NCBI GenBank assembly: GCA_001179505.1
Contig: CDMY01000243.1
Location: 434,001 to 498,000 of the forward strand
Length of the DNA stretch: 64,000 nucleotides
Source of the DNA: Vitrella brassicaformis CCMP3155
Lineage: Eukaryota; Protista; Chromerida
Reading direction: 5' to 3'
The translations under genes and the position numbers were made by a program. Within the stretch, counting starts at the first letter, position 1, and every line of letters begins with the position of its first letter. The notes beneath the pieces are model-generated. The model saw nothing but the letters and a program-made list of their open reading frames with translations, was not told the DNA's origin and ran no database searches. Below, one piece after another: positions 1 through 64,000 of this stretch.

Positions 1-1115
1 TGCCGAGGATGGTCCGTCCGTCCGTACACGATATCCCTTCATTTACTTCATGCATTGCACCTCTCTATCAATCTGTTATCTGATACCTGCAGGCGGGTGA
101 GGAAGAGGACCGGGAGGAGTTTGTCCGGCTCGACAACTGCGGCAACCCTGTCAAGCTGACGACAGCTGAAAAGGAGCGTGTGTTCCTCGATGCGCTGCAG
201 TCGTACTACTCCAGCGGTCGGCAGGCGCTGACTGACGGCGACTTCGATCTGCTCAAGCAGGACTTGGCGTGGGAGGGCAGTGATGTGATATTCCTCACGC
301 GCAACGAGACCCTCTTCCTCAACGCCATGTCGGCATACATGAAGGGGCAGCCCATCATGACCGACGAAGAATTTGATACCCTCAAAGCCGAACTCAGGAA
401 CCAAGGCAGCCGGATCGCCGTCACCAGCGACCCCAAGTGTGCCGTCGATACAGGTAGGTGGGTAGGTGGGGTGGACAGCCTGGCAGCCAGGCAGCCAGGC
501 GCTGATTGCACGCACCTTGTGGCCGCCGGTCCGACCGTCAATGATTCTCTCTATTTTGATCGTACTGCACTCACTCTGTTGGCCGCATCCACCCCTCTCT
601 CCACCCCACCCACCTGTCTGTCTGTCCACCCACTCAGGCGTTTGTCGTGTGACGTGGAAGAAAGATCGTATCCGCAACTACATGGTGTATTTGCCGTGGC
701 TAGCCGTGAGCACCGTGCTGTGGTCGTTCCTGGCGTTCGAGTTCATCCCTGTGCTGCGGAGTGTGAATCCCTTCCTCAATCTGCTCATCGGCTCGCCCAT
801 CATCTGGACCCTGGCCAAGGCCGGCACCGAGAACCTCTTCCTCGTAAGAAGAGAGACACACAGAGACATCACACACAAAACCATACCATGCCCTTTCTTC
901 TTTCTCTTTGCCATTCATTGCAGCGTGACCCACTCATCGCTTACGGCCCATGCCCGAACTGCGGATATCAAAACCGCATCCTCTTTGGAGACGTCCTCGG
1001 CGTCGAGGGGTTCGGAGCATCGGCAGACATTGTATGTGCAAACTGTGGTGCATCACTCAGGGCACAGAGGCAATCACTGAGGGTCGAGTCGAATCCAAAG
1101 GGCGTGGCGGCATGA
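1..1115 (+). CDS. PGRL1: PGR5-like 1 (PGRL1) thylakoid cyclic electron flow protein, 5' part outside the window
   Basis: Exons 93-453, 638-843 and 924-1115 have GT-AG boundaries. They give FDLLKQDLAWEGSDVIFLTRNETLFLNAMSAYMKGQPIMTDEEFDTLKAEL...DPKC, two TM segments, and C-terminal GPCPNCG...CANCG, matching the PGRL1 motifs I recognise. Confidence 0.88.
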
Positions 1116-1472
1116 GCGTGGCGAGCGGCAAAGAAAGGGATTTCCGCATATGCATACATACACTGCTACTGCTCCGTGTATGCGTGTAGAAAACGAAGGG
1201 AGAATTTCGAGTGCTTTGTATCCATGTCTTCTGGCCAGCCAGCTCTGTAACAGTACCTCGCCATGCCAGGACTAATTTTTGACCTCGATGAATTGATGTT
1301 TACGCATACAGTGATTTGACGTGCACATAGCATATATCTTCTCCGCCTCAGAAGTCTGACGATTCACGATCTATTGCCAGCGCCCTGGACGAGCAGAGGG
1401 CCCGGCACATGGGCCGACACCAAATGTGGATATGAATGTTAGCGGGTCTTAGCTAATTATGACTGTGGCCGC

Positions 1473-3950
1473 ATGGGGCCGCCGCTGCCCCCAGAGGTAT
1501 CGATCTGAAAATACTGCATGCGCGAACTCTCTCAGAGCCCCACGGAATCGAGGACCGAAAAAGTACTTCCGAGTATGCAGTCACAACCGCTCCCTCCGCC
1601 CCAGACGCGATGCCTACACACGAACCCTGGGCCCCACGCGCAGACGGTGAGTAATTCACCACACTCACACGAATGAATATGCTCATACGGACACAAATAC
1701 ACAACCAAGAGAGCCGCTACGGCCACCCGACAGACGACTAATGGTCAACAATGTAGTCAAGATGGTCCGATTTGATGTCTTAATCTGCAGGCCCCACCAT
1801 CCGCGGGTGAGCCGCATGTGTTACACATTCCCGTGCACCAGGAGGTCCAAGTGCGGGACCGCATTGTGGAGGTACGTACGTACCGAGATCCTCACACACA
1901 CGAGACGGATGATTCATGAATGCATTGTCCTCACCACCCACCCCGCTTTCGGCCGGCTGGTTGTGCATCCATTGATTGGTTGTGTGCGGGCCTCCCTCCC
2001 TCCCTCCCTCCCTCCACCTGTCTGCGCTGCCTGCTTGTCAGATTCCCGAGATTCATTTGGTGGAGGTCATTAAGCCCAAGGTGACGATACAGGAGGTGAT
2101 CAAGGAGGTGCCCAAGTATGAGCCCGTATACACCGAGAAGATTGTCGAGGTGCCCCAAGTGCACACAGGTCAGTCACTTGCTGTCATACACACATACATA
2201 GAACGGTACACAGACGCGTCTGTGCGGATCTGTCCATGAATATGCCTTATGCAGTGGACAAGTTTGTTGAGGTGCCCCAGATCCAGGAAGTCATTCGAGA
2301 AGTCCCAAAATTTGAAGTGCAGGTACGCTGACGGCTGTTGGCTGACGCTCCAAAGACAACCCGCGCGCGATATGCGTGAGGCACAGAGACGGACTCTGTC
2401 GTCTCTTTTGTCTGGCTGCAGGAGATTGTCCGCGGGATACCGAAGGTCCAAGTCCAGGTGAATGAATGACTTTCCCGCTGTGTGTGGCCTCTCCGTCTGT
2501 CTGTTTGTCCATGCGTCGATTCGCTCGCACTCCTGTCTCTGTCTTTCTCGCTCCTGTATGTTGTTGCCCCCCGCGCCCCACGCACCTCTTAGTATGCGGA
2601 GCGCATTGTAGAGGTGCCGTTTGTGCAGTACGTGGACAAGCCGATGGGCGTGGCCCAGGTGCAGGAGGTCATCAAGGAGGTGCCCAAGGCCGATGGTGTC
2701 CTCCCCGTCGACGGAGCCACCAGATCCGTACCCATGGGCATGACCAAAGTTGTCGAGAAAATCAGACACGTCCCGGGACCCGTGCAGGTCACTGCACGAG
2801 TCACCAACACATAAGGGACTCCTGGCCTGCCTGTGCACGACACATGCATCGGCATCAGTGGCCCCCTGTGTCGGGCTGGGTGTGTGTGTGGCTCAGTATG
2901 TGGGTGTGCCTGTGCCGAAGGTGGTGCACTCGGGAAAAGTGGAGATCGTCGAGAAGATCAAATACGTCGAAGTGCCGTCCTCACAGGTACTCCAATGCTT
3001 GCTCCAACGCCATTTATTCATTGGCCACGTGTCTCGTGGCCTGGGCGTGCCGTCTGGCTTCCTTCCTTCCTTCCTTCCTTGCTTGCTTGTTGCCTACATA
3101 CATACATTCATACATACATTCATACATGCATACATGTGGATGGATGCAGATTGTTGAGGTAGAGAAGCCCTACCCCGTGCCTGTCCCCGGTCCAGTGATT
3201 GACGTGCCCGTGCCCATGGGGTCAGCAGGGCTGGGCGAGAACCGAAGTGTCCTCGGCTCCAAACCACCCGGCAGTGGCAGGATCATACAAATACCCGTCG
3301 AAGTGCCAGGCGAGACAAGAAGGACCTGAGAACCTGCCATTCTCTGACTCATTGAACTGTGTCTCCTCTCTGCCCTATCCCGTGATGTGCTGTCCTGTCC
3401 TGTCCCTGCACGCCTGTCCCTGGCTCGGTCATGTGTGTGCACGTACGCATGAATGTTCTCCTTCCTTCAGTGGAGAAGGAGATCATAGTACACAAGCCCA
3501 TCCCGGTGCCAGTTGGCCATGACGGCAAGCCAGCGGCTGTGGCCAAACCCGTCGAGCAGATCCGTCACGTCGAGGTGCCCGAGTTCGTGGACGAGTATGT
3601 GGATGTCCCTGTACCTGGCGATGCACCCATCATCATACAGCCATACCCAATGGTGGTAAGCAGCCCAAAGAGTCAGTCAGTACATGGACCCAATCGAGGG
3701 ACAGTCGGCGGCGAAATTATGTGTGCAGGAAGTCACACACTTGCCGCCAATTATCGAAAAGGCCGAGTAAGTGGAAGGGCGAAGGAAGGTGAGGTCGTGA
3801 GTTGGACACTTGTTGCCTGGCAGGCCCCGTTATGTGCACGATCCTCCAGTGCACCTGCCGCCAGAGTTCACCACCCAGCAGGTCCCTGCCGAGGCCAAGA
3901 CAACCCCGCTCAACAACCCACCGTCCGGACTGCCATCAGAAGGGCCCTGA
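1473..3950 (+). CDS. Alveolin / inner membrane complex (IMC) protein
   Basis: About 11 exons encode V/E/K/P-rich repeats (HQEVQVRDRIVE, EVIKEVPK, EKIVEVPQ, VEKIKYVEVP, VEKEIIVHKPIPVP). The protein ends ...GLPSEGP* at 3950. The ATG at 1473 (MGPPLPPE) is inferred. Confidence 0.85.
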
Positions 3951-4319
3951 AGGAAGGAAATAAGGAACCAAGACGCCGCAAAACAGACAAACGAGACAGG
4001 ATGGTGGATGCATGGATGTCCTTGGAGTGAGTGGGCGGGTGTCGTGTATAATCAATCCAGCTCGTGTGGGTTGGGTGCGTGAGATGGACTGACTCCATGC
4101 AGGCAGCAGTGAAGCAAATGCACGAGAGCTATCTTCAACATATGCAATGCAGCAACAGCATGGTTTCAGCACTCGAGTGTCGGTCAGCCCAGGGCATGCA
4201 GTCAGCCCATGTCTCATAGCGCTCCACCCATCAGTCAGTCAGTCGTATATATACATGTATGTGCGTACATACACATGTATGGAGACACGGGCGGGGCCAA
4301 GTCTGCGGACTTCTCCGTT

Positions 4320-7258
4320 TCATTCGGCCCCCTCCAGCTTCTGAAGAAACGTACACATAAGAGGGAGGTGATGGATGCTACGTAGAGAGACACCATGTCT
4401 CGTCTGACCTTCAGAAGAGTCGAGGCATAGCCTGGCGTGTAATACAGCACCTGACCACAGACACAGCAGATGAACACACACAGCTGGCTGTTGGAGCTTT
4501 TCTGTGCGCTGAGTCTTGAGTTCCTGGCCGCCTCCGTACCACTTCCGGTGGGTAGATCTGGTTGATCTCGCTGGAACAGAGACACGCGGTAGAAGCATAC
4601 ATAGCCATGAGTGAGCTGGGGACCAGTGTCGTATCGACTATCTATCCCTACTCGATGTAGTCTCTCAGTTTGGTTCCGGGCTCGGCCTGGATTTCCTGTG
4701 GTGACATACATACATCCATCCATTAGACACAGTGAACAGTACAGAGCCTGTTCCAGCGCGAATGGGAGGCCACCTGGATCTTCTGCAGGCCGCCCGACTG
4801 GACGAATGAACGTCTTGCCTGCAGGTCATGGGGCAGCACCTTGGCGAACTGCTGCACAACGTACCTGCGGTAAGTAAGCCAAACCAACACGGAGAGGGAA
4901 AAGGGGCGCATGGTTGAATGCATTGCACACAGAGGCTCCTCCCTCTGCCTCGCTCGCTGGTGTGTGAGCCCCCGGGGGTGTGCTTCTGTGTGTCTGACTT
5001 GAGTATGTTGGGCGGTGCCTCTTGCAGCAGGGGCTCGAGTGCGGGCAAGTGTGTGCATTTTTGCAGGACGCTCTTGAGCGCCCTCTTGGCCTTTGTCTTG
5101 AGGTCCTCACTCGACTCCTGATAGAGATACACCGCCAATAACCTCCGAAACACGTCCGCCTCAGCCAGCGCCCGTGCGTGATCCGGGCTGTGACGACCAA
5201 TCTGACCAAGGGACCTTCACACACACACGCACAGAGGTCGTGTGGTGTGTGGGCAGTATACTCCTGGGTGTCAGCTACCTACCATGCCGCAGCAGCCTTG
5301 ATGTGGTCCTCCTGCTCATTCATGAGGGTGTCCTTGAGTGGCGGGATGCCCTTGGACACTATGACGGCCAGAGCCAAAGTCTCAGAAAAAGCCGCTATGT
5401 AACCAAGCGTCATGACTCCCGGCAGCCTTGAAAGACGGAGCACCCGTCAGACCCATCACACATTCATCAGAGCGCCTCGTCTTCAGTACGGCTGCCCACA
5501 TAGGGTTGTGTCGCTTACTTACCTGTTGTTCCCTCTCGCCTCGGTGACGAAATCGACGATCGCCGCCACGCCACCTACGGACGTCACGATATCAACCATC
5601 CACACAAGCTGACTGGAGGCCAGCCTTTTTCCGCCTGCTGACCTGCATTGACTATGAGTTTGGCCAAGTCGGGTGTGTGGCGGGCGATTTCCCGCAGGCA
5701 AGTGGCTGCATTCTTCCTGACAAGCTCGTCCGTATCCTTCAAGCAGTGCAGGATGCGGGGGAAAATCTCGGCCTCCACCACAACCTGACCACGCACGACC
5801 GGTCGGCTCGTGAGCAGCCAGTGTGGTGTGACATGGGAGAGACATGCAAAACCAGTGACAGCCAACCTACTTCGGCCAGGTCGACCGAGTGTTTTGCGAT
5901 CTGGGCGAGACACCCACACACCTGGAGGAAGGCGCCACGTACGTCCACCAGGCACTACCCTGTCACCATTTTGAGCAAGTGCTCGCCGTACTTGTCTTTT
6001 GAGAGCTGCATCCACGTGAGAGATCTCCTTGGCCAGAAGTGTTACCGCTCCGGCGTCCACGACGCTCTGCCGAGCCACGCGACACAGACACGAGCACGTG
6101 AGCGCAGCTGCCTGGTTGCGGATGGGCGAAGATTCGCCATAAACGACCTGTGCGAGCTCGGGAGAGTGCTTGGATATGTCGGAGAGTGCACTCGCTGAGA
6201 TGCGCTTCAGGGTAAGCTCGGGTTCCTGAATGTGCAGAGCGAGGTGTGGAGAGACGCAGCCATTGTGCGCTTAAATAAGGCCGGTCGCCAGCCACACATT
6301 TGCGTGGCACGCATGGTACCTGAAAACAAAGCACCAACAACGGCACAGCTCCGGCGTCCACAGCGTTCTGTGCCAGCTCTTTCGTGTGACGAGCTATGTA
6401 GCCTGAAGGCAGTCGACGGCAACGGTAGTAAGACAACTGATGGGCACTCAGCGCGTAAAGAACGCAGGCAGTGGGTATGTACCTAGGGCCCATGCTGAAG
6501 CTTCTTTGACTGACGGGTCGAACTCCTCGAGACAGGCAACCAGTGCATCGAGAGCACCACTGTCAATAACAGCCTGAATCGAGACAGCCACACAGACACA
6601 CAGACACGTACCCATATATCGGAGCGCGGCATAAGCAAATAGGCATCTGCGCGAGCAAACACACCCTCTTTGTGGACTGACCTGGGCAAGCTGGGGCGAG
6701 TGCTTTGAGACGGCACGCAGGACAAATGCAGCAGCCTTCTTGTAAAAACGCTGCCACAGTCACGGGAGGGACAACAAGTGCGGATGTTTGTGGGGTCCTT
6801 GCAGACGACGGCCCTTGCCCACGGACGTTCTGTTGGGCGAGGGAGTAGACCAGCTGCGGGAGGATCTCATGCGTCACAACGGCCTCCGCGAGCTCCTCGC
6901 TGTAGTTCGCCAAACGACCGAGGGCTAAGGCCGCCGATTGCTGGATTGAGGCGACATTGTCCAGAAGAAGTGGCCGCAACAAGGCCATGACCCCTATTGC
7001 AGTGCAAGCACGACGATGAGAAAGCCATCATATGGTACGGTGTGGAATGATTGAAGTGACTCATCCCATTACCCGCATTCTGCAGGACACCAATGTTCTG
7101 CGGCCGTGTGGCGAGATCAGCAATTTGCTGAACAAACGTGACCTGCATTAGTGAACAGCAAAGCTTTGCCGTGGCAGTGGCAACCGCTGGCGGCAGTGTG
7201 GGCAACCTACCCTGGCCTTCTGGTACTCTTCGAAGCACACCAACACGCCCCTGCTCAT
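4320..7258 (-). CDS. PF16: Axonemal central-pair armadillo-repeat protein PF16/SPAG6
   Basis: MSRGVLVCFEEYQKAR|VTFVQQIADLATRPQNI...LLRPLLLDNVASIQQSAALALGRLANYSEELAEAVV...EIFPRILHCLKDTDELVRKNAATCLREIARHTPDLAKLIV...YPPEVVRYYTPGYASTLL; ends KLEGAE*. Confidence 0.95.
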
Positions 7259-7382
7259 TGTTTGGTCGTGTGAAGTGGCAAGCTGGTGGCGGCCTGTGAT
7301 TCCTGGGGGCCTCCAGTCTCGCCCCCAATAGTAAGCTCGCATCGGGGGCACTTCTTCTGCAAAACGCTCTTGGCGATGGGAG

Positions 7383-7433
7383 ACGCAACGACTAAGATGT
7401 GAAGCGCGAACGCAACGACTAAGATGTGAAGCG
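7383..7433. repeat. Direct tandem duplication, 24-bp unit with 27-bp period, upstream of PF16
   Basis: ACGCAACGACTAAGATGTGAAGCG occurs at 7383-7406 and again at 7410-7433. Confidence 0.9.
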
Positions 7434-7899
7434 TAGTGAAGCGAACAAAATCTACAGACATGCAACACAAGGACACATAAGGACACATAAGCAGAGACAT
7501 GCAGATGAATGTGGCGACACAACACACATTCATTCGCACCGTGGGTTTGACGCATTCCACAGAGCGCAGGCTGCCTCTGAGGCTCTGACGCCCGCCTTCA
7601 CCATGAACGCTTGCCGCAAGTCTGGTCCCCACTGTGGAAAGCGTAGGTGGACTGAGTCTGTGCTCTCAACTGTAGGACAACTGCTCTTCAAAGGACTGTT
7701 GACTGATCGATCATTTGGAAGAAGCGAGTGGTCGATAATCTGAATCGGCCGCTAGATCGAAGAGGGATTTGCTGTTTGTGTCTCAGCGTTGGTCAATACG
7801 TATGTGACGGCATGTCGGAAGGGCTGTGTGTGCACGACAGACAGGCAGCATGTGCATCGATTGATGCGGAGGTCGCCGAAGGAGACCGGAGCGCGGCAG

Positions 7900-8575
7900 A
7901 AAGGTCAGTCAAACATGATGATGCATGGTGTCAACATGATGATGCAGGCTGCAAATCCCTCCCCTCCGAGACACCCCCCAGCCTCTCTAACCTATCGATG
8001 CGTGTCTCATGTCTCATTTCTCATCCCTATGTCTCTTGATCCTACGTGTTCTGGTTCGTCTCCATTTGGCTCGCAGCGTGTGTCTTCGGCCTGTGCAAGT
8101 TTGGGCCGGGTTGGACAGCACGACAAGAACCCCGAGGTGAACAACGAGGAGGCCCAAGAAGACCCTCAAGAAGGACACCCTGCCCTCGTCGCCGGCGGGC
8201 CGACACACGAGCTACAGAAGCGTGACCGAGATGTCACCCGCACCCAAGACGCCCACCGGCCGCAGCACGGGCGCCTGCGCATGGCATCCACCCCCAGCGA
8301 GCCGACGCCCTCCCCCCGCAGCTGGATCCGAGACAAACAAGGCACCAGTGTAGCTGTACATGGGCAGGTAGCGGGATGGCGATGGAGGGGATAGGGCGGT
8401 CGGCACATGGATAGGTCGAGCTCGGGGGGCGGACTGGGGTGTGTGAAGGTGGATGGATGGACGCGGAAGGCGGAGGGTGGCGACTTTGAGGGAGTGGCTG
8501 TGGTGTGGATATCCATGTCACTATGCGTTCGTGTGTACAGACAGGGATACGGTCATCTTCATATGCAGACCTTAA
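7900..8575 (+). CDS. Possible small hypothetical protein
   Basis: 8088-8367 reads in a GC3-rich frame (HDKNPEVNNEEAQEDPQEGHPALV...) and is followed by a possible GT donor. No recognisable domain; boundaries uncertain. Confidence 0.3.
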
Positions 8576-8825
8576 TGGGAGTTGATGTCTTTGACATTAT
8601 ATCTTGCTGCCGTGCATCTCTTCACCTTAGAGCTGTTGAGGCGAAAAAGACCCGGGGCAGGTCAGATCGAAGACACACTCATGCTGAACGTGTTCGTTCA
8701 AGATGAAAAACTCGCGACTATCTCTATAAAGCGCACACAGACGGACACGGACTAATGCTAACAACAAAACGGAAAACGAGTCTGCCAACAAAAGCGAGAC
8801 ATGTAGCGCAAGGCATCTCCTGAAG

Positions 8826-11800
8826 CTAGGCAAGGGGCGCCCAGTGCCTGGCAGCATCGAAGTCGCCCTTCCTCACGCGCACATTCATATCGTCCCAGCA
8901 AGACAAGCGAATCCGTTCAGAAGTTGCACCTCCATCCATCCTGAAGTAAGGCGGGCTCAAGGGACTGGCTTTGGACGGTGGATCACCAGTTTGGAGCTCA
9001 GACTGAGCGCCGTTCAGAGAGGTGTGGCCATTGGTTGACGCGCAATCAGTGGTGTCAATAGTGTCCTCGTCACTCTCGCAGCCATTTGTTAACGTCCGAG
9101 TGGTGCCTTGGCTTAAACCTCCGCCTCTGCCAGACGACCAACAGACAAATCCGTTTTTGGCGGCCACTTCCAGTTGTGATCATGTGCTCACGAAATCTTG
9201 CAGCTATGCGATGCCAGAGATGCAAGCGCGTCCCTCTGTGCAGCGTAACACGCGTTCTTGATCGCGAAGTAAGCGGAGGAGCCAAGAAACAGCGGCGGCT
9301 CACCCACTCCTTTGCTGGAGTGAATCGTGGAAGACTTGGATGGTGCGTTCGGGAGGAGGCTCACGCGAAAATCGCGGGGAATGTCGAGGGCTGTCGGGAT
9401 CTTGTAGGTACCTGGGCCTTTGGTAAACAAGTGCCCGTTGTTGTTGAAGACCACCTGCTCTATCGTGAACAGACCCAGGCCTTGGACAAATGCACCTTCG
9501 ATCTGATTGACACCAGACAGGGGGGATTCATGGGATCAACACAGCCATTCATTGCCCTTACTTGTCCGATATCAATGACGGGATTCAAGGAGTTGCCGAC
9601 ATCATGCAAGACGTCAGCACGGATGACCTTGTGATCGCCAGTCAGCGCATCCACCTGAACAGGAGTCGCAGTGTAGGCTTAAGTGGAGTCGCTAGTCAAT
9701 GCAGCTCAGTTCTGAAGCTTACTTCAACTTCAGTGCACGCGACACCGTGTCCAAAATAATAAAAGGGCTTGCCTGTGTACTTCACCCAATCCCACCTTAG
9801 CAAGCATACAGACACCAAGCAATGCAGTTCAACGCCTTGGCTCGAGTTCCTTCTCAACGAAACAGAGGCTTCCTTACGAGATGTCTGGAGTTGCGTAGAA
9901 CCCATTGGCGGACAGATTGACCCTGTCAAAGTGTGCCAGGGTCGCAGCTTTTGCCAGCGTGCTGATTCGCTCTTCGTCAGTCGTTGGCTGCGGGGTTCGG
10001 CATCGACTCAGATACGGCCCTAAACCTTCCAAGATCTTCCTACACGCCTCCAGGACAGCAAAACCGCTACAAAATCCAAGAAAGGAGGATAAGCTTCCAG
10101 AGAGCTAAACGAATTCTTCCTTGAGTCACGCTGACTTGATGTCACTCCCAACTGAAGCAGCTGTAGGGTGAGTGTTCGCAACTGAAAAGCGAACGTGGAT
10201 GTTACATGAAAAACAGATTCAAATTCTTGCGTGTCTGAGCATACCTTTGTCAGTGGATGTCTCGGAGATGTAAATGGCAGACAAAGGTATATCGAACGCG
10301 GAAGCAGCAACCTGAATGTCACAACGTCCTTGTTATGTACCACCTCAACAACAGTTCAACAGGTGACTCAGGTTATTCGCACCTGTGCCACTTTTGTGTG
10401 GAGACCTTGCCCCATCTCCGTGCCTCCGTGCGTGACAAGGACAGTTCCATCCTGGTAGACGTGAACCAGAGCGCCGGCTTGATTCATGAAAGTCTGTCGT
10501 GCAAGAATAATGGAAAACAGCAGATAAACCCCCTGCGGAACGAAAAACTTCCGTTCAGAATTCACCCACTTTGGTGAATGACATCTGTAGGTAGGCACAT
10601 AAGAGAGGCGTGTGCACATAACGAAGAAATCAACCTGTCAGAACGCTGAGTGCGCTTACGCCAAACTTCGTTCCGACAATGGATAGCCCTCGCTTGACGT
10701 AGCGGTTGGCAAGGTTGAACTGCTCAATGGCTTTCCGACGATTCTCGTAGTCTGACGTCTGCAGTATCTTCTGCCACATGACGAATACATGGTCCTCATC
10801 TAACTCCTGGCCGTATGGCGTGATCTGTCCGATCCTGCAGCGACCATGAAGCAACCGTCTTCTATCGACAGGTCTCATGTACGTGTGCTAGTGGACCTTC
10901 ACCTATAAAGATTCTCGTGTGCCAAAGCCTCACGGGTTGTGCCAAGCTCTCGAGCGATGTGATCCATGTACACCTCGCACACAAACATCCCTTGTGGGCC
11001 TCCGAATCCACGGAACGCCGTATTCGATGGAATGTTCGTCTTGCAGACGTGGCCGACAAAGGAAGTGTTGGGAATGAAGTAGACCTGAGAGAGAGAAAAA
11101 GCTTGATTACTGCGTGATTGTTGCCATGCCAGATTTCCGGTCGTTACATTCTCGCAGTGGAACAACGCCCTCTCACACACCTATCCAGAAGGAAGTTGAA
11201 TGAGGCAACTTGAGAACCCCGAGAAAACACAGGACAAAGCACCTTACCGGAACGCTAAGATCGGTTGACCAGCCACCATTATTAAAGAGCTCCACCGACG
11301 CAGCCAGCAGTTTCTTGGTTGTTTTGTCAGCTGCAACTTTGTACCTGAACAAAAAGTGCACCAAAAGATCTGTTGACGTATCGTGAGGGTCGGTCTCTCC
11401 TCGTCTCCCATGCCACCTCGCCAGAAAGGCGTGACGTTGTCCCTGCGCGTCAAAGGATGAAAGAATGAACACACGGTGTGAGGGAGCTTTCTTGCTCACG
11501 GATGTCGCCATATCAACGTCTCGATCGAGCACCAAGCGGAGCGGCCGTTTCAGCTTGTGCGAGGCGACAGCTGCGTAAGCCGAGAAGAAACAGGATCGGG
11601 TTTCCTTGCCCCCAAATCCGCCTCCTGAAACCGGAGAGGCTCCATTGACTGGATCGAATACAACGGAGGTGCAACACATTCTTCGTACCCATGCGCTTGC
11701 ACTTGGAGACAATCTTGTGTCGAGGAACGCCCAAAACCATCGACACGAGCTTTTGCGTCTTGGATGGATTTTGAGTTGAGCTGGTCACGATGTACTCATC

Positions 11801-14800
11801 ATTCTCACCTGAAGAACAAAGTTCTGAAGGTGCCGATTTCATCATATCACCGCGTCTTACCTGGCTCAACTCTTGTTGCATGCGGCTCAAGATAGAAATG
11901 CTCCTGTCCGCCTAAGTAGATCTCTCCTTCAGCGATTGCCACGTTGTCGTCCTCGGAGAGTTCTTTCATTAGAGCGTCCAGAGCTTCAGCCTTGTCCATG
12001 TGCCGATGCCTGAATAATGCACCACAACGCTGTACTTCCACGCGCCATCGTCGTAGTATACCTTTCGCTTGTCACGCGTCCGACGGTTAGGGCGGTTTGG
12101 TGCGGCAGGGCCGGGCCGAAGTCAAAGTAGGACCTCTCGTGAATGGCCTCCACACAAGATCACAATGGTCAAACCAGAACTTTGCAGATTCCCGTCCGAC
12201 ATCTTTTCTTACATCTTCGATGGAGATTACAGCAGGCAACTCTTCGTACGCCACCTTGACCGCAAACATCGCTTCTTTCGCGGCCGCAGGACTTGTTGCG
12301 ACGACGACGCCAAGAGGTTGTCCGACGCAATAGACCTGAGAGGAGAGGGCCCAGGTTCTTTCTTTTTGTGTCTTTTGTCAATCCTCCAAGGAAGGTTTGC
12401 GAGAACCTGCGAGGTTGCGAAGACCTCTTCATCTGGGAGAATTGACCCGACCCAGTTGACTCCCTGCAGCCAAGCAGACGCTCTCATTTAGCCGCCTCTG
12501 TCAGGCCTTCCTCCTCTTTCGGTTCACTGACTGGAATATCTTTGGCGCTGGTGAAGTCCACAAATCCTGGGACCAGCTCAGCAGCTGAGGCATCGATGCT
12601 GACTATCTTGGCTCTGGCTTTTGTGGAAACCAGCAGCTCGCAGTGAAGTTCATCAGGCAGTAGGGGCATATCATCGGTGTAAACAGCCTTGCCTGATATT
12701 TCAGTACATCACACAGAAACACCATAAGTCGTAAATCCTGCGAGCTGTCCCGTCTGCGAAGCGACCGGTGACATGAAGGTCTCTGAAAAACAACGAGACG
12801 TTCAATTATCAAACTCCGAAGAGAACATTCTGTAATGTGTTGAGCAGGTCTTTTTTACCCAGCCATGTGCTTTGTCGACTGCCCTGCTTGTCCCTTCGCC
12901 TCCTGAGATGCAGTTCCGGAAGGAAAGCACGAATGCTGCACTCCGCGAACTCCTTCGTGCACGAAGTTGTTCGTGAGATGCTGCAATACAGGAGCAATTC
13001 ACTCACATGGTTTGCGGATGACTTAGTGATTTGGCACACGGGATGCCTTGCGCTTACGCTCAGGCAGGATTCCTCTCCGGGTTGGACCGCACTGCTCAAG
13101 CGATGCGAACTCGCGGAGACTTGCAGAAAGAACTTGAACAAGAACGACTGTGTTAGCGACTGGCGATACTCCGCCTGCGCAGTCAGATCAGTCAATCTTT
13201 CAACGATCAAGCCCGCGTGGAGTAGAACCTCTGACCTGGCCGCCTGGCACGTTGTGTGGGAGGTGAAGAGCCTTGTCCATAACCTCGAGAGCACCGTCAA
13301 TGATCTCTCTGCTCCATGGCTTGCCGGCGAAGTAAGTACTCAGCGCCGGGCAGCATATCGTGAAGGGCGCCATTCCTGAATTGCGAAAATGCGCACCCAT
13401 GTCATGCCAACACCCTGAGAGCCTGGTATTCCATATCCTCTAGACTCTCCACGCACCGCCGAAGGAGAAGCAACTGTCCACGATGATGTCTGAAGAGAAA
13501 ACGCGAAATCTTTCTTAACTTACCGGCTCAGCGTACTCACTCACCGCCTGAGAGCTTGACGCGCATCCCTGCGTTAACGATCGCAATGTCATCTTCACGG
13601 CGGCGGCACTGCATTAACGAAGATCACAGCGCCACGGCGTACAGCAATCTGCACCAGATGGAAAGACGTTTGCTTGCTGTACCTGTTTGAAGCCGAAGAA
13701 GAATTCGTCACTGTCGCGTGGGAAGGGGATGAAGAGACTCACGGCAACCTCGTTGGGCCTCACGTCAACTTTGCGATATCTGCGATCGAACACGAATGTT
13801 AAAGCTCCAGTTTGCATGCATAGAGTATGAATCACCCTGTGAAGAAGTTCTTATCCAAGCGTTTGTCTCGATATGAAACTTCTCCAACCGACTCCGCGAG
13901 GGAGGCGAGCCGTAGTGTGCATCCTGGGAGTAATCGGTTTCTTGCGTGTCCGTGGTCGGTCTTCACTTGCATCAAGTCACTTACCAGCTGCAACATGCAA
14001 TGGATTTAGGTCAGATATCGGACTGGCCGTAACGATCTGACAACAGAAACGGATGCAAACGGATGCACTCCAAGTAGTCCCTTTTTTTTGAAGACGTCCG
14101 CTCACGTTGCCGCCAAGGCTTGCCACATTTCGAATCTGAGTTCCAGCGAACCAACGCAGCTGATTCACATATGCCTGCGTGAATCAAACAAAGCAGCGTC
14201 TTGCAATTTTCCACAGTCCGAGATGCTGCTTTACGCCGCACCTGCAGAATCCTTCTTTTCCATTCAAGATTTGCGCGGCGGAATTCATTGGCCTTTTCTT
14301 CGAATGACATGAGCACCGTGGACAGGTCAACGCTGCAGCCAATGCGGACCCCTGTTGTCACGAACGTGCGCACACAACCAGCAAAGGGATTTGTGCAACC
14401 GATCATATATTAATCGTGCAGCTGACCGTTTTCTTCCCAGTGCATTTCTAGGAGTTCCGCCACTCGACTCGTCGACAGCAAGCTCAATGGATACTGGTGG
14501 TTCCTCTTGAAGAACTTTTCAATGCGACGCTGATACAGAAGCAACCATTCGATTGTATAAAGACGCAAATCTCCACAATCCTACGAAGATCACACCTCGG
14601 TGTTGCCGACAACGAGCCTCAGGGGCAGATTCTTGAGATGGTGATGGCGGATAATTTGAAGAACATCGATGAGCGTATTCGGACTGTACCACTCGACGGG
14701 CGAACCCAAATGCCTTCAATCAAATCGTACACAGAATGTAGAATGATCGTTTCCTGCGCTGTGGCCCTGATCCTACCGGCCAACGTAATGAAGAGGCGGT

Positions 14801-15809
14801 AGGCTTGAGGGCAGCTTGTCAAACAGCCTCTTTGCCTCTGCATCGTGGCTTTTCAGCCATTCGCCAGCCGCAGAGCCCTCATACGCAGCCTCTTTGCCTC
14901 TGCACTTCTTCCTGCCGTTGCACGCGTGTCCAGCTGCTGGGAAGGATTCTCGTCCTTCGTGGACGTCGTCGGCGAATGTCTTGAACGCGTCGAGGATCGG
15001 ACGATAGCCAGTGCACCTGAAGGCAAGCAGTGCGCACAACTTTACCGAAACAGGTGAATGCCATACCGTGCACACAACCTTACCGACCTGCAGAGATTGC
15101 CATCAAAACCATCCTCGATGTCAGATTCGTTGAAGTGATCCCGGTTCATCCACAACGAATACATGGACATCACAAAGCCTGAACACCGAAATAGCGATTA
15201 TCAATGACCGCCACAGTTAGCTGTAGTACCTACCTGGCGTACAATATCCACATTGGGAACCATGGCTGTCAGAGAGCGCCTGCTGGACAGGATGGAGTGC
15301 CTTCTCCGAGCAAATGCCTGACAATATCAGGATCACAGGTCACAGGAATCGCTTGCCATACCGCCGCAGGCTAGCGCCTCACCCTCGACTGTAGTGACAG
15401 CAGTCCCATGCAGGGAGCATATGGGTGCGAGGCAGGCGTTTATGCTCTTGTGAACCAATTCGCCACTGCGCGTCTTTGACGACACCATCACTGTGCAAGC
15501 ACCGCATCCTCCCTCGCCACACCCTTTGACAACAATCGAGGAAATGATTTGCAGGCTTTGTCAGTTCCTTGAAGCGAGCATCTTACCCAGCTTGGTTCCC
15601 GTGAGGCGGCACTTCTGACGCAGATACTCTAGCACCGTCATCTCTGGATCAACCTTATCATGCTTGAGGTCATGACGCTACAGAGAACACAGAGGGGGTG
15701 ATGTTTCGCGCGGCGGATGAACCATCGTTCCTCTTCGTACCTTTCCATTCACCCAGAAAAAGAGCGTGGATGACAGATCTTCCACGCTACCCTCCACGCT
15801 ACCCTCCAT
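8826..15809 (-). CDS. XDH: Xanthine dehydrogenase (2Fe-2S / FAD / molybdopterin)
   Basis: [114 protein letters not shown] and [17 protein letters not shown] are all present. The gene has many short introns. Confidence 0.97.
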
Positions 15810-16497
15810 GATACACGCTAGCCGAGGTGGACACGACCGAATCAAAACGTGCCCACTCTCGTCCAAACTGACGTGATCGGCTTCGATCTGCTTCACACCT
15901 GTAAAGGACCACTACCCCGCGCTGCGAGCTGTGCGGATGCAAGCTGGCTGATTGAAAAAAGCTCGCATTTTTTCCGGCCAGGGTACCGTTCCTCGCCGCA
16001 CAGACCGACCGTCTGGCGTGAGCTGTGGAACGATATGTGAGACCTCGGCTTCTTCCTGACACAGATTGACATGTGGTTATACCTTGGCGTCTTCTGTATC
16101 GCGGGTTAGCGAAGCACACAGGTGATGAGAGGGGCAGAGAGGGGAGCGGCTAGCAATTGGAACAGCTGGCGAGTCGTGCTTGTCTGTGTGTCCACACAAA
16201 TATGCGTGCACGTTTATGCAAAACATCATTTGAGGGAGACATCGTCTTTGTATGTAGGTCTGTGTTCATGCATATTGATAAAAAAAGGGGATGAGCTGCA
16301 TGTCTTCGAGTGCGGCCGTTCATGTACATGAACAAAAACAGTCGAGAACAATCACTATCCCCTAGCCTTGGCCTTCACGGCAGACCGCCTCACCTCCAGG
16401 ATTACAGACCTCGCTGACCTGCAGGCAGTGCTGTGCAGACTGCGCAGGAATAATCTGCTGCCGTGCTTCCATTCCTTCGCTCGCATTGGATGCACCG

Positions 16498-18459
16498 CTA
16501 GCGATGGGAGTTGGACTGCAAGGACTGGAGAGGTGTCGGGCCGACTCGAGCCCGTTGCCGCATGGCGAGATCGCAGAGCACCTGTGGAGTAATGTCGTGA
16601 CTAATAATCTAGCAGGTGAACGGGGCCCGAAGTGCGTGTTGCAGCTTACAATGGCTGTCATGGACTCGACTAGCGGCGATGCCCTGCTCAGCACACAAGG
16701 GTCGTGCCGACCCTTGACAACCAGCTTCTCGACCACGCCATCAAAGCTGGCTGTTTCTTGCTCCAACGAGATGGATGAGACAGGCTTAATAGCCACTCGG
16801 AAGACAATGTCTTGCCCTGTCCAACCAAACACGGGAAGGAGATTGGTGAGTGAGCCATGCATCCCAGAGAGAGAGAAGAAATGATCGCTGACTGATGCCG
16901 TACCTGAGGTGATGCCACCCAGGGTGCCACCTGCATTGTTGGTCCGTGTGTAGAGCAGTGACGAGTCAGCGTCCTTGCCCGCGAAGAGATCGTTGTGCTG
17001 CGACCCAGTCATCTTCACCCCCTCAAACCCCGTCCCGACCTCAAAACCCTACGGGCAGACGGCCAAACAACACACATCAGACGGCCAAAGCGGCCCTGAC
17101 TAGACATGAAGTCAATAGGCACCTTGGTTGCCGGGAGCGACATCATTGCCTTGGCAAGCTCGGCCTCGACTTTGTCTGAAAACCGAAGGAAGCATGGTGA
17201 CCGACCATGATCTCATGATGCTGCTCTCACCGAAGCACGGCTCCCCTAGCCCCACGGGGCATCCGCGAACGACAGTCGTTAGTATCCCACCTGTTGAGTC
17301 TCCCGCCGCCCGTAGCTGGCCGACAGACACGCAGACATTTGGTGACAGAACAGCCTGCAAGTTTGCGTCCATCCTGTGGTTGTTGTGCCAGTAATGCACC
17401 TGTTGGATTCGCGCGGCCATTATGGCTGCCGATGGAGCATGGGGGCACCGTGTGTGGATCTTGGTCTCTTTGACCTTGGCGCAATCTTCAGGCATTTGAC
17501 GGCCCTGCTTTTCCCCAGTAGGTTCCCCGCTGCTTCCCTCGTATACGTTGCCGTATACGTCGACGAAACGACCTACGTACACGGGCCAATCGTGTGGTCG
17601 GAGACTTGTCGGTGGTGAGTGTGCCCAGGTCCTTCTACCATCCTCCAGCTGCAGAAGAGCGCCGGACGAGTCGATCTCATCCCTGGTAGGCGGCGTCGTC
17701 TCTGAAAGGACCAAGTGGCCAGCGAAAACCAGGAGAGCAGGAGACTGTATCGACTGTCAAACTGACTAGCGCGACATATGACCGACCCAGTCGTTTGGCA
17801 ACGTCCTCAGGCAAGCGAACGTGCCCGACAGCCGACACCTGAAAGGAAAGTGAACGAGCATACTGGCAGATCAGTCCCTTTTGCTTTATCCCTGTCCGAC
17901 GCTTGGTACCCAGGTGACAATGGACGTGCCGTACTGCTCACGAAGCCACTTCTCAGCGATCCCACCCTGCCGACAGCGCACAACACCACGATGATGTACA
18001 TGTCACTCCCACCGAGCATCATTCATCTGTTAACATGGTTGTCGCCAGCCCAGATGTGTGGAAGTGTCTCCCTCACCGCAGCGACTCGTCCGATTGTTTC
18101 TCGCGCGGAGGCTCTGCCCCCTCCGCTCGAGGCCTTGATGCCGTACTTGACTTGGTAGGTGTAGTCCGCATGGCCAGGGCCTGAACCAGGCGCGTTATAA
18201 AAACCCTCACACCTTATCCGTATTTAAACAATGGCTGGATGGCTGGCTGGGTTTCTGCTTTGTCTGTCTACTGACGCGGAATGCTGCTCGTGTTGGCGTA
18301 ATCAAATTTCCTGCCAACAGCCAGCAGCGTGCCACATCCAACCCTTCACAGTGCTTGTCGGTCTCTTCGCACCCACCGTTGATCCTGGTTCCGAACAATC
18401 ATCGCCACAGGCGTGCCTGACCATACAAACATCTTCTTCTTCCTTCCTTCCTGCCTGCC

Positions 18460-18491
<32 letters not shown>

Positions 18492-18916
18492 GAAGTCGCC
18501 TGGCTCAATTCCGAACCGACCTAGTGTGACGCCATTCTCGGTACCAGAGAGGATGCTCACCACATCGCCCTGGACCAGCACAACACAAAGGCCGAATTGT
18601 GACAACCATCCATGGTACAAACCTGAGCTGAGCGGTGGCTCCCCTGTGCCGTGCTGTACTGTGCTGCATACCTCCTGTCGTTGAGTGGTCAGGCTGGACT
18701 GGCCGGGACGTCTCCGGGTGAGCTGCGGCTGCACATCCTCTTCTGTCAGCTTAAGGCCGGGCGGCACCCCGTCCACAATGCAGCCCACGCCAATGCCGTG
18801 GCTCTCGCCAAAAGTCGACACTCTAAGGAGCGCACCAACGGAAAGCAGACATGCAGCAACCAAAGCCGGTCCGTCCACATGTGCTCCCACCTGAATATGG
18901 ATCCGTACACACTCAT
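16498..18916 (-). CDS. aroC: Chorismate synthase
   Basis: MSVYGSIFR|[48 protein letters not shown]...[58 protein letters not shown]. Confidence 0.96.
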
Positions 18917-19267
18917 GAGGGAGGCGTTCAGTCTTCCCACTTCAGCTGTCCTGAGGTCAAAATGATGAGTACTGGCGACAGATCTTCAAGTTGGAGACTG
19001 TGGGACGAGCTTGGAGGCTTCGCTACGGAGGAGCACAGGACATTGTATGGTGTTGTGAGATGAAAAGTCCCAGGAGAGTCCTTCGGAGTCCTTTTGATTT
19101 GTCCGGCGCCCTCTCCTCTCCCTCCACGAGCACGGAGCTCGAGCAACCGTGAAACTTTCATATGATTGGTCTGGCTTTTTTCCCCCGCCCTTTTGCAACA
19201 GCTGCCGGCATCCTTCCTTACAGTCGCATCCATGTATGCATCCATTGTCAACACAGTCAACAGGTGC

Positions 19268-24097
<4,830 letters not shown>

Positions 24098-24768
24098 CCC
24101 GCGTCGCAGTCAGGGGTAGGAGAGGCGCGAGCTCATAGATCGCATTAATTTATCGCATTTCGAGAGCTACTTTCTGTAGACAAAAGTCTCAGAGGTTCGC
24201 GGACATTCATTCATCCGTGCACTGCGAAAATCATGCCCTTTGGAGCTCTGGGTGCTCCCTGACCATGAATGTGATTCCTGGCCAGCTGGCTGATCCCGGA
24301 GAGATGCGGGCATCAAAGAGCTGGAGGGCAATGCACGCCTCAATGTACACACAAACACGGATGGATGGATGGATGGATGGATGGATGGGTGGGTGGGTGG
24401 TTGGCCTCAATTGCAAAGGCGACTGAAGGCAACACAGATGAACATTGATTGAGGCCCGCTTCGAGACAGCAGCTTCTGTGTCGTGTGTAGAGACATCAAC
24501 AACGGGGCCGCCTTGGGATGTGATCGGCGGCCGCAAGCAGCGCGGTCTTCCCCTCTAGCAATTGAGGGGAGCAGCGAGACCAGTGGGTGCATGTAAATAC
24601 GTAGAATGCAAGCTGACTTGCGAATGGTTGTCACTCATGGACGCCAGTCATAATATTAAGCATGTACGGGGTAAGTCCGGCGGCCATTGATATTTTGCTC
24701 CTTTAACAACAAGTGCGTCACGTCATTTGGTATATGCACGTACGTGTACGTACGTCTCTATCTTCCGA

Positions 24769-24847
24769 TCATTGATGTCCAGCCGCCAGTAGAGCCTGCT
24801 CCATCGCCAGCAGCCTTAAACGTAAAACAAACGGGGACATCCATGCC

Positions 24848-24880
<33 letters not shown>

Positions 24881-26640
24881 CCCTGTTGGATCCGATCCCC
24901 ACCCACCTCCTGGCGTGTTCACTGTTGGCGAGCTTGTGGTAGTTATGCGGTCCGCGGGGCTTCGGCTGCTGCGTCTTGGCTGGTTTCTGGGGCGGCCGGT
25001 GCTGCTTTGCCATGTGGAAATCGGTGTGATACTCGATGTTGTGAGGCTCGTGGAGTATCCAATCCTCCAATGGCTGTGAATAGTGGTCTGTGACGACCAT
25101 GAGTCTCTTTGTCTGAGTGATGGCTGAGTCCTTGATCTGCTGCACAAGCATCGCCATATGGCGCCACTGTTTCTGGATGACGTGCTCTCGGCTGGTCGAT
25201 GGCAGCACGGGATTCACTTGCCCCACAACACAATTCACCAACTTGATCTGAAACGACCACAACACAACACAACACAACACAACAAGCAGGCAGGCAGGCA
25301 TGCAGGCAGGCAAGGCAGGCAGGCAGGAGAGAACGATCTTCATGTCCCCCATCGGCTGGCTGCAATCAATCGATGACCTGGACCATATCGGTTGTATTGC
25401 TGCCCCGTTCAACGACATACCGGCCTGTGTGCAGAGACACGACACAAATGCAGGGACACGTTGCACTGCACTACCCGACACTTCACTTCCTTCCCTTGCT
25501 TGGTGCTGTGTGTGCTGCGTGCCTGATGATATTCTGGTGATGTCCTTGATGTAATGTGAGAGGAGGAGAGGTCGGCGTGAGAAGACTGCCGCCAGGGCCA
25601 CTTCCACCTCGTCCAGCAGGTCCACAGGCACATACTTGTACACAGGGGCTCTCCTAGAGGCGCTACCATCCGTCTCCTGCGGATCCACGGGCTGGATGCC
25701 CGGCAGACACCTGCTCACATGCACCCTCAACGATGGACTCTTGCCCTCCGACCCTCGGCTCTTCCCCGGCTGTCTCTCCAGGGGGAGTGCCATCTCAACT
25801 GACAGACAGCAGACAACACGCATACTTACGCAGCATGAATGACGAGGTACTGGGACGCGTTGTAGACCCGCAGGAACATAGATGTCTCACCTGGTTGTTC
25901 TGGCACACACGATTGGAGGATCGCTGTGTACTGGTCGAGTGTCTGTCGTGCATCACCGCCCGCCGCAATATCGCAGCCGCCCCCCCAGACAACGTCAAAC
26001 AGCATCGCCGGTGCGGCAAGCGTGACCGTGATCTTAATGTCGGTGGAGCCGCCATCATCCTCCTTCCCCACCTCCCCCTCGCGGAAGAGGGGCACGATGA
26101 CGTCCACACGTGGGGAGAGATCTCCGGTGCCAGACCAACGTAGTCCTGCACAGAGGCCGACCCTAATGATTGCCGCTTGGACGACTACCTACCTACCTAC
26201 CTACCTGCGCATTCCACCTCATAGTCCAGCACACGATCCAGGCCCTCCACACCAGTCACACACAAGCGCACGTGAGGCACCTGCACAGAGGAAGCAGGGC
26301 GGGGCGTGTGGGGTCGTAATGGACGTCTCATGCATCTCTCGTGCAGCTGGGGCGGCACCTTTGCAAAAGCAAAAGCTCGTGCCAGGTCGGCAAAAGTCTC
26401 CCCCTCGAGCTGCCCCAGTGGGCACTGGCCTGCGAGTAATGGACAGACACACACAGCGCATCGACAGCGAACAAACCGAGGGAGGGATGTGTTGTCGCCC
26501 ACATGTCACTCGTTCCGTCCGCTCGGCACATGTCGGTGAGCGAGTGACATCACAGGCGGTGAATGGAGCCCAAAGCGTCGAAAGGAGGGATGCCATCTCC
26601 GCCTTGAGTCTGCGTGCCCCACAGTCTCAGCCCCCAGTCT
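24769..26640 (-). CDS. Hypothetical protein, multi-exon
   Basis: Phase-compatible exons can be chained (...SCVPEQP|VEMALPLE...DITRISS|GRYVVERGSNTTDMVQ|IKLVNCVVGQVNP...EHARR|LLAMEQALLAAGHQ*). No recognisable domain; the 5' end is uncertain. Confidence 0.5.
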
Positions 26641-26784
26641 CAGCCCACTTGCGGTGAGGATGTGGCAAGCTAGCCATTTGAATCAATTTCCACGCCCTAC
26701 TACAGTACCCATTCATCCACCCGAATGCAATCAGTCCCTACTGCTGCCTGGCTCCCTCCCTCCCTCCCTCCCTCCCTCCCCCGG

Positions 26785-29700
26785 TCACAGCTTGTTGGCC
26801 TCAAGGAACTTCGGTATATTGAGTTGGCCGAAGAGGGGCGGCCTCTCCTTGTTCTCGTAGCAGACGATCTCGTCGCCAGGCTGCACGTCGTCATGCACCT
26901 TGAATATGATCGCACCCTCTACAGCACAGCACACAGAGCGCCACATCAACAGACGGGACACGGGCGTGTATGAGGAATATGTGCCGGTGTGGTGCGTGCC
27001 TGACCTCCTTTAGGCATTTCAGTGGCCTTCTTTCCCTGGACCGACATGGACAAGACATTCAGGCCCTCAGCTATCACCACAGACCGCCGTGTCTGACACA
27101 CACCACAGGCGATGTCCAAACACATCCTGCCTGTAGTGTCACTCCACCCCTCGTCTTTCTGTCTGGGTGGGAGGCTGCCTGGCTGGCATGCTCACGATTT
27201 TGTAGAAGTAGTCGTTGCCAGCTGCTGCTCGTCCCTCTTTGAGGTCGACGCCCGCGACAGTGCGGACCTCCTTGGACTTGTCCCGGTTGGTGACGGTGTA
27301 GTCGCCCGTACGCGTGACGATCATGCGGCCCACCGTCTTGATCAGGTAACGAGGGCCGAAGTGAAAGTCATGCAACGCCTGAATGAAGGACAGACAGACC
27401 CGACAAGACACGAGACGGCAGACATGCCACAACACGACATCTATGTACGCCCACCTCGAGGTCATCGAACAGTTTGTAGATGATCTCATGTTTGCGGAAG
27501 ATCAGCTTGTGGCGATGAAGCAGCTTAATGAACCACACAGACACACAAAAAACAGCGGCAGCACCAAGGCCACGCTCAATTCCGCCGCGAAATGAGTTGA
27601 CTGGTCATCGTAGTGTGGTGACTGACTGGTTGTGACTGACTGACCTGATGCACCCTGGAGCCCTCGAGGGGTTCCACGTTGAAGCCAAGGACGAACGAGT
27701 TGCTGACGGCTGCCTTCTCCACATCAGCCTCCGTGACAGCCCCCACACCAGAGGACACGAGGGCGAATCGGTCCCTCCGCTGCTCGTCTTTGGCCGTCCA
27801 CTGGTCGAGGTAGTCCTTGATGGCCTCCATCGACCCGTAGTTGTCAGCCTTGATAACCAGACCCAACTGCTGACCCTCAGCCGCAGCGAAACTCTCCGGC
27901 ATAGCCGGCTGGCTGCCGCCGTCCTCCTCCAGCCCCTCTCGCCCCTCGTGTTGGTCGTCGGTGTGTGTTGGTGTGTGTTCTTGTTGCAAGGACTGGTCTT
28001 CAGCGTCGATGAGGTCAGCGTCCGACTCACCCGGCATGTGGTAGGCCTTGGTCATCATCTTCTTGTGCAGATTGGGCGACTTGAGATGCACACCCTTGCC
28101 CTCCAGCACCTGCATGCAGTCCAGTGCAGTGCACAGACACATGGGCGGACAGACAGACAGACAGACAGACAGGTGTTTACAGGATGTCGGCTGTGTGTAT
28201 GGCATGGCATCCAGCCCCTCCCCCTGGGTCTCACATACATGTTTCTTGAATGCGAGCACGTCCCTCGTCACAGCAGACGTCTGGTCCGACTCCTCCAACT
28301 GACGCATCTGAGTCGATTTATCAAGTGATGAACCAAAGCCAACGCCACCAACACACAGCGCACGGTATGTATGTATGTCTTTCATATTAGGCAGCTTTGG
28401 CCCTCTCTCTGATTCCCTTCGTTCCTTGCGTGGCGTGGGTACCTCCTCGGCCCGCTTCCTCATCCTGGTGATGGTGCCGGCGGTCTTTTGGTCCCTGACG
28501 ACAACGAGGAAGTCTCCCGCCTTTGGTGTGACGCCCGTCAGCCCCACCACCTCCACTGGGGTGGACGGCGTCGCTCCCCTGGAGGAGGACAGCGGCCGTC
28601 TGGCATGGTCCAGCAGCTGACGGATCCGCGAACTGTGGGTGCCGCACACCACATAGTCACCGACCTGCACACATACACACATACATGGATGCATGGATCA
28701 ACGAATGGATACACACACACATGTGACACACAGGTGGGTGACACGGATAGCCAGACAGACAGACAGACAGACAAGTGTGCCGGCTACGATGTACAGCTAA
28801 TGTGACAGAGTCAGTCAGTCGTGCTCCATGTTCGGTGGCTTGCTTGCCTTGAGTGTTCCCCGTTTGACGAGCACCGACAGGACACGCCCCCGGCCATCAC
28901 CAAGGCTGCACACACACACAATACGACGGGACCGAAAGGGCAGCCAGCCATTCATTCTCTTCCTCATTGCCTGAGTCTGCCTGTGCGTGCGCGTGTGCGT
29001 GTGCACGTGCATGTGCATGTGTGCGCGAGTGGTTGCAGCCTGCCTGCCTGCCTGGCTGCCGTTTACTTACCCTGATTCGAGTATGTATGCCTCGGCCCTG
29101 GCTTTGTAGTCTGCGTGTAGTGTGAGCTGGTCGGCCTGCTGCACGACGGCCTCCTCCAAGTCATCCAGACCCACATGCTCCTTGGCACTCACTTCCACTA
29201 CCTGCATGTGCGACCAAACAACACCCACACACATCCATGAAGGTTCAAATGAATGACAGACATGTTCATTTCATTCAAATGAATGACACACAATACAATC
29301 AACCCAGTCAGTCAGCCGCATTCCGGCCTCTTCCGCTATACAAACGAGTGAGTACTGATGGATGGCCCGCTGACTGACTGACTGACCGACTGACCAGTGT
29401 GTCGCCGCCTTGTTTGGCGTCTCTTAGGTCCAGGTCTTTGAGCTGCTGCTTGACCCACTCGATGTTGGCGTTGTCCTTGTCGATCTTATTGACGGCCACC
29501 ACTATGGGCACACGCGCATCGCGAGCCTGCTGCAGCGCCTCCAGGGTCTGCTCACGTCACGCACACGACGAATGAGAAGATACAAGGACCAACATCACCC
29601 CATCCCTTCTGCTGCGTCTGGTGCGTGTCTCTTTATTTACCCACCTGTGGCTTGACTCCGTCATCAGCGGCGACGACGAGTACGACCACGTCGGTGACGG

Positions 29701-32308
29701 ATGCCCCTCGCCGTCTCATGCCTGAGAAGGCTGCATGTCCGGGCGTGTCGATGAAGGTCACCCGCCGGCTGGTGGTGGGCGTCACAACCTCAAACGCACC
29801 GATGCGCTGCGTGATGCCCCCTGCCTCCGACGCAGCCACCGATGTCCTGTATGTATCAAGGAAGGAGGTCGAGAGAGAGAGACAGAGAGACATACATACA
29901 TACCAGTGGGTTCCTGGCTGGCATCTGCCTCACATATCTAGATACGGATCGCATCTTTAAATGCTTACTTGCGAAGTGCGTCGAGGAGTGTGGTTTTGCC
30001 GTGGTCGACGTGCCCCATGACGGTGACGACAGGCGGCCGCGGCCGCATGTCCTTGGCCAAGGCACTCGTGTGCCGCAGCCGGATGGGCAGGGCCCTCTCG
30101 AACTCCTCAGCTATCAACTCAGCCTCCTCCACCGTCAGACGCGAGTGCACCGTCGCCTGCCCCCCTGGCAGCAACGCTGCACCCAACTCACGAACCTGCA
30201 TTGATTGCATCCACGTCAATGAATCATCGGTGAGTGAGACACACAAGGAAGGAAGTCCCGCCAAGTGGCTGGCCGGCCAAGTCCACCGATCCATCCGCCC
30301 ACACGCACCCACCTTGTCGAGTGGGATGGCAATGTGCTGGGAAAGCGCCCCCACGGTGATGTTGTGTGGATCCAGCAGGGAGGGGTCATAGTCATCCTCT
30401 GCGGCCTTCCCATCAACATCGCCCACACCCAAGCCCTCATCGGGGCTGACCACCGCGACACGACCAAGGACTGACTTGGTCTCTGTCGCCACGAGTGTGG
30501 GAGTTGCTGGAGGTGCCGGCACCGGCCTTGTAAGTGCCGCAGGAGGCCCAGCAGCTCGTTCAGTATCGTGTGCAATTGGTTGTTGGGTGTCGCCGTGCTG
30601 GTCGAGTGCCGCTGCCTCGAGCCGCTCCCTCTGTTTCCGCGCCATTTTGGTCCTCATGAGTTGCATGATGGTCTGCGTGCCCTCGTCCATCTTGTCCTCG
30701 TCCAGGGACGTCACAGGCGACACCTCCATCTTAGACGTCGCCCCATGCGACACCGCCTCCTGAATGAATGATGCAGGGACGGACGTGCACGGACATAGGC
30801 ATGCCGCACACAGACAGACAGACCATAGTTTGAATGAGCGAGGGAGAGAGATGAGCCCAGCCCGTGTCGTCCGTCTATCTATCAGGCATGCCGGTCGCCC
30901 GGCCGTGAAGCCATTCAGCATTGATCGTCGATCGTACCTTTTCAGCGTGTGCTGTCGTCCTGTCTGCGTCTGCAGTGCGTGTGGTAGCCAGCATTTCGAG
31001 CACTGCCCCGATCCACTCCTGCTGGTAAGCCTCGAACTTGGTGTCGTCCCCCCACACACCACTCAGCTGCTCGCTGGCCTCCTTCCTGGCGTCTAGAGCC
31101 CTCTGCGCGGCCAAGACGGTGGCGATGAGCGACGTGCCTCCTTTCCTTTCCGTTGGCTTGATGGACCACCCTCGCAAGTGCCTCAGAGACAGGGCCTCAC
31201 GCCTCCCAGTAGCCAGCCTCCTGAACCTGCGAGTCCCCAAGCTCTTCCTTTCATCGCCCTCCGTTGACAGAAACTGCCGCAGCGACCCCACAACGATGTC
31301 GTGGGGGGCCATGCCCTGGTGGCCAACCCCATCTGTCAAAGGTGACTCTTGGGCCTCCTGCTGCATGTCTGCTGCAGCCCTATCGCTTTCGCGGCCCAGC
31401 AAGTCCTCCGGCCCTTGCTGCTCTTGCTCTTGCTGAGGTGGCTTGTCGACAATGGTCTGGTGAGCTTGTGCCTTGGCCCCCCTCAGACTGTCTTGCAAGG
31501 TCGAGGGCAGGAAGTAAGATGGCCTGAAAAGCCTCCGCAGATCCGTCGGCAGCTCGTGCCGGGTGGGAGGAGTGGGACTGGGCTTGGCTGATGCACGGGT
31601 GCTGTTGGTGGTCGTCCTGTGTGGCAGCATGTCTTGCCTGCGGGCGTCCATGACCGCGTCCATCAAGCGCCGCATCTTGGCTATCACGTCCGCAGATACG
31701 AGAGATGACTCTTTGCTGACAGGGTGGTGCCCGGTTGCTGCTATTGTCGGCCCTAGGGGCTGGGGCTGCGTCTTCCAGGCGCCGAGCCATTCTTGCAGCG
31801 CATTCAGTGGCTGGCTGGAGGGGCGGAAGGATGGGTGGACAGGCAGGGGACCACCTGTCGGCCTGACCCGCTGCGGCAGCTGGAACTGGGCGGCTGCCGA
31901 TTTGGGCCTCCTGGGCTTGGGCTTGTAGGCCGGTGGCTTGACTGGCTGCGGCAGGTCGACATGACTCATGCCATTCGTGACGCGGTGGACCCGTGTCAGC
32001 TGCCTCTGCCGCTGCCTCTCCTCATAGGAAGCCTTTGTGCCCTTGAGTGGGTTAAACAGACGGTCCAACTCGAGGGCCGGAGGCGAGGGCCGCGCCTTGC
32101 CTGCACTGGCCGACCCACTGCCAACAACGATGCCCAAACGAGTGCGGCGGGTCTGTCCGTCAGCTGAAGTCTGCTGTAAAGGCTGCACGTACACGCGGCC
32201 CTCGCGGCTTGGCTCTGGCTGCGTCGCTGCAGATGAGTGAAGCACCCTTGCTAGCGTCGCACATGAGCGTTGTTGGATCCTCGCGGTATACGACGATAGA
32301 GCTGACAT
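26785..32308 (-). CDS. infB: Translation initiation factor IF-2, probably mitochondrial
   Basis: [61 protein letters not shown]; ends ...[31 protein letters not shown]. The N-terminus [26 protein letters not shown] is Arg/Ser-rich with no acidic residues, like a mitochondrial presequence. Confidence 0.92.
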
Positions 32309-32496
32309 TGACGCTTTATGGGAGCTGGTGGGACCCCGGTGTCCGTTAACGTGTTGCTCCTTGGAGGAATGAACGAACACTGGAGCAGATCTGCCAATCC
32401 GATGAGCTCGCACTAGGAAGCGGGCTAGGGTGCTCCCGTGCGTTGAAACGAGGGGACGACCAGACAGATCTCTCTATACGGGCTAAGGGAGGGAAG

Positions 32497-34330
32497 ATGA
32501 TGAGCGAGGCGCGGCGTGCGCTGATGGACGAGCAGTTACGTGAGTCTGACGCCCCCGCGCCGGCTCAAGCGAGAGATGTTGCTCCGGATCCATTGCCGAA
32601 GCGGCTGTCAGACTTGAGAGATCCCCACTCATCAGGATTCATCACAGGTGGGGCGCAGAGGCGCTGACACACATACAGGAGTTCAACTGCATGGCATGGA
32701 TTCGTTCGACTTGAATGTGTTCGTTCAGCTGACCAGGTGCGCACGAGTGTGAGCCTCCGCCTTGACAGTTATGGATCGGTACGCATGGGCAGACAGACAG
32801 ACTGACAGACAGACAAGACACATTGGCTGACCATGCACTGCAGCAATGAGTGCAATGCACTGCATGATGCCTTACTTGTTGTCTGCCCTCACTCAATGAC
32901 TGACTGCTTTGATCAGATAGCCCTGGCCGCCACGGTGCGTTCGCACTCACCAAACACACACGGCCGCCCCTCCATTCACACACACAGATGAGATGCGTGC
33001 AGCCATGCAGCCAGGCAGGCAGGGCACAATACAGCACAGCAGTGTATCTTGTCATGCTTTGGTTTCCGTGGTGTGTTGTGTGTCAACCAGGTGTTCGGTG
33101 GGTATGGGTTGTATCCGCTGATCGGTCTGAATGAGTCCACATGGAACTCCCAGTACCTCTTCACTCTGTACACTAGCGCCCTCCTGGCAGCCACCTGCAT
33201 GAACTGTGTGTGAGCCGGGGGGGTGGTGGACACACAGTTCAGTCAGCCAGCCAGGCTGCACTGCACTCACTGCAACCAACATGCCATGCCCCACAACTGC
33301 AGACAGGCCCGTGATGTGTATGTATGTATGTATGTATGAATGTGTGTTGTGTGTGCATGTCTGTCTGGTCTGTGTGTAGGTTTCTCTATTCTGGTCTTGA
33401 CGTGGCTGCAGTACAGCGGCACCCGCCTCATAGCTGATGGCAGCTTTGCCGTCGTCACATTCTTGAGAAACACGGATGGGCCCAGGAAATCTGCTGTGCG
33501 GGCATTCGTCACCAGTGGTGCGCTACGCTGCGCTGCGCTGCCTGGCTGCCAACACACAACACACAACACCAGATATAGTATCGATCTTGATGGTGTGTGT
33601 GTGTGGATGTGTGTCTTGTCTTGGATCAGTTCCTCTTATCCTTGTGGCAATGGGGCTGCAGAGTAAGTCAGTAAGTGGGTGACCTGACCCATGCCATGAA
33701 TGTAGTAATGTGTCCAGGGAGGTGTACACACCACACGTGTGTAGGATTGATTGGTTGCCTGCCTGCCTGATCACACGGTGTGTGGGGCTGTGCTGGCTGT
33801 GCTGTGCTGTGTGCTGTGCTGTGGTGCGTGCATGGATGCAGTAGTGGACAAGACGGATCAGTTGACCTTCACCATAGCGGTGATAGCCATCGCCCTTGCC
33901 TCCATTGGCATGACAGTTGTACTGCTTCGTATCAAAGGTACGGATGGACGGACGGTAGGTAGATACACAGGACAGCCAAGCCACACGAGTTCGATTTGAT
34001 TGATGTTCGCTCCCCCATATATCCATTGCTCGCCGCCTGCCTGCCTGCCTGGCTGCAGCTGTGTACCACATGGTCAAGCTTGAGTCCCCCTCGACTCCCT
34101 TGGTGGAGCTGCAGCAGCTGCACCACCTCGCCCACCACGCGGCCCAGGCGGCGGACAGCGACGCCGAGGCAGCCGAGATCAAGTCCGAGAGTGGCGTGCG
34201 GGAGATGGCTGGAGGCCGCCTGCCACACGCACCCGCCCCTCTGGAGCCGAGACACTACCGCACCCCTGTCTACTACGGGCCCTCGGAGAAGGCTGCTGGT
34301 GCCAGGCCAGACGGCAGCCATTCCAGATAG
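32497..34330 (+). CDS. Hypothetical multi-pass membrane protein
   Basis: Chained exons: MMSEARRALMDEQ...; IALAAT|VFGGYGLYPLIG...YLFTLYTSALLAATCM; FSILVLTWLQY; VPLILVAMGLQ; LTFTIAVIAIALASIGMTVVLLRIK; hydrophilic tail ending GSHSR*. About 4-5 hydrophobic segments. Confidence 0.55.
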
Positions 34331-36331
34331 ATACATAGAAATGTGAATTCGGCGCTGGGGGATGCGGCGCGGGATCTGTCTGTCGACGAATCGACTGACT
34401 GACTAAGACGAGGGCTTAGCTTGTGTATGTGGATGTTATGGTTGATTGATGACACAGAAAGACCGACAAGCGTCGGTGTTTCTTGTGGGGTGCGTGTGCT
34501 CCTGGTACAGTGGAGTGTCAGTGGGTATAGACTGTGTCAGTCAATTGGACCATGATTGTTTATCGTCCGCGTACGTGGGTTGAATGATTGATTCACGACG
34601 AGACGCCAACGAATATGCAGACACTGACATACGTGCATGCGTTTCCCATTCGTTTGTGTCTTGTCATCCATCCATCAGTCGGCCATCCATCAGTCGCCCA
34701 TCCGTCCATGTCTTACTCGTCTAGCTACGTACGCACCTGTGCACATCACATGCATGCCTGTCTGTCTGTCCAGACAAAACTACCACGAGGTCAGGTAAGA
34801 CGGCAGTCAGTTCGTGTGTGGAGGGGAGGTGGCCAGGCAGGCCAGGTAGGTATATAGGTATGTATGTAGGTATGTGCTCGAGTCGAGGGCCGCCATTCAC
34901 CCACCCACCACTGTGTGCAGCAAGCAAGGAAGGACTAGAAAACAAAGCGCAAGCACGCATCGCGATGGCTGGCTTGGTGGCCATCATTCATGTGGATTAA
35001 TGGCCGTCTGTCTGTCTGTCTCATCCATCGATTGTACGATCGATGTCCCTCCTCCTCTCGCATGCCCAACGTGCAAATGCATCAGTGAAGACACCACACC
35101 CTCCCTCTGACCCCCAGGGGCGTATGTATGTATGTAAAGCCTAGAGCCCGTTGCCCTACTAATAAACTCCGCATGCATACATCCGTCGTTTGGCTGACTG
35201 ACAGACAGCAGCGGAGATAGACCACCAATGCATTGGTGGGATCATTCACAACCGCACACCACCACACCACACCACTCCACAGAACAGAAGGGTTACATGA
35301 GCACCATGACATAGCGAACACGGAAACCTCTCGCATCAATCGTATGGCAACGAGAGGGTTTTGAGCCAGCCAAGCCACACCAGACACGCACACACATGTA
35401 CTGTACGCACTCGTCCATCCATCCCATGCATGCCATGCAGTCAGTGAGTCAGGATTGATAGAGATAAGAGATAGGAACAAGATCCCTCTCTCATGGCCAT
35501 CCCGGGCCGCCAATGGATGGATGGCCCCATTGAATCAACACTCAATCCCGCAATCAATGATCCGTTGCATTGAGCTCTCGTCCTGAAAGAAAGGTAGTCC
35601 ATTCCTACATAGCATAGCAAGCACTACACTGTCAGCCAGTCGAATGGCCGCTCAGTCAGTCAGTCAGTCAGTGTACCCCCCTCGCTCACACCCTTTGATA
35701 AACCAGACCTGTCAGCACAGCCACACGACTACACACACGGGCTGAGTGTCCAGACAGACAGACAGACAGACAGGCAGACAGACAGACAGAGGGACGCCCA
35801 TACCGTCAGTTCGTCAATATCTTATAGCCCTCACTTCTATTATCGACACAAACCAATGCAATCAATCTGTCAATCAATCAATCCGCCTCACTTAAAACCC
35901 ACACCGCACACCGTGTGTGTAGTGTCCTCAACCCATTCACACAAACATCCCAGAGAGAGACACCAGTCGGTCGATGCGTCGAGCAACTCCTGGATGTGAG
36001 CAGGAAGCCACGCGTATGTATGTATGTCTGTATGTGTGGGAGAGGTAGGGAAAAAAGAGGGCCAGGCCACTTCCGAACAGTCAGTCAGCCAGTTAGTCAG
36101 TGCTACCTACTACGAATTCCACAGACGATCCGATCCCGCCCCTACGAATGAATGAGTGCCAAAAAACCTCACACATTCACACACCACCATGCAGCCAACC
36201 AACTGACCGGAGGGCACCTGACTATAAAGGCAAACGTCAGTCAAACACAGACGACATCGACAACGGCCACACCGGCCCGGCCCTCCCGACATTCCTCCCT
36301 CCCGACATCCCTCCATGTGTGTGTTGTGTGT

Positions 36332-39300
36332 CTAGACGTCATGTCCGGCATTCGGGCTCTCTGAGTGTGTGCGTCCCGAGGCCGTCTCGGTGGTCTCCTC
36401 GACCCCGTTGTCGGTGGCCTTGTGCACCTCCACCTTCAGGGGCGACTTGGCGTCGTCACTCGGCAGCGTTGCGAACGGCGACAGGGCGTCGACGCCCTTG
36501 GCCTTCCAGTCGTCCTCAAACTCGTTGTGCTCGGTCTTCTGCAGCTCGGCCGTGAGGGACTTGACGAACTTGTTCTGCTTGTGCCGGATCTCGCTGGCCT
36601 CCATCTTGAGCCACTTGCGGCCGCCGAAGCGGTAGAACCAGACGGCGAATCCAACGATGGCGGCGGCTATGAGGACGACGATGATGATGCCGCCAATCAT
36701 CAGGCCCGGCTGGTTGTCCTCGGCCGTGAACATGTTGCTCAGCGCCAGCAGCCCCATCGGCAAAGCAGCAAACACTATCAGGATGCTGATCGATCCAACA
36801 CACACATACACACACACACACAGGCAGCCAGACACACAAGACAGACAATGTCGGTGTGCGTGGCGGGTGTGTGTGTGTGTGTGGTGGTTGGTGGCGTGTG
36901 AAGCTGACTATGCGATAGGGAACCAGCGGAAGACGGCTGTGATCTCCCCGAGGCCCCTGGCCATCCGCAGAGGGATCGCCCGCATCTGCGGAATCGGGTA
37001 CCTGCACATCCGACGCACGCAGACCAGGCAGGTGGGTGCGAGCGACGAGTGAGGGGCACACACCACACCAAGTGTACGTACGTACATGCACTCACCAAGG
37101 TGGCCACATGCACCCACGTAAATCAATGAATACCAGATGAGAATTCCGAAGATGTTGAAGAAAAGGTGACACAGTGCGATTTGCATCCCCTCGGGCTTGT
37201 CGGACACGAGTGCCGCCAGCAGCCCGGTGATGGTCGTACCCACGTTGGCACCAAGCGTCAAAGGGAACATGTGCTCAAGGTCAATCGTGCCTGTGGGGGG
37301 TGGTGGGGTGGGGGACGTCACATGACACGAATGACACGTGCAGTGACTGCACTGCAAGATAGCTATACACGTCTGTCTGTCTGTCTGTCTGTGAGTGACG
37401 CTAGATAGAGATGCGATGCGATGCGTACGTACCGAGTCCGACGAGTGGTGTGAGGACAGACGTGGTGATTGAAGACGACTGCACGAGCATCGTGAGGCCC
37501 GCACCGATGAGCATGGCCACATACTCATGGCCGATGTAGTTCTGGTGCACCACACGCTCAAAAGTCTTCTTGACCGACCCGATCAACAGGTAGCGCATCA
37601 CTTTCACCTGTGTGTGATGAAGGCAGGCAGGCACACAAACGAATGAAGAACCATTAATTACGCAAACAGCCATGGCATGGAGGGAGGGAAGAGGACACGA
37701 CACGCGCACACAGGCAGGGCAGGCCGAGGATAGATAGGTATGCTGACAGCGGTGACCGGAAGCTGTCTGTCTGTCTGCCTGCGTCCGTGAGTGTGTGTGC
37801 CCCACCCACACCCGTCGTGCCTACGTGTGCATGTACTGTAGGTACGTACCATGATGGTGAGTGCGATCATGAGCATGGCGAGGGAGACGAAGACCATGAA
37901 GACTCCATAGCTGAACTCGGCTCGCTGGAAGGCAGTCCCAGCAACCACGGCATCGCCCTTGTGAATCGCTGCACAGACACAGACAGACAGACAGACAGAC
38001 AGAGAGACAGAGAGAGGGAGACGGACAACTACTTGTGTCTGTTCTGCGCCACATGCAGTAGGTTTAGGGTCGGGTGCAGTCAGTGAGTCCTCACGGAGCC
38101 ATGCGAGTCCCTCTTTGAGGAGGTGGTCAACATATTTCGTGCTGTTGGGATCGGTAACGCTGCAGTCGAGTTCGCCTGAGGCCACCCCGGTGATGACGTC
38201 CTTGTCGGGCACGATGATGTGCTTGGTTATGACCTTGACGATCGTGTCGAAGGGACTCTCCCACCTGAGTGACGTACACACACAGGGTACGTACGTACGT
38301 TGTCAGTCACATGAATTGACTCAACAAGTACGGTAGGTACATACTCTCTCTGCGCATTGCATCCACCCCCCTCTCTCTGCGCATTGCATCCACGGGGGGT
38401 GGGGAGGGGTGGGATGGAGGTCTGGTCGTGCGTGCGTACTTTTCGCCGGTGGTTCCGATGTCGTCGTGCATGATGGCGTCAGTAAGGTGCTCGAGCATGT
38501 TAAAGATCCACTCGATCGGCAGCAGTATCAACACCGAACACAAGTTGAAGCAATCGTGAACCTACAGACACATACACACACAGCAAGGCCACCCACCCAC
38601 ACCGATAGAACGTCCGTCGGTCAAGTAAGTAGCACTAGCACACTCCCTGCCTCCCTCCCGCTGTACCTACCGTGGCCCCGGCGAAAGCCCTCTTGAACTC
38701 TCCCAAGTGGTTCATCTGGCCCAGCGACACGATCGTGTTGGTCACACTCGTACCGATGTTGGCGCCCATGATCACAGCTGCATGTCCGTGGACACACACG
38801 TAAACACACACGCGCATACGTCAGGCAGGTAAACTGCGTGGCGTGGCGTTGCGTGGCGTGGCGTGGCGTGTCGTACGGATAGCGGGTCTGATTGGTAGCA
38901 GGCCGGACCCGACGAGGCTGACAACGATGGAGGTGGTGGTAGAGCTGCTCTGCAGCGCCACCGTGGCGATGACACCGGCAGTAAGGCCGGCGATGGGGTT
39001 GGAGATGGCGCTGAAGAAAGTCCCCATACCGCACGCACCCACCGTCTTGAAGCTAAACACACACACGCGGATCCGTGCAGGTACGTCCGCCACCAGTCAG
39101 TCAGTCAGTGAGTGAGGCATCTATCTAGGTAGATATGTACAGCACTGAGTGTGTGGACGTACCTGTCTCCCATGAGCTTGAGGGCAACCAGAAACATGTA
39201 CAGAGCGCCGATGAGGATGATCACGAGGGTAGTATTCCTGAAGGAATCACATGTCACAACAAAGACACGCGTGCACATACATACACCACACCCCTTGCCG

Positions 39301-39504
39301 GGCTGGCGTTCGCGTCCCTCCGACCTCCCTCCCTTCCTTCCCCCGCACCCCGACTGACCTGACCCATCCGATGGCGCCCTTGGCGGCCGGTGGGGCCTCC
39401 TTCTCAGCGGTCTCGAGGGCCGCACCGAGCTTCGACGCACCCTTGACATACTCGGTGTCCGCCTTGGGGTGCAGCTGCTGGTCCACTGGCTGATCCGCTG
39501 ACAT
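36332..39504 (-). CDS. Sodium-dependent phosphate cotransporter, SLC34/NaPi-II (Na_Pi_cotrans) family
   Basis: Two signature repeats, [19 protein letters not shown]...[11 protein letters not shown] and [19 protein letters not shown]...GANVGTTIT, plus RAFAGATV and [19 protein letters not shown]. Confidence 0.95.
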
Positions 39505-39797
39505 CCTCACGACCACGTCCTCACAGATCTGTCACACGCACAACGACCTGCACCAGAGACACCGCAGAGAGGGCACCAGGCAGCACGGATGTTGCGCACA
39601 TGGAGGGGGGAGAGGGGTGCACAGAGAGAGTGCGGCCGACGTACCGGATGGATGTCTGCGCCAAGGGCGAAGTGGGAGCACAGGGAAGACCGAAATTTGA
39701 CGTGGGAGGCGTCTCAAGCGATCACTCCTTTGTCGCTGAGCTCGCAGATCGGGATCTGCGCGTCGAATCTCTCGCCCCCCCGTGTTTGGTGTGTGGC
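39505..39797. promoter_or_regulatory. Putative bidirectional promoter between the Na/Pi cotransporter and the beta-helix surface protein
   Basis: 293 bp separate the divergent ATGs. The interval contains the palindrome ACAGATCTGT (39523-39532) and the inverted repeat CGCAGATC-GG-GATCTGCG (39743-39760). Confidence 0.5.
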
Positions 39798-42684
39798 ATG
39801 ATGTTGAAGACCGGCGTTGTGTCAGCCCTGCTGCTGCTGGGTGCATGCCTGGGCCTCCTTGGGGCTGCTGCAGAGGAGATCATAGTCGGCAAGAACATCA
39901 CAGGTAGGTGGCTGGGATGGGTGGGATACACCCAGGCGACAGCAGCAACAATGGGGCGCAGAGAAGGAGCAGCGGCGAGAGAGATATATGCACAGATCTG
40001 ATGAATGTGTGACTGACTCATCTGGGCATTTGTTGGGGGTGGCTGTGCTTGCGGTGTTGTCTTGTGTGCAGAGGATGCGCGGTGGACCGCTGACAACACC
40101 TATTTGCTGACGGAGCAGATCTACGTTAAGGAGCCGGCAGAACTCTACATCGAACCCGGTGCGCGCTTGTGTGTGCGAATCATCCATCCACCCGTCAGGC
40201 ACCAGGATGGCTGAATGCAGTGAATGCAGCTCATGATGCAGGCCTGTGTGTCTATGTGCGCGTCGATTCAGGTGTGACGGTCAAGGCTGAGACCTTCGAC
40301 AGCAGGGGGTGAGCGAGCACATGAATGACGTCGATCGACAAGAAAGACGGACTGACCGCGTGCAGTCATGTGTCTGTGGTTGTGTGTGTGTGTGTGTGTG
40401 TGTGTGTGTCAGGTACACGACGGCCCTCATCATCAACTCGGGCGCCACCATACGAGTGAGACCACACTGCGTTGCCTTACCTGCCCTACACCCATCAAAC
40501 CAAACGCGTCTGTGCATGCGCGTGCGTATGTGCCTGTCAATTGATGCATTGATGCATTCATGACACATGGATATCAATCAGGCGATGGGGACGAGGGATG
40601 CGCCGATCACCTTCTCGGCCAACCAGCCTCCCGAGGCCATGCAGAACGCCAGGGGGCTCTGGGGTGGCATCATCGTGCTGGGCCGAGCCCCCACCAACAA
40701 GGGCGCCTCGGACGCCATCGAGGGCCTCAGCAACGCCACCTTCGGCGGCACCGACCCCGACGACAGCAGCGGAGAAATCCACTACACCAGGATATGGCAC
40801 GGAGGAGCCGGTACGTCAGTCACTAGTGAGTCAGTCAGGTGCACTGCAGTGAGGTCACAAACACAAGGTCAGGTCGATCAATCAACGTGGATATGATGTG
40901 CATTCATTCCATGCATACATACATACAGAGTTGTGGCGCGCGAATGAGATCAACGGGTTGACGTTTGGTGGTGTGGGTCGCGCCACCAAGGTGGACCACG
41001 TGGAGGTGGCATTCAACTACGACGACGGTATCGAATTCTTCGGAGGCACGGTAAGTAAGGCAGGCAGGCAGGCCGGATGGAATGGGATGCGTGGTCGGGT
41101 TTACATGTCTGTCTGTCTGACTGCACTTGTGTGGGGCCGTGTGGTGTGGTGTCTTTGTACAGGTCGACCTCAAGTACGTGTCCCTGCTGTGCAATGGCGA
41201 CGACTCACTCGACGCCGATGAGGTCAACACACACACAAAAGAGACAGACGTTCTTACAGGCAGGCGGGGCATGAGGAGTATATGCGTCTCACTTATCTGT
41301 CTGTCTTTTGGTTGCCGACTCCAATACACGCATCACATCAGGGTTACCAGGGCCGCGTGCAGTATCTGCTGGTGGTGTTGTGCAAGGACATCGCCGTGGG
41401 CGACGACTCGTTGACCGACCATGCCTTCGAGATGGACAACAACGGCAAGGACTACACGGCCTCGCCCCGCTCCCACCCCATCATCAGCCACGCCACCCTG
41501 CTGGGCCCGGGGTCGAGCAAGGACGGGTGTGACAGGAAGGTCAAGCACAGCAAGATGGCCCACTTCAGGGAGGGGCTGGGCGGCACATTCGCCAACATGA
41601 TCGTCGCCCACTCGCCCGCCGGTTTCATGTTCGAACACTTCCAGGATGCCGGGGCGGCCAACTTCACCCAGGTACTCAAGTACGTATGCGTCTACGGTGG
41701 GTGCTCTACACACCTGTTTGTTCGTATGGGGCGGCCTGGCCTGGCCTGGCGTGCATTGCATGTGGGTAGGGCTTGAGTGTGAGCGGTTCCGGGAATGAGG
41801 CCTTCCCTGACTTTCTGTATTTGAGTCCGTCGAATGTGCTGTTCAACGTGGACGATGCCGTCCATTCGGAGAGCGACATCGAGCCCCCCACCATCCAGTA
41901 CATCAGCCAAGACCCACAACTCGCAAACGTACGTCTCTCTCTGTGGCACACACACGCACATGCACACGGGTAGACGGATGGACAGCCATAGATAGATAGG
42001 TACATTACATGCCGTCCCTTCGCTCCCCGTGGGTGTGGTGTGTCAATGCAATCAATCGATGCATGTCATGTGATGTGTGTCAGGTGGACCCGTGTGTGGA
42101 CGGCCGTGAGGACGCCGACCTGTTCGATCCCAGACCCGCTGCCGGGTCACCCGCATTCTCGTGAGCCACATACATACATACAAATGAATGCACCGCACCT
42201 GGTTGCTGTGCTGCACCACTCCCCACCCCAATGTGCCCGATGGTGTGTCTGTGGTTGTGCGTGTCTGGCCATCATGGGTGACTGCAGTGATTTGGACGAC
42301 ACGCTCTCTGACGATCCGTTCTTCGACAAAGTGGGCTTCAAAGGTCAGACAGACACGCCCACATGTCCTTCATGCCCTGTCCCGTGTGCACTGCATGGTT
42401 TGGTTGTTCCTCACTGCGTCGTCTTTGCTTCTTTGCTTGCTTTGTTAACACTGGCAGGTGCATTCAATAGTAGTGACCTGTGGATAGCTGGGTGGACCTG
42501 GTGGGCCGACCAAGGCAAGCTCCCACAGACTCAGCAGGAGACAGCCGCAGACGATGCCGCAGAGGGGGGTGTCACCGATGGCGAGGGCACCTCTGCTGCA
42601 ACGCCACACACGCGCCCGGCCTCTCTCATGGCGTTCATGCTCACGTCCGTTGCCCTGGTCATCGGCATGAAAGCGGTGATTTAA
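39798..42684 (+). CDS. Secreted, probably GPI-anchored beta-helix protein resembling a bacterial extracellular lipoprotein family
   Basis: 12 in-phase exons. Signal peptide MMLKTGVVSALLLLGACLGLLGAAA; then WTADNTYLL, LYIEPGVTV, AMGTRDAPITF, WGGIIVLGRAPTN, FGGTDPDDSSGEIHYTRI, NEINGLTFGGVG, DDGIEFFGGTV, DDSLDADEGYQG, GAF...WIAGWT; C-terminal GTSAA, spacer and hydrophobic tail LMAFMLTSVALVIGMKAVI*. Confidence 0.8.
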
Positions 42685-42699
42685 TGAGGGTGGGGTAGG

Positions 42700-45600
42700 G
42701 AGGGATGGATGGGAAGGGATGGAGCAGACACGAGGAAGAAACGTTTGTCGTGGCCTGCCTGCCTGGTCCGGTGTGTGTCTTGTCTTGCTGCCTTGCAAGC
42801 AATGCATTCATGAGGGTGGGAGCGTCCGTTTGATGGATGAATGAATGGGCAAACGTTTGGGAGGCAATGAGGGGCACTCATACAGACAGACAGATGTGCA
42901 TGCATCCATGCGTAAGGATGGATGGGATGCATTGCAATGCATGGAGTTTAGCCGTCCTTGTACGTATGTCTAAGCGTGTGAGTGAGGGAGTGAGTGAGTG
43001 TACCAAATTTCTGGTGGGGTGTCTTACGTCCCTGTCTTGCTGTCTGTATGTCTGCTTGTCTGCCTCCCGTTTTCTAGTCAGTCAGCCGTTGCTTGCGCAT
43101 CCATCCATCCATCGCACGGGGAGGGGCGATAGATAGAGACCAGCCATCTATCGCTTCGTACGCATGTCTATGCATCCTACCTACACACCCACTGACTGGG
43201 GATCGCAATGAATACGACCGACACGATGGGTACCGGAAGTAAGTCAAGTCCATCCACTTGTGTGTCTGGGGGGCTCGGCTTCTCTGGCTGTCTGTCTGTC
43301 TGCCTGTGTGTGTCTGTGGTGTGACTTGTTTGTGTCTGCCTATCGCATCAGTTCCACGTACCTCTATCTATCTATCGCACAAGTGATCTTTGCGTGTCGT
43401 GTCGGGGCATCAACGAGCATCGATGCATGCTGTGCTGCTTGCTGTCGGCTGGGGCGATAGATAAGATAGACCGGTGGAAGAACAGACAGACGGACAGGCA
43501 GATCGAGACGTGAGACGTCCTGTGGGAAAGAGACGAGCGAGTACTTAGTGGGTGGGTGTGGGTGTGGTTGGTTGAGTGCATATGGGCACAGGTAGATGAG
43601 CGGTGGGCGTGTGATGGGAAATGAAATGCCGACAGACCGGTGTTTTTGAGGCCGGTGTGTCGTTTTCCCCTCAAACAACAAATACCATACCGGTCGGTGG
43701 ATAGGATTGATATTCATTGGCGACCTCTTTCGTGTCCGTGGGTGGTTTCGGTGGCCTGGCCTTGACTGGCGGGAGTGGGTGGAGGGCCCCGCAGACAGAG
43801 TGCCCGACCCGCCTGCCACAAAAGCTCATGAATGAATGAATGAATGAATGGGGGAACAGAGAGAGAGAGTATTTCTTACATGTACGCCACGCTATGCTGT
43901 GCTCTGTTTTGTGTGTGTGTGGCTCTAGTCGTTGCATGACATGACATACGCACGCCCGTTGCCCCTCGATTGCACCCCCCGCACACCCGTCAGTCAGTCA
44001 TTATAATGCACCCACTTCTGCGTGTATGTCTGTGTGTGTGTGTATCCCTTTTCCCGCTGTGGGCCACAGCACAGCGTGCATTCATCCCACCCATCTGTGT
44101 GCAGCTCAGCTGCTGGCCTGCCTGCCAACGGTCGCTCTATTGCTTGCTCCACGAGTGTGGGAGATTGGTTGATTGACACACTCACCCACCCACCTGTCTG
44201 TGTGTGTGTGTGTGCTATCGTACTTTTATCTGTAAGTGTGGCGCCTCCGTTTTGATACTTCCGTCAGTCTTTTGATCGAGGACGTTTTGCCGGACAGACG
44301 AGGAGGCGAGGAAGGGGTGGCGAGCTTGGTGAGTGATACCGCTGCCTGATGGTTGTTCGTTGTGTGTGTGATCGATCATTAATGATAAGTATACTACGGT
44401 GATTTTCTCGGCTGCCTGCCTGCCTGCCTGCCTGAAGTAGGAAAGTGTGTCGTGTCAACCAACGGATATGAGAGAGCAGATGCCACGGCACGGTAGGTTA
44501 TTCATTGGTCCATCGATCGTTTCGGACATTGCATTGCACGAGGACGTGACAGTGTGTCAGTCAATCAATCAACGCAGTGGACGGCCCTTATCAAATCATT
44601 CTCACGGTCACCTCTCAGGTCGTCTCGTCTCGTCCACACCACACTTGTTTCTACCGTGAAGCTAGTAAGACACCCCAAGACACGCAGAGCTCGCTCCGCA
44701 AATGCTTTCACTGACGTACGGATGCACGGACGGATGCACTAGCTAGCGAGGGGGTGGGGTACTGTATGGGGGGCACGTATAAATGACTGAGATCGGTCGG
44801 ACTCATGCACACAACACACATGAGTGCGCTCACTCATGATGCATGGCCACACACACACGTGATGACTGACATGAATGAATGCACCGGTGGGTGGAATTGT
44901 GGGTGGGAGCCATCAAAAATGGGCGCCGACCGCCTGGATCCGATCCATGCGATGCACTCACGTACTCACACACACACACACACACTCGTTGGTTCCCTCT
45001 CAGTCGGTTGGTTGGTTTTTTCATTCAAACGCACCCACACGAACACTGCCGGCACAGACAGACGAGACGAGACAACACATACATACCTCACGAGGTGGGG
45101 GGNNNNNNNNNNNNNNNNNNNNNNNNNNNNNNNNNNNNNNNNNNNNNNNNNNNNNNNNNNNNNNNNNNNNNNNNNNNNNNNNNNNNNNNNNNNNNNNNNN
45201 NNNNNNNNNNNNNNNNNNNNNNNNNNNNNNNNNNNNNNNNNNNNNNNNNNNNNNNNNNNNNNNNNNNNNNNNNNNNNNNNNNNNNNNNNNNNNNNNNNNN
45301 NNNNNNNNNNNNNNNNNNNNNNNNNNNNNNNNNNNNNNNNNNNNNNNNNNNNNNNNNNNNNNNNNNNNNNNNNNNNNNNNNNNNNNNNNNNNNNNNNNNN
45401 NNGGGGAGCTAGCCATCGAAGTGCTTTAGAGGACCACAAATTGCAAGTAAGACGTATCTATCTATCCACTGCAGACCGGACAGCAAGTCAGACAGGCACA
45501 CAGCAGGCAGGCAGGCCACTCACTCAGTACAAGGAGGGAGGGAGACAGATGTGTGTGGGTTGGTTCACTAGCCGCCAAAGAGATAGATGGATGGATGGAT

Positions 45601-47450
45601 GGAGTGATGCAGTGATGCCGTCTGTCTGCATTATGTATGCATGCATGCATGTATGTGTATGTATGTATGTATGTATGCGATAGATGGAGCGATCAGATCC
45701 CTCCCCCCACACTACAAGACAAAACAACACAACACACGACACGACAAGACAAGACACGACAACAAATTACACATCAACACGCACTCCAAGCCCCAGTTAG
45801 TTAGTTATCAACGTACGTACAAAAGCAGACAGACGACCAAAAGAAGCAAGGAAGGAAGCCAGCCGGACAGCCAGGTATGTACCTAGTGAACCAACTTGTC
45901 CATGCCATGCAAACGAAAATCAAGCATCCATCCACCCGAATGAATGCTATGTCCATCCCTCCCTCCCTCCCTCCCTTGGTCCGTCGTGTGTCGAGTCCAT
46001 CAGGGTGCATACATACATACATACATACATAGGTACGTCCATGCGGACTCTCGTATTGAGAATACATGCACGCACCTGCACACCCGATACGATCGATACA
46101 CACCACACCACACGACCGCCGGCAAAGGGGGCCCCACCCGCCCACCCACTAAAGACAGACACACACAACCCCCAAAACACGGCGTATGCATGCACATCCA
46201 CCCACCCACCCATGCCATACACGTGCACACATGACGATAAAACAACCGTCCCATCAACCAGCCAACCAACAATGACCAACGAATCAATCAATCGATGAGG
46301 CATGGGCGGGTGAGTGCATAAATAAAACACAACCATTACAGAGAGAGGTAACTTGCCTATAGCCGTCAGTCACACCACACACACCACACCCATGGATGGA
46401 CGGATGGATGTACAGAAAAAGACACACACACATCAAGAGATCAAGAGATCAAGACAGACAGACAGACAGACATCCAAGCGAACGAGGGAGGAGATGGGCA
46501 GACCGGCAGGTAGACAGGCAGACAGATAGATAGGCAGATGGAGGGGCATGGAGGGGCAGGAAGTAAGCGAGTTACTTACTGCGTTACCTACACTTGTGCA
46601 GGGAGGGCACACAGACAGACGCACGTACCGTACAGGCCCAGACATGCAGACAGACAGACAGACAGACATGTGAGTGAGTGTGTAGCTAGGTCCACGCATC
46701 CACTCACTCCACTAACTCACCCCTCTACCCCCATGGATGTATATGCACTCACTGCACGGGTGTACTGAGTGCGAGTGCGATGGATGGAAACGGACGGAGT
46801 GGTCCATGTCCTGTGCTGTGCTGGCTTGATGAATGAATGAATGAATGGATGAATAAAGCACACACAACGTATACCGATACGTATACACACATAGATAGCA
46901 TAGCTTGATGTGTGTATGTGTATTGGTATGTGTTATGTGAGTAGATGAGATGGAGTCGGCAGGCAGGCACTCACTCACAAGCAGCGGGGGGGCTCGGTTC
47001 CACCACTCATGGCATGTCACACTGACTGAGGGCACACACACACACAAAGAAAGACATAGATAGGCAGAGAGTGAGTGACATTGACTAGAGGATGGGAGGG
47101 AGGAGAAAGCACTAACTAGTCTGTTCGTGTGTTCACGAACCCACTCACACACAGTGGACTTGCCTAACGCGTTGGTATGAGTACAAATGCATGGGCTTCT
47201 TTATACGTACGTACTTGAGGAAGGCAGCCAACGCGCCAGGACTCAGTTTCGCCAGTTGCAGCACAAGTAGACTACCTCACTCACGGGGCTGCACACACAC
47301 ACAGTACGGACACGGACACACAGACAGACAGACCGACAGACGGACGGATGCACTCACTCACTCACTCACGGAGAGAGCAGCGAGAGGCCCCATAGCACGT
47401 CAGTCCCCTCACTAACTCACTAACTGAAGCACACCCCTCTCTCCTCTCTC
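42700..47450. repeat. Microsatellite-dense, apparently non-coding region
   Basis: Dense (GACA)n, (CA)n, (TATG)n, (GGAT)n and (GAAT)n tracts. The ORFs here are low-complexity translations with no coding codon bias. Confidence 0.7.
45103..45402. other. Assembly gap (300 N)
   Basis: A run of 300 N. Confidence 1.
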
Positions 47451-47485
47451 CCTCCCTCTGTTTCCCTCTCTCCCTTTCTGCTTGC

Positions 47486-50400
47486 TTACATGTCCTTGTT
47501 GCCTATGTCCCCCCTCTGTGTGGCCATGTGCAGTGCCCGCGACCTCGGGGTCAGGTCACCATGCGCCTCCTCAGGAATTGCAAGCACACCGCTGCTGTTG
47601 GTACCCTCTGAAGACCCCTGCCGCGTCAACCAAGACGACTGGACCCCCACAGCCGCCATGCCCAATGCAGGCTCGGAATTGGCGCTGTTTGGCGGGACGG
47701 TGGTAGTGGCGCGGCTGCCTACTTCACCCTCGTCAAGCACACGCGAGAATATGTCCAACTTGTGCTTGCGGAGCAGCTCCGACAGCTTGGTTGTGGTCGC
47801 GCCAGTGGCAGTGGCCGTGGCGTGCAGTGGTTCCTCGTCTGTCGCCCTGTCGTTGGTGCCATCGGGAGGCGTCTTGGACAGGGTGGTGGGCGTGTTGGTG
47901 TCCAAGGGTGTCATGTTGTCGGCGTCCGTGGGGTCCAGCTGCTCGGTGGTGAGCGTGGGGGCGGCCTCGTAGGCCTTGTTGGGGTTGGCGCGGCGCCGCC
48001 GGCCGCAGCAGCCGCCATTGAGAAACCAACTGGTGACTGCCTGCCATATGCACTTGCGGATGCCGACCACGGCGTGGAACATCTTGCTCTTGGCCCGCTT
48101 GGGGAATTGCAACTCCACGTCGAGACCCAAACCGCTGGCCGCACCTGCACGTGGACACCAACAGGTGCAGTGCAGGCGTTGGTTGCATGCATCGACTGCC
48201 TCGTGTGCGTGGGTGGTGCTTGCCTTGCCTTTCGCACGTCTGTGTGTGTGGGTCTGTGTGTTGCTCACTGTGTTTGAGGACTTGTGTGTGCATGTTTTGC
48301 TGTCTGGAGAGTATCTGTGAGACCATCTCCTCGTCGTCCAGCAGCGCCACGTGCAAATCCTCAACCTGACAACAAACATCAATCAAACAACACAAGACAT
48401 CGGCCGGCCTCCCTCCCCCCCTCCCTCTGATGTCCTTGTCTTACTAACCGTCATGCCCAGCTGTAGTGCCTCTGATCGAGCGTCCCTCGCGAGCCGGTCG
48501 AAGGCCTGACGGATGCCCACTATCAGACGAACCTGCACACATACACACAGGGAGGGAGGGAGGGATGGATGTGGTGTTGGTTGGCTCTCTCTGATCACAT
48601 CATGTGTGCCTATCTATCTATGTAACATACCTTTTGTATGGCACATCTCCACCGCACCCGCGGGTGCTTCTTGAAGGCCGCCTCCGCATCAGCCGGGGTG
48701 CCACTCCCGCTCACACTCAGCAGCCCGGCTGACGTCTTGCTGCTCTTCCATACCTTGCGGAATAGGCTCACTGCAGACTCGCTGCCCGTCGAGGGGCGGC
48801 CGCTCGCAATGCTTGACGTGTTGGATGGCAGACGGAAGAACGAATGCAGCTTCTTGACGCTACGCCCACGGGGGAGGGCCGCAGGGTCGTTACTGCCGTC
48901 GGCAGTCTTGCTCAGGTCATCCTCCCCGGCCTCCTTCTTGTCTGCCGCAATAGGCGCAGCAGGAGGTGTATTGTCCTGTTCATCGGCGCTCTCGATTCCG
49001 CTGCTGCGGTTGCTGTCGTGTGTGGTGGTCCGCTCCAGCACCGCACCAGCGGGCGGGGGCGGCAAAAGGAGCTTGCCGGTGCCCCCATCACCCACACTAC
49101 CATCGCCATCGGCCGTCGCGTTGTCTCGCCTGGATGTGGCGTCGAGATCCTCCTCCTCAATGCTCTCGAGGTTGCTCTGGTTGGTCTCCTTGCGCAGCAG
49201 GGACCTCGGCGCCGTTGCAGGTGGTGGGTCCTCAGCCTCACCGTCGGATTGGCCCCTAACCGAGTGATCGGTGTCGCTCTCCTCCCCGCCCACGGCACTC
49301 TCGAGCAGCCCACAGGTGCCGGCGGCACTACTCTGGTTGGTACCCATACGTGAGAGGGGCTCTTGGGTGGTCAGCGAACGGTCGCCAGCCAGAGGGGGCG
49401 ACAGCAGCTTCTCACTCATGGTTGCAATCCCCTTGCCACCATCATGGAGGTCCAGGGCGGCCGAGATACCCCCGACACCACCAACACCCGTCGCCCTTGA
49501 ATCGCCCCCTTCCCGTCTCTCAAACGCATCGGGGCTGAGGCTTCTGCCCCGCCTGAAGGCACTCAGTGCCCGCACGGCCGTGGCCACTGATCGGAACCGC
49601 CGGAGTGCGTCGGATGGAGGGTCCATAGCTGTGCTGCTGGCCTCCCGTGAGGGCGGACTGTTTTCTCGTGTGAGGCTGTTGGACCTGCCCTGCAGGCTTC
49701 CGGGTGTGGATGTCCTCCTGAGGATGTCGCTGGCCTGCCGGATGAAGGCTGGGGTGGAGGGGGTCCGCTGCACCGTGGAGGAAGAGTTGGTGGCGGACCC
49801 GCGTGTGCCAAACCGCTTGCTCTTCTTCTTGACCATCGCAGCCTTCCTGCTGCTGATCACTATCCCCTGCAAGTAGATGCAAACAGACAGCCACACGGGG
49901 TGGGCGGCTGGCTGGATGGTCAAACCACACCGATCCCATGCTAACTAAGGTGCGTGCTTACCTTGAGCATTCGGATGCCGACAGGTTCCCTGCTGGTGCC
50001 TGCCAGCAGCAGGTTGGGGTCGATGCGTTTGATCTCCTCTCTGGCCTCGGCCAGCTGCTTCTGTGTGGCCTGGCGGTGGAAGACCCGCACGATGGCCTCG
50101 TGGACGAAGAACACGTCGAAGTAGGCCACCGCCTTGTGCAGCTGCGGCGCTACCGCCTCCTGAACTACCTCCTTGACGAAATCCCTGACACACGATCAAC
50201 GAGACAAGGGACACCAGTTCCACAATCCATATGCTCTCATGCCATGCGTGGCGTCGTATGGGTGTCAGTCATTCACTGACTTTTCTCTTTCTGAGAGTCG
50301 TGAGATGTCGAGCAGCTCGCCCCTGGCGCCCTCTCCCTTGCGCAGGTAAATCTTGCCCTGGTCCAGCATGACGATTGACCGGATCACCTTGGGCACCGGC

Positions 50401-53400
50401 GGCGGCCAGATGTACTTGGTGCACCAACCCGACACACGACGGCCGAATGACGACTGGTGCTTCCCTCCGTGGGGCTCCTTGCCGTCCTCTTCATTGCTGT
50501 CACCAGCCCCTTCCTCTTGTTGCTTGAGGTTATCGAGGGCCTTTGTCCGTGTGTCCATCCAGGCCTTGATGTAGGACCGGCAGAACCACAGCAGCGCCCG
50601 CACCACAAACACACCCTGCAGGCAGGCATATGGGGGGATCAAGACAGAAATGTATGTATGTATGCGGACGAAGAGAGAGAGAAGGGCGGGTGGGTGGGTG
50701 TTGACATACGTACGTGGAACACGATGATGAATATGACGACGGCGTACTCGGCACCCATCTCCAGCACACTCGACTCGGCATTCAAACTCTCCTGTGTACC
50801 GCATCCATCGCACACACACAACACAACACAGCGGGATTCAATGAATGCGTATGAGCTGCCAGTGAATCAGCCAGCGGCCATCCACCCACCCATCCCTACC
50901 AGCACGGGTACACAGAGTAGTGTGAGGAGGTATGCCCAGAGTGCGTGTGCCTCCAGCGAGTCGCACACCTTGAACGCCCTGTTGTCGTACGGCTCATAAC
51001 ACGCTAGAAACACATGGATGACACACACCCCACGTTGTCCATTTCTGAATCGCCCCTGAGTCTCCCTCCCTCTGTCTGTCCGTCTCTTGCTCACCGTTAA
51101 GGAAGAGTGACACGACGGCCAGCAGAAGGAAGACGATCAGCTGATGTGTGGAGTTGACGAACGGCAGGGCCTCGGGCAAGTCGACCATCACACGACGAAA
51201 CATCGCCCACGCCTCCCCTTATATATATGACACACACATGTCATGACACACACAACAAAGCCGTGTCAGCCAATAGTGTTTGTGTGCGTGGTGCCTGAGG
51301 CTCACTTACACCAGTAGAACTGTGGTTCATATCCGCTGTAGAGGAATCCATATCGCTTCTTGACGTTTTCCTCGTGGAGTCTGTGTCGTATGCGCCACAT
51401 GACGACCACGACGAGGAGGGGCAGGCCGAGGGTCCACAGCAGCACCCCAGCCACCGACAGCCAGTACCAGGGCATGTGGTCGCCCTCACACACCACACTC
51501 GGGGCGGCATCCACTCGCGGACGGTCTATCGTGATGCAATTCATGTTGATCACAAATTGCTGAACAAACCAACAAACCAAACAAACGACAAATGAATGAA
51601 TGGGCGGGCACTGTATTGTTGCTGTTTGTCTGTCTATTGTCCGTCGGCTTGGCTTGGCTTCCCTCTGTCTTCTCTCTTTTTAGCCTACACACCCCAGCCC
51701 ACCTTGGTCATGAGAGGGTGGAGCAGTACGATGAGTACGACAATACATGAGGTGGCCTTCTGGCCGACCTCAGCCCAGAAACTCTGCTCCTCATCCTCCT
51801 TGCCACGCAAAAAGTTCTGCAGCCGACCCAAATACACGTTGTTGGTCTGATCCTGCTGATCACCCCCACGACCACTAGCACCCTCCAATGCAGTACCACC
51901 AGCACCCCCGCCACCGCTGCCACTGCCGGCTGCCGCTCCTGCTGCTCCTGCTGTCGGCTGCGACTCTGTCTTGGGCCGTCTCTTGCGGGAGACCCAGACC
52001 TTGGCAGCGTAGAAGCCCGTGATGACCATGACAGTGGCTGGGGGGAAGAGGAACGCGAGTATGCAGAGGACGTGTATCGCGGGCATCGAGACGACGGCGC
52101 ACTCGAGGCCGACGAAGTTGAGAAGCGGATTCGTGAGCGACTCAAGGTACATGATGAAGGACGAGATCGACTGGACGCTCTGCAGACTCACCACCTCCAT
52201 CGCCATCCCCACAGCTGGACCGCTGCAACCAACAAATGCAATCAATCCAATGCAGACAGACAGACAGGGAGGGAGGGAGGAAGGAAAACAAAAACACACG
52301 ACATTCATTCGTTTAGCCATGGCAGTCAGTCAGTCAGTCAGTCAGGGGGGAGGGGATCTCACTCGGTCACTCACTGACCATATCTCAAACCACGTCTGGG
52401 CGATTTTGAATATGGATCCCTGAACGCCCACCGACTCAGCGCCGTCGATGAGTGTCCACCTCATGAGGAAGGCCGCCATCCCGAAGCACACCCCGAGGAT
52501 GAGGCCCAGCTTGACCCACGCCCACCAGGGATCCTCACACTCGCGACACGGACCGTAGTGCAGAAACGGATCCGCAAACCCATCCCTACACACAGACAAG
52601 ACAGACAGCCAGTACTGCAGTACACCACTAACCTGCGTGTGTGTACGTCTGTGTGTGTGTGTGCCTCCCCTCCCTCTCTCTCTTGTGTTAGTTAACACGA
52701 CCGACTCACTGGCATGTGAGGCAGAGGTCGCCGGTGGATCCCTTCTGGCACACATTCTCCCCCAAGCACCGCTCCTCGTCGGGGCACTGCAGGAACGTGT
52801 ACAGCTTGGACGACTGCGCGTACACGTCAAAGTCAGCCTGGTCGTTGGCAGACGGACCACCACCACCACCTGCCGCTGACGCATTGCCCGAAGCCGATGG
52901 TGCTGCTGCTCCTGACGGTGATGACGAGACGGCAGATTTGCCAGCCATGGGTGGGGCTGGCGTGCCGCTTCGCTGTTCGTTCCCCTGCCAGTCACCGGGT
53001 GCGAGGAAGGTTGTGAACCGATGGTAGCCGGAGAGGGCCACCGGGTTAGCTCGCTGCTCGGGCAACGTGCAGTTGGCACCAATTGGACACTGTAATCCAT
53101 GTTATCAATCACCCACACGGACAGACAAGAGGTATGTGCAGGCGGTGCTGTGCTGTGTCCAGATGCCTTGGCTGGCTGGCTGGGCTGACCATGGTGCAAG
53201 TGGACGCCGCGGCCTCCTCTGCGATTGTGCCCTCAGGGCACTCGGAACACTTGGCGGACGACATGAACGCTGCGAAAAAACCAGGCCTGACACACGTGAC
53301 ACATAAACACACACACACATGACACATTGCAGTGTGTCTGTGGCTGCCCCCCTCCCCTCCCCTCCCCTCCCCTCCCCCCCGCCCAACTGACTCACTCGCA

Positions 53401-56400
53401 TGGCAGGCAGGAGATGGCGGCTCTGCCGGCGTGGTATCCCTTGGGGCATCTGTTGCACTCAAACATCCCGGGTCGTGGCGAGGCGTTGCCCACAGGGCAT
53501 GCCTCGCACTGCTCCATATCGTCCCTGCGGTAGTATCCGGGGCTGCATGGGCGGCAGAAGTCCGACGACCGCCACTCGTCGTCCACCACAAAATGGCGCC
53601 ACAGGGCTGGCTTGGGCGGCTCGTACCCGGGCCGGCAACCAAACATGAGCTGCTCAAACACCACACGCAGCTGCTCCCTCACCTGGCAATCATCAAACCA
53701 TCCATCCCAAAGACACAGACATTCAGACACTGGTCGGCCGGTCGGTGCATCCATCCGCTACCACTGACTGACCATTTTCTCAGCGAGGCTCTTGGGTATG
53801 CCTGGGGTGAGGGATGGGTTCTCGAATAGGGTGATCTGGTTCTCCAGGGGGACGTTATAGAAGACGTCGGGTATGTTGCCCGAGAGCTCGTTGCCGTGGA
53901 GGAAGATCGACCGTGCCTTGGTGAGGTTGCCCATCGACACAGGCAGCTCACCACTCAACCTGAGGGGAGGGGGGCGCCGAGAGAGCGAGACACCCAATAT
54001 ACATAATGCCAGTCCATCGATGCCATCGATGGGGCGTCTTGTGTGTGTGGAGTGGGTAAGTCAGACAGACAGTCCATGCATACATACTTGTTGTATTGCA
54101 TGTACAGGTGTGTGAGGTTCTTCATGCCGGGGTAGGTCACGTTGCCGTCCTGCCCCTCGCCACCGCCTATGCACGCCGGCACACTCCCCTGCATGTTGTT
54201 GCGCGCCATCTCAAACCTGACACACAGACAGACAGAGCAGATAAGCAGAAAGGTGGCCGACTGAGTGTTGGTGTCATTCATTCATTCATTCATTGATTGA
54301 TATCCCCTCACTGACTCTTCCAGCATGGTGAGCATGCAGACTTGGTCTGGCAGCTGGGCCTCCAGTCGGTTGCCCCCCGCCTTCAGAATCGTCAGGGAAC
54401 CGCAGTGGCCGATCGAACGCGGCAACGTCCCCCTCAGCGAATTCTGAACACACACACCACAACACACCACACGCACAAACACACACACATGGACGTACCG
54501 TACGTACGTACGTCAAGACACCGCATGCACCCTCGAGTCAGTCGATGCTTGTGCGTGCAGTGCTTCCACCCACATGACATACATACATGTCCACATACAC
54601 GTACGTACCTCTTCGAGATAGAGTTCTTTGAGCTTTGATTTCTGGGAGGGGTCTTGTGGGCACAGGTTGGGTGTGAGGTCGGGGATCTGGCCGTCGAACT
54701 TGTTCTTGGCCAGGTTGATGCTGCTGCAGTGCGACAGCTGACCTATCTCGGCCGGGATAGCACCACCCAAGTCTGCTCTCATACCATACCATACACCACC
54801 GCACACACCCAACACGGGCACACATGACATGTCAGTCGACCCATTTATCCATCCATCCATAAGTACAGACACTGACTGACTGATTCATGTGTGGGAAGGG
54901 AAGGTAGCTAAGCTGACCGGCGGCCTGCAGCATGAGTTCATAATCCTCTTCGTTGCATATGATGGCGTCCCACATTCGGCAGAAGGTCCGGCTGATGTTG
55001 AACCGGCCCAGCGACTCGACTCCCTGGTTGTTCTCCAGTAGGGCGAAGTAGAGGTCGGCCACTGCCAGTTTGTCGTCTGCGCAGACTTTGCAGCTCTCAC
55101 CGCAGAACAAGCAATCGCGGGGCGTCTCCGCCACCCCCCCTGGCCACACCAGGTCCGACTCGTTGGTGAATCGCCAGCTGTCCGTCTCCCACTTGGCCAC
55201 CTCCGCCCAGTCCGTGCCCTGGTTGTTCATCAGGACGTATCGCCCCTCTCCCTCCCTGTCTTCACCCAGGTGCACACGACCAGTGACGCCGTCGAAGTCT
55301 ATGTCGGGCAGGGCGTCGAGGAGCAGCCTGCCGAGGGGGTTGACTTCGAATGATGCGCTGGACACGTTGGCGGCTGAGGTCGTCTCGTTGTCTGCTGGCT
55401 CGGGTAGTGTGCCGTTGAAGCCCTTCAGGGCCTGGTCGAGGGCTCGTGCGGCCAGCTGTGCGGCGTCATAGCTGTAGAGCACGTAGTTGCTCAGCGACTC
55501 CTCCTCCGCTCGCGTCAGGTTCAGACGGGGAACAAAACTGATGTCCACACACAGAGCAGCAAACATTCGTGACGGTGCGGGGCATTATGGGTTCTCTGTT
55601 GTCTGGCGCTTTGGTATCTACCCTCCCTCCCACCTATCGGCGGCTCCGCCTTGGCTGCTGAGTGAAGGTGTGACAGCCATGAAGCCCTGAGTGATGTTGG
55701 TGAAGTCGGGCTCAGAGAATATCCGGGGCATCGTGTCCGTCCCTAGCCAGGCCTGAACAACACAACACAACACAACACACCCAGACAGACAGAGGACAAC
55801 AAGACAGACACATCAGATCAGTCAAATCAGTCAGTCAGTCAGCCACGTGTGTGTGTGGCTGTGCTGTGTATGTCTGTTGTGCGTACGCACCGTGCCCCTG
55901 GTGAATATGCCGATTTGGTCCCCCGCTCGCAGGACGGTGTGCAGTATCGACGCACTCACCGCCATCACAAACACCGCCGCATCGTACTGATTCCGCGACA
56001 AACCTACACTCACATGCCATGACCCACACACACACATGCCGCGCAGCAGGCACAGACCCAGTGCAATGCCTGTCCTGTGTGCTTTGTTTGGTCTAGTTAC
56101 CAGAGAGTATTTCGACGGCTGTGTTTGGGTTCCTCACGGCCAGCTCGAAATTGTCGGTCGACACGTCGTAGTCCTCGCGCATCGACACAAACGTGTTCTG
56201 AATGCCACGCCCGTACGTGTCATCCTGATGGAACCCAGGCAGGCAACACACGCACAGCACACATTCCTCGGTGCGGATGGCTGGCTGTCAAAAGTCTGTC
56301 CTTCCGTTTTGATGGACCGACCGACCGAGTGGATGATGACCAGTTTGGTCCACCTAAATCGCTTTGCCAGGGAGAGAATGGCCCGCACCTGAGAGGCGTC

Positions 56401-56918
56401 ACTCGCCGCAAGACCGAAGAAACTCTCGTGCCTGTAGGTAAGACACACATCACATCACATGCATCCGTCGGTCCGCTCATCAATCCATCCATCCATCCAT
56501 CCATCCGGTGCAGCGCATCTGTCACAGACCTGAAAATGTCCGGTGCAGTAGCGGATGGCGAGACGAGAGGGATCCTGAAGAATCCCGCCAGTGGGAGCGC
56601 CTCGGCCGCCATGGCGCTGCTCATGGGCCCCACGATGATGGACGCACGGGCAGCTATCAGCCGCCGCACCGCCAGCAGCCCAGCCACAGGGTCGTCCGTG
56701 TTGTCCTCCACCATCAGCCGCACCGTCCTGTTGCCCAGCAGCGTCTCGTTGGCATTAATGTCGTCCACCGCCAGCTGTATCGCCCGCTGACGGGTGCCGT
56801 CGTTGGCCTGGTTGAGCAGGGCGCCCATCAGCAGGACAGATGTGTTGTTGGGTTGCGCTGAGGCGGCCACCACCAGGCCCGCCACCACAGCCAGGCTCAC
56901 AAAACCTCTCATCCTCAT
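47486..56918 (-). CDS. Large mosaic membrane receptor-like protein: signal peptide, Venus flytrap (ANF-receptor/PBP type I), LRR, Cys-rich repeats, multi-TM (about 7), long disordered cytoplasmic tail
   Basis: VFT: AIQLAVDDINANETLL...IIVGPMSS...IPLVSPSATAP...RWTKLVIIHS|DDTYGRG...YSYDAAQLAARAL...FDGVTGRVHL. LRR: LGGAIPAEIG, NKFDGQIP, NSLRGTLPRSIG, NKLSGELPVSMGNL, GNELSGNIP. CxxCxxG repeats. TM region includes YGFLYSGYEPQFYW. Confidence 0.8.
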
Positions 56919-57265
56919 GCACTGCACCGGCAGTCGCAATCGTCGGGCCGGGCGGCAAGAGAGGGAATGCAGACACAGATCGGCTGCACTGCTGACTCGG
57001 CGGTGTCGTCAAGATCTCCTCATGCGATGATGCACGTCGCGCTGTTCGTCGTAACCGAGGTGTTGCATATGAGTTCAGAGACAGCCGCCAGGTGGAAATC
57101 GTCGACGATCTTCAGCCTTGCACTGGCCACAGCTGAGTCACAGCACCACGCCTGTCTTTAAAAAGAAGAAAGATCGTGGGACGACGGGACGCGTGGGATC
57201 TTCGGCTTAGCTCGCAGACGGCGAGCGCGAGGAGGGAACAGGTGGAGAATAGCTGATATTGAACT

Positions 57266-59394
57266 ATGTGGACGCCTGTGGCGGAGATCTTGGTCTTGGT
57301 GGCCGTTTGGGTCATATTATTACATGAATGTGCGGCGGCGCGGAAGGCTGAGTACGATGCCGTGATTGTTGGAGGAGGCCTGACTGGGTGAGCACACTCA
57401 ACTCACTCAGTTGATGGATGCATCTGTCTGTCTGTCTTTCTGCTCCATCCATCTGCCCTCAATCATTCATTCAATGCATGCAGGTTGAGCCTCGCCCATC
57501 AGCTCAAAAAGGCCGGTATCGACAAGTTTGTCGTTTGTGAGGGCAGCAGCAGGCTAGGCGGCAATGTTATCTCAAGAAAAATGAGGGGCGGCTTCCTGAT
57601 TGAACAAGGTACACCAAGTGAGTGCACGCGTGGAACACACACGTGGCACGGCATCCATCTCTTGCTTCCTTCTCGGTATGTTTGCTACTAACCTGTCTGC
57701 TTGCTGGTCGGTCAAGGCCCGAATTCTTTCCAGCCGGTCGAGGAGATGCTGGAGGTGGTGAGCGATTTAGATCTGTCGCTGGTGTACAGCAACCCCAAGC
57801 TGCCGCGGTTCGTCTACCACGGCGGCAAGATGCACCGGCTGCCGTCAAGTCTCAAGGACTTCCTCAGCCCCTCCTTCACACTCCTCAGTGGTTGGGCCAA
57901 GGCTCGTCTGGCCATCGGCATGGTCGGCTTCAGAAAGGGAAAGCCACACACCGATGATGAAAGTGTCAAAGGGTAGGCGCGACGCAGCAAGGAAACACGT
58001 ACGTACCCTTGTTTGTGTGTATGAGTTGTGTCTGTTCTGCCTGCAGGTGGTTTGAGAGAAATCTCGGCCCTTGTGTGTATGCGAAGATTGTAGAGCCCTT
58101 TGTGTCAGGTGGGTTTAAGATGGCACAGCATACTTGTGAGGGACGGCATTACCGCTCGGGGCCAGCACAGCACATATACTATCATTCATGTGTGCAGGCG
58201 TGTATGCTGGAGATGCGAGCCGTCTGGCAATGAGATCAGCGTTCCCCAGAATAGCCGGTACACACAAAACCAAGACATCCGGCTGGCTGGCTGGCTCATT
58301 CATTATATTTGCTTTCCTGGTCGTGCATCCGTCAATTGCTCAGCTCTTGAGCAGGGACCCGGCACCGCAGGCATCCTCTGGGGCGCTTTGGCGCGTGCAC
58401 GGCAGCGCAAGAGAGCCAAGAGGGAGTATCAACTGCCGTCGCCACCACCCAGGGGCGCGCTGGCGAGCTTCGAGGGCGGCATTGAGCAGCTGCCCCGCGC
58501 CCTGGCCGAGAAGCTGGGCAGGAAGGCGTGTCGGACGGGGTGGCGGTGTGTGGACATTGCCAAGGACAATAAGGGGGGTGATTTCGTCACGACTTTCCGG
58601 CTGCCCTTCGGCCGTCGTCGGCGTGTGACGAGCAAGGTTGTGGCGCTCGCTCTTCCAGCACACCGTAAGCCGTGACCCACCCACTGACTGCCGGAACCCA
58701 TGCGTACGTATCCTTTTGACTGGCTGGGCTGTTTGCTGCCTTTGTCCGTCACGTCAGGTGTGTCCGGTCCCCTCCGGCACCTGGTACCTGAGGCGTCGGA
58801 GCTGAGTTCAATCCCGCACCCCTTCGTCGCCACAGTGGCGCTCGCGTACCCGGACGATGCATTTCGCCAGCCCCTGCGCGGCTTCGGCAACCTCATACCG
58901 AGGAGCGAGGGCCTGCGGCACCTGGGGTCCATCTACGCCTCGTCGCTCTTCCCCGGAAGAGCGCCCAAGGGATGGCAGATGCTCACGAACTTTGTCGGCG
59001 GCAGTCATGACCCGGCAGCCGAGAAGCTTAGCAACAGGGTATGCATGCAGAAATGCTCACATCCATCCATACGCCTGTTGTGCCCTTCCTTCACCTTCAG
59101 CAACTATCTCGGGTCGTGGATCGGGAGCTGCGCAAGACAGTGCTTCGTGATGGCTACAGGGGGCGGGGGAGGGTGCTGGGCGTCAAGCGGTGGCCGTCAG
59201 CCATACCACAACCGGGCCAAGGACACGAGGACCTGCTGTCTCGTGTGCAGGCCGGTGTCTCACGACATGTGGGCTTGTTTGTCGATGGGTCGTGGTCCTC
59301 TGGCATATCTGTCGGTGACCGCATCAAGGCCGGCAAGCTGCTGGCGGCGGATGTGCTGAATGCAGTCATCAGGAAGAGATTCGAGCGACAGTGA
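57266..59394 (+). CDS. hemY: Protoporphyrinogen IX oxidase (HemY/PPO, plastid-lineage type)
   Basis: YDAVIVGGGLTGLSLA, RLGGNV, IEQGPNSFQP, IVEPFVSGVYAGD, AFP, SFEGGIEQLP, GFGNLIPRSEG, LGSIYASSLFPGRAP, WPSAIPQ. Confidence 0.93.
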
Positions 59395-59595
59395 GGGCGG
59401 TGTGACATTATGACAATGGGAGATGGGAGTTAGTTAAGGACTTTTCTAGTCGATTGATCAATCGTCTTTTGCTGAATGCGAATAGCCGACTGTGGCAGAC
59501 CGACGAGAGAGAAGGGTGAGACAAGCAACATCCTGGCCGATGGGTATATATGGGGGCCGTGGGGGCTGCATGCATGCATGCAACCATTCTGCGGC

Positions 59596-62500
59596 ATGGC
59601 GCTTGTGCACCTGTTTGCCCTCCTCTTTTCCGCGTCACTGGCGGCCGTCCCGGATCCGCCCTCCCATCCCCATCCCCCCTATCGCCTGGTCCGTCTGTCC
59701 CTGTACCACACTGCAGTGAGTCACCCGGTGTCTGCACCCCTTGGAATCGATGACCAGCTGAAACTGCATGGCAATAATCAGCCGACAAATGTCAGCGGGA
59801 CGCACATTGCAAGCAGGGGGGATGAGAGTCCCTCTCACCCTCACCCTGGCCCATCGCAGCCGGTGGCAGAGGAGCCTCCAGCAACCAAGGGCGGCAAGGA
59901 TCATGCGGGAAAGAGACAAGGAGAGGGCAGAGACGAGGAGGAGGAGGGAGAGGACGTGTGCGAGGGGGACTTGGACCAACGGCCCAAAAACATGACGGTA
60001 GGCAGGCATGTGCACGGGGTGGCTCAGTTCGCTTGCAGGCGCTGGATTGCATGAATGCGATGCGGGCTGTGCTGTGTGTCTGTACGTACGTATGTCTGTG
60101 GGGTGGGTGTGCTGTGCAGGCGTGTGAATACTACAAGGAGTGTCCCGAGTAAGACGAAAAACAGCATACACACAGAAGCATCCATCCATCCACTCGTGTC
60201 TCTGTCTCTCTGTCTGTCTGTCTGTCTGTCTCGGTGCAGGGAGTCGTTGGTGCCGTATGGTCAGCTGCACTACTGCCACACACAGAGCATCCCGCTGTCC
60301 CTCGGTGCGGGACTCCTGTGGCTCGTCTACCTCTTCATGGCTGTAGGAGACCTTGCTGATGGTAGACAGACAGACACGTGGAGAGCCGTGGCATACCGAG
60401 CACTTCGCTTGGCGCCAAGCGTGCACGGCGAGTGGTGTGGTGTGCAGGGTACAACTCTCCGCTGCTGATCGACGTGTGTGACAGAATGGGTCTGAGCGAG
60501 CAGGTCGCTGGTGCCACCTTCCTGGCGTTTGGCAACGCCGCGGGAGACGTCGTGTTGGGACTCAGTGCCAACCTCACTGGCGGCGATGACAACCTGTACC
60601 TGTATGTGGGCATGGTTGTGGGCGCAGTCCTGTTCATCACACTGGTGGCCTTGGGCGGCATCATCTTCGCATCTCCCGGCGTCTTCCTCCACCCACGATC
60701 ACTCATCAAAGATGCAGGGTGAAAGGGGTGGTGGGGGGGGGGACACGTGCCATGCACACACTCGGATGGGACGGAGAGAGACACAAACAAAGCGATCTTG
60801 GTACCGTACCCTTCAGCTTCATCTTCGTGGGTATGGGGTTCCTCTTTATGTTTCGGCTGCTGGGGGAGGTGTCCAAGATGTTGGCGATGGTCTACTTGTC
60901 ACTCTATATCATCTATGTGGTGCTGACGGTCTTCATGCCCGTCCCCGACCCCGAGGCTGCCGAGGGCGGCGATATGGTGGACGAAAAGGCCATATCGGTG
61001 ACGGTCACGGCCGCGTCAGCAAGAGACTTGTCGGCTGCCCGGCCGACAGTGAGCATATTCGCGCCACACGAAGAGGACGTGAATGGAAAGTCCGGGACGA
61101 CACTCACCCCGGGGACGCTGGGGCTGCCTCCACCCGCTGCCAAGACCGACATCGGCAGTGAGTGGGGCTCACATCACAGCTCATATAAGACAGACAGCCA
61201 AGATAAGATACATACCCATGTCTCTCTCCCCTCCTCTTTATGTCTTTTGCGTGTGTGCTTAATTGTGCGTGTTGAGAGCGCAAGTCGACTGTAGCCGAGA
61301 CACTGCTGAACCTGAACATGGGCAAGAGGCAGAGCAGGGTCGCATCGGTCATCGCCAGACAGTCGGGGGTAGACGTCCACCGCGCGAGTGTGGCCATGGG
61401 GCGTGAGTCGTTCCGCAAGAGTGTCATGGACGGCATGTCTGCCACGGTGCGCCGGTCGACAGTGAAGGCGGCCTTCAGTCTTGAGAACAAGGCGGCCGAG
61501 CTGGGCTGGGCAGGTCTGAGCATGCCCGAGAAGATCCAGTTCATCCTGCTGCTGCCCCTGCGACTCCTGTGGAACATTTCCATCCCAGTATGTATGTATG
61601 GGTGTATGGGTGTATGTGTATGGGGCAGGTGGGGTGTGGGCGCCCGTCCGTCCTTCCCTCTATATGCTGTCTGTCTCGTGTGTACACGAACCTCCCTGAC
61701 TTTATGTGTACTCAATGCAAACGGGGGCAACGCAGATTTTGTGTGTCCTTGTTGGTCTTGTCTCTTCAGAATCCGGTGTCTGACCCCAACCCCGCGATCC
61801 TGTCGGCCGCCCCAGTGGTCATGGGTGCCCTCATCGCTGCATACACTTTCCGGCTACCAAGCAAGAGAAATCCCGTCAAGGAGTACATTCATTCAAGTAC
61901 ATACATGTCGCTCTCTTGTGTGTCCATTCATTCAACCAGGAATTTGGTGGAGAACCACGGCAAGATGGGCGGCATCGCCATAGCTGCGGTGATCGTCGTT
62001 GTGGGCGTGGCTGGGTCCGTCGGGATGCACATCACATACGCCAAAAATGCCGAGGAGTGAGCATGAAATCCCCGAGCCCCATATTTCATGTCATTTCATA
62101 CGGGTGTCTTGGTTGGTGTGTGTTCAGTCCGCTGCCCAAGTGGGTGGAGGTCTTGTTGGTGGTGTTTGGCCTCATCATGTCCCTATTTTGGATCAAAATC
62201 GTGTGCGACGAGATGGGTCGGTCAGCCAGACACACCACACCACGCCACGCCACGCCACTCCTGAATGAATGGATGCATCTGTGCTGATGAATGGATGGGT
62301 GGGTGTATATGCAGTTGGGATCTGCAGTCTGATAGCGCAGTTGTTGAGACTAAAACTAGCGATTGTCGGCCTCACCATCCTGGCCGTGGGTGCGTCAGCC
62401 ATTGAGACACCTCTCTTGTCACTCAGCCTGGCGTACGTGACGCGGATGAGTCGATCCTTGTTTGTTGGTTGGTTTTGTAGGCAACAGCGTCGCTGACTTC

Positions 62501-63143
62501 ATGGCCTGTCTGGCCATCGCAGTAAGCAGATGCTGACCCGCTTAAAAATGAATGGAGCACCTGTGTCTCTCCTTCGTGCTTCAGCGGCGTGGCCGTGCGG
62601 CAATGGCACTGTCTGGGATCTTCGGCGGTCCAACATTCAATCTCCTCGTGGGGCTAGGTAGACAGACACCCTGCCACACAACTCACACACACTTGCACGA
62701 ACTGGTGTCTGTCTGCCTCTCCGTTGGCTGGTGATAGGATTGGTGTTGGTGCTGCGCACAGTGAGGATGGAGGGCGTGCAGGCCTTCGCGATCAGCAGGG
62801 CGGGGTTCATCTCCATCATGATGGCAATGACTATCGGACCAGTCACCGTCTTCATGGCCTTCATGGTGAAGAAAAGAGCCACACACACACACACACACAC
62901 ACAGATTCATTATCAGTAGTGCATGCCCGTGGTGTGTGTGTGTGTGTGTGTGTGTTAGGATAAGTTTCGGTTGTATCGAAGGACGGCCATCGTGCTGCTG
63001 AGCATGTGAAAACCCCACGAATGAATACGGCCAAAGCACTGGTAGCTGTGTGTATGTGTGTGCGGGGGTGGGGTTTGTGTGCATACAGGTATCTGAGTTG
63101 GGTGACTGTGGTGGTACTTCTGTGCATGCTCAACAAGGAGTGA
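59596..63143 (+). CDS. Cation/Ca2+ exchanger, CCX/NCLX-like (Na_Ca_ex family)
   Basis: Alpha1 repeat LSEQVAGATFLAFGNAAGDV and alpha2 repeat IVGLTILAVG|NSVADF...AMALSGIFGGPTFNLLVGLG. It has an N-terminal hydrophobic leader, a Cys-containing extracellular segment (ACEYYKEC...LHYC) and a central cytosolic loop. Confidence 0.9.
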
Positions 63144-63548
63144 AGCACTCACACACGCACCCCTCCTGCCGAGGCCAGACGCGGAAAGGAGGACGGACGC
63201 AATTGAAGGCACTCATGCATTTGTTAGGACGTTTTGTATGTGTGCGACATCAGTTAGAGACGATGGACAACAGGTCGGTGCGACATGTGAGGTGATGTGT
63301 GCACTGAGTGTATCGCGTTCATTGAATAAGTAATCCATTGGCTGCGATTCCCCTCGTGTGTCTCCCCCGCCCCATCTCCCCTGATCCCCAGCCCAAATCA
63401 TACACAACAAGTAGCGAGGGCCAGCCACAGAAGGGAGCCTTTGCCCCTCCCGCGCGGCCACGTCGCACTCACTCACACACACACACACACACCCAGATGC
63501 ATGCATGTACATGGACACACCTGCTTGCTAGGGCCGTAATGAATGGCA

Positions 63549-63650
63549 AGGGTTTAGGGTTTAGGGTTTACGGCCAAACCCTAAACCCTAGGGTTTGCCA
63601 AACCCTAGGGTTTGGGCCAAACCCTAAACCCTAAACCCTCGACCCTAAAC
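63549..63650. repeat. Interstitial telomere-like TTTAGGG/CCCTAAA repeats in inverted orientation
   Basis: (AGGGTTT)3-acggcc-(AAACCCT)2AGGGTTT-gcc-AAACCCTAGGGTTT-gggcc-(AAACCCT)3-cgaccctaaac. Confidence 0.9.
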
Positions 63651-64000
63651 GAACAATCGATCAATGCAGAATAAACCAACCGGCATTGATTGCAATGCCA
63701 TGCACACACATGCAGACGCATGCACGACAGGCACGTCACGCATACGTAGATACAGACAGACAGACAGACAGACAGACCTACCTGTATTGTCGCGACATGC
63801 ACAAGTAAGTGACAGACAGACAGACAGACAGACTTACGGACATTCATTCCATGTAGGACACCTAAATACATACCCGTGACTGACTGACTGACAACATGTC
63901 CTGTCCGTGTGTACGTCGTGTATGTGTGTGGGTCATGCCACCGACAGCCACTCGTCCAGTTCAGGAGGATCCCCCAACTGAACGCCAGAAGCAGGGGACC

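What the first reader, a model, noticed from the sequence alone, without database searches (positions are those of the whole stretch)
36332..42684. Putative eukaryotic phosphate-scavenging module: Na/Pi cotransporter head-to-head with a bacterial-type surface protein
Seen: an SLC34-type Na/Pi transporter (minus, ATG 39504) and a signal-peptide plus GPI-type protein (plus, ATG 39798) are divergently oriented 293 bp apart. Recalled, not verified by search: the second protein's motifs match a bacterial extracellular lipoprotein family often encoded beside TonB-dependent receptors. I associate some members with phosphate-starvation induction (for example Caulobacter ElpS-like and Bacteroidetes P-starvation lipoproteins). 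Inference: a surface-anchored protein binds or liberates phosphate and the co-regulated transporter imports it, so a eukaryotic Pi symporter takes the place of the bacterial TonB receptor. Caveat: short head-to-head pairs of unrelated genes occur twice elsewhere in this window, so adjacency alone is weak evidence.
Basis: partly seen in the sequence, partly recalled or inferred. Interest (0 to 1): 0.85.

Follow-up and report, generated by a model that had tools for sequence, protein, structure and literature searches.

The report
Phosphate transporter beside bacterial-type surface protein
In the alga Vitrella brassicaformis a sodium/phosphate importer gene sits back-to-back with a gene of bacterial type whose bacterial relatives are switched on strongly by phosphate starvation. 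The pair is a reasonable but unproven candidate for a phosphate-scavenging unit.

Summary
The window is Vitrella brassicaformis CCMP3155. An 11-exon SLC34-type Na/Pi cotransporter gene (minus strand, 36332-39504, 597 aa) and a 12-exon gene for a secreted right-handed beta-helix protein (plus strand, 39798-42684, 510 aa) diverge from a 293-bp spacer.

The second protein belongs to Pfam PF28492 (Beta_helix_4). It matches Caulobacter ElpS itself at 35% identity, E=1e-30. Bacterial members sit next to TonB-dependent receptors and phoBR genes, and published work shows them among the most phosphate-starvation-induced proteins.

New here: the family also occurs, with eukaryotic signal peptides and membrane anchors, in haptophytes, a green alga, stramenopiles, a chlorarachniophyte and a choanoflagellate.

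The "module" idea is not shown:
- No phosphate-limitation expression data exist for Vitrella.
- Close head-to-head pairs are the norm in this compact genome.
- The pairing is absent from six other eukaryotic loci.
- No family member has a known biochemical activity.

Verdict: real genes and verified homology. The eukaryotic version works without a TonB partner and is therefore a new variant of a known bacterial family. Functional coupling to the transporter is plausible at about 0.4, not established.

The parts
36332..39504 (-). SLC34-type Na+/Pi cotransporter gene, 597 aa. Eleven exons: 39504-39359, 39237-39163, 39052-38877, 38777-38671, 38561-38440, 38264-38095, 37968-37850, 37607-37433, 37290-37134, 37001-36909, 36785-36332.
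   Evidence: Spliced in frame with GT-AG introns. Identical to CEL96667.1 / P0377 and to an MMETSP transcript. PF02690 matched twice, E=3.9e-34; TIGR01013 E=1e-82.
38941..38952 (-). QSSS motif of the first Na_Pi_cotrans repeat (aa 108-111).
   Evidence: Read from the sequence and mapped to window coordinates.
37470..37481 (-). QSSS motif of the second Na_Pi_cotrans repeat (aa 348-351).
   Evidence: Read from the sequence and mapped to window coordinates.
39505..39797 (.). 293-bp spacer between the two start codons. It must hold both 5'UTRs and any shared promoter.
   Evidence: Coordinates. It contains no plant-type P1BS site (GNATATNC).
39798..42684 (+). Gene for a secreted, C-terminally anchored ElpS-family (PF28492 Beta_helix_4) protein, 510 aa. 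Twelve exons: 39798-39903, 40072-40158, 40272-40308, 40413-40455, 40582-40810, 40929-41050, 41163-41222, 41342-41671, 41770-41928, 42084-42160, 42288-42343, 42458-42684.
   Evidence: Spliced in frame. 100% identical over full length to P0001 of Vitrella. PF28492 assignment. ElpS match E=1e-30.
39798..39869 (+). Predicted signal peptide (aa 1-24, MMLKTGVVSALLLLGACLGLLGAA). The beta-helix starts directly after it, so there is no room for a plastid transit peptide.
   Evidence: Hydropathy peak at aa 7-23. First beta-strand at aa 26 in the AlphaFold model.
39870..42531 (+). Coding region, with introns, of the single right-handed beta-helix module (aa 25-460).
   Evidence: AlphaFold2 mean pLDDT 82, pTM 0.83. 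Only remote fold matches in the PDB to tailspikes, alginate epimerases and PL6/PL9 lyases.
41021..41437 (+). Conserved acidic residues on what appear to be successive helix turns: D199 D200 E203 / D221 D222 D225 D227 / E258 D260. R304 (41567-41569) and N313 (41594-41596) lie downstream. This is the putative metal or ligand site.
   Evidence: Each position is at least 96% conserved over 312 family modules, and all are kept in Vitrella. The DDGxEFFGG, DDSLDxD and ExDxNG motifs are also present in ElpS.
42619..42681 (+). C-terminal hydrophobic tail (aa 490-510, ASLMAFMLTSVALVIGMKAVI). It follows a disordered Ala/Gly/Thr-rich linker. It is either a GPI-attachment signal or a minimal membrane anchor.
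   Evidence: Hydropathy. pLDDT below 50 for residues 462-510.

Best explanation
This is a genuine Vitrella gene pair.

One gene encodes an ordinary algal SLC34 Na+/Pi symporter. By analogy with diatom homologues it is probably a plasma-membrane protein.

The other encodes a eukaryotic version of the bacterial ElpS / Beta_helix_4 family. It has 11 introns, a signal peptide and a C-terminal lipid or membrane anchor, and it is a single beta-helix module displayed on the cell surface.

In bacteria these proteins are surface lipoproteins or T9SS cargo. They are encoded with a cognate TonB-dependent receptor, often beside phoBR, and are produced in large amounts under phosphate starvation.

The most likely reading is that the Vitrella protein keeps the family's ancestral job: capturing or processing an extracellular phosphorus-containing substrate through its conserved acidic groove. 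On this reading Pi released at the surface, directly or with the help of phosphatases, is taken up by Na/Pi symporters such as the neighbour.

**Shown:** gene structures, family memberships, homology to ElpS, the bacterial genomic context, and the eukaryotic distribution.

**Inferred:** surface location, a phosphorus-related function in Vitrella, and co-expression from the shared spacer.

The physical pairing looks specific to the Vitrella lineage.
For: - **Gene models:** they equal the public annotation.
- **Homology:** ElpS match E=1e-30. There are 1256 family hits, the best bacterial ones at E~1e-95.
- **Conserved residues:** Vitrella keeps every position that is at least 90% conserved, except for five conservative swaps.
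- **Fold:** a confident beta-helix model.
- **Bacterial context, my own loci:** a TonB-dependent receptor lies immediately downstream in L001, L002, L003, L007 and L008. A PhoR-domain kinase with its regulator lies immediately upstream in L008, where PhoU and Ppx are also nearby. An OmpR-type regulator with a kinase is adjacent in L003 and L009.
- **Literature on ElpS:** it is induced by phosphate starvation, sits on the surface, and raises extracellular phosphatase activity when overproduced (PMC2996285). The type II secretion system that releases it is in the PhoB regulon (PMC11208175).
- **Literature on Flavobacterium:** FI, FII and FIII show log2FC of 10-14 under Pi depletion. FI makes up 18.7% of the exoproteome. 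FII lies in the phoBR operon (PMC8115612).
- **Diatom Na/Pi symporters:** several are Pi-limitation induced and located in the plasma membrane (PMC7283521).
- **Prior odds (inference):** with 22,817 genes, a given gene rarely has a phosphate transporter as an immediate neighbour by chance. The odds are well under 1% if the genome holds a few dozen such genes.
- **Eukaryotic homologues:** they also carry signal peptides and C-terminal TM anchors. This points to a conserved cell-surface role that needs no TonB receptor.
Against: - No expression data under P limitation exist for Vitrella.
- Close head-to-head pairs are typical of this genome and usually only modestly co-expressed. A clearly unrelated pair lies next door.
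- Six other eukaryotic Beta_helix_4 loci have no Na/Pi gene nearby.
- No P1BS element lies in the spacer.
- The Na/Pi gene has MMETSP transcripts, whereas no MMETSP peptide matches the beta-helix protein. This is weak evidence against strict co-expression.
- The family's biochemistry is unknown. Refolded ElpS had no phosphatase activity.
- Bacterial partners are importers of bulky ligands, so the natural ligand may not be orthophosphate.
- The fold is equally compatible with a glycan-active enzyme.
Confidence: 0.42

Rival explanations
1. The adjacency is a coincidence. The two genes share a short spacer only because the Vitrella genome is compact and rich in head-to-head pairs. Whatever the beta-helix protein does, it is not functionally or transcriptionally coupled to the transporter.
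For: - Median gene spacing is 92 bp, head-to-head pairs are over-represented, and their co-expression is mostly modest.
- The unrelated IF-2 / 281-aa pair lies 215 bp apart next door.
- The pairing is absent from six other eukaryotic loci.
- The transporter is seen in MMETSP transcripts but the beta-helix gene is not.
Against: - Independent bacterial evidence ties exactly this family to the Pho regulon.
- Landing next to one of a limited number of phosphate transporter genes among 22,817 genes is improbable by chance (inference).
Confidence: 0.4
2. The beta-helix protein is a glycan-active or glycan-binding surface protein, of the pectate-lyase, alginate-epimerase or tailspike type. It would act on the alga's own wall or mucilage, or on environmental polysaccharide, with no direct role in phosphorus nutrition.
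For: - The only structural neighbours are carbohydrate-active beta-helices: tailspike depolymerases, AlgE4/AlgG, PL6 and PL9 lyases, and polygalacturonases.
- The ladder of Asp/Glu plus a conserved Arg recalls Ca-dependent lyases. This rests and on general knowledge of pectate lyases.
- Lidbury et al. also noted polygalacturonase-like models.
Against: - The fold matches are weak (best E=2e-3, TM at most 0.49) and show only the generic fold.
- No sequence match to any solved structure was found.
- Bacterial family members are induced by Pi depletion specifically, not by N or Fe limitation.
Confidence: 0.2
3. The protein is a surface receptor for a metal or a metal chelate, such as Fe or Ca. This would reflect the usual cargo of TonB-dependent receptors, and phosphate would be involved only indirectly.
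For: - There is an invariant acidic ladder.
- The obligatory bacterial partner is a TonB-dependent receptor.
- One bacterial locus (L010) lies beside an imelysin/HTTM/DUF4856 cluster of the kind linked to iron uptake. The locus content is; the iron link is from general knowledge.
Against: - Flavobacterium family members were tightly repressed under Fe limitation and induced only by Pi depletion.
- phoBR, PhoU and Ppx are in the neighbourhood in L008.
Confidence: 0.1
4. The beta-helix gene is bacterial contamination or an assembly artefact.
For: Its nearest relatives are mostly bacterial.
Against: - It has eleven GT-AG introns.
- Its GC content resembles its neighbours'.
- It sits inside a 669-kb contig between typical eukaryotic genes.
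- It has a eukaryotic signal peptide and C-terminal anchor in place of a lipobox or T9SS domain.
Confidence: 0.01

Closest known systems
ElpS (CC0170 / CCNA_00169) of Caulobacter crescentus
   Same: - Homologous beta-helix core, 35% identity, E=1e-30.
- Shares the WGG, DDGxEFFGG, DDSLDxD, ExDxNG and C-terminal W-x-GWT motifs.
- Displayed on the cell surface through a lipid anchor.
   Different: - ElpS has an N-terminal LAGC lipobox, is released through a T2SS-dependent protease, and is encoded upstream of a TonB-dependent receptor.
- The Vitrella protein has a eukaryotic signal peptide, a C-terminal anchor, 11 introns, no TonB partner, and a Na/Pi symporter as neighbour.
- P-starvation induction is shown only for ElpS.
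Flavobacterium johnsoniae FI/FII/FIII lipoproteins (Fjoh_3856, Fjoh_0546, Fjoh_4889) and Bacteroides BT4056, the putative 'lid' of the TonB-dependent transporter BT4055
   Same: Same family, as ElpS homologues. Extracellular or surface location. Predicted pectin-lyase-like fold.
   Different: - The bacterial proteins are proposed to cap a TonB-dependent transporter, with the two genes adjacent in 621 genera.
- No such transporter exists in a eukaryote, so the Vitrella protein must work on its own or with a different partner.
Marinimicrobia / Bacteroidota T9SS-sorted Beta_helix_4 proteins (e.g. P0005-P0009, P0021)
   Same: These are the closest sequence relatives of the Vitrella module, at about 45-47% identity over the module. 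Many have a single-module architecture.
   Different: They carry C-terminal T9SS sorting and FlgD-Ig domains (PF18962, PF13860) instead of a hydrophobic tail.
Eukaryotic Beta_helix_4 proteins: Emiliania huxleyi EMIHUDRAFT_443725, Chrysochromulina tobinii 'lipoprotein', Ostreobium quekettii, Pinguiococcus, Amorphochlora, Stephanoeca
   Same: Signal peptide, beta-helix module(s) and a C-terminal membrane anchor. They are uncharacterised.
   Different: - They contain two or three tandem modules and a true TM helix with a 29-77 aa cytosolic tail. Vitrella has one module and a tail ending 4 residues after the hydrophobic stretch.
- In a crude NJ tree Vitrella falls outside their clade.
- None has a Na/Pi neighbour.
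Algal SLC34-type Na/Pi symporters (e.g. Phaeodactylum PtNapi2/4/5)
   Same: - Two Na_Pi_cotrans repeats with QSSS motifs.
- 43-51% identity to diatom and Triparma proteins.
- The diatom proteins are in the plasma membrane and are Pi-limitation induced.
   Different: The Vitrella protein has an extra C-terminal TM segment and a charged tail. Its regulation and localisation are untested.

Membership tests
SLC34 / NptA type II Na+/Pi cotransporter (PF02690) | Two Na_Pi_cotrans repeat domains | tested here: met
   PF02690 E=3.9e-34, 2 stretches. NF037997 matched in 2 stretches.
SLC34 / NptA type II Na+/Pi cotransporter (PF02690) | QSSS motif in each repeat | tested here: met
   QSSS at aa 108-111 and 348-351.
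SLC34 / NptA type II Na+/Pi cotransporter (PF02690) | Score above the curated TIGR01013 cut-off | tested here: not met
   278.5 bits against a cut-off of 306.15, although E=1e-82. The protein is a clear homologue but lies outside the narrowly trained subfamily.
SLC34 / NptA type II Na+/Pi cotransporter (PF02690) | Na+-coupled Pi transport | not testable with these tools
   Needs uptake assays.
ElpS / Beta_helix_4 (PF28492) | Match to the family profile | tested here: met
   The precomputed PF28492 hit is listed for P0001. The local Pfam copy lacks this model, so one search found nothing.
ElpS / Beta_helix_4 (PF28492) | Significant similarity to the founding member, ElpS | tested here: met
   BLASTP 35% identity over 235 aa, E=1e-30, plus the C-terminal WxxGWT match.
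ElpS / Beta_helix_4 (PF28492) | Conserved residues of the family core (WGG; DDGxExFGG; DDxxDxD; ExD; R; N) | tested here: met
   All are kept in Vitrella. Conservation was measured over 312 modules and 45 full proteins.
ElpS / Beta_helix_4 (PF28492) | Right-handed parallel beta-helix fold | tested here: met
   AlphaFold2 pLDDT 82, pTM 0.83. All Foldseek hits are beta-helix proteins.
ElpS / Beta_helix_4 (PF28492) | Bacterial surface-sorting signal (N-terminal lipobox or C-terminal T9SS domain) | tested here: not met
   Vitrella has no Cys lipobox and no PF18962 domain. It has a eukaryotic signal peptide and a C-terminal hydrophobic tail instead. This feature belongs to the bacterial members, not to the domain.
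ElpS / Beta_helix_4 (PF28492) | Adjacent cognate TonB-dependent receptor | tested here: not met
   The neighbours are Na_Pi_cotrans and an ANF_receptor/TRP protein. A eukaryote is not expected to have a TonB-dependent receptor.
ElpS / Beta_helix_4 (PF28492) | Induction by phosphate starvation | not testable with these tools
   Only standard-culture RNA-seq exists for Vitrella.
GPI-anchored surface protein | N-terminal signal peptide, plus a C-terminal hydrophobic stretch that reaches the end of the protein after a polar spacer with small residues | tested here: inconclusive
   Hydrophobic segments at aa 7-23 and 490-506, the latter 4 aa from the end. Small residues (S, A, A) lie 10-13 residues upstream. 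No GPI predictor was available, and a minimal tail anchor fits equally well.
Polysaccharide lyase / glycoside hydrolase beta-helix enzymes (PL1, PL6, PL9, GH28) | Specific structural and catalytic-site correspondence | tested here: inconclusive
   Best Foldseek E=2e-3, TM at most 0.49, identity 9-15%. The profile search against PDB sequences found 0 hits. The resemblance is at fold level only.

The most novel reading that the evidence does not exclude
ElpS-family beta-helix proteins are not mere lids of TonB-dependent transporters. They are autonomous extracellular phosphorus-mobilising proteins, either binders or enzymes acting through the conserved acidic groove. They passed from marine bacteria into several eukaryotic plankton lineages, possibly more than once, and were re-anchored by TM or GPI signals. 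In Vitrella one became wired to a Na/Pi symporter through a shared promoter. This would be a previously unrecognised class of eukaryotic phosphate-stress surface protein.
Probability: 0.25. Interest if true: 0.8.

Novelty: new variant of a known kind. Interest (0 to 1): 0.55.

Why it matters
The ElpS / FI-FIII family is among the most strongly phosphate-starvation-induced and most abundant secreted proteins in Caulobacter and Flavobacterium. Its biochemical role is still unknown after 15 years.

Intact, surface-anchored copies occur in organisms that have no outer membrane and no TonB system: Vitrella, haptophytes, a green alga, stramenopiles, a chlorarachniophyte and a choanoflagellate. This argues that the protein has a function of its own. 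That bears directly on the "transporter lid" hypothesis.

If the algal copies respond to phosphate stress, they would add a new component to eukaryotic phytoplankton phosphorus acquisition. They would also provide a new marker for P limitation in ocean metatranscriptomes. The Vitrella pairing with a Na/Pi symporter is the first, if weak, genomic hint of that link in a eukaryote.

Tried and rejected
- **Local Pfam and NCBIfam scans:** nothing found for the beta-helix protein. PF28492 is newer than the local copy, so the family came from the precomputed annotation.
- **PDB sequence search with the profile:** 0 hits.
- **Plant-type P1BS (GNATATNC):** 13 sites in the window, none in the 293-bp spacer.
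- **Diatom PtPSR motif:** I recalled a consensus from memory but could not verify it in any held paper, so I dropped it.
- **Literature on the algal homologues:** searches for EMIHUDRAFT_443725 and 443725 found nothing. None of the held papers that cite the ElpS paper concerns eukaryotes.
- **Contamination:** rejected because of the introns and the eukaryotic context.
- **Plastid targeting:** rejected because the beta-helix starts right after the signal peptide.
- **Paralogues in the window:** none found for either gene.
- **Chromera synteny:** could not be tested. No Chromera homologue appeared among the listed hits, and no eukaryotic genome collection was searchable.

Full report
**1. What is in the sequence**

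The window has about 55-60% GC and intron-rich genes.

On the plus strand, twelve exons between 39798 and 42684 join through GT-AG introns into a 1533-nt reading frame for a 510-aa protein. On the minus strand, eleven exons between 39504 and 36332 give a 597-aa protein.

A database search returned a 100% identical, full-length 510-aa protein of Vitrella brassicaformis CCMP3155. The public annotation of contig CDMY01000243.1 lists a 597-aa Na_Pi_cotrans gene and a 510-aa Beta_helix_4 gene at the same places. The 597-aa product equals CEL96667.1 and an MMETSP transcript.

**2. The transporter**

- It has two PF02690 repeats (E=3.9e-34).
- It matches NCBIfam TIGR01013 at E=1e-82. At 278 bits it falls below the curated cut-off of 306.
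- It has a QSSS motif in each repeat.
- Its nearest relatives are diatom, Triparma and other ochrophyte Na/Pi symporters at 43-51% identity.

In Phaeodactylum several such symporters are up-regulated under Pi limitation and sit in the plasma membrane (PMC7283521). This is an ordinary algal SLC34-type carrier.

**3. The second protein**

The local Pfam and NCBIfam copies gave no hit. The precomputed annotation places it in PF28492, Beta_helix_4. There are 1256 homologues at E<=1e-3 among the candidates scored.

An AlphaFold2 model built on 45 homologues is confident (pLDDT 82, pTM 0.83). It shows a right-handed beta-helix from about residue 25 to 460, followed by a disordered tail.

Structure search against the PDB finds only remote beta-helix neighbours: phage tailspikes, AlgE4/AlgG, PL6/PL9 lyases and polygalacturonases. 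The best E is 2e-3 and TM is at most 0.49. A profile search of PDB sequences finds nothing. The fold is therefore clear, but no solved relative explains the function.

Across 312 family modules a set of residues is nearly invariant: W118-G-G; N173/E174/N176; D199 D200 E203 with FGG; D221 D222 D225 D227; E258 D260; R304; N313. Vitrella keeps all of them. The spacing suggests a ladder of acidic residues on successive turns. I could not inspect the model's coordinates to confirm this. Such a ladder would fit a metal or ligand site; that is inference.

Hydropathy shows only two hydrophobic segments. Residues 7-23 form a signal peptide. Residues 490-506 end four residues before the C-terminus, which fits a GPI signal or a minimal anchor. 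The helix starts directly after the signal peptide, so plastid targeting is unlikely.

**4.

The ElpS paper (PMC2996285) prints the primer that starts the elpS gene. An exact search of bacterial genomes with it returned three loci: two named Caulobacter vibrioides and one Proteobacteria MAG labelled CAULO1.

The 515-aa ORF carries the published LAGC lipobox at positions 17-20. It aligns to the Vitrella protein at 35% identity over 235 residues, E=1e-30, plus the C-terminal W-x-GWT motif. The recollection is therefore verified.

Downstream of elpS lies a TonB-dependent receptor homologous to those next to family members in two other loci.

**5. Bacterial context**

My own sample of loci:

| Locus | Source | Context |
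|---|---|---|
| L001, L002 | Pseudobacteriovorax | Family gene followed at once by a TonB-dependent receptor |
| L003 | Psychroflexus | Same, then an OmpR-type regulator and a kinase |
| L008 | metagenome contig | PhoR-domain kinase and its regulator divergently upstream; the receptor downstream; PhoU and Ppx nearby |
| L009 | Tara contig | Regulator and kinase directly upstream |
| L010 | metagenome contig | A Metallophos gene divergently upstream |

Published work agrees:
- ElpS is made under phosphate starvation, sits on the outer membrane and is released by a T2SS-dependent step. It raises extracellular phosphatase activity when overproduced, but the purified protein has no such activity.
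- The type II secretion system that releases ElpS belongs to the Caulobacter PhoB regulon.
- In Flavobacterium johnsoniae three ElpS homologues (FI, FII, FIII) show log2 fold changes of about 10-14 under Pi depletion only. FI is 18.7% of the exoproteome. FII lies in the phoBR operon beside a TonB-dependent transporter (PMC8115612).
- Price's preprint proposes the Bacteroides homologue BT4056 as a lid of transporter BT4055. It finds the pair adjacent in 621 genera.

The condition that "bacterial homologues have no link to phosphate regulons" is therefore clearly not met.

**6. Eukaryotic relatives**

The best non-self hit, P0002, comes from a contig with Uso1 and RING-finger neighbours. It ends in a TM helix with a cytosolic tail.

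Searching with it uncovered family members in these eukaryotes:
- Ostreobium quekettii
- Pinguiococcus
- Chrysochromulina tobinii (annotated "lipoprotein")
- Emiliania huxleyi (EMIHUDRAFT_443725)
- Amorphochlora
- an MMETSP transcriptome
- many marine eukaryote catalogue entries
- the choanoflagellate Stephanoeca diplocostata

Where the gene models are complete, they have signal peptides, two or three tandem modules, and a C-terminal TM helix with a 29-77 aa tail.

In a neighbour-joining tree of modules with 100 bootstraps, most eukaryotic modules form clades with 54-73% support. Vitrella sits on a long branch outside them, next to Bacteroidota-type modules, with 79% support. This method is crude. 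I take it only as a hint that Vitrella may have acquired its copy separately.

No paper in the held library that cites the ElpS paper deals with eukaryotes. The E. huxleyi identifier is not mentioned anywhere in the library.

**7. Is the pair a module?**

*For.* Independent bacterial evidence links exactly this family to phosphate stress. The neighbour is a phosphate importer. Both products are predicted to be at the cell surface. With 22,817 genes, such a neighbour is unlikely by chance.

*Against.*
- The Vitrella genome is compact, with a median spacing of 92 bp. Close pairs are preferentially head-to-head, and their co-expression is mostly modest.
- The IF-2 / 281-aa pair next door is 215 bp apart.
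- None of six other eukaryotic or eukaryote-like Beta_helix_4 loci (L004, L011, L012, L014, L015, L016) contains a Na/Pi gene.
- The spacer has no P1BS site.
- The transporter, but not the beta-helix gene, is represented among MMETSP peptides.
- No P-limitation data exist for Vitrella.

*Mechanistic point.* The symporter does not replace the TonB receptor. It corresponds to the bacterial inner-membrane Pi carrier. Coupling requires the beta-helix protein, alone or with phosphatases, to deliver free orthophosphate.

**8. Verdict**

- The identity claims are secure.
- That the Vitrella protein acts in phosphorus acquisition: about 0.5.
- That the two genes form a co-regulated unit: about 0.35-0.4.
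- The wider result is a eukaryotic, TonB-independent branch of the ElpS family. It appears not to have been discussed and makes the family's unknown function more tractable.

Noticed in passing
window 37096-37134 (minus strand), end of exon 9 of the Na/Pi gene: One MMETSP transcript (P0121, Transcript_4215) uses a stronger GTGAGT donor 38 nt downstream of the productive GTATTC donor. This shifts the frame and truncates the protein after 'ILIW'. A second MMETSP transcript gives the full 597-aa form. It may be unproductive alternative splicing.
   Followed up: partly
window about 32308 / 32524 (L013 2511 / 2727): An IF-2-type translation factor gene (minus) and a 281-aa gene with no Pfam hit (plus) are head-to-head with a 215-bp gap. 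This second, evidently unrelated divergent pair lies right next to the one under study.
   Followed up: partly
window 47243 to beyond 52684 (L013 17446-22887), minus strand: A very large gene (2264 aa) combines ANF_receptor / periplasmic-binding, LRR, DUF7630 and TRP-like domains. It lies 4.5 kb downstream of the beta-helix gene.
   Followed up: no
P0250 / P0359 (EukProt Stephanoeca diplocostata): The ElpS-type family is present in a heterotrophic choanoflagellate, with two modules and a TM anchor. It is therefore not restricted to algae.
   Followed up: partly
L010 1-6781: In one bacterial locus the Beta_helix_4 gene is divergent from a Metallophos phosphoesterase gene. That gene is followed by a DUF4856 / Peptidase_M75 (imelysin) / HTTM cluster and a Plug-domain receptor. 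This combination is usually linked to iron uptake.
   Followed up: no
L011 10001-17958 and 26350-27958 (Ostreobium): Two Beta_helix_4 genes lie in tandem on one Ostreobium contig, and a third is on another contig (L016). The family has expanded in this alga.
   Followed up: no
window 44001-46000: GC content drops to 0.44 against 0.55-0.60 in the rest of the window.
   Followed up: no
window 40380-40410, 37390-37410, 37990-38010 and other introns: Introns of both genes carry short simple repeats, (GT)n and (CAGA)n/(CTGT)n, which produce many spurious ORFs.
   Followed up: no

What the first reader, a model, noticed from the sequence alone, without database searches (positions are those of the whole stretch)
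39798..42684. Bacterial-family beta-helix protein domesticated as a 12-exon GPI-type surface protein (candidate HGT)
Seen: an intact ORF across 11 GT-AG introns with host-style microsatellites, so it is not contamination. It has an N-terminal signal peptide and a C-terminal small-residue omega site with a hydrophobic tail, where bacterial members would carry a lipobox or secretion tag. Stacked Asp motifs (NYDDGIEFFGG, NGDDSLDADEG, FEMDNN) look like metal-binding or catalytic turns of a parallel beta-helix. I know of no established enzymatic function for this family, so a eukaryotic, re-anchored member is a tractable handle on it.
Basis: partly seen in the sequence, partly recalled or inferred. 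Interest (0 to 1): 0.72.

Follow-up and report, generated by a model that had tools for sequence, protein, structure and literature searches.

The report
Algal copy of bacterial phosphate-starvation protein
A real 12-exon gene of the alga Vitrella brassicaformis encodes a surface-anchored beta-helix protein descended from a bacterial family that is switched on by phosphate starvation, and it sits head-to-head with a phosphate transporter gene, so it probably helps the cell scavenge phosphorus.

Summary
Exons at 39798-42684 (+) join through 11 GT-AG introns into a 510-aa ORF. It is 100% identical to an annotated Vitrella brassicaformis protein. A metagenomic relative keeps all 11 introns (dN/dS 0.23).

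The protein belongs to Pfam PF28492 (Beta_helix_4), a very large, mostly bacterial family. It carries a signal peptide and a GPI-type C-terminus in place of the bacterial lipobox or T9SS tag.

- **Not a lone eukaryotic member.** Homologues occur in chlorarachniophytes, green algae, a choanoflagellate and picoeukaryotes. Vitrella also has a paralogue.
- **Not without functional context.** In bacteria the gene sits beside a TonB-dependent receptor in most loci, often with pstSCAB-phoU, phoBR, PiT, ppk or ppx. This is the published context of ElpS (Caulobacter), FII/Fjoh_0546 (Flavobacterium) and BT4056: surface lipoproteins induced by phosphate starvation.

In Vitrella the gene shares a conserved 284-bp divergent promoter region with a Na+/Pi cotransporter gene.

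Best reading: a bacterial-derived, re-anchored phosphorus-scavenging surface protein that works without a TonB partner. Its chemistry is unknown. Interest is moderate.

The parts
39798..42684 (+). Whole coding region of the beta-helix gene: 12 exons, 11 introns, 510 aa
   Evidence: One search gives the model and the GT-AG table. One search shows 100% identity to the annotated Vitrella protein P0001, which carries Pfam PF28492.
39798..39903 (+). Exon 1: start codon, signal peptide (aa 1-25, 39798-39872) and start of the mature protein
   Evidence: AF2 predicts a helix at residues 3-20. Exon 1 of L002 is 90.3% identical with one in-frame 3-nt indel.
40072..40158 (+). Exon 2
   Evidence: It is 96.6% identical in L002 and the splice sites are kept.
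40272..40308 (+). Exon 3
40413..40455 (+). Exon 4. The preceding intron holds the (TG)20 microsatellite at 40369-40409.
40582..40810 (+). Exon 5: the WGG, EGL and D-SG conserved blocks
40929..41050 (+). Exon 6: NEINGLTFGGVG (40943-40978) and NYDDGIEFFGG (41015-41047)
   Evidence: One search gives the coordinates. One search shows the invariant columns N173-G177, D199, D200, E203 and F205-V209.
41163..41222 (+). Exon 7: NGDDSLDADE. The motif runs 41193-41344 across intron 7.
   Evidence: D221, D222, D225 and D227 invariant. The exon is 100% identical in L002.
41342..41671 (+). Exon 8: GYQG, a Vitrella-specific insertion (DIAVGDDSLTD), FEMDNN (41426-41443), PRSHP and REG blocks
   Evidence: The insertion is shared with the Vitrella paralogue P0251.
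41770..41928 (+). Exon 9. The structure model is of low confidence here.
   Evidence: pLDDT is below 50 at residues 327-351.
42084..42160 (+). Exon 10: DPRP motif (42126-42137)
42288..42343 (+). Exon 11
42458..42684 (+). Exon 12: GAF..W end of the conserved module, acidic/Thr-Gly linker (42535-42591), candidate omega region S481-A-A plus spacer (42592-42624), 19-aa hydrophobic tail (42625-42681) and stop codon
   Evidence: The L002 orthologue has a 16-aa tail after an in-frame 9-nt deletion. No residue follows the tail.
39514..39797 (.). 284-bp divergent intergenic region (shared promoter and 5'UTRs) between the beta-helix gene and the Na+/Pi cotransporter gene
   Evidence: It is 89.2% identical to L002 overall, with long near-identical blocks between 39514 and 39740. 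That is higher than the 86.2% of the gene's introns.
36332..39513 (-). Neighbouring multi-exon Na+/Pi cotransporter gene, transcribed divergently. Its 3' limit is approximate.
   Evidence: Exon fragments match PF02690 Na_Pi_cotrans (38821-39093 E=4.8e-10; 37401-37811 E=6e-6; 36908-37561 E=4.5e-4). The start codon was read at 39513. The same neighbour is present in L002.

Best explanation
This is a functional nuclear gene of Vitrella brassicaformis. It encodes one module of the PF28492 (Beta_helix_4) family. In bacteria this module is a surface-exposed lipoprotein or T9SS cargo encoded next to a TonB-dependent transporter inside phosphate-starvation (Pho) gene neighbourhoods. That is the ElpS / FII (Fjoh_0546) / BT4056 group.

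The module entered eukaryotes from bacteria. In the Vitrella lineage it then acquired 11 spliceosomal introns and host codon usage, and it duplicated. The bacterial anchor was exchanged for an ER signal peptide plus a C-terminal GPI-attachment signal.

Proposed working (inferred). The mature protein (about residues 26-481) hangs on the outer face of the plasma membrane. A ladder of invariant Asp, Glu and Asn residues on consecutive beta-helix coils holds divalent cations. With these it captures, or hydrolyses, phosphorus-containing ligands. The released or captured phosphate is taken up by the Na+/Pi cotransporter encoded head-to-head with it. The two genes are probably co-induced from the shared 284-bp region when phosphate is scarce.

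Shown: the gene structure, purifying selection, family membership, the bacterial genomic context and the neighbour. Inferred: GPI anchoring, phosphate regulation, metal binding and the ligand.
For: Gene reality and constraint: (11 conserved introns, dN/dS 0.23).

Family membership:
- Precomputed PF28492 hit.
- An HMM built from an alignment of 27 bacterial or metagenomic homologues plus the Vitrella protein covers residues 26-462 at 548.7 bits. This score is inflated because the query is in the profile.
- 57 invariant columns are retained.

Bacterial context:
- 60 of 85 loci have a same-strand TonB-dependent receptor ORF within 500 bp.
- 70 such ORFs lie within 3.5 kb of the gene, against 6 in the other 617 kb.
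- 28 of 50 loci of at least 15 kb carry pst/phoU, PiT, PPK1 or Ppx.
- L006 reads RR-HK-TBDT-beta-helix-Metallophos-...-pstSCAB-phoU.
- L005 (Psychroflexus) reads beta-helix-TBDT-RR-HK-GT(PF04101). The published F. johnsoniae operon reads Fjoh_0546 (FII)-0545 (TBDT)-0544 (PhoB)-0543 (PhoR)-0542-0541 (GT, pf04101) in the same order. There FII rises by log2FC 9.9 on Pi depletion.

Literature:
- ElpS is Pho-induced, surface-anchored and then released, and it raises supernatant phosphatase activity.
- BT4056 is 40% identical to Fjoh_0546 and distantly related to ElpS. It lies next to a TBDT in 621 genera.

Vitrella context: a divergent Na+/Pi cotransporter neighbour, conserved in L002.

Anchor. GPI synthesis is conserved in chromerids.

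Fold: AF2 pLDDT 77 and pTM 0.80, with short strands in a repeating pattern. All 50 Foldseek PDB matches listed are right-handed beta-helix proteins.

Bacterial ancestry: every identified eukaryotic module falls in one subfamily (bootstrap 80) together with a Marinimicrobia/Oligoflexia clade. The 162 other sampled modules lie outside it. Their origin was checked only in part: 34 of those 112 proteins carry a T9SS tail or a lipobox, and no identified eukaryotic module is among them.
Against: - No expression or phosphate-response data exist for Vitrella.
- The phosphate-transporter adjacency is seen only in the Vitrella lineage. Loci of the other eukaryotic homologues and of the Vitrella paralogue show no phosphorus genes.
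- Purified or refolded ElpS had no pNPP phosphatase activity, so catalysis is unproven even in bacteria.
- I could not fetch ElpS, Fjoh_0546 or BT4056. Their membership of PF28492 rests on matching synteny and published descriptions, not on an alignment.
- The GPI signal and signal peptide were judged by eye.
- Foldseek E-values are weak (best 1.8e-3, TM 0.2-0.3), and the C-terminal third of the model is of low confidence.
- I had no model coordinates, so the 'acidic ladder' is inferred from sequence periodicity.
Confidence: 0.55

Rival explanations
1. It is a carbohydrate-active beta-helix enzyme (a lyase, hydrolase, esterase or epimerase acting on an acidic polysaccharide). It would remodel the Vitrella wall or digest extracellular glycans. 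On this reading the phosphate-gene neighbour is a coincidence.
For: Foldseek's matches are pectin methylesterases, pectate lyases, AlgG, alginate lyase and tailspike depolymerases. Lidbury et al. modelled FI-FIII on polygalacturonases and suggested P-containing plant glycans as substrates. Stacked Asp residues resemble the Ca2+ sites of pectate lyases (my own knowledge).
Against: No Pfam carbohydrate-enzyme family is matched even at E<=1. No PDB sequence is matched at E<=10. Structural matches have TM 0.2-0.3. The recurrent neighbour-gene clusters in 83 bacterial loci are phosphate genes, two-component regulators and TonB receptors. No glycoside-hydrolase or SusD-like cluster recurs among the clusters I annotated, but several smaller clusters were left unannotated.
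Confidence: 0.15
2. It is a non-catalytic surface protein (an adhesin or coat component) that kept only the beta-helix scaffold after transfer. It would have no role in phosphorus nutrition.
For: Other eukaryotic members are multi-module type I membrane proteins with up to 5 modules. Some are combined with SRCR or G8 annotations, and the Vitrella paralogue carries an LRR-like N-terminal region. These architectures are typical of adhesion or receptor proteins. ElpS itself lacked measurable phosphatase activity.
Against: All 57 family-invariant residues, mostly Asp, Glu, Asn and Gly of the motif ladder, are retained in Vitrella. dN/dS is 0.23. A scaffold-only role would not need the acidic ladder. 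The Na+/Pi neighbour with a conserved shared promoter region matches the bacterial context.
Confidence: 0.15
3. The C-terminus is a membrane-spanning anchor, not a GPI signal. The protein would then be a type I membrane protein like its algal homologues.
For: Homologues P0002, P0121, P0139, P0192 and P0237 end in a transmembrane helix followed by a 22-73-residue cytosolic tail. The Vitrella tail has mean hydropathy 2.16 over 19 residues.
Against: Nothing follows the hydrophobic stretch. The orthologue's tail is only 16 residues and contains a Lys, which is short for a bilayer span. Small residues S-A-A lie 8 residues upstream, the canonical GPI layout (my own knowledge of GPI signals).
Confidence: 0.3
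4. The gene is vertically inherited from an early eukaryote and was lost many times, rather than transferred from bacteria.
For: The eukaryotic modules are not clearly separated from each other in the tree. They could form one poorly supported group beside the bacterial clade. Hosts span Rhizaria, Chloroplastida, Alveolata and Opisthokonta.
Against: The distribution is very patchy and confined to marine protists and algae. No other homologue above 50% identity appears in the listed top 150 of the 1.84-billion-protein library. Eukaryotes occupy one subfamily of a family whose sampled diversity lies mostly outside that subfamily. Chlorarachniophyte and green-algal copies fit endosymbiotic spread (inference).
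Confidence: 0.07

Closest known systems
ElpS of Caulobacter crescentus (CC_0170), FII/Fjoh_0546 (also FI and FIII) of Flavobacterium johnsoniae, and BT4056 of Bacteroides thetaiotaomicron: Pho-regulon 'pectin-lyase-fold' surface lipoproteins paired with a TonB-dependent transporter
   Same: A module of about 430 residues that is predicted to be a beta-helix. The same conserved neighbourhood in my 83 bacterial loci (TBDT adjacent; phoBR, pst, phoU and a porin-like gene nearby). The gene order of L005 matches Fjoh_0546-0541. Extracytoplasmic surface display. Physical linkage to phosphate uptake genes.
   Different: The host is a eukaryote. The gene has 11 introns. No TonB-dependent transporter exists in the window. 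Anchoring is by a signal peptide plus a GPI-type tail instead of a lipobox or T9SS domain. The partner is a Na+/Pi cotransporter.
Pfam PF28492 (Beta_helix_4)
   Same: The Vitrella protein and all homologues carry this precomputed assignment.
   Different: The family is absent from the local Pfam copy, so I could not read its curated description or threshold.
Multi-module eukaryotic homologues (Amorphochlora GAB5359022.1, Lotharella A0A7S4DYB1, Ostreobium CAD7699375.1, Cymbomonas KAK3275063.1, Diaphanoeca EP00040_P037343)
   Same: The same module at 36-42% identity. They are intron-containing nuclear genes with a secretory N-terminus.
   Different: They have 2-5 tandem modules and a transmembrane helix with a cytosolic tail, where Vitrella has one module with a GPI-type end. 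No phosphate transporter lies next to them.
Atypical alkaline phosphatase PhoAaty of dinoflagellates and other phytoplankton
   Same: A phosphate-stress cell-surface protein with a signal peptide and a GPI anchor, thought to derive from bacteria.
   Different: It is a different family. Its four defining motifs (PDM..ANEGE, EPEY, LQENN, ANEGD) are all absent from the Vitrella protein.
Right-handed beta-helix carbohydrate enzymes and phage tailspikes (for example Pme8A 8tne, AlgG 4ozz, CBA120 TSP2 5w6p)
   Same: The general fold class returned by Foldseek.
   Different: Only weak matches (E>=1.8e-3, TM 0.2-0.4, 7-13% identity). No sequence-level relation.

Membership tests
PF28492 Beta_helix_4 (ElpS / FII / BT4056-type module) | Full-length match to the family profile | tested here: met
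   Precomputed PF28492 on P0001. An HMM built from an alignment of 27 bacterial or metagenomic homologues plus the Vitrella protein covers residues 26-462, profile positions 2-415 of 416, at 548.7 bits (inflated because the query is in the profile). phmmer finds 5897 cluster representatives at E<=1e-3.
PF28492 Beta_helix_4 (ElpS / FII / BT4056-type module) | Conserved motif set (WGG, NEING, DDGxExFGG, GDDxxDxDxGY, EMD, PRSxP, REG, DPRP, GAF..W) | tested here: met
   57 invariant and 42 nearly invariant columns across 28 sequences include the Vitrella residues.
PF28492 Beta_helix_4 (ElpS / FII / BT4056-type module) | Right-handed parallel beta-helix fold | tested here: inconclusive
   AF2 gives pLDDT 77 and pTM 0.80, with a regular succession of short strands. 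All 50 Foldseek PDB matches listed are beta-helix proteins, but E>=1.8e-3 and TM is 0.2-0.4. Model coordinates were not inspectable.
PF28492 Beta_helix_4 (ElpS / FII / BT4056-type module) | Encoded next to, and on the same strand as, a TonB-dependent transporter | tested here: not met
   True for 60 of 85 bacterial loci. No TBDT, pst or phoBR homologue is found anywhere in the Vitrella window, as expected for a eukaryote.
PF28492 Beta_helix_4 (ElpS / FII / BT4056-type module) | Linkage to phosphate acquisition genes, or Pho regulation | tested here: inconclusive
   Genomic linkage is met: a divergent Na+/Pi cotransporter lies 284 bp away and is conserved in L002. Regulation by phosphate could not be tested.
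PF28492 Beta_helix_4 (ElpS / FII / BT4056-type module) | Direct sequence homology to the experimentally studied members ElpS, Fjoh_0546 and BT4056 | not tested
   These sequences could not be fetched with the tools. The support is indirect: L005 has the same gene order and domain content as Fjoh_0541-0546, and published statements link the three proteins.
GPI-anchored surface protein | Cleavable N-terminal signal peptide | tested here: inconclusive
   By inspection only: K4, a 21-residue hydrophobic core (mean hydropathy 2.07) and AAA|EE. No SignalP was available.
GPI-anchored surface protein | C-terminal signal: small omega and omega+2 residues, a 5-10-residue polar spacer, and a 12-20-residue hydrophobic tail with nothing after it | tested here: met
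   S481-A-A, an 8-residue spacer and a 19-residue tail ending the protein. The orthologue has a 16-residue tail. Judged by rule of thumb, not by a trained predictor.
GPI-anchored surface protein | Host has the GPI pathway; protein is released by PI-PLC | not testable with these tools
   GPI-anchor synthesis is reported as conserved in chromerids (PMC4501334). Release needs a bench test.
PhoAaty atypical alkaline phosphatase | Four conserved motifs (PDM...ANEGE, EPEY, LQENN, ANEGD) | tested here: not met
   Motifs were taken from Supplementary Fig. 2 of PMC4548154. None occurs in the 510-aa protein.
EHAP1 alkaline phosphatase of Emiliania huxleyi | Sequence similarity to EHAP1 (ABI51308) | not tested
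   The sequence was not obtainable. The papers say only that EHAP1 resembles no known phosphatase type and has a signal peptide but no GPI anchor.
Pectate lyase / pectinesterase / polygalacturonase families | Match to a curated sequence model of those families | tested here: not met
   0 Pfam families at E<=1, 0 NCBIfam and 0 PDB sequences at E<=10.
Bacterium-to-eukaryote horizontal transfer | Eukaryotic sequences nested in bacterial diversity, patchy eukaryotic distribution, integration in the host genome | tested here: met
   All identified eukaryotic modules lie in one subfamily (bootstrap 80) together with a bacterial clade (bootstrap 71). 162 further modules lie outside; their bacterial origin was checked only in part. 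The hosts are patchy. Introns, synteny and codon usage are host-like. The exact donor and the number of transfers are unresolved (neighbour-joining only).

The most novel reading that the evidence does not exclude
The PF28492 module is itself a new, His-free, Ca2+-dependent phosphate-releasing or phosphate-capturing device. Candidate activities are a phosphoesterase, phytase or polyphosphatase acting through an Asp/Glu ladder on a beta-helix. It would work on its own.

Several marine eukaryotes took the module from bacteria without the TonB transporter and re-anchored it by a GPI signal or a transmembrane helix. In Vitrella it was wired to a Na+/Pi cotransporter. This would mean that a widespread and so far unrecognised class of phosphorus-scavenging ecto-protein operates in both marine bacteria and algae. 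It could account for some unassigned 'alkaline phosphatase' activity in the sea.
Probability: 0.2. Interest if true: 0.8.

Novelty: new variant of a known kind. Interest (0 to 1): 0.5.

Why it matters
The ElpS/FII/BT4056 proteins are among the most strongly induced and most abundant exoproteins of phosphate-starved Caulobacter and Flavobacterium. They are encoded beside a TonB-dependent transporter in hundreds of genera, yet their chemistry is unknown.

Eukaryotic copies have no TonB partner. This argues that the module does something useful on its own, by binding or hydrolysing a ligand, and is not merely a transporter lid.

The Vitrella copy is a compact test case. It has a single module, is probably GPI-anchored, is under purifying selection, and is joined to a Na+/Pi cotransporter by a conserved bidirectional promoter region.

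It also adds a candidate phosphorus-stress marker for marine protists that current annotation pipelines leave unnamed. It documents anchor swapping (lipobox or T9SS tag to GPI signal or transmembrane helix) after inter-domain transfer.

Tried and rejected
- **Local library scans.** Pfam, NCBIfam and PDB-sequence scans of the 510-aa protein gave nothing. PF28492 is newer than the local Pfam copy.
- **Paper search for 'PF28492'.** No paper found.
- **PhoAaty hypothesis.** I suspected the phytoplankton 'atypical alkaline phosphatase'. Its four motifs, read from the paper's supplement, are absent, so I rejected it.
- **EHAP1.** Considered but not testable.
- **Profile search with eukaryotic modules.** The word prefilter filled up with Marinimicrobia sequences, so no new eukaryotes were listed.
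- **Search with the C-terminal half.** It found only the L002 fragment and P0016. No close Chromera or other alveolate orthologue sharing 5-residue words came up. This is weak negative evidence, because the same index also missed the Vitrella paralogue.
- **tblastn of the protein against the window.** No tandem paralogue.
- **Contamination.** Rejected on introns, synteny with L002 and host-like GC3.
- **Intron positions in the paralogue.** I started comparing them with P0251 and gave up. The annotated paralogue model looks incomplete and the subject file held several loci.
- **Phylogeny.** Only neighbour-joining with bootstrap was possible, as no maximum-likelihood program is installed. The position of Vitrella inside the subfamily stayed unresolved.
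- **Phosphate-gene linkage at other eukaryotic homologues.** None found.


Full report
**1. What is in the sequence**

Reading 39300-43200 and translating the three forward frames shows coding segments that switch frame at GT...AG boundaries. Joining 12 exons gives a 1533-nt ORF of 510 aa. The exons are 39798-39903, 40072-40158, 40272-40308, 40413-40455, 40582-40810, 40929-41050, 41163-41222, 41342-41671, 41770-41928, 42084-42160, 42288-42343 and 42458-42684. All 11 introns are GT-AG and 98-168 nt long.

The product is 100% identical over its whole length to an annotated protein of Vitrella brassicaformis CCMP3155 on a 669-kb scaffold (P0001). The window is therefore chromerid nuclear DNA, and the hand-built model equals the public one.

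The introns hold microsatellites: (TG)20, (AGGC)4, (GGCCT)3.6 and (ACAT)3.8. CDS GC3 is 0.80, against 0.53 GC in the introns.

**2. Is it a living gene?**

One database hit, P0182, turned out to be a bacterial-style ORF call on a metagenome contig (L002, sample ERZ893784). That contig is collinear with the window from about 37.3 to 44.5 kb at about 83% nucleotide identity.
- Mapping my exons onto it gives an intact 506-aa orthologue.
- All 22 splice dinucleotides are conserved.
- Exon indels occur only in multiples of three.
- Exons are 94.9% identical, against 86.2% for introns. There are 12 gapped columns in exons and 204 in introns.
- dN/dS is 0.23.

This rules out contamination and pseudogenisation.

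**3. Family**

Local Pfam, NCBIfam and PDB-sequence scans were empty. The big protein collection carries a newer precomputed assignment, PF28492 'Beta_helix_4'. An exhaustive HMMER pass over 1.84 billion cluster representatives found 5897 with E<=1e-3 and 2041 with E<=1e-30.

These come from Marinimicrobia/Fidelibacterota, Bacteroidota, Rhodothermales, Ignavibacteria/Kapaibacteria, Calditrichota, Latescibacterota, Gemmatimonadota, Verrucomicrobiota and others.

The Vitrella protein aligns from residue about 26 to about 462 with 27 such proteins at 35-43% identity. Bacterial members begin with a lipobox or end in a T9SS sorting domain. Vitrella has neither a recognisable T9SS domain nor a bacterial C-terminus.

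**4. Fold**

AlphaFold2 with that alignment gave mean pLDDT 77 and pTM 0.80. The model shows a long run of short strands. Confidence is low at residues 327-351 and 463-510.

All 50 Foldseek matches listed from the PDB search are right-handed parallel beta-helix proteins: tailspikes, pectin methylesterases, AlgG, pectate lyases, NosD and TMEM2. All are weak (best E 1.8e-3, TM 0.2-0.4, 7-13% identity). The fold class is supported, and there is no close solved relative.

**5. What the bacterial relatives do: genomic context**

Three first look-ups, in an Oligoflexia, a Flavobacteriia and a Marinimicrobia genome, each showed a TonB-dependent receptor directly adjacent. One showed an OmpR-type regulator and histidine kinase, and one showed a metallophosphatase followed by pstSCAB-phoU.

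I then analysed 85 loci (83 non-redundant):
- 60 have a same-strand receptor ORF within 500 bp, and 67 within 2 kb.
- 70 receptor ORFs lie within 3.5 kb of the gene, against 6 in the remaining 617 kb.
- Clustering all neighbouring ORFs and checking representatives against Pfam identified PiT/PHO4 (13 loci), PPK1 (6), Ppx/GppA (5), pst/phoU (16), response regulators (23), kinases (18) and a porin-like protein (16).
- 28 of the 50 loci of at least 15 kb hold at least one dedicated phosphate gene.

The sample consists of the 80 loci most similar to the Vitrella query, so it leans towards the FCB group of bacteria.

**6. Link to published work**

A full-text search led to Lidbury et al. (bioRxiv 719427 and ISME J, PMC8115612).
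- Phosphate-depleted Flavobacterium secretes abundant 'hypothetical lipoproteins FI, FII, FIII' modelled on pectate lyases or polygalacturonases.
- FII (Fjoh_0546) has only the InterPro pectin-lyase-fold signature. It rises by log2FC 9.9 on Pi depletion.
- It lies in the operon Fjoh_0541 (GT, pf04101), 0542 (OprP), 0543 (PhoR), 0544 (PhoB), 0545 (TBDT, pf07715 and pf13715), 0546 (FII).
- My Psychroflexus locus L005 reads beta-helix, TBDT (PF13715 and Plug), RR, HK, GT (PF04101) in the same order.

The same papers, and Price's preprint on 'lids' of TonB-dependent transporters (10.1101/2023.03.17.533168), add further links:
- They relate FII to ElpS of Caulobacter.
- They relate FII to BT4056, which is 40% identical to Fjoh_0546.
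- BT4056 has no Pfam but falls in the pectin lyase superfamily.
- It is adjacent to a TBDT in 621 genera.

ElpS is a lipoprotein of about 50 kDa induced by phosphate starvation. It is displayed on the surface and then released. Overexpression raises supernatant phosphatase activity, but the purified or refolded protein is inactive on pNPP.

I could not fetch these three sequences. The identity of 'their' family with PF28492 therefore rests on matching size, fold annotation and synteny. I rate it as very likely but not proven.

**7. The Vitrella neighbourhood**

Upstream, on the minus strand, lies a multi-exon gene whose exon fragments match PF02690 Na+/Pi cotransporter. Its ATG is at 39513, which leaves 284 bp between the two start codons. 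The same neighbour is present in L002.

The shared intergenic region is 89.2% identical between the two organisms, with long near-identical blocks. That exceeds the 86.2% of the gene's introns.

A eukaryote has no outer membrane and no TonB system, and none is in the window. The gene's partner here is a plasma-membrane phosphate importer. I take this as independent support, from another domain of life, for a phosphorus-acquisition role. It also suggests the module can work without a TonB-dependent transporter.

By my rough estimate, an immediate phosphate-transporter neighbour by chance has a probability of the order of 0.1%. This assumes some tens of such genes among about 23,000, from my own knowledge of the genome paper. 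It is still a single observation. Loci of other eukaryotic homologues show no such linkage.

**8. Anchoring**

The N-terminus has a basic residue, a 21-residue hydrophobic core and AAA|EE. The mature protein carries four N-x-S/T sites.

After the conserved module come three elements:
- an acidic, Gly/Thr-rich linker (aa 462-480);
- S481-A-A with the 8-residue spacer TPHTRPAS;
- a 19-residue hydrophobic tail that ends the protein.

The orthologue's tail is 16 residues. That is too short for a comfortable membrane span and is typical of a cleaved GPI signal. Chromerids retain GPI-anchor synthesis (PMC4501334).

Other eukaryotic members instead end in a transmembrane helix plus a 22-73-residue cytosolic tail. 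GPI anchoring is my preferred reading, at about 0.6-0.7, but no trained predictor was available.

**9. Eukaryotic distribution and origin**

Named cluster members show homologues in several groups:
- Amorphochlora amoebiformis and Lotharella globosa (chlorarachniophytes; 5 modules, 2403-2404 aa);
- Ostreobium quekettii (3 modules) and Cymbomonas tetramitiformis (green algae);
- the choanoflagellate Diaphanoeca grandis;
- MMETSP and Tara (MERC) transcripts.

Three further observations place unnamed members in eukaryotes:
- P0002 lies on a contig with RING-finger and Uso1-like genes.
- P0016 lies on compact contigs with JmjC, WD40/Utp, proteasome and Rubisco-activase-like genes.
- The Ostreobium and Amorphochlora genes span 8 kb and 59.6 kb, with paralogues next door.

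Vitrella itself has a second member (CEM11109.1, P0251). It is 41% identical and shares a lineage-specific insertion.

I built a neighbour-joining tree of 216 single modules (397 columns, 100 bootstraps).
- Every identified eukaryotic module falls in one 54-member subfamily (bootstrap 80).
- That subfamily also holds a 19-member bacterial clade (bootstrap 71) of Marinimicrobia-, Oligoflexia- and related single-module proteins.
- The 162 other modules lie outside it. Only some of those proteins carry recognisable bacterial tags, and no identified eukaryote is among them.

Vitrella P0001, its L002 orthologue (bootstrap 100) and its paralogue (bootstrap 80.5) form a lineage-specific group. Its attachment inside the subfamily is unresolved. 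It is on average closer to the bacterial clade (distance 1.01) than to the other eukaryotes (1.22).

Conclusion: bacterial ancestry is well supported. Whether there was one ancient transfer with later algal spread or several transfers cannot be decided with these tools. The transfer into the Vitrella lineage is old enough for a 41%-identity paralogue and 11 introns.

**10. Families considered and excluded**

The dinoflagellate and phytoplankton atypical alkaline phosphatase PhoAaty is also a signal-peptide-plus-GPI phosphate-stress protein of bacterial ancestry. Its four defining motifs are absent here. EHAP1 could not be tested. No carbohydrate-enzyme model matches.

**11. Mechanism and confidence**

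| Status | Items |
|---|---|
| Shown | Gene, selection, family, bacterial Pho/TBDT context, Na+/Pi neighbour, loss of bacterial tags |
| Inferred | GPI display; co-regulation with the transporter by phosphate scarcity; divalent-cation binding by the Asp/Glu/Asn ladder on successive coils (E174 / D199-D200-E203 / D221-D222-D225-D227 / E258-D260, spaced about 22-37 residues apart); capture or hydrolysis of a phosphorus-containing ligand that feeds the transporter |

The chemistry is open even for the bacterial proteins. I put 0.55 on the overall reading. I give lower weights to a carbohydrate-enzyme role (0.15) and a purely structural or adhesive role (0.15).

**12. Verdict**

The finding is real. 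The gene is neither unique among eukaryotes nor from a family without context. The new element is the phosphate link across domains of life and the evidence that the module functions without a TonB partner.

It is a new variant of a known kind, of moderate interest (0.5).

Noticed in passing
window 39837-39848 (aa 14-17, L-G-A-C): The eukaryotic signal peptide contains a lipobox-like L-G-A-C at the position where bacterial homologues carry their lipoprotein cysteine. ElpS has LAGC at residues 17-20. It is conserved in the L002 orthologue. It may be a relic of the bacterial lipoprotein signal, or chance.
   Followed up: partly
L002 (ENA ERZ893784, contig k147_3390020), whole 8194 bp: A metagenome contig collinear with the window at about 83% nucleotide identity, with 93% identical protein and the same introns. 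It points to an undescribed close relative of Vitrella brassicaformis in that sample.
   Followed up: partly
L088 8001-11973 (V. brassicaformis scaffold CDMY01000409.1): The Vitrella paralogue CEM11109.1 (841 aa) has a 450-aa N-terminal extension with a hydrophobic segment and LRR-like repeats in front of the beta-helix module. The annotated model seems to lack part of the module and its C-terminal DPRP/GAF..W end, so it may be mis-annotated.
   Followed up: partly
window 39514-39740: The divergent intergenic region has long blocks that are almost identical between Vitrella and L002, better conserved than the introns. These are candidate shared regulatory elements. I did not search for motifs.
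   Followed up: no
window 45103-45402: A run of 300 N (a scaffold gap) about 2.4 kb downstream of the gene. GC drops to 0.44 in the 44-46 kb bin because of it.
   Followed up: yes
window about 27579-32473 (-): Long minus-strand ORF pieces match IF-2 / EF-G domain 2 and the GTP_EFTU P-loop. This looks like an eIF5B/IF2-type translation GTPase gene.
   Followed up: partly
window 56223-57008 (-): An ORF piece matches ANF_receptor / Peripla_BP_6. This is a ligand-binding domain of receptor type, itself of periplasmic-binding-protein ancestry.
   Followed up: no
L068 8864-9859 and 15 other bacterial loci (cluster 5): A protein of about 331 aa with a beta-barrel-like sequence recurs next to the beta-helix/TBDT pair in 16 loci. 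It matches no Pfam model at E<=1e-3. It may be a divergent OprP-type phosphate porin, like Fjoh_0542 in the published operon.
   Followed up: partly
L090 10001-69599 (Amorphochlora amoebiformis) and L089 (Ostreobium): The chlorarachniophyte homologue is a five-module, 2403-aa protein whose gene spans 59.6 kb. In both algae another family member lies next door, so there are local tandem expansions.
   Followed up: no
L091/L092 10001-11356: P0016 is an intronless single-module member on gene-dense eukaryotic contigs, seen on 24 contigs from several samples. It was the only distant hit for the C-terminal half of the Vitrella protein. It probably comes from an abundant marine picoeukaryote that I did not identify.
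   Followed up: partly

What the first reader, a model, noticed from the sequence alone, without database searches (positions are those of the whole stretch)
47486..56918. Mosaic receptor fusing a class-C-GPCR-like Venus flytrap with plant-type LRRs, Cys-rich repeats and a multi-TM domain
Seen in order on the minus strand: signal peptide; Venus flytrap ligand-binding domain (about 56850-55150); LRR cap (FCRMWDAIIC) and LxxNxLxGxIP LRRs with inserts (about 54960-53790); CxxCxxG repeats (about 53660-52560); roughly 7 hydrophobic helices with GFLYSGYEPQFYW (about 52530-50560); and a very long Ser/Arg-rich tail with no kinase or cyclase domain I can recognise. Established: VFT occurs in mGluR/GABA-B/ANF receptors and these LRRs in plant receptor kinases. 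I am not aware of a described receptor with this combination. Inference: a dual small-molecule/protein sensor in a lineage with few canonical GPCRs.
Basis: partly seen in the sequence, partly recalled or inferred. Interest (0 to 1): 0.7.

Follow-up and report, generated by a model that had tools for sequence, protein, structure and literature searches.

The report
Flytrap-plus-LRR sensor on a CRMP membrane core
This is one real gene of the alga Vitrella brassicaformis, a free-living relative of malaria and Toxoplasma parasites, in which a small-molecule-binding "Venus flytrap" domain and plant-type leucine-rich repeats sit on the multi-pass membrane core of the CRMP family, not on a GPCR; parasites use that family to trigger host-cell invasion.

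Summary
Window 56918/56912 to 47243 (minus strand) is one 26-exon gene, identical to the public Vitrella brassicaformis protein of 2264 aa.

Its domains, in order:
- signal peptide
- ANF_receptor Venus flytrap (E 2e-45)
- about 8 plant-type LRRs
- Ephrin_rec_like Cys repeats
- DUF7630
- a roughly 9-helix membrane core
- a conserved cytosolic helical domain
- a Ser-rich disordered stretch
- a conserved C-terminal helix block

The membrane domain is not a class-C 7TM domain. [quoted passage not shown] Profiles built from it hit Plasmodium CRMP2, Besnoitia CRMPA and Chromera CRMPs at E 1e-23 to 1e-50. The family is very large (6103 representatives). A confident AlphaFold model (pTM 0.81) matches no solved fold, neither GPCR nor TRP channel.

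The full VFT-LRR-CRMP layout recurs in a Vitrella paralogue and in at least three Chromera velia proteins, so it is ancient in chromerids and not a gene-model fusion.

The most likely function is a surface sensor, possibly for an amino-acid-like ligand. It would relay through the CRMP core to a Ca2+ or exocytosis response; this step is inferred, not shown.

I rate it a new ectodomain variant of a known family, of moderate interest.

The parts
47243..56918 (-). Whole coding span of one 26-exon gene. Annotated ATG at 56912, alternative in-frame ATG at 56918, stop codon 47245-47243. Product is 2264 aa, identical to a public Vitrella brassicaformis protein (contig CDMY01000243.1).
   Evidence: Exon list reproduces P0001 exactly; 25 GT-AG introns of 83-201 nt. 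Public annotation gives one gene of 9670 nt. An independent Viterbi model agrees for the first 21 exons.
56856..56912 (-). Signal peptide (aa 1-19, ...AASA|QP).
   Evidence: Hydropathy peak of 1.86 at the N-terminus; sequence read directly.
55216..56792 (-). Venus flytrap / ANF_receptor ligand-binding domain (aa 41-389), spread over exons 1-6.
   Evidence: Pfam ANF_receptor E 2.4e-45 and Peripla_BP_6 E 1.8e-20. Closest solved structures: Arabidopsis GLR3.4 amino-terminal domain, 3e-22, then mGluR5. Seven of the 8 residues of the amino-acid-recognition motif are present.
54925..55119 (-). Cys-rich linker (CLFCGESCKVC) and LRR N-terminal cap (FCRMWDAIIC), aa 422-486.
   Evidence: Sequence; included in the alignments to plant LRR receptor-kinase ectodomains.
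53776..54924 (-). About 8 plant-specific-type leucine-rich repeats (LxxLxLxxNxLxGxIP), aa 487-690, two of them with inserts.
   Evidence: Pfam LRR_1 7e-10 and LRR_8 2.6e-8. Best solved matches are GSO1, MIK2, FLS2 and PEPR1.
53069..53643 (-). Cys-rich stalk: Ephrin_rec_like (TNFR/furin-like) CxxCxxG repeats, aa 705-826.
   Evidence: Pfam Ephrin_rec_like, 3 stretches, 24.0 bits against a cut-off of 23.1. NCD3G is weak only (15.2 against 38.9).
52832..53014 (-). Low-complexity Ser/Ala/Gly/Pro spacer (aa 845-905); not conserved in the paralogue.
   Evidence: Alignment of P0001 with P0002.
52537..52795 (-). DUF7630 Cys module directly before the first membrane helix (aa 918-962); part of the CRMP 'conserved core'.
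   Evidence: Pfam DUF7630 E 1.4e-14; found in 28 of 30 family members scanned.
50565..52533 (-). CRMP-type multi-pass membrane core (aa 964-1390). It has about 9 helices, a disordered cytosolic loop (aa about 1097-1150), an extracellular beta-hairpin with two invariant Cys, and the invariant motifs GFLYxGYxPxxYWWE and PYDNR.
   Evidence: Profile hits: Plasmodium CRMP2 1.3e-26; Besnoitia CRMPA 2.9e-23 / 5e-42 and Cvel_18313 7e-50. AlphaFold pLDDT 83.9, pTM 0.81. No PDB fold match. PF06011 'TRP' 27.9 bits against a cut-off of 28.5.
49965..50402 (-). Conserved membrane-proximal cytosolic helical domain (aa 1445-1558).
   Evidence: Iterated search hits the segment just after the core in about 44 of the roughly 170 sequences searched. 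AlphaFold pLDDT 76.5, helical. No PDB fold match.
48679..49866 (-). Ser/Ala/Gly/Arg-rich, poorly conserved (probably disordered) cytosolic region (aa 1560-1955).
   Evidence: Composition; near-absence of conservation with P0002.
48273..48672 (-). Conserved C-terminal block (aa 1958-2030): RWRxAIQKVRLIxGIRxAFDxLARDARxxALQLGMTVEDLHVALLD, encoded across three exons.
   Evidence: The P0002 tblastn pieces covering this block are 53-80% identical (alignment). Also detected in Chromera P0016 (1.4e-7) and Vitrella P0017 (8.9e-5).
47243..48272 (-). Non-conserved C-terminal tail. The last intron (47489-47289) is the least certain part of the model.

Best explanation
Window 56918-47243 (minus strand) is a single gene of the chromerid alga Vitrella brassicaformis. 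It encodes a 2264-aa surface protein of the cysteine repeat modular protein (CRMP) family.

As in all CRMPs, a variable ectodomain sits on a conserved core: Cys-rich Ephrin_rec_like/DUF7630 modules, a roughly 9-helix membrane domain and a juxtamembrane cytosolic helical domain. Here the variable part is a Venus flytrap domain followed by plant-type LRRs.

Proposed working (inferred, not shown):
1. The flytrap closes on a small ligand, probably an alpha-amino acid or a derivative. The LRR solenoid may bind a peptide, protein or glycan.
2. The change passes along the disulfide-rich stalk to the membrane core, probably working as a dimer with a paralogue, as in Toxoplasma.
3. The core's most conserved motifs lie on the predicted cytosolic face. 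The core then starts an intracellular response: Ca2+ entry and/or triggering of regulated exocytosis, the role CRMPs have in Toxoplasma (rhoptries) and Tetrahymena (mucocysts).

Shown here: gene structure, domain identities, CRMP homology, conservation of the layout in chromerids. Inferred: ligand class, topology, dimerisation, output.
For: One gene:
- The exon model reproduces the public protein exactly, with 25 GT-AG introns, and the public annotation has one gene.
- Those gene models were made with Augustus using RNA-seq intron evidence (PMC4501334).
- Paralogue P0002 is colinear from signal peptide to C-terminal block.

Domains: Pfam; VFT against GLR3.4/mGluR; LRR against plant receptor kinases.

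CRMP membership:
- The exhaustive profile search finds 6103 relatives. One of them, P0062 (E 1.3e-26), is named cysteine repeat modular protein 2 of Plasmodium.
- DUF7630 is present in 28 of 30 members.

Same layout elsewhere: Chromera Cvel_1746, Cvel_3372 and Cvel_932 carry ANF_receptor + LRR + Ephrin_rec_like on the same core, which the exhaustive profile search matched in each. Cvel_20683 has the same core and is named a ligand-binding-region protein by UniRef, but I did not scan it myself.

Ligand hint: 7 of 8 residues of the amino-acid-recognition motif in this protein and 8 of 8 in the paralogue (motif as quoted in PMC12965686).

Output by analogy:
- CRMPs are required for rhoptry discharge in Toxoplasma and for mucocyst discharge in Tetrahymena (PMC9670195; PMC9815656).
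- There is recurrent weak similarity to PF06011. From my own knowledge, the fission-yeast member of that family is Pkd2, which passes Ca2+ when reconstituted (PMC9727806).
Against: - No expression, localisation or ligand data for this protein were available here.
- The strict 8-residue motif fails: one spacer is 11 rather than 13-14 residues, and the Arg is Gly in this protein. The Chromera homologues do not match it at all.
- Topology and helix count are read from a predicted model's secondary structure and hydropathy only.
- The PF06011 similarity is just below the curated cut-off for this protein and covers only the last third of that profile.
- No CRMP has a demonstrated biochemical output, so the 'Ca2+/exocytosis' step is analogy twice removed.
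- It is unknown whether Vitrella uses rhoptry-like exocytosis.
Confidence: 0.6

Rival explanations
1. It is an atypical class-C GPCR: the VFT and Cys-rich region feed a divergent heptahelical domain that couples to G proteins.
For: - True ANF_receptor VFT whose best solved matches include mGluR5, mGluR1 and taste receptors.
- Weak NCD3G-like Cys pattern (27.4 bits in paralogue P0017).
- Seven strong hydropathy peaks.
- PANTHER labels some CRMPs 'GPCR-related' (PMC9670195).
Against: - No 7tm_3 or any other GPCR family hit at E<=0.1.
- NCD3G is far below its cut-off.
- The confident model has about 9-10 long helices.
- Foldseek against the PDB gives no GPCR match better than E 5.6, TM-score 0.12-0.19.
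- The core is homologous to CRMPs, which the CRMP authors themselves say are not bona fide GPCRs.
Confidence: 0.05
2. It is a ligand- or stretch-gated cation channel: the CRMP core is a distant relative of the fungal Flc/Pkd2 'TRP-like' family (PF06011) and itself conducts Ca2+, gated by the VFT/LRR ectodomain.
For: - PF06011 matches residues 1250-1401 at E 1.4e-6, 27.9 bits against a cut-off of 28.5.
- 7 of 30 family members match at E<=0.01.
- Vitrella paralogue P0017 reaches 28.7 bits, above the cut-off.
- Reconstituted S. pombe Pkd2 passes Ca2+ on membrane stretch (PMC9727806).
- This reading overlaps with the best explanation as one possible output.
Against: - The match covers only profile positions 268-417 of 426 and is borderline.
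- No TRP_N/ML-like domain is present.
- No match to canonical TRP or polycystin channels by sequence or fold.
- No conserved acidic pore-like motif could be located without coordinates.
- No CRMP has been shown to conduct ions.
Confidence: 0.2
3. The architecture is a gene-model artefact: two or more neighbouring genes (a secreted VFT-LRR protein and a membrane protein) wrongly joined.
For:
- The public models are Augustus predictions.
- The last intron and the choice of start codon are uncertain.
Against: - The open frame is continuous through 25 in-phase GT-AG introns of uniform size.
- My independent model gave the same joins.
- The paralogue is colinear end to end.
- Three Chromera proteins have the same order of parts.
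- There is no stop, promoter-sized gap or second signal peptide between the parts; the largest internal intron is 165 nt.
Confidence: 0.03
4. It is mainly an adhesion or cell-wall/matrix-anchoring protein with no signalling role. The VFT and LRR would serve as binding modules only and the membrane core as an anchor.
For: - CRMP ectodomains in parasites are adhesive-type modules such as Kringle, MAR and lectin.
- No enzyme domain in the tail.
Against: - Within the aligned core the invariant and near-invariant residues lie mainly in the loops and helix ends predicted to face the cytosol. A juxtamembrane cytosolic domain and a C-terminal helix block are also conserved. That is unnecessary for a mere anchor.
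- CRMP loss blocks triggered exocytosis, not attachment (PMC9815656).
Confidence: 0.1

Closest known systems
Cysteine repeat modular proteins (CRMPs) of Apicomplexa and ciliates (Plasmodium CRMP1-4, Toxoplasma CRMPA/B, Tetrahymena CRMP1/2)
   Same: - Signal peptide and a large modular ectodomain.
- Ephrin_rec_like/EGF-like Cys modules directly before a multi-pass core with GFLxNGY..YWWE and PFDxR motifs.
- Long cytosolic tail.
- Significant profile hits to named CRMPs.
   Different: - The ectodomain here is a VFT plus plant-type LRRs, rather than Kringle, MAR, lectin or EGF modules.
- The organism is a free-living phototroph.
- This clade has an added conserved C-terminal helix block.
- Function is untested.
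Chromera velia VFT-LRR proteins Cvel_1746, Cvel_3372, Cvel_932 (and probably Cvel_20683), and Vitrella paralogue P0002
   Same: Same order of parts: ANF_receptor, LRR, Ephrin_rec_like, DUF7630 (found in two of the three Chromera proteins scanned), CRMP core, cytosolic domain. They are the best-scoring relatives of the membrane core.
   Different: - The Chromera proteins are about 1000 aa longer with long inserts. Their VFTs are more diverged (ANF_receptor E 1e-8 to 4e-10) and do not keep the amino-acid motif.
- All are unnamed or auto-named database entries.
- Cvel_20683 was not scanned with Pfam here; its ligand-binding region rests on its UniRef name.
Class C GPCRs (mGluR, CaSR, GABA-B, T1R)
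   Same: An N-terminal ANF_receptor VFT with most of the amino-acid-binding residues, followed by a Cys-rich rigid connector to a multi-pass domain.
   Different: - No 7tm_3 domain and no true NCD3G.
- LRRs are inserted between the VFT and the stalk.
- The core has about 9 helices and an unrelated fold.
Plant LRR receptor kinases and receptor-like proteins (FLS2, GSO1, MIK2, PEPR1)
   Same: A 24-residue plant-specific LRR consensus with an N-cap containing paired Cys. These are the top solved matches.
   Different: - Only about 8 repeats.
- No single-pass helix plus kinase.
- The LRRs are sandwiched between a VFT and Cys repeats.
Fungal Flc/Pkd2 'TRP-like' family (Pfam PF06011)
   Same: A multi-pass domain with an N-terminal extracellular part and a cytosolic tail. 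Borderline HMM similarity over the last helices.
   Different: - No ML-like TRP_N domain.
- The similarity is partial and at the threshold.
- The relationship was not confirmed by profile-profile or structure comparison.
Plant glutamate receptor-like channels (GLR3.4) and animal iGluR amino-terminal domains
   Same: The best solved sequence match of the VFT is the GLR3.4 amino-terminal domain (3e-22).
   Different: No S1S2 ligand-binding domain and no Lig_chan pore domain.

Membership tests
CRMP (cysteine repeat modular protein) family | Multi-pass membrane core homologous to that of named CRMPs | tested here: met
CRMP (cysteine repeat modular protein) family | Cys-rich EGF-like/Ephrin-receptor-like modules immediately N-terminal to the core (the 'conserved core' of PMC9815656) | tested here: met
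   Ephrin_rec_like x3 and DUF7630 at aa 705-962. DUF7630 is present in 28 of 30 relatives. Core definition read.
CRMP (cysteine repeat modular protein) family | Signal peptide, large extracellular N-terminus, cytosolic C-terminus (odd helix count, 9 in apicomplexans) | tested here: inconclusive
   The signal peptide and about 9-10 long helices in the AlphaFold model fit N-out/C-in. The topology was not determined experimentally and model coordinates could not be inspected.
CRMP (cysteine repeat modular protein) family | Required for triggered exocytosis (rhoptry or mucocyst discharge); forms a CRMP-CRMP complex | not testable with these tools
   Known for Toxoplasma and Tetrahymena only.
Class C GPCR | ANF_receptor Venus flytrap domain | tested here: met
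   E 2.4e-45; mGluR and T1R among the solved matches.
Class C GPCR | 7tm_3 heptahelical domain | tested here: not met
   No hit at E<=0.1. The model has about 9 helices. No GPCR fold match.
Class C GPCR | NCD3G nine-cysteine domain | tested here: not met
   15.2 bits against a cut-off of 38.9.
Plant-type LRR receptor kinase / receptor-like protein | Plant-specific 24-residue LRRs with an N-cap | tested here: met
   LRR_1/LRR_8; GSO1, MIK2 and FLS2 are the top solved matches.
Plant-type LRR receptor kinase / receptor-like protein | Single-pass helix followed by a kinase domain or a short tail | tested here: not met
   Multi-pass core and no Pkinase hit.
Fungal TRP-like Flc/Pkd2 family (PF06011) | HMM score above the curated cut-off over the membrane domain | tested here: inconclusive
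   27.9 against 28.5 bits, covering profile positions 268-417 of 426 only. Paralogue P0017 scores 28.7. 7 of 30 relatives match at E<=0.01.
Fungal TRP-like Flc/Pkd2 family (PF06011) | N-terminal ML-like (TRP_N) domain | tested here: not met
   No such hit.
Canonical TRP / polycystin cation channels | Six-helix voltage-gated-like fold with a pore loop | tested here: not met
   No Ion_trans or PKD_channel hit. No PDB sequence match. No fold match.
Ionotropic glutamate receptor / plant GLR | S1S2 ligand-binding domain and Lig_chan pore | tested here: not met
   Only the similarity to the amino-terminal domain is present.

The most novel reading that the evidence does not exclude
The CRMP core is a signal-transducing, possibly ion-conducting, membrane module with no solved counterpart. 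The chromerid VFT-LRR versions would preserve its ancestral use as an environmental chemosensor. Because the flytrap points to a defined soluble ligand (an amino acid or a relative), this protein could be the first CRMP that can be switched on at will. That would make the open question of how CRMPs trigger rhoptry or extrusome discharge directly testable.
Probability: 0.2. Interest if true: 0.8.

Novelty: new variant of a known kind. Interest (0 to 1): 0.5.

Why it matters
[quoted passage not shown] What they sense and how they signal is unknown, and no structure exists.

Free-living relatives of the parasites attach a bona fide small-molecule-binding flytrap and a peptide/protein-binding LRR solenoid to the same core. 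This suggests the core is a general transducer that accepts many kinds of sensor.

It also offers a version with a guessable ligand for biochemical and structural work. And it adds a case of a VFT coupled to something other than a 7TM, guanylate cyclase or glutamate-receptor pore domain.

Tried and rejected
- Word-indexed homology searches failed for the membrane region. With the membrane region alone, and then with a 40-sequence profile, they returned 1 and 5 hits. The candidate list was probably swamped by low-complexity or LRR words. The exhaustive profile search was needed.
- PDB sequence searches with the membrane profiles found nothing meaningful.
- Foldseek against the PDB found nothing for the membrane-core model (best E 1.6, TM-score <=0.17) or for the cytosolic-domain model (best E 2.1). 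Neither GPCR, TRP, transporter nor any known cytosolic fold could be assigned.
- The strict 8-residue amino-acid motif regex does not match any of the eight proteins. Only a version with relaxed spacing does, and only in the two Vitrella paralogues and one protein of unknown origin.
- I looked for paralogue P0017 (same 669-kb contig) inside the window. It is not there.
- Pfam scans of eight large neighbouring ORFs gave one hit only, an IF-2-like match.
- An IQ/calmodulin-binding reading of the conserved C-terminal helix was considered. The spacing does not fit the IQ consensus and Pfam gives no IQ hit, so I leave it as speculation.
- I found no paper describing a VFT or LRR on a CRMP core.
Full report
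**What is in the sequence.** The region is eukaryotic and intron-split: ORFs jump between the three minus-strand frames. I trained a small codon-usage and GT-AG Viterbi model on obvious exons and hand-curated the short 5' exons. This gave one open frame starting at the ATG at 56918.

A homology search showed that residues 3-1561 of this model are 100% identical to a public protein. That protein, P0001, is 2264 aa, an 'unnamed protein product' of Vitrella brassicaformis CCMP3155. Mapping P0001 back to the window and solving the tail joins reproduces it exactly from 26 exons, from ATG 56912 to stop 47245-47243. All 25 introns are GT-AG and 83-201 nt long, median 100. The public record (contig CDMY01000243.1) has one 9670-nt gene at this place. 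Those models were made with Augustus using strand-specific RNA-seq intron hints (PMC4501334).

Two small conserved exons were missed.

**Domains.** Pfam on the spliced product gives:
- ANF_receptor at aa 43-391 (E 2.4e-45)
- LRR_1/LRR_8
- Ephrin_rec_like, three stretches
- DUF7630 (E 1.4e-14)
- a borderline hit to PF06011 'TRP' over aa 1250-1401 (27.9 bits against a cut-off of 28.5)

No 7tm_3, kinase, cyclase or ion-channel family appears at E<=0.1. NCD3G is far below its cut-off.

The VFT's best solved relative is the amino-terminal domain of Arabidopsis GLR3.4 (3e-22), followed by mGluR5, mGluR1, T1R3 and NMDA-receptor amino-terminal domains. The LRR segment aligns best with plant LRR receptor kinases (GSO1, MIK2, FLS2, PEPR1), so 'plant-type' is correct. 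Hydropathy shows a signal peptide and seven strong peaks in the membrane region. The tail is Ser/Ala/Gly/Arg-rich.

**One gene, and an old layout.** A second Vitrella protein (P0002, 2035 aa, 47% identical) is colinear from the signal peptide to the end. Two cytosolic blocks in it stand out against unconserved surroundings: a juxtamembrane block (aa about 1445-1558) and a C-terminal helix block (aa about 1958-2030).

The best-scoring relatives of the membrane core outside Vitrella are four Chromera velia proteins: Cvel_1746, Cvel_3372, Cvel_20683 and Cvel_932. I scanned three of them. All three carry ANF_receptor, LRR and Ephrin_rec_like N-terminal to the same core, and two of them also hit DUF7630. 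The fourth, Cvel_20683, rests on its UniRef name only.

The layout therefore predates the Chromera-Vitrella split, and a gene-model fusion is very unlikely. A further Vitrella paralogue on the same contig (P0017) has LRR, Cys repeats and core but no VFT. Two proteins from unidentified organisms (P0104, P0159) have a VFT or periplasmic-binding-protein domain plus Cys repeats and core, but no LRR.

**What the membrane domain is.** An exhaustive profile search with the Vitrella pair (DUF7630 to the end of the juxtamembrane block) found 6103 cluster representatives at E<=1e-3 and 1119 at E<=1e-10. One listed hit, P0062 (1.3e-26), is 'cysteine repeat modular protein 2' of rodent Plasmodium species. 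Others are from Theileria and the ciliate Stylonychia.

I then took the 'conserved core' sequences published with the Toxoplasma CRMP study (PMC9815656, S3 Table) and scored them with my profiles, using a database size of 1.8e9:

| Published CRMP core | Two-sequence profile | 40-sequence profile |
|---|---|---|
| Chromera Cvel_18313 | 7e-50 | 5.7e-60 |
| Besnoitia CRMPA | 2.9e-23 | 5.1e-42 |
| Chromera Cvel_7366 | 3.7e-21 | 8e-36 |
| Gregarina CRMPA | 2.1e-9 | 3.8e-29 |
| Dictyostelium Q86I19 | 5.6e-9 | 2.7e-21 |
| Besnoitia CRMPB | 2.3e-5 | 2.1e-14 |

The shared motifs are visible by eye: the Cys knot before helix 1, GFLxxGY..YWWE..RK, and PFDxR..LE. The protein is thus a CRMP-family member. 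That paper already notes 'many diverse CRMPs' in Chromera. However, its domain tables contain no ANF_receptor or LRR entry, it does not include Vitrella, and it does not list Cvel_1746 or Cvel_3372.

**Fold.** AlphaFold2 on a 30-sequence alignment of the core gave a confident model: mean pLDDT 83.9, pTM 0.81. It has about 9-10 long helices, a disordered loop after the third long hydrophobic helix, and a short beta-hairpin carrying two invariant cysteines.

Foldseek against 350,542 PDB chains found nothing (best E 1.6, TM-score <=0.17). GPCRs, TRP channels and transporters appear only as noise. The juxtamembrane cytosolic domain is detectable in about 44 of the roughly 170 sequences searched. 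It models as a helical bundle (pLDDT 76.5), again with no PDB match. The CRMP core therefore has no solved counterpart in the PDB copy searched (sequences to 2026, folds to April 2026).

The only link to a named membrane family is the recurrent borderline similarity to PF06011. Seven of 30 relatives match at E<=0.01, and paralogue P0017 scores 28.7 bits, just above the cut-off. From my own knowledge, PF06011 is the fungal Flc/Pkd2 family. Reconstituted S. pombe Pkd2 passes Ca2+ when the membrane is stretched (PMC9727806).

**How it probably works.** Read with an N-out/C-in topology, the invariant and near-invariant residues of the core lie mainly in loops and helix ends predicted to face the cytosol. 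Examples are GFL..G, the E of YWWE, the R/K that follows, and the P of PYDNR together with the LE that follows it. A few conserved extracellular cysteines are the exception. This is my inference from the model's secondary structure, the positive-inside rule, the position of the Cys hairpin and an N-x-T sequon. Variable sensors outside and a constant face inside is what one expects of a transducer.

The VFT keeps 7 of the 8 residues of the amino-acid-recognition motif: S98, T122, D139, Q142, Y167, G168 and an acidic residue about 80 positions further on. The motif's Arg is Gly134 in this protein but Arg in the paralogue, and one spacer is 2-3 residues short (motif as quoted in PMC12965686). An amino-acid-like ligand is therefore a reasonable guess for the Vitrella pair, but not for the Chromera proteins.

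CRMPs are needed for triggered discharge of rhoptries in Toxoplasma and mucocysts in Tetrahymena, without being needed to build the secretion site. The Toxoplasma pair is predicted to dimerise through the membrane domains.

My best reading is a surface chemosensor. Ligand binding at the VFT and/or LRR would be relayed by the Cys-rich stalk to a dimeric CRMP core, which starts a Ca2+ and/or exocytosis response. Gene structure, domains and family membership are shown here. Ligand, topology, dimerisation and output are inferred.

**Comparison and novelty.** It works like a class-C receptor only in its outer logic (VFT, then Cys-rich connector, then multi-pass domain). It fails the defining 7tm_3 and NCD3G tests. 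It is not a plant LRR kinase, a glutamate-receptor channel or a canonical TRP channel.

It is a member of the CRMP family with a previously undescribed ectodomain. I found no paper mentioning a VFT or LRR on a CRMP core. The proteins themselves sit in public databases under automatic names. I therefore rate it a new variant of a known kind.

**Limits.**
- No transcript, localisation or functional data were available.
- Model coordinates could not be inspected.
- The PF06011 link was not tested by profile-profile comparison.
- The organisms behind P0104 and P0159 are unknown.
- The literature search covers open-access papers and bioRxiv only.

Noticed in passing
window 56432-56529, 55753-55890, 54773-54917 (introns 1, 4 and 6 of the gene): Several short introns carry tetranucleotide runs such as (GGAT)n, (GACT)n and (CAGT)n. 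Examples are ggatggatggatggatggattgatg, gactgactgactgatttgactgatctgatg and cagtcagtcagtgtctgtacttatggatggatggataaatgg. The commonest donor hexamer in the gene is GTCAGT (4 of 25 introns).
   Followed up: partly
window 42685-47242: A stretch of about 4.5 kb with no annotated gene lies downstream of the receptor gene. It includes the lowest-GC part of the window (0.44 at 44-46 kb, against about 0.56 elsewhere). It contains CATG/CATA-type simple repeats that translate as MYVCMYVC in several spurious ORFs.
   Followed up: partly
window 57266-59394 (+): The upstream neighbour is a divergently oriented Amino_oxidase/NAD_binding_8 gene (506 aa). By eye it looks like protoporphyrinogen oxidase. Only about 350 nt separate the two start codons, so the two genes may share a bidirectional promoter region.
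   Followed up: partly
window 59596-60722 and 60833-63009 (+): Two adjacent same-strand gene models (275 and 440 aa) each carry one Na_Ca_ex domain and lie 110 nt apart. Cation/Ca2+ exchangers normally have two such domains, so this may be one gene split by the annotation.
   Followed up: no
window 63933-64000 (-); 39798-42684 (+); up to 39504 (-); 27576-28694 (-): Other neighbours in the window:
- a Homeobox_KN gene running off the window end
- a Beta_helix_4 protein
- a Na_Pi_cotrans gene
- an ORF with IF-2 / EF-G domain 2 matches
   Followed up: no
window 48273-48672 (aa 1958-2030 of the product): A strongly conserved basic amphipathic helix block sits far out in an otherwise unconserved tail: RWRxAIQKVRLIxGIRxAFDxLARDARxxALQLGMTVEDLHVALLD. 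It is shared with the Vitrella paralogue, Chromera Cvel_1746 and Vitrella P0017. It has no family match. It looks IQ-like but does not fit the IQ consensus.
   Followed up: partly
P0017 (CEL96613.1; same 669-kb contig, outside the window): A shorter Vitrella paralogue (1439 aa) has LRR, Ephrin_rec_like, DUF7630 and the core but no VFT. It is the one relative whose PF06011 'TRP' score (28.7) passes the curated cut-off.
   Followed up: partly
P0104 (4207 aa) and P0159 (1254 aa), from Logan assemblies of unknown organisms: Both combine a VFT/periplasmic-binding-protein domain with the CRMP core but have no LRRs. Flytrap-CRMP fusions may therefore not be confined to chromerids. In P0159 the domain scores best as bacterial-type Peripla_BP_6 (6e-32).
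   Followed up: partly
P0016 (Chromera Cvel_1746): UniRef names this 3409-aa VFT-LRR-CRMP protein 'C2H2-type domain-containing protein'. My Pfam scan found no zinc finger at E<=0.01, so the name looks like an automatic pattern match.
   Followed up: no
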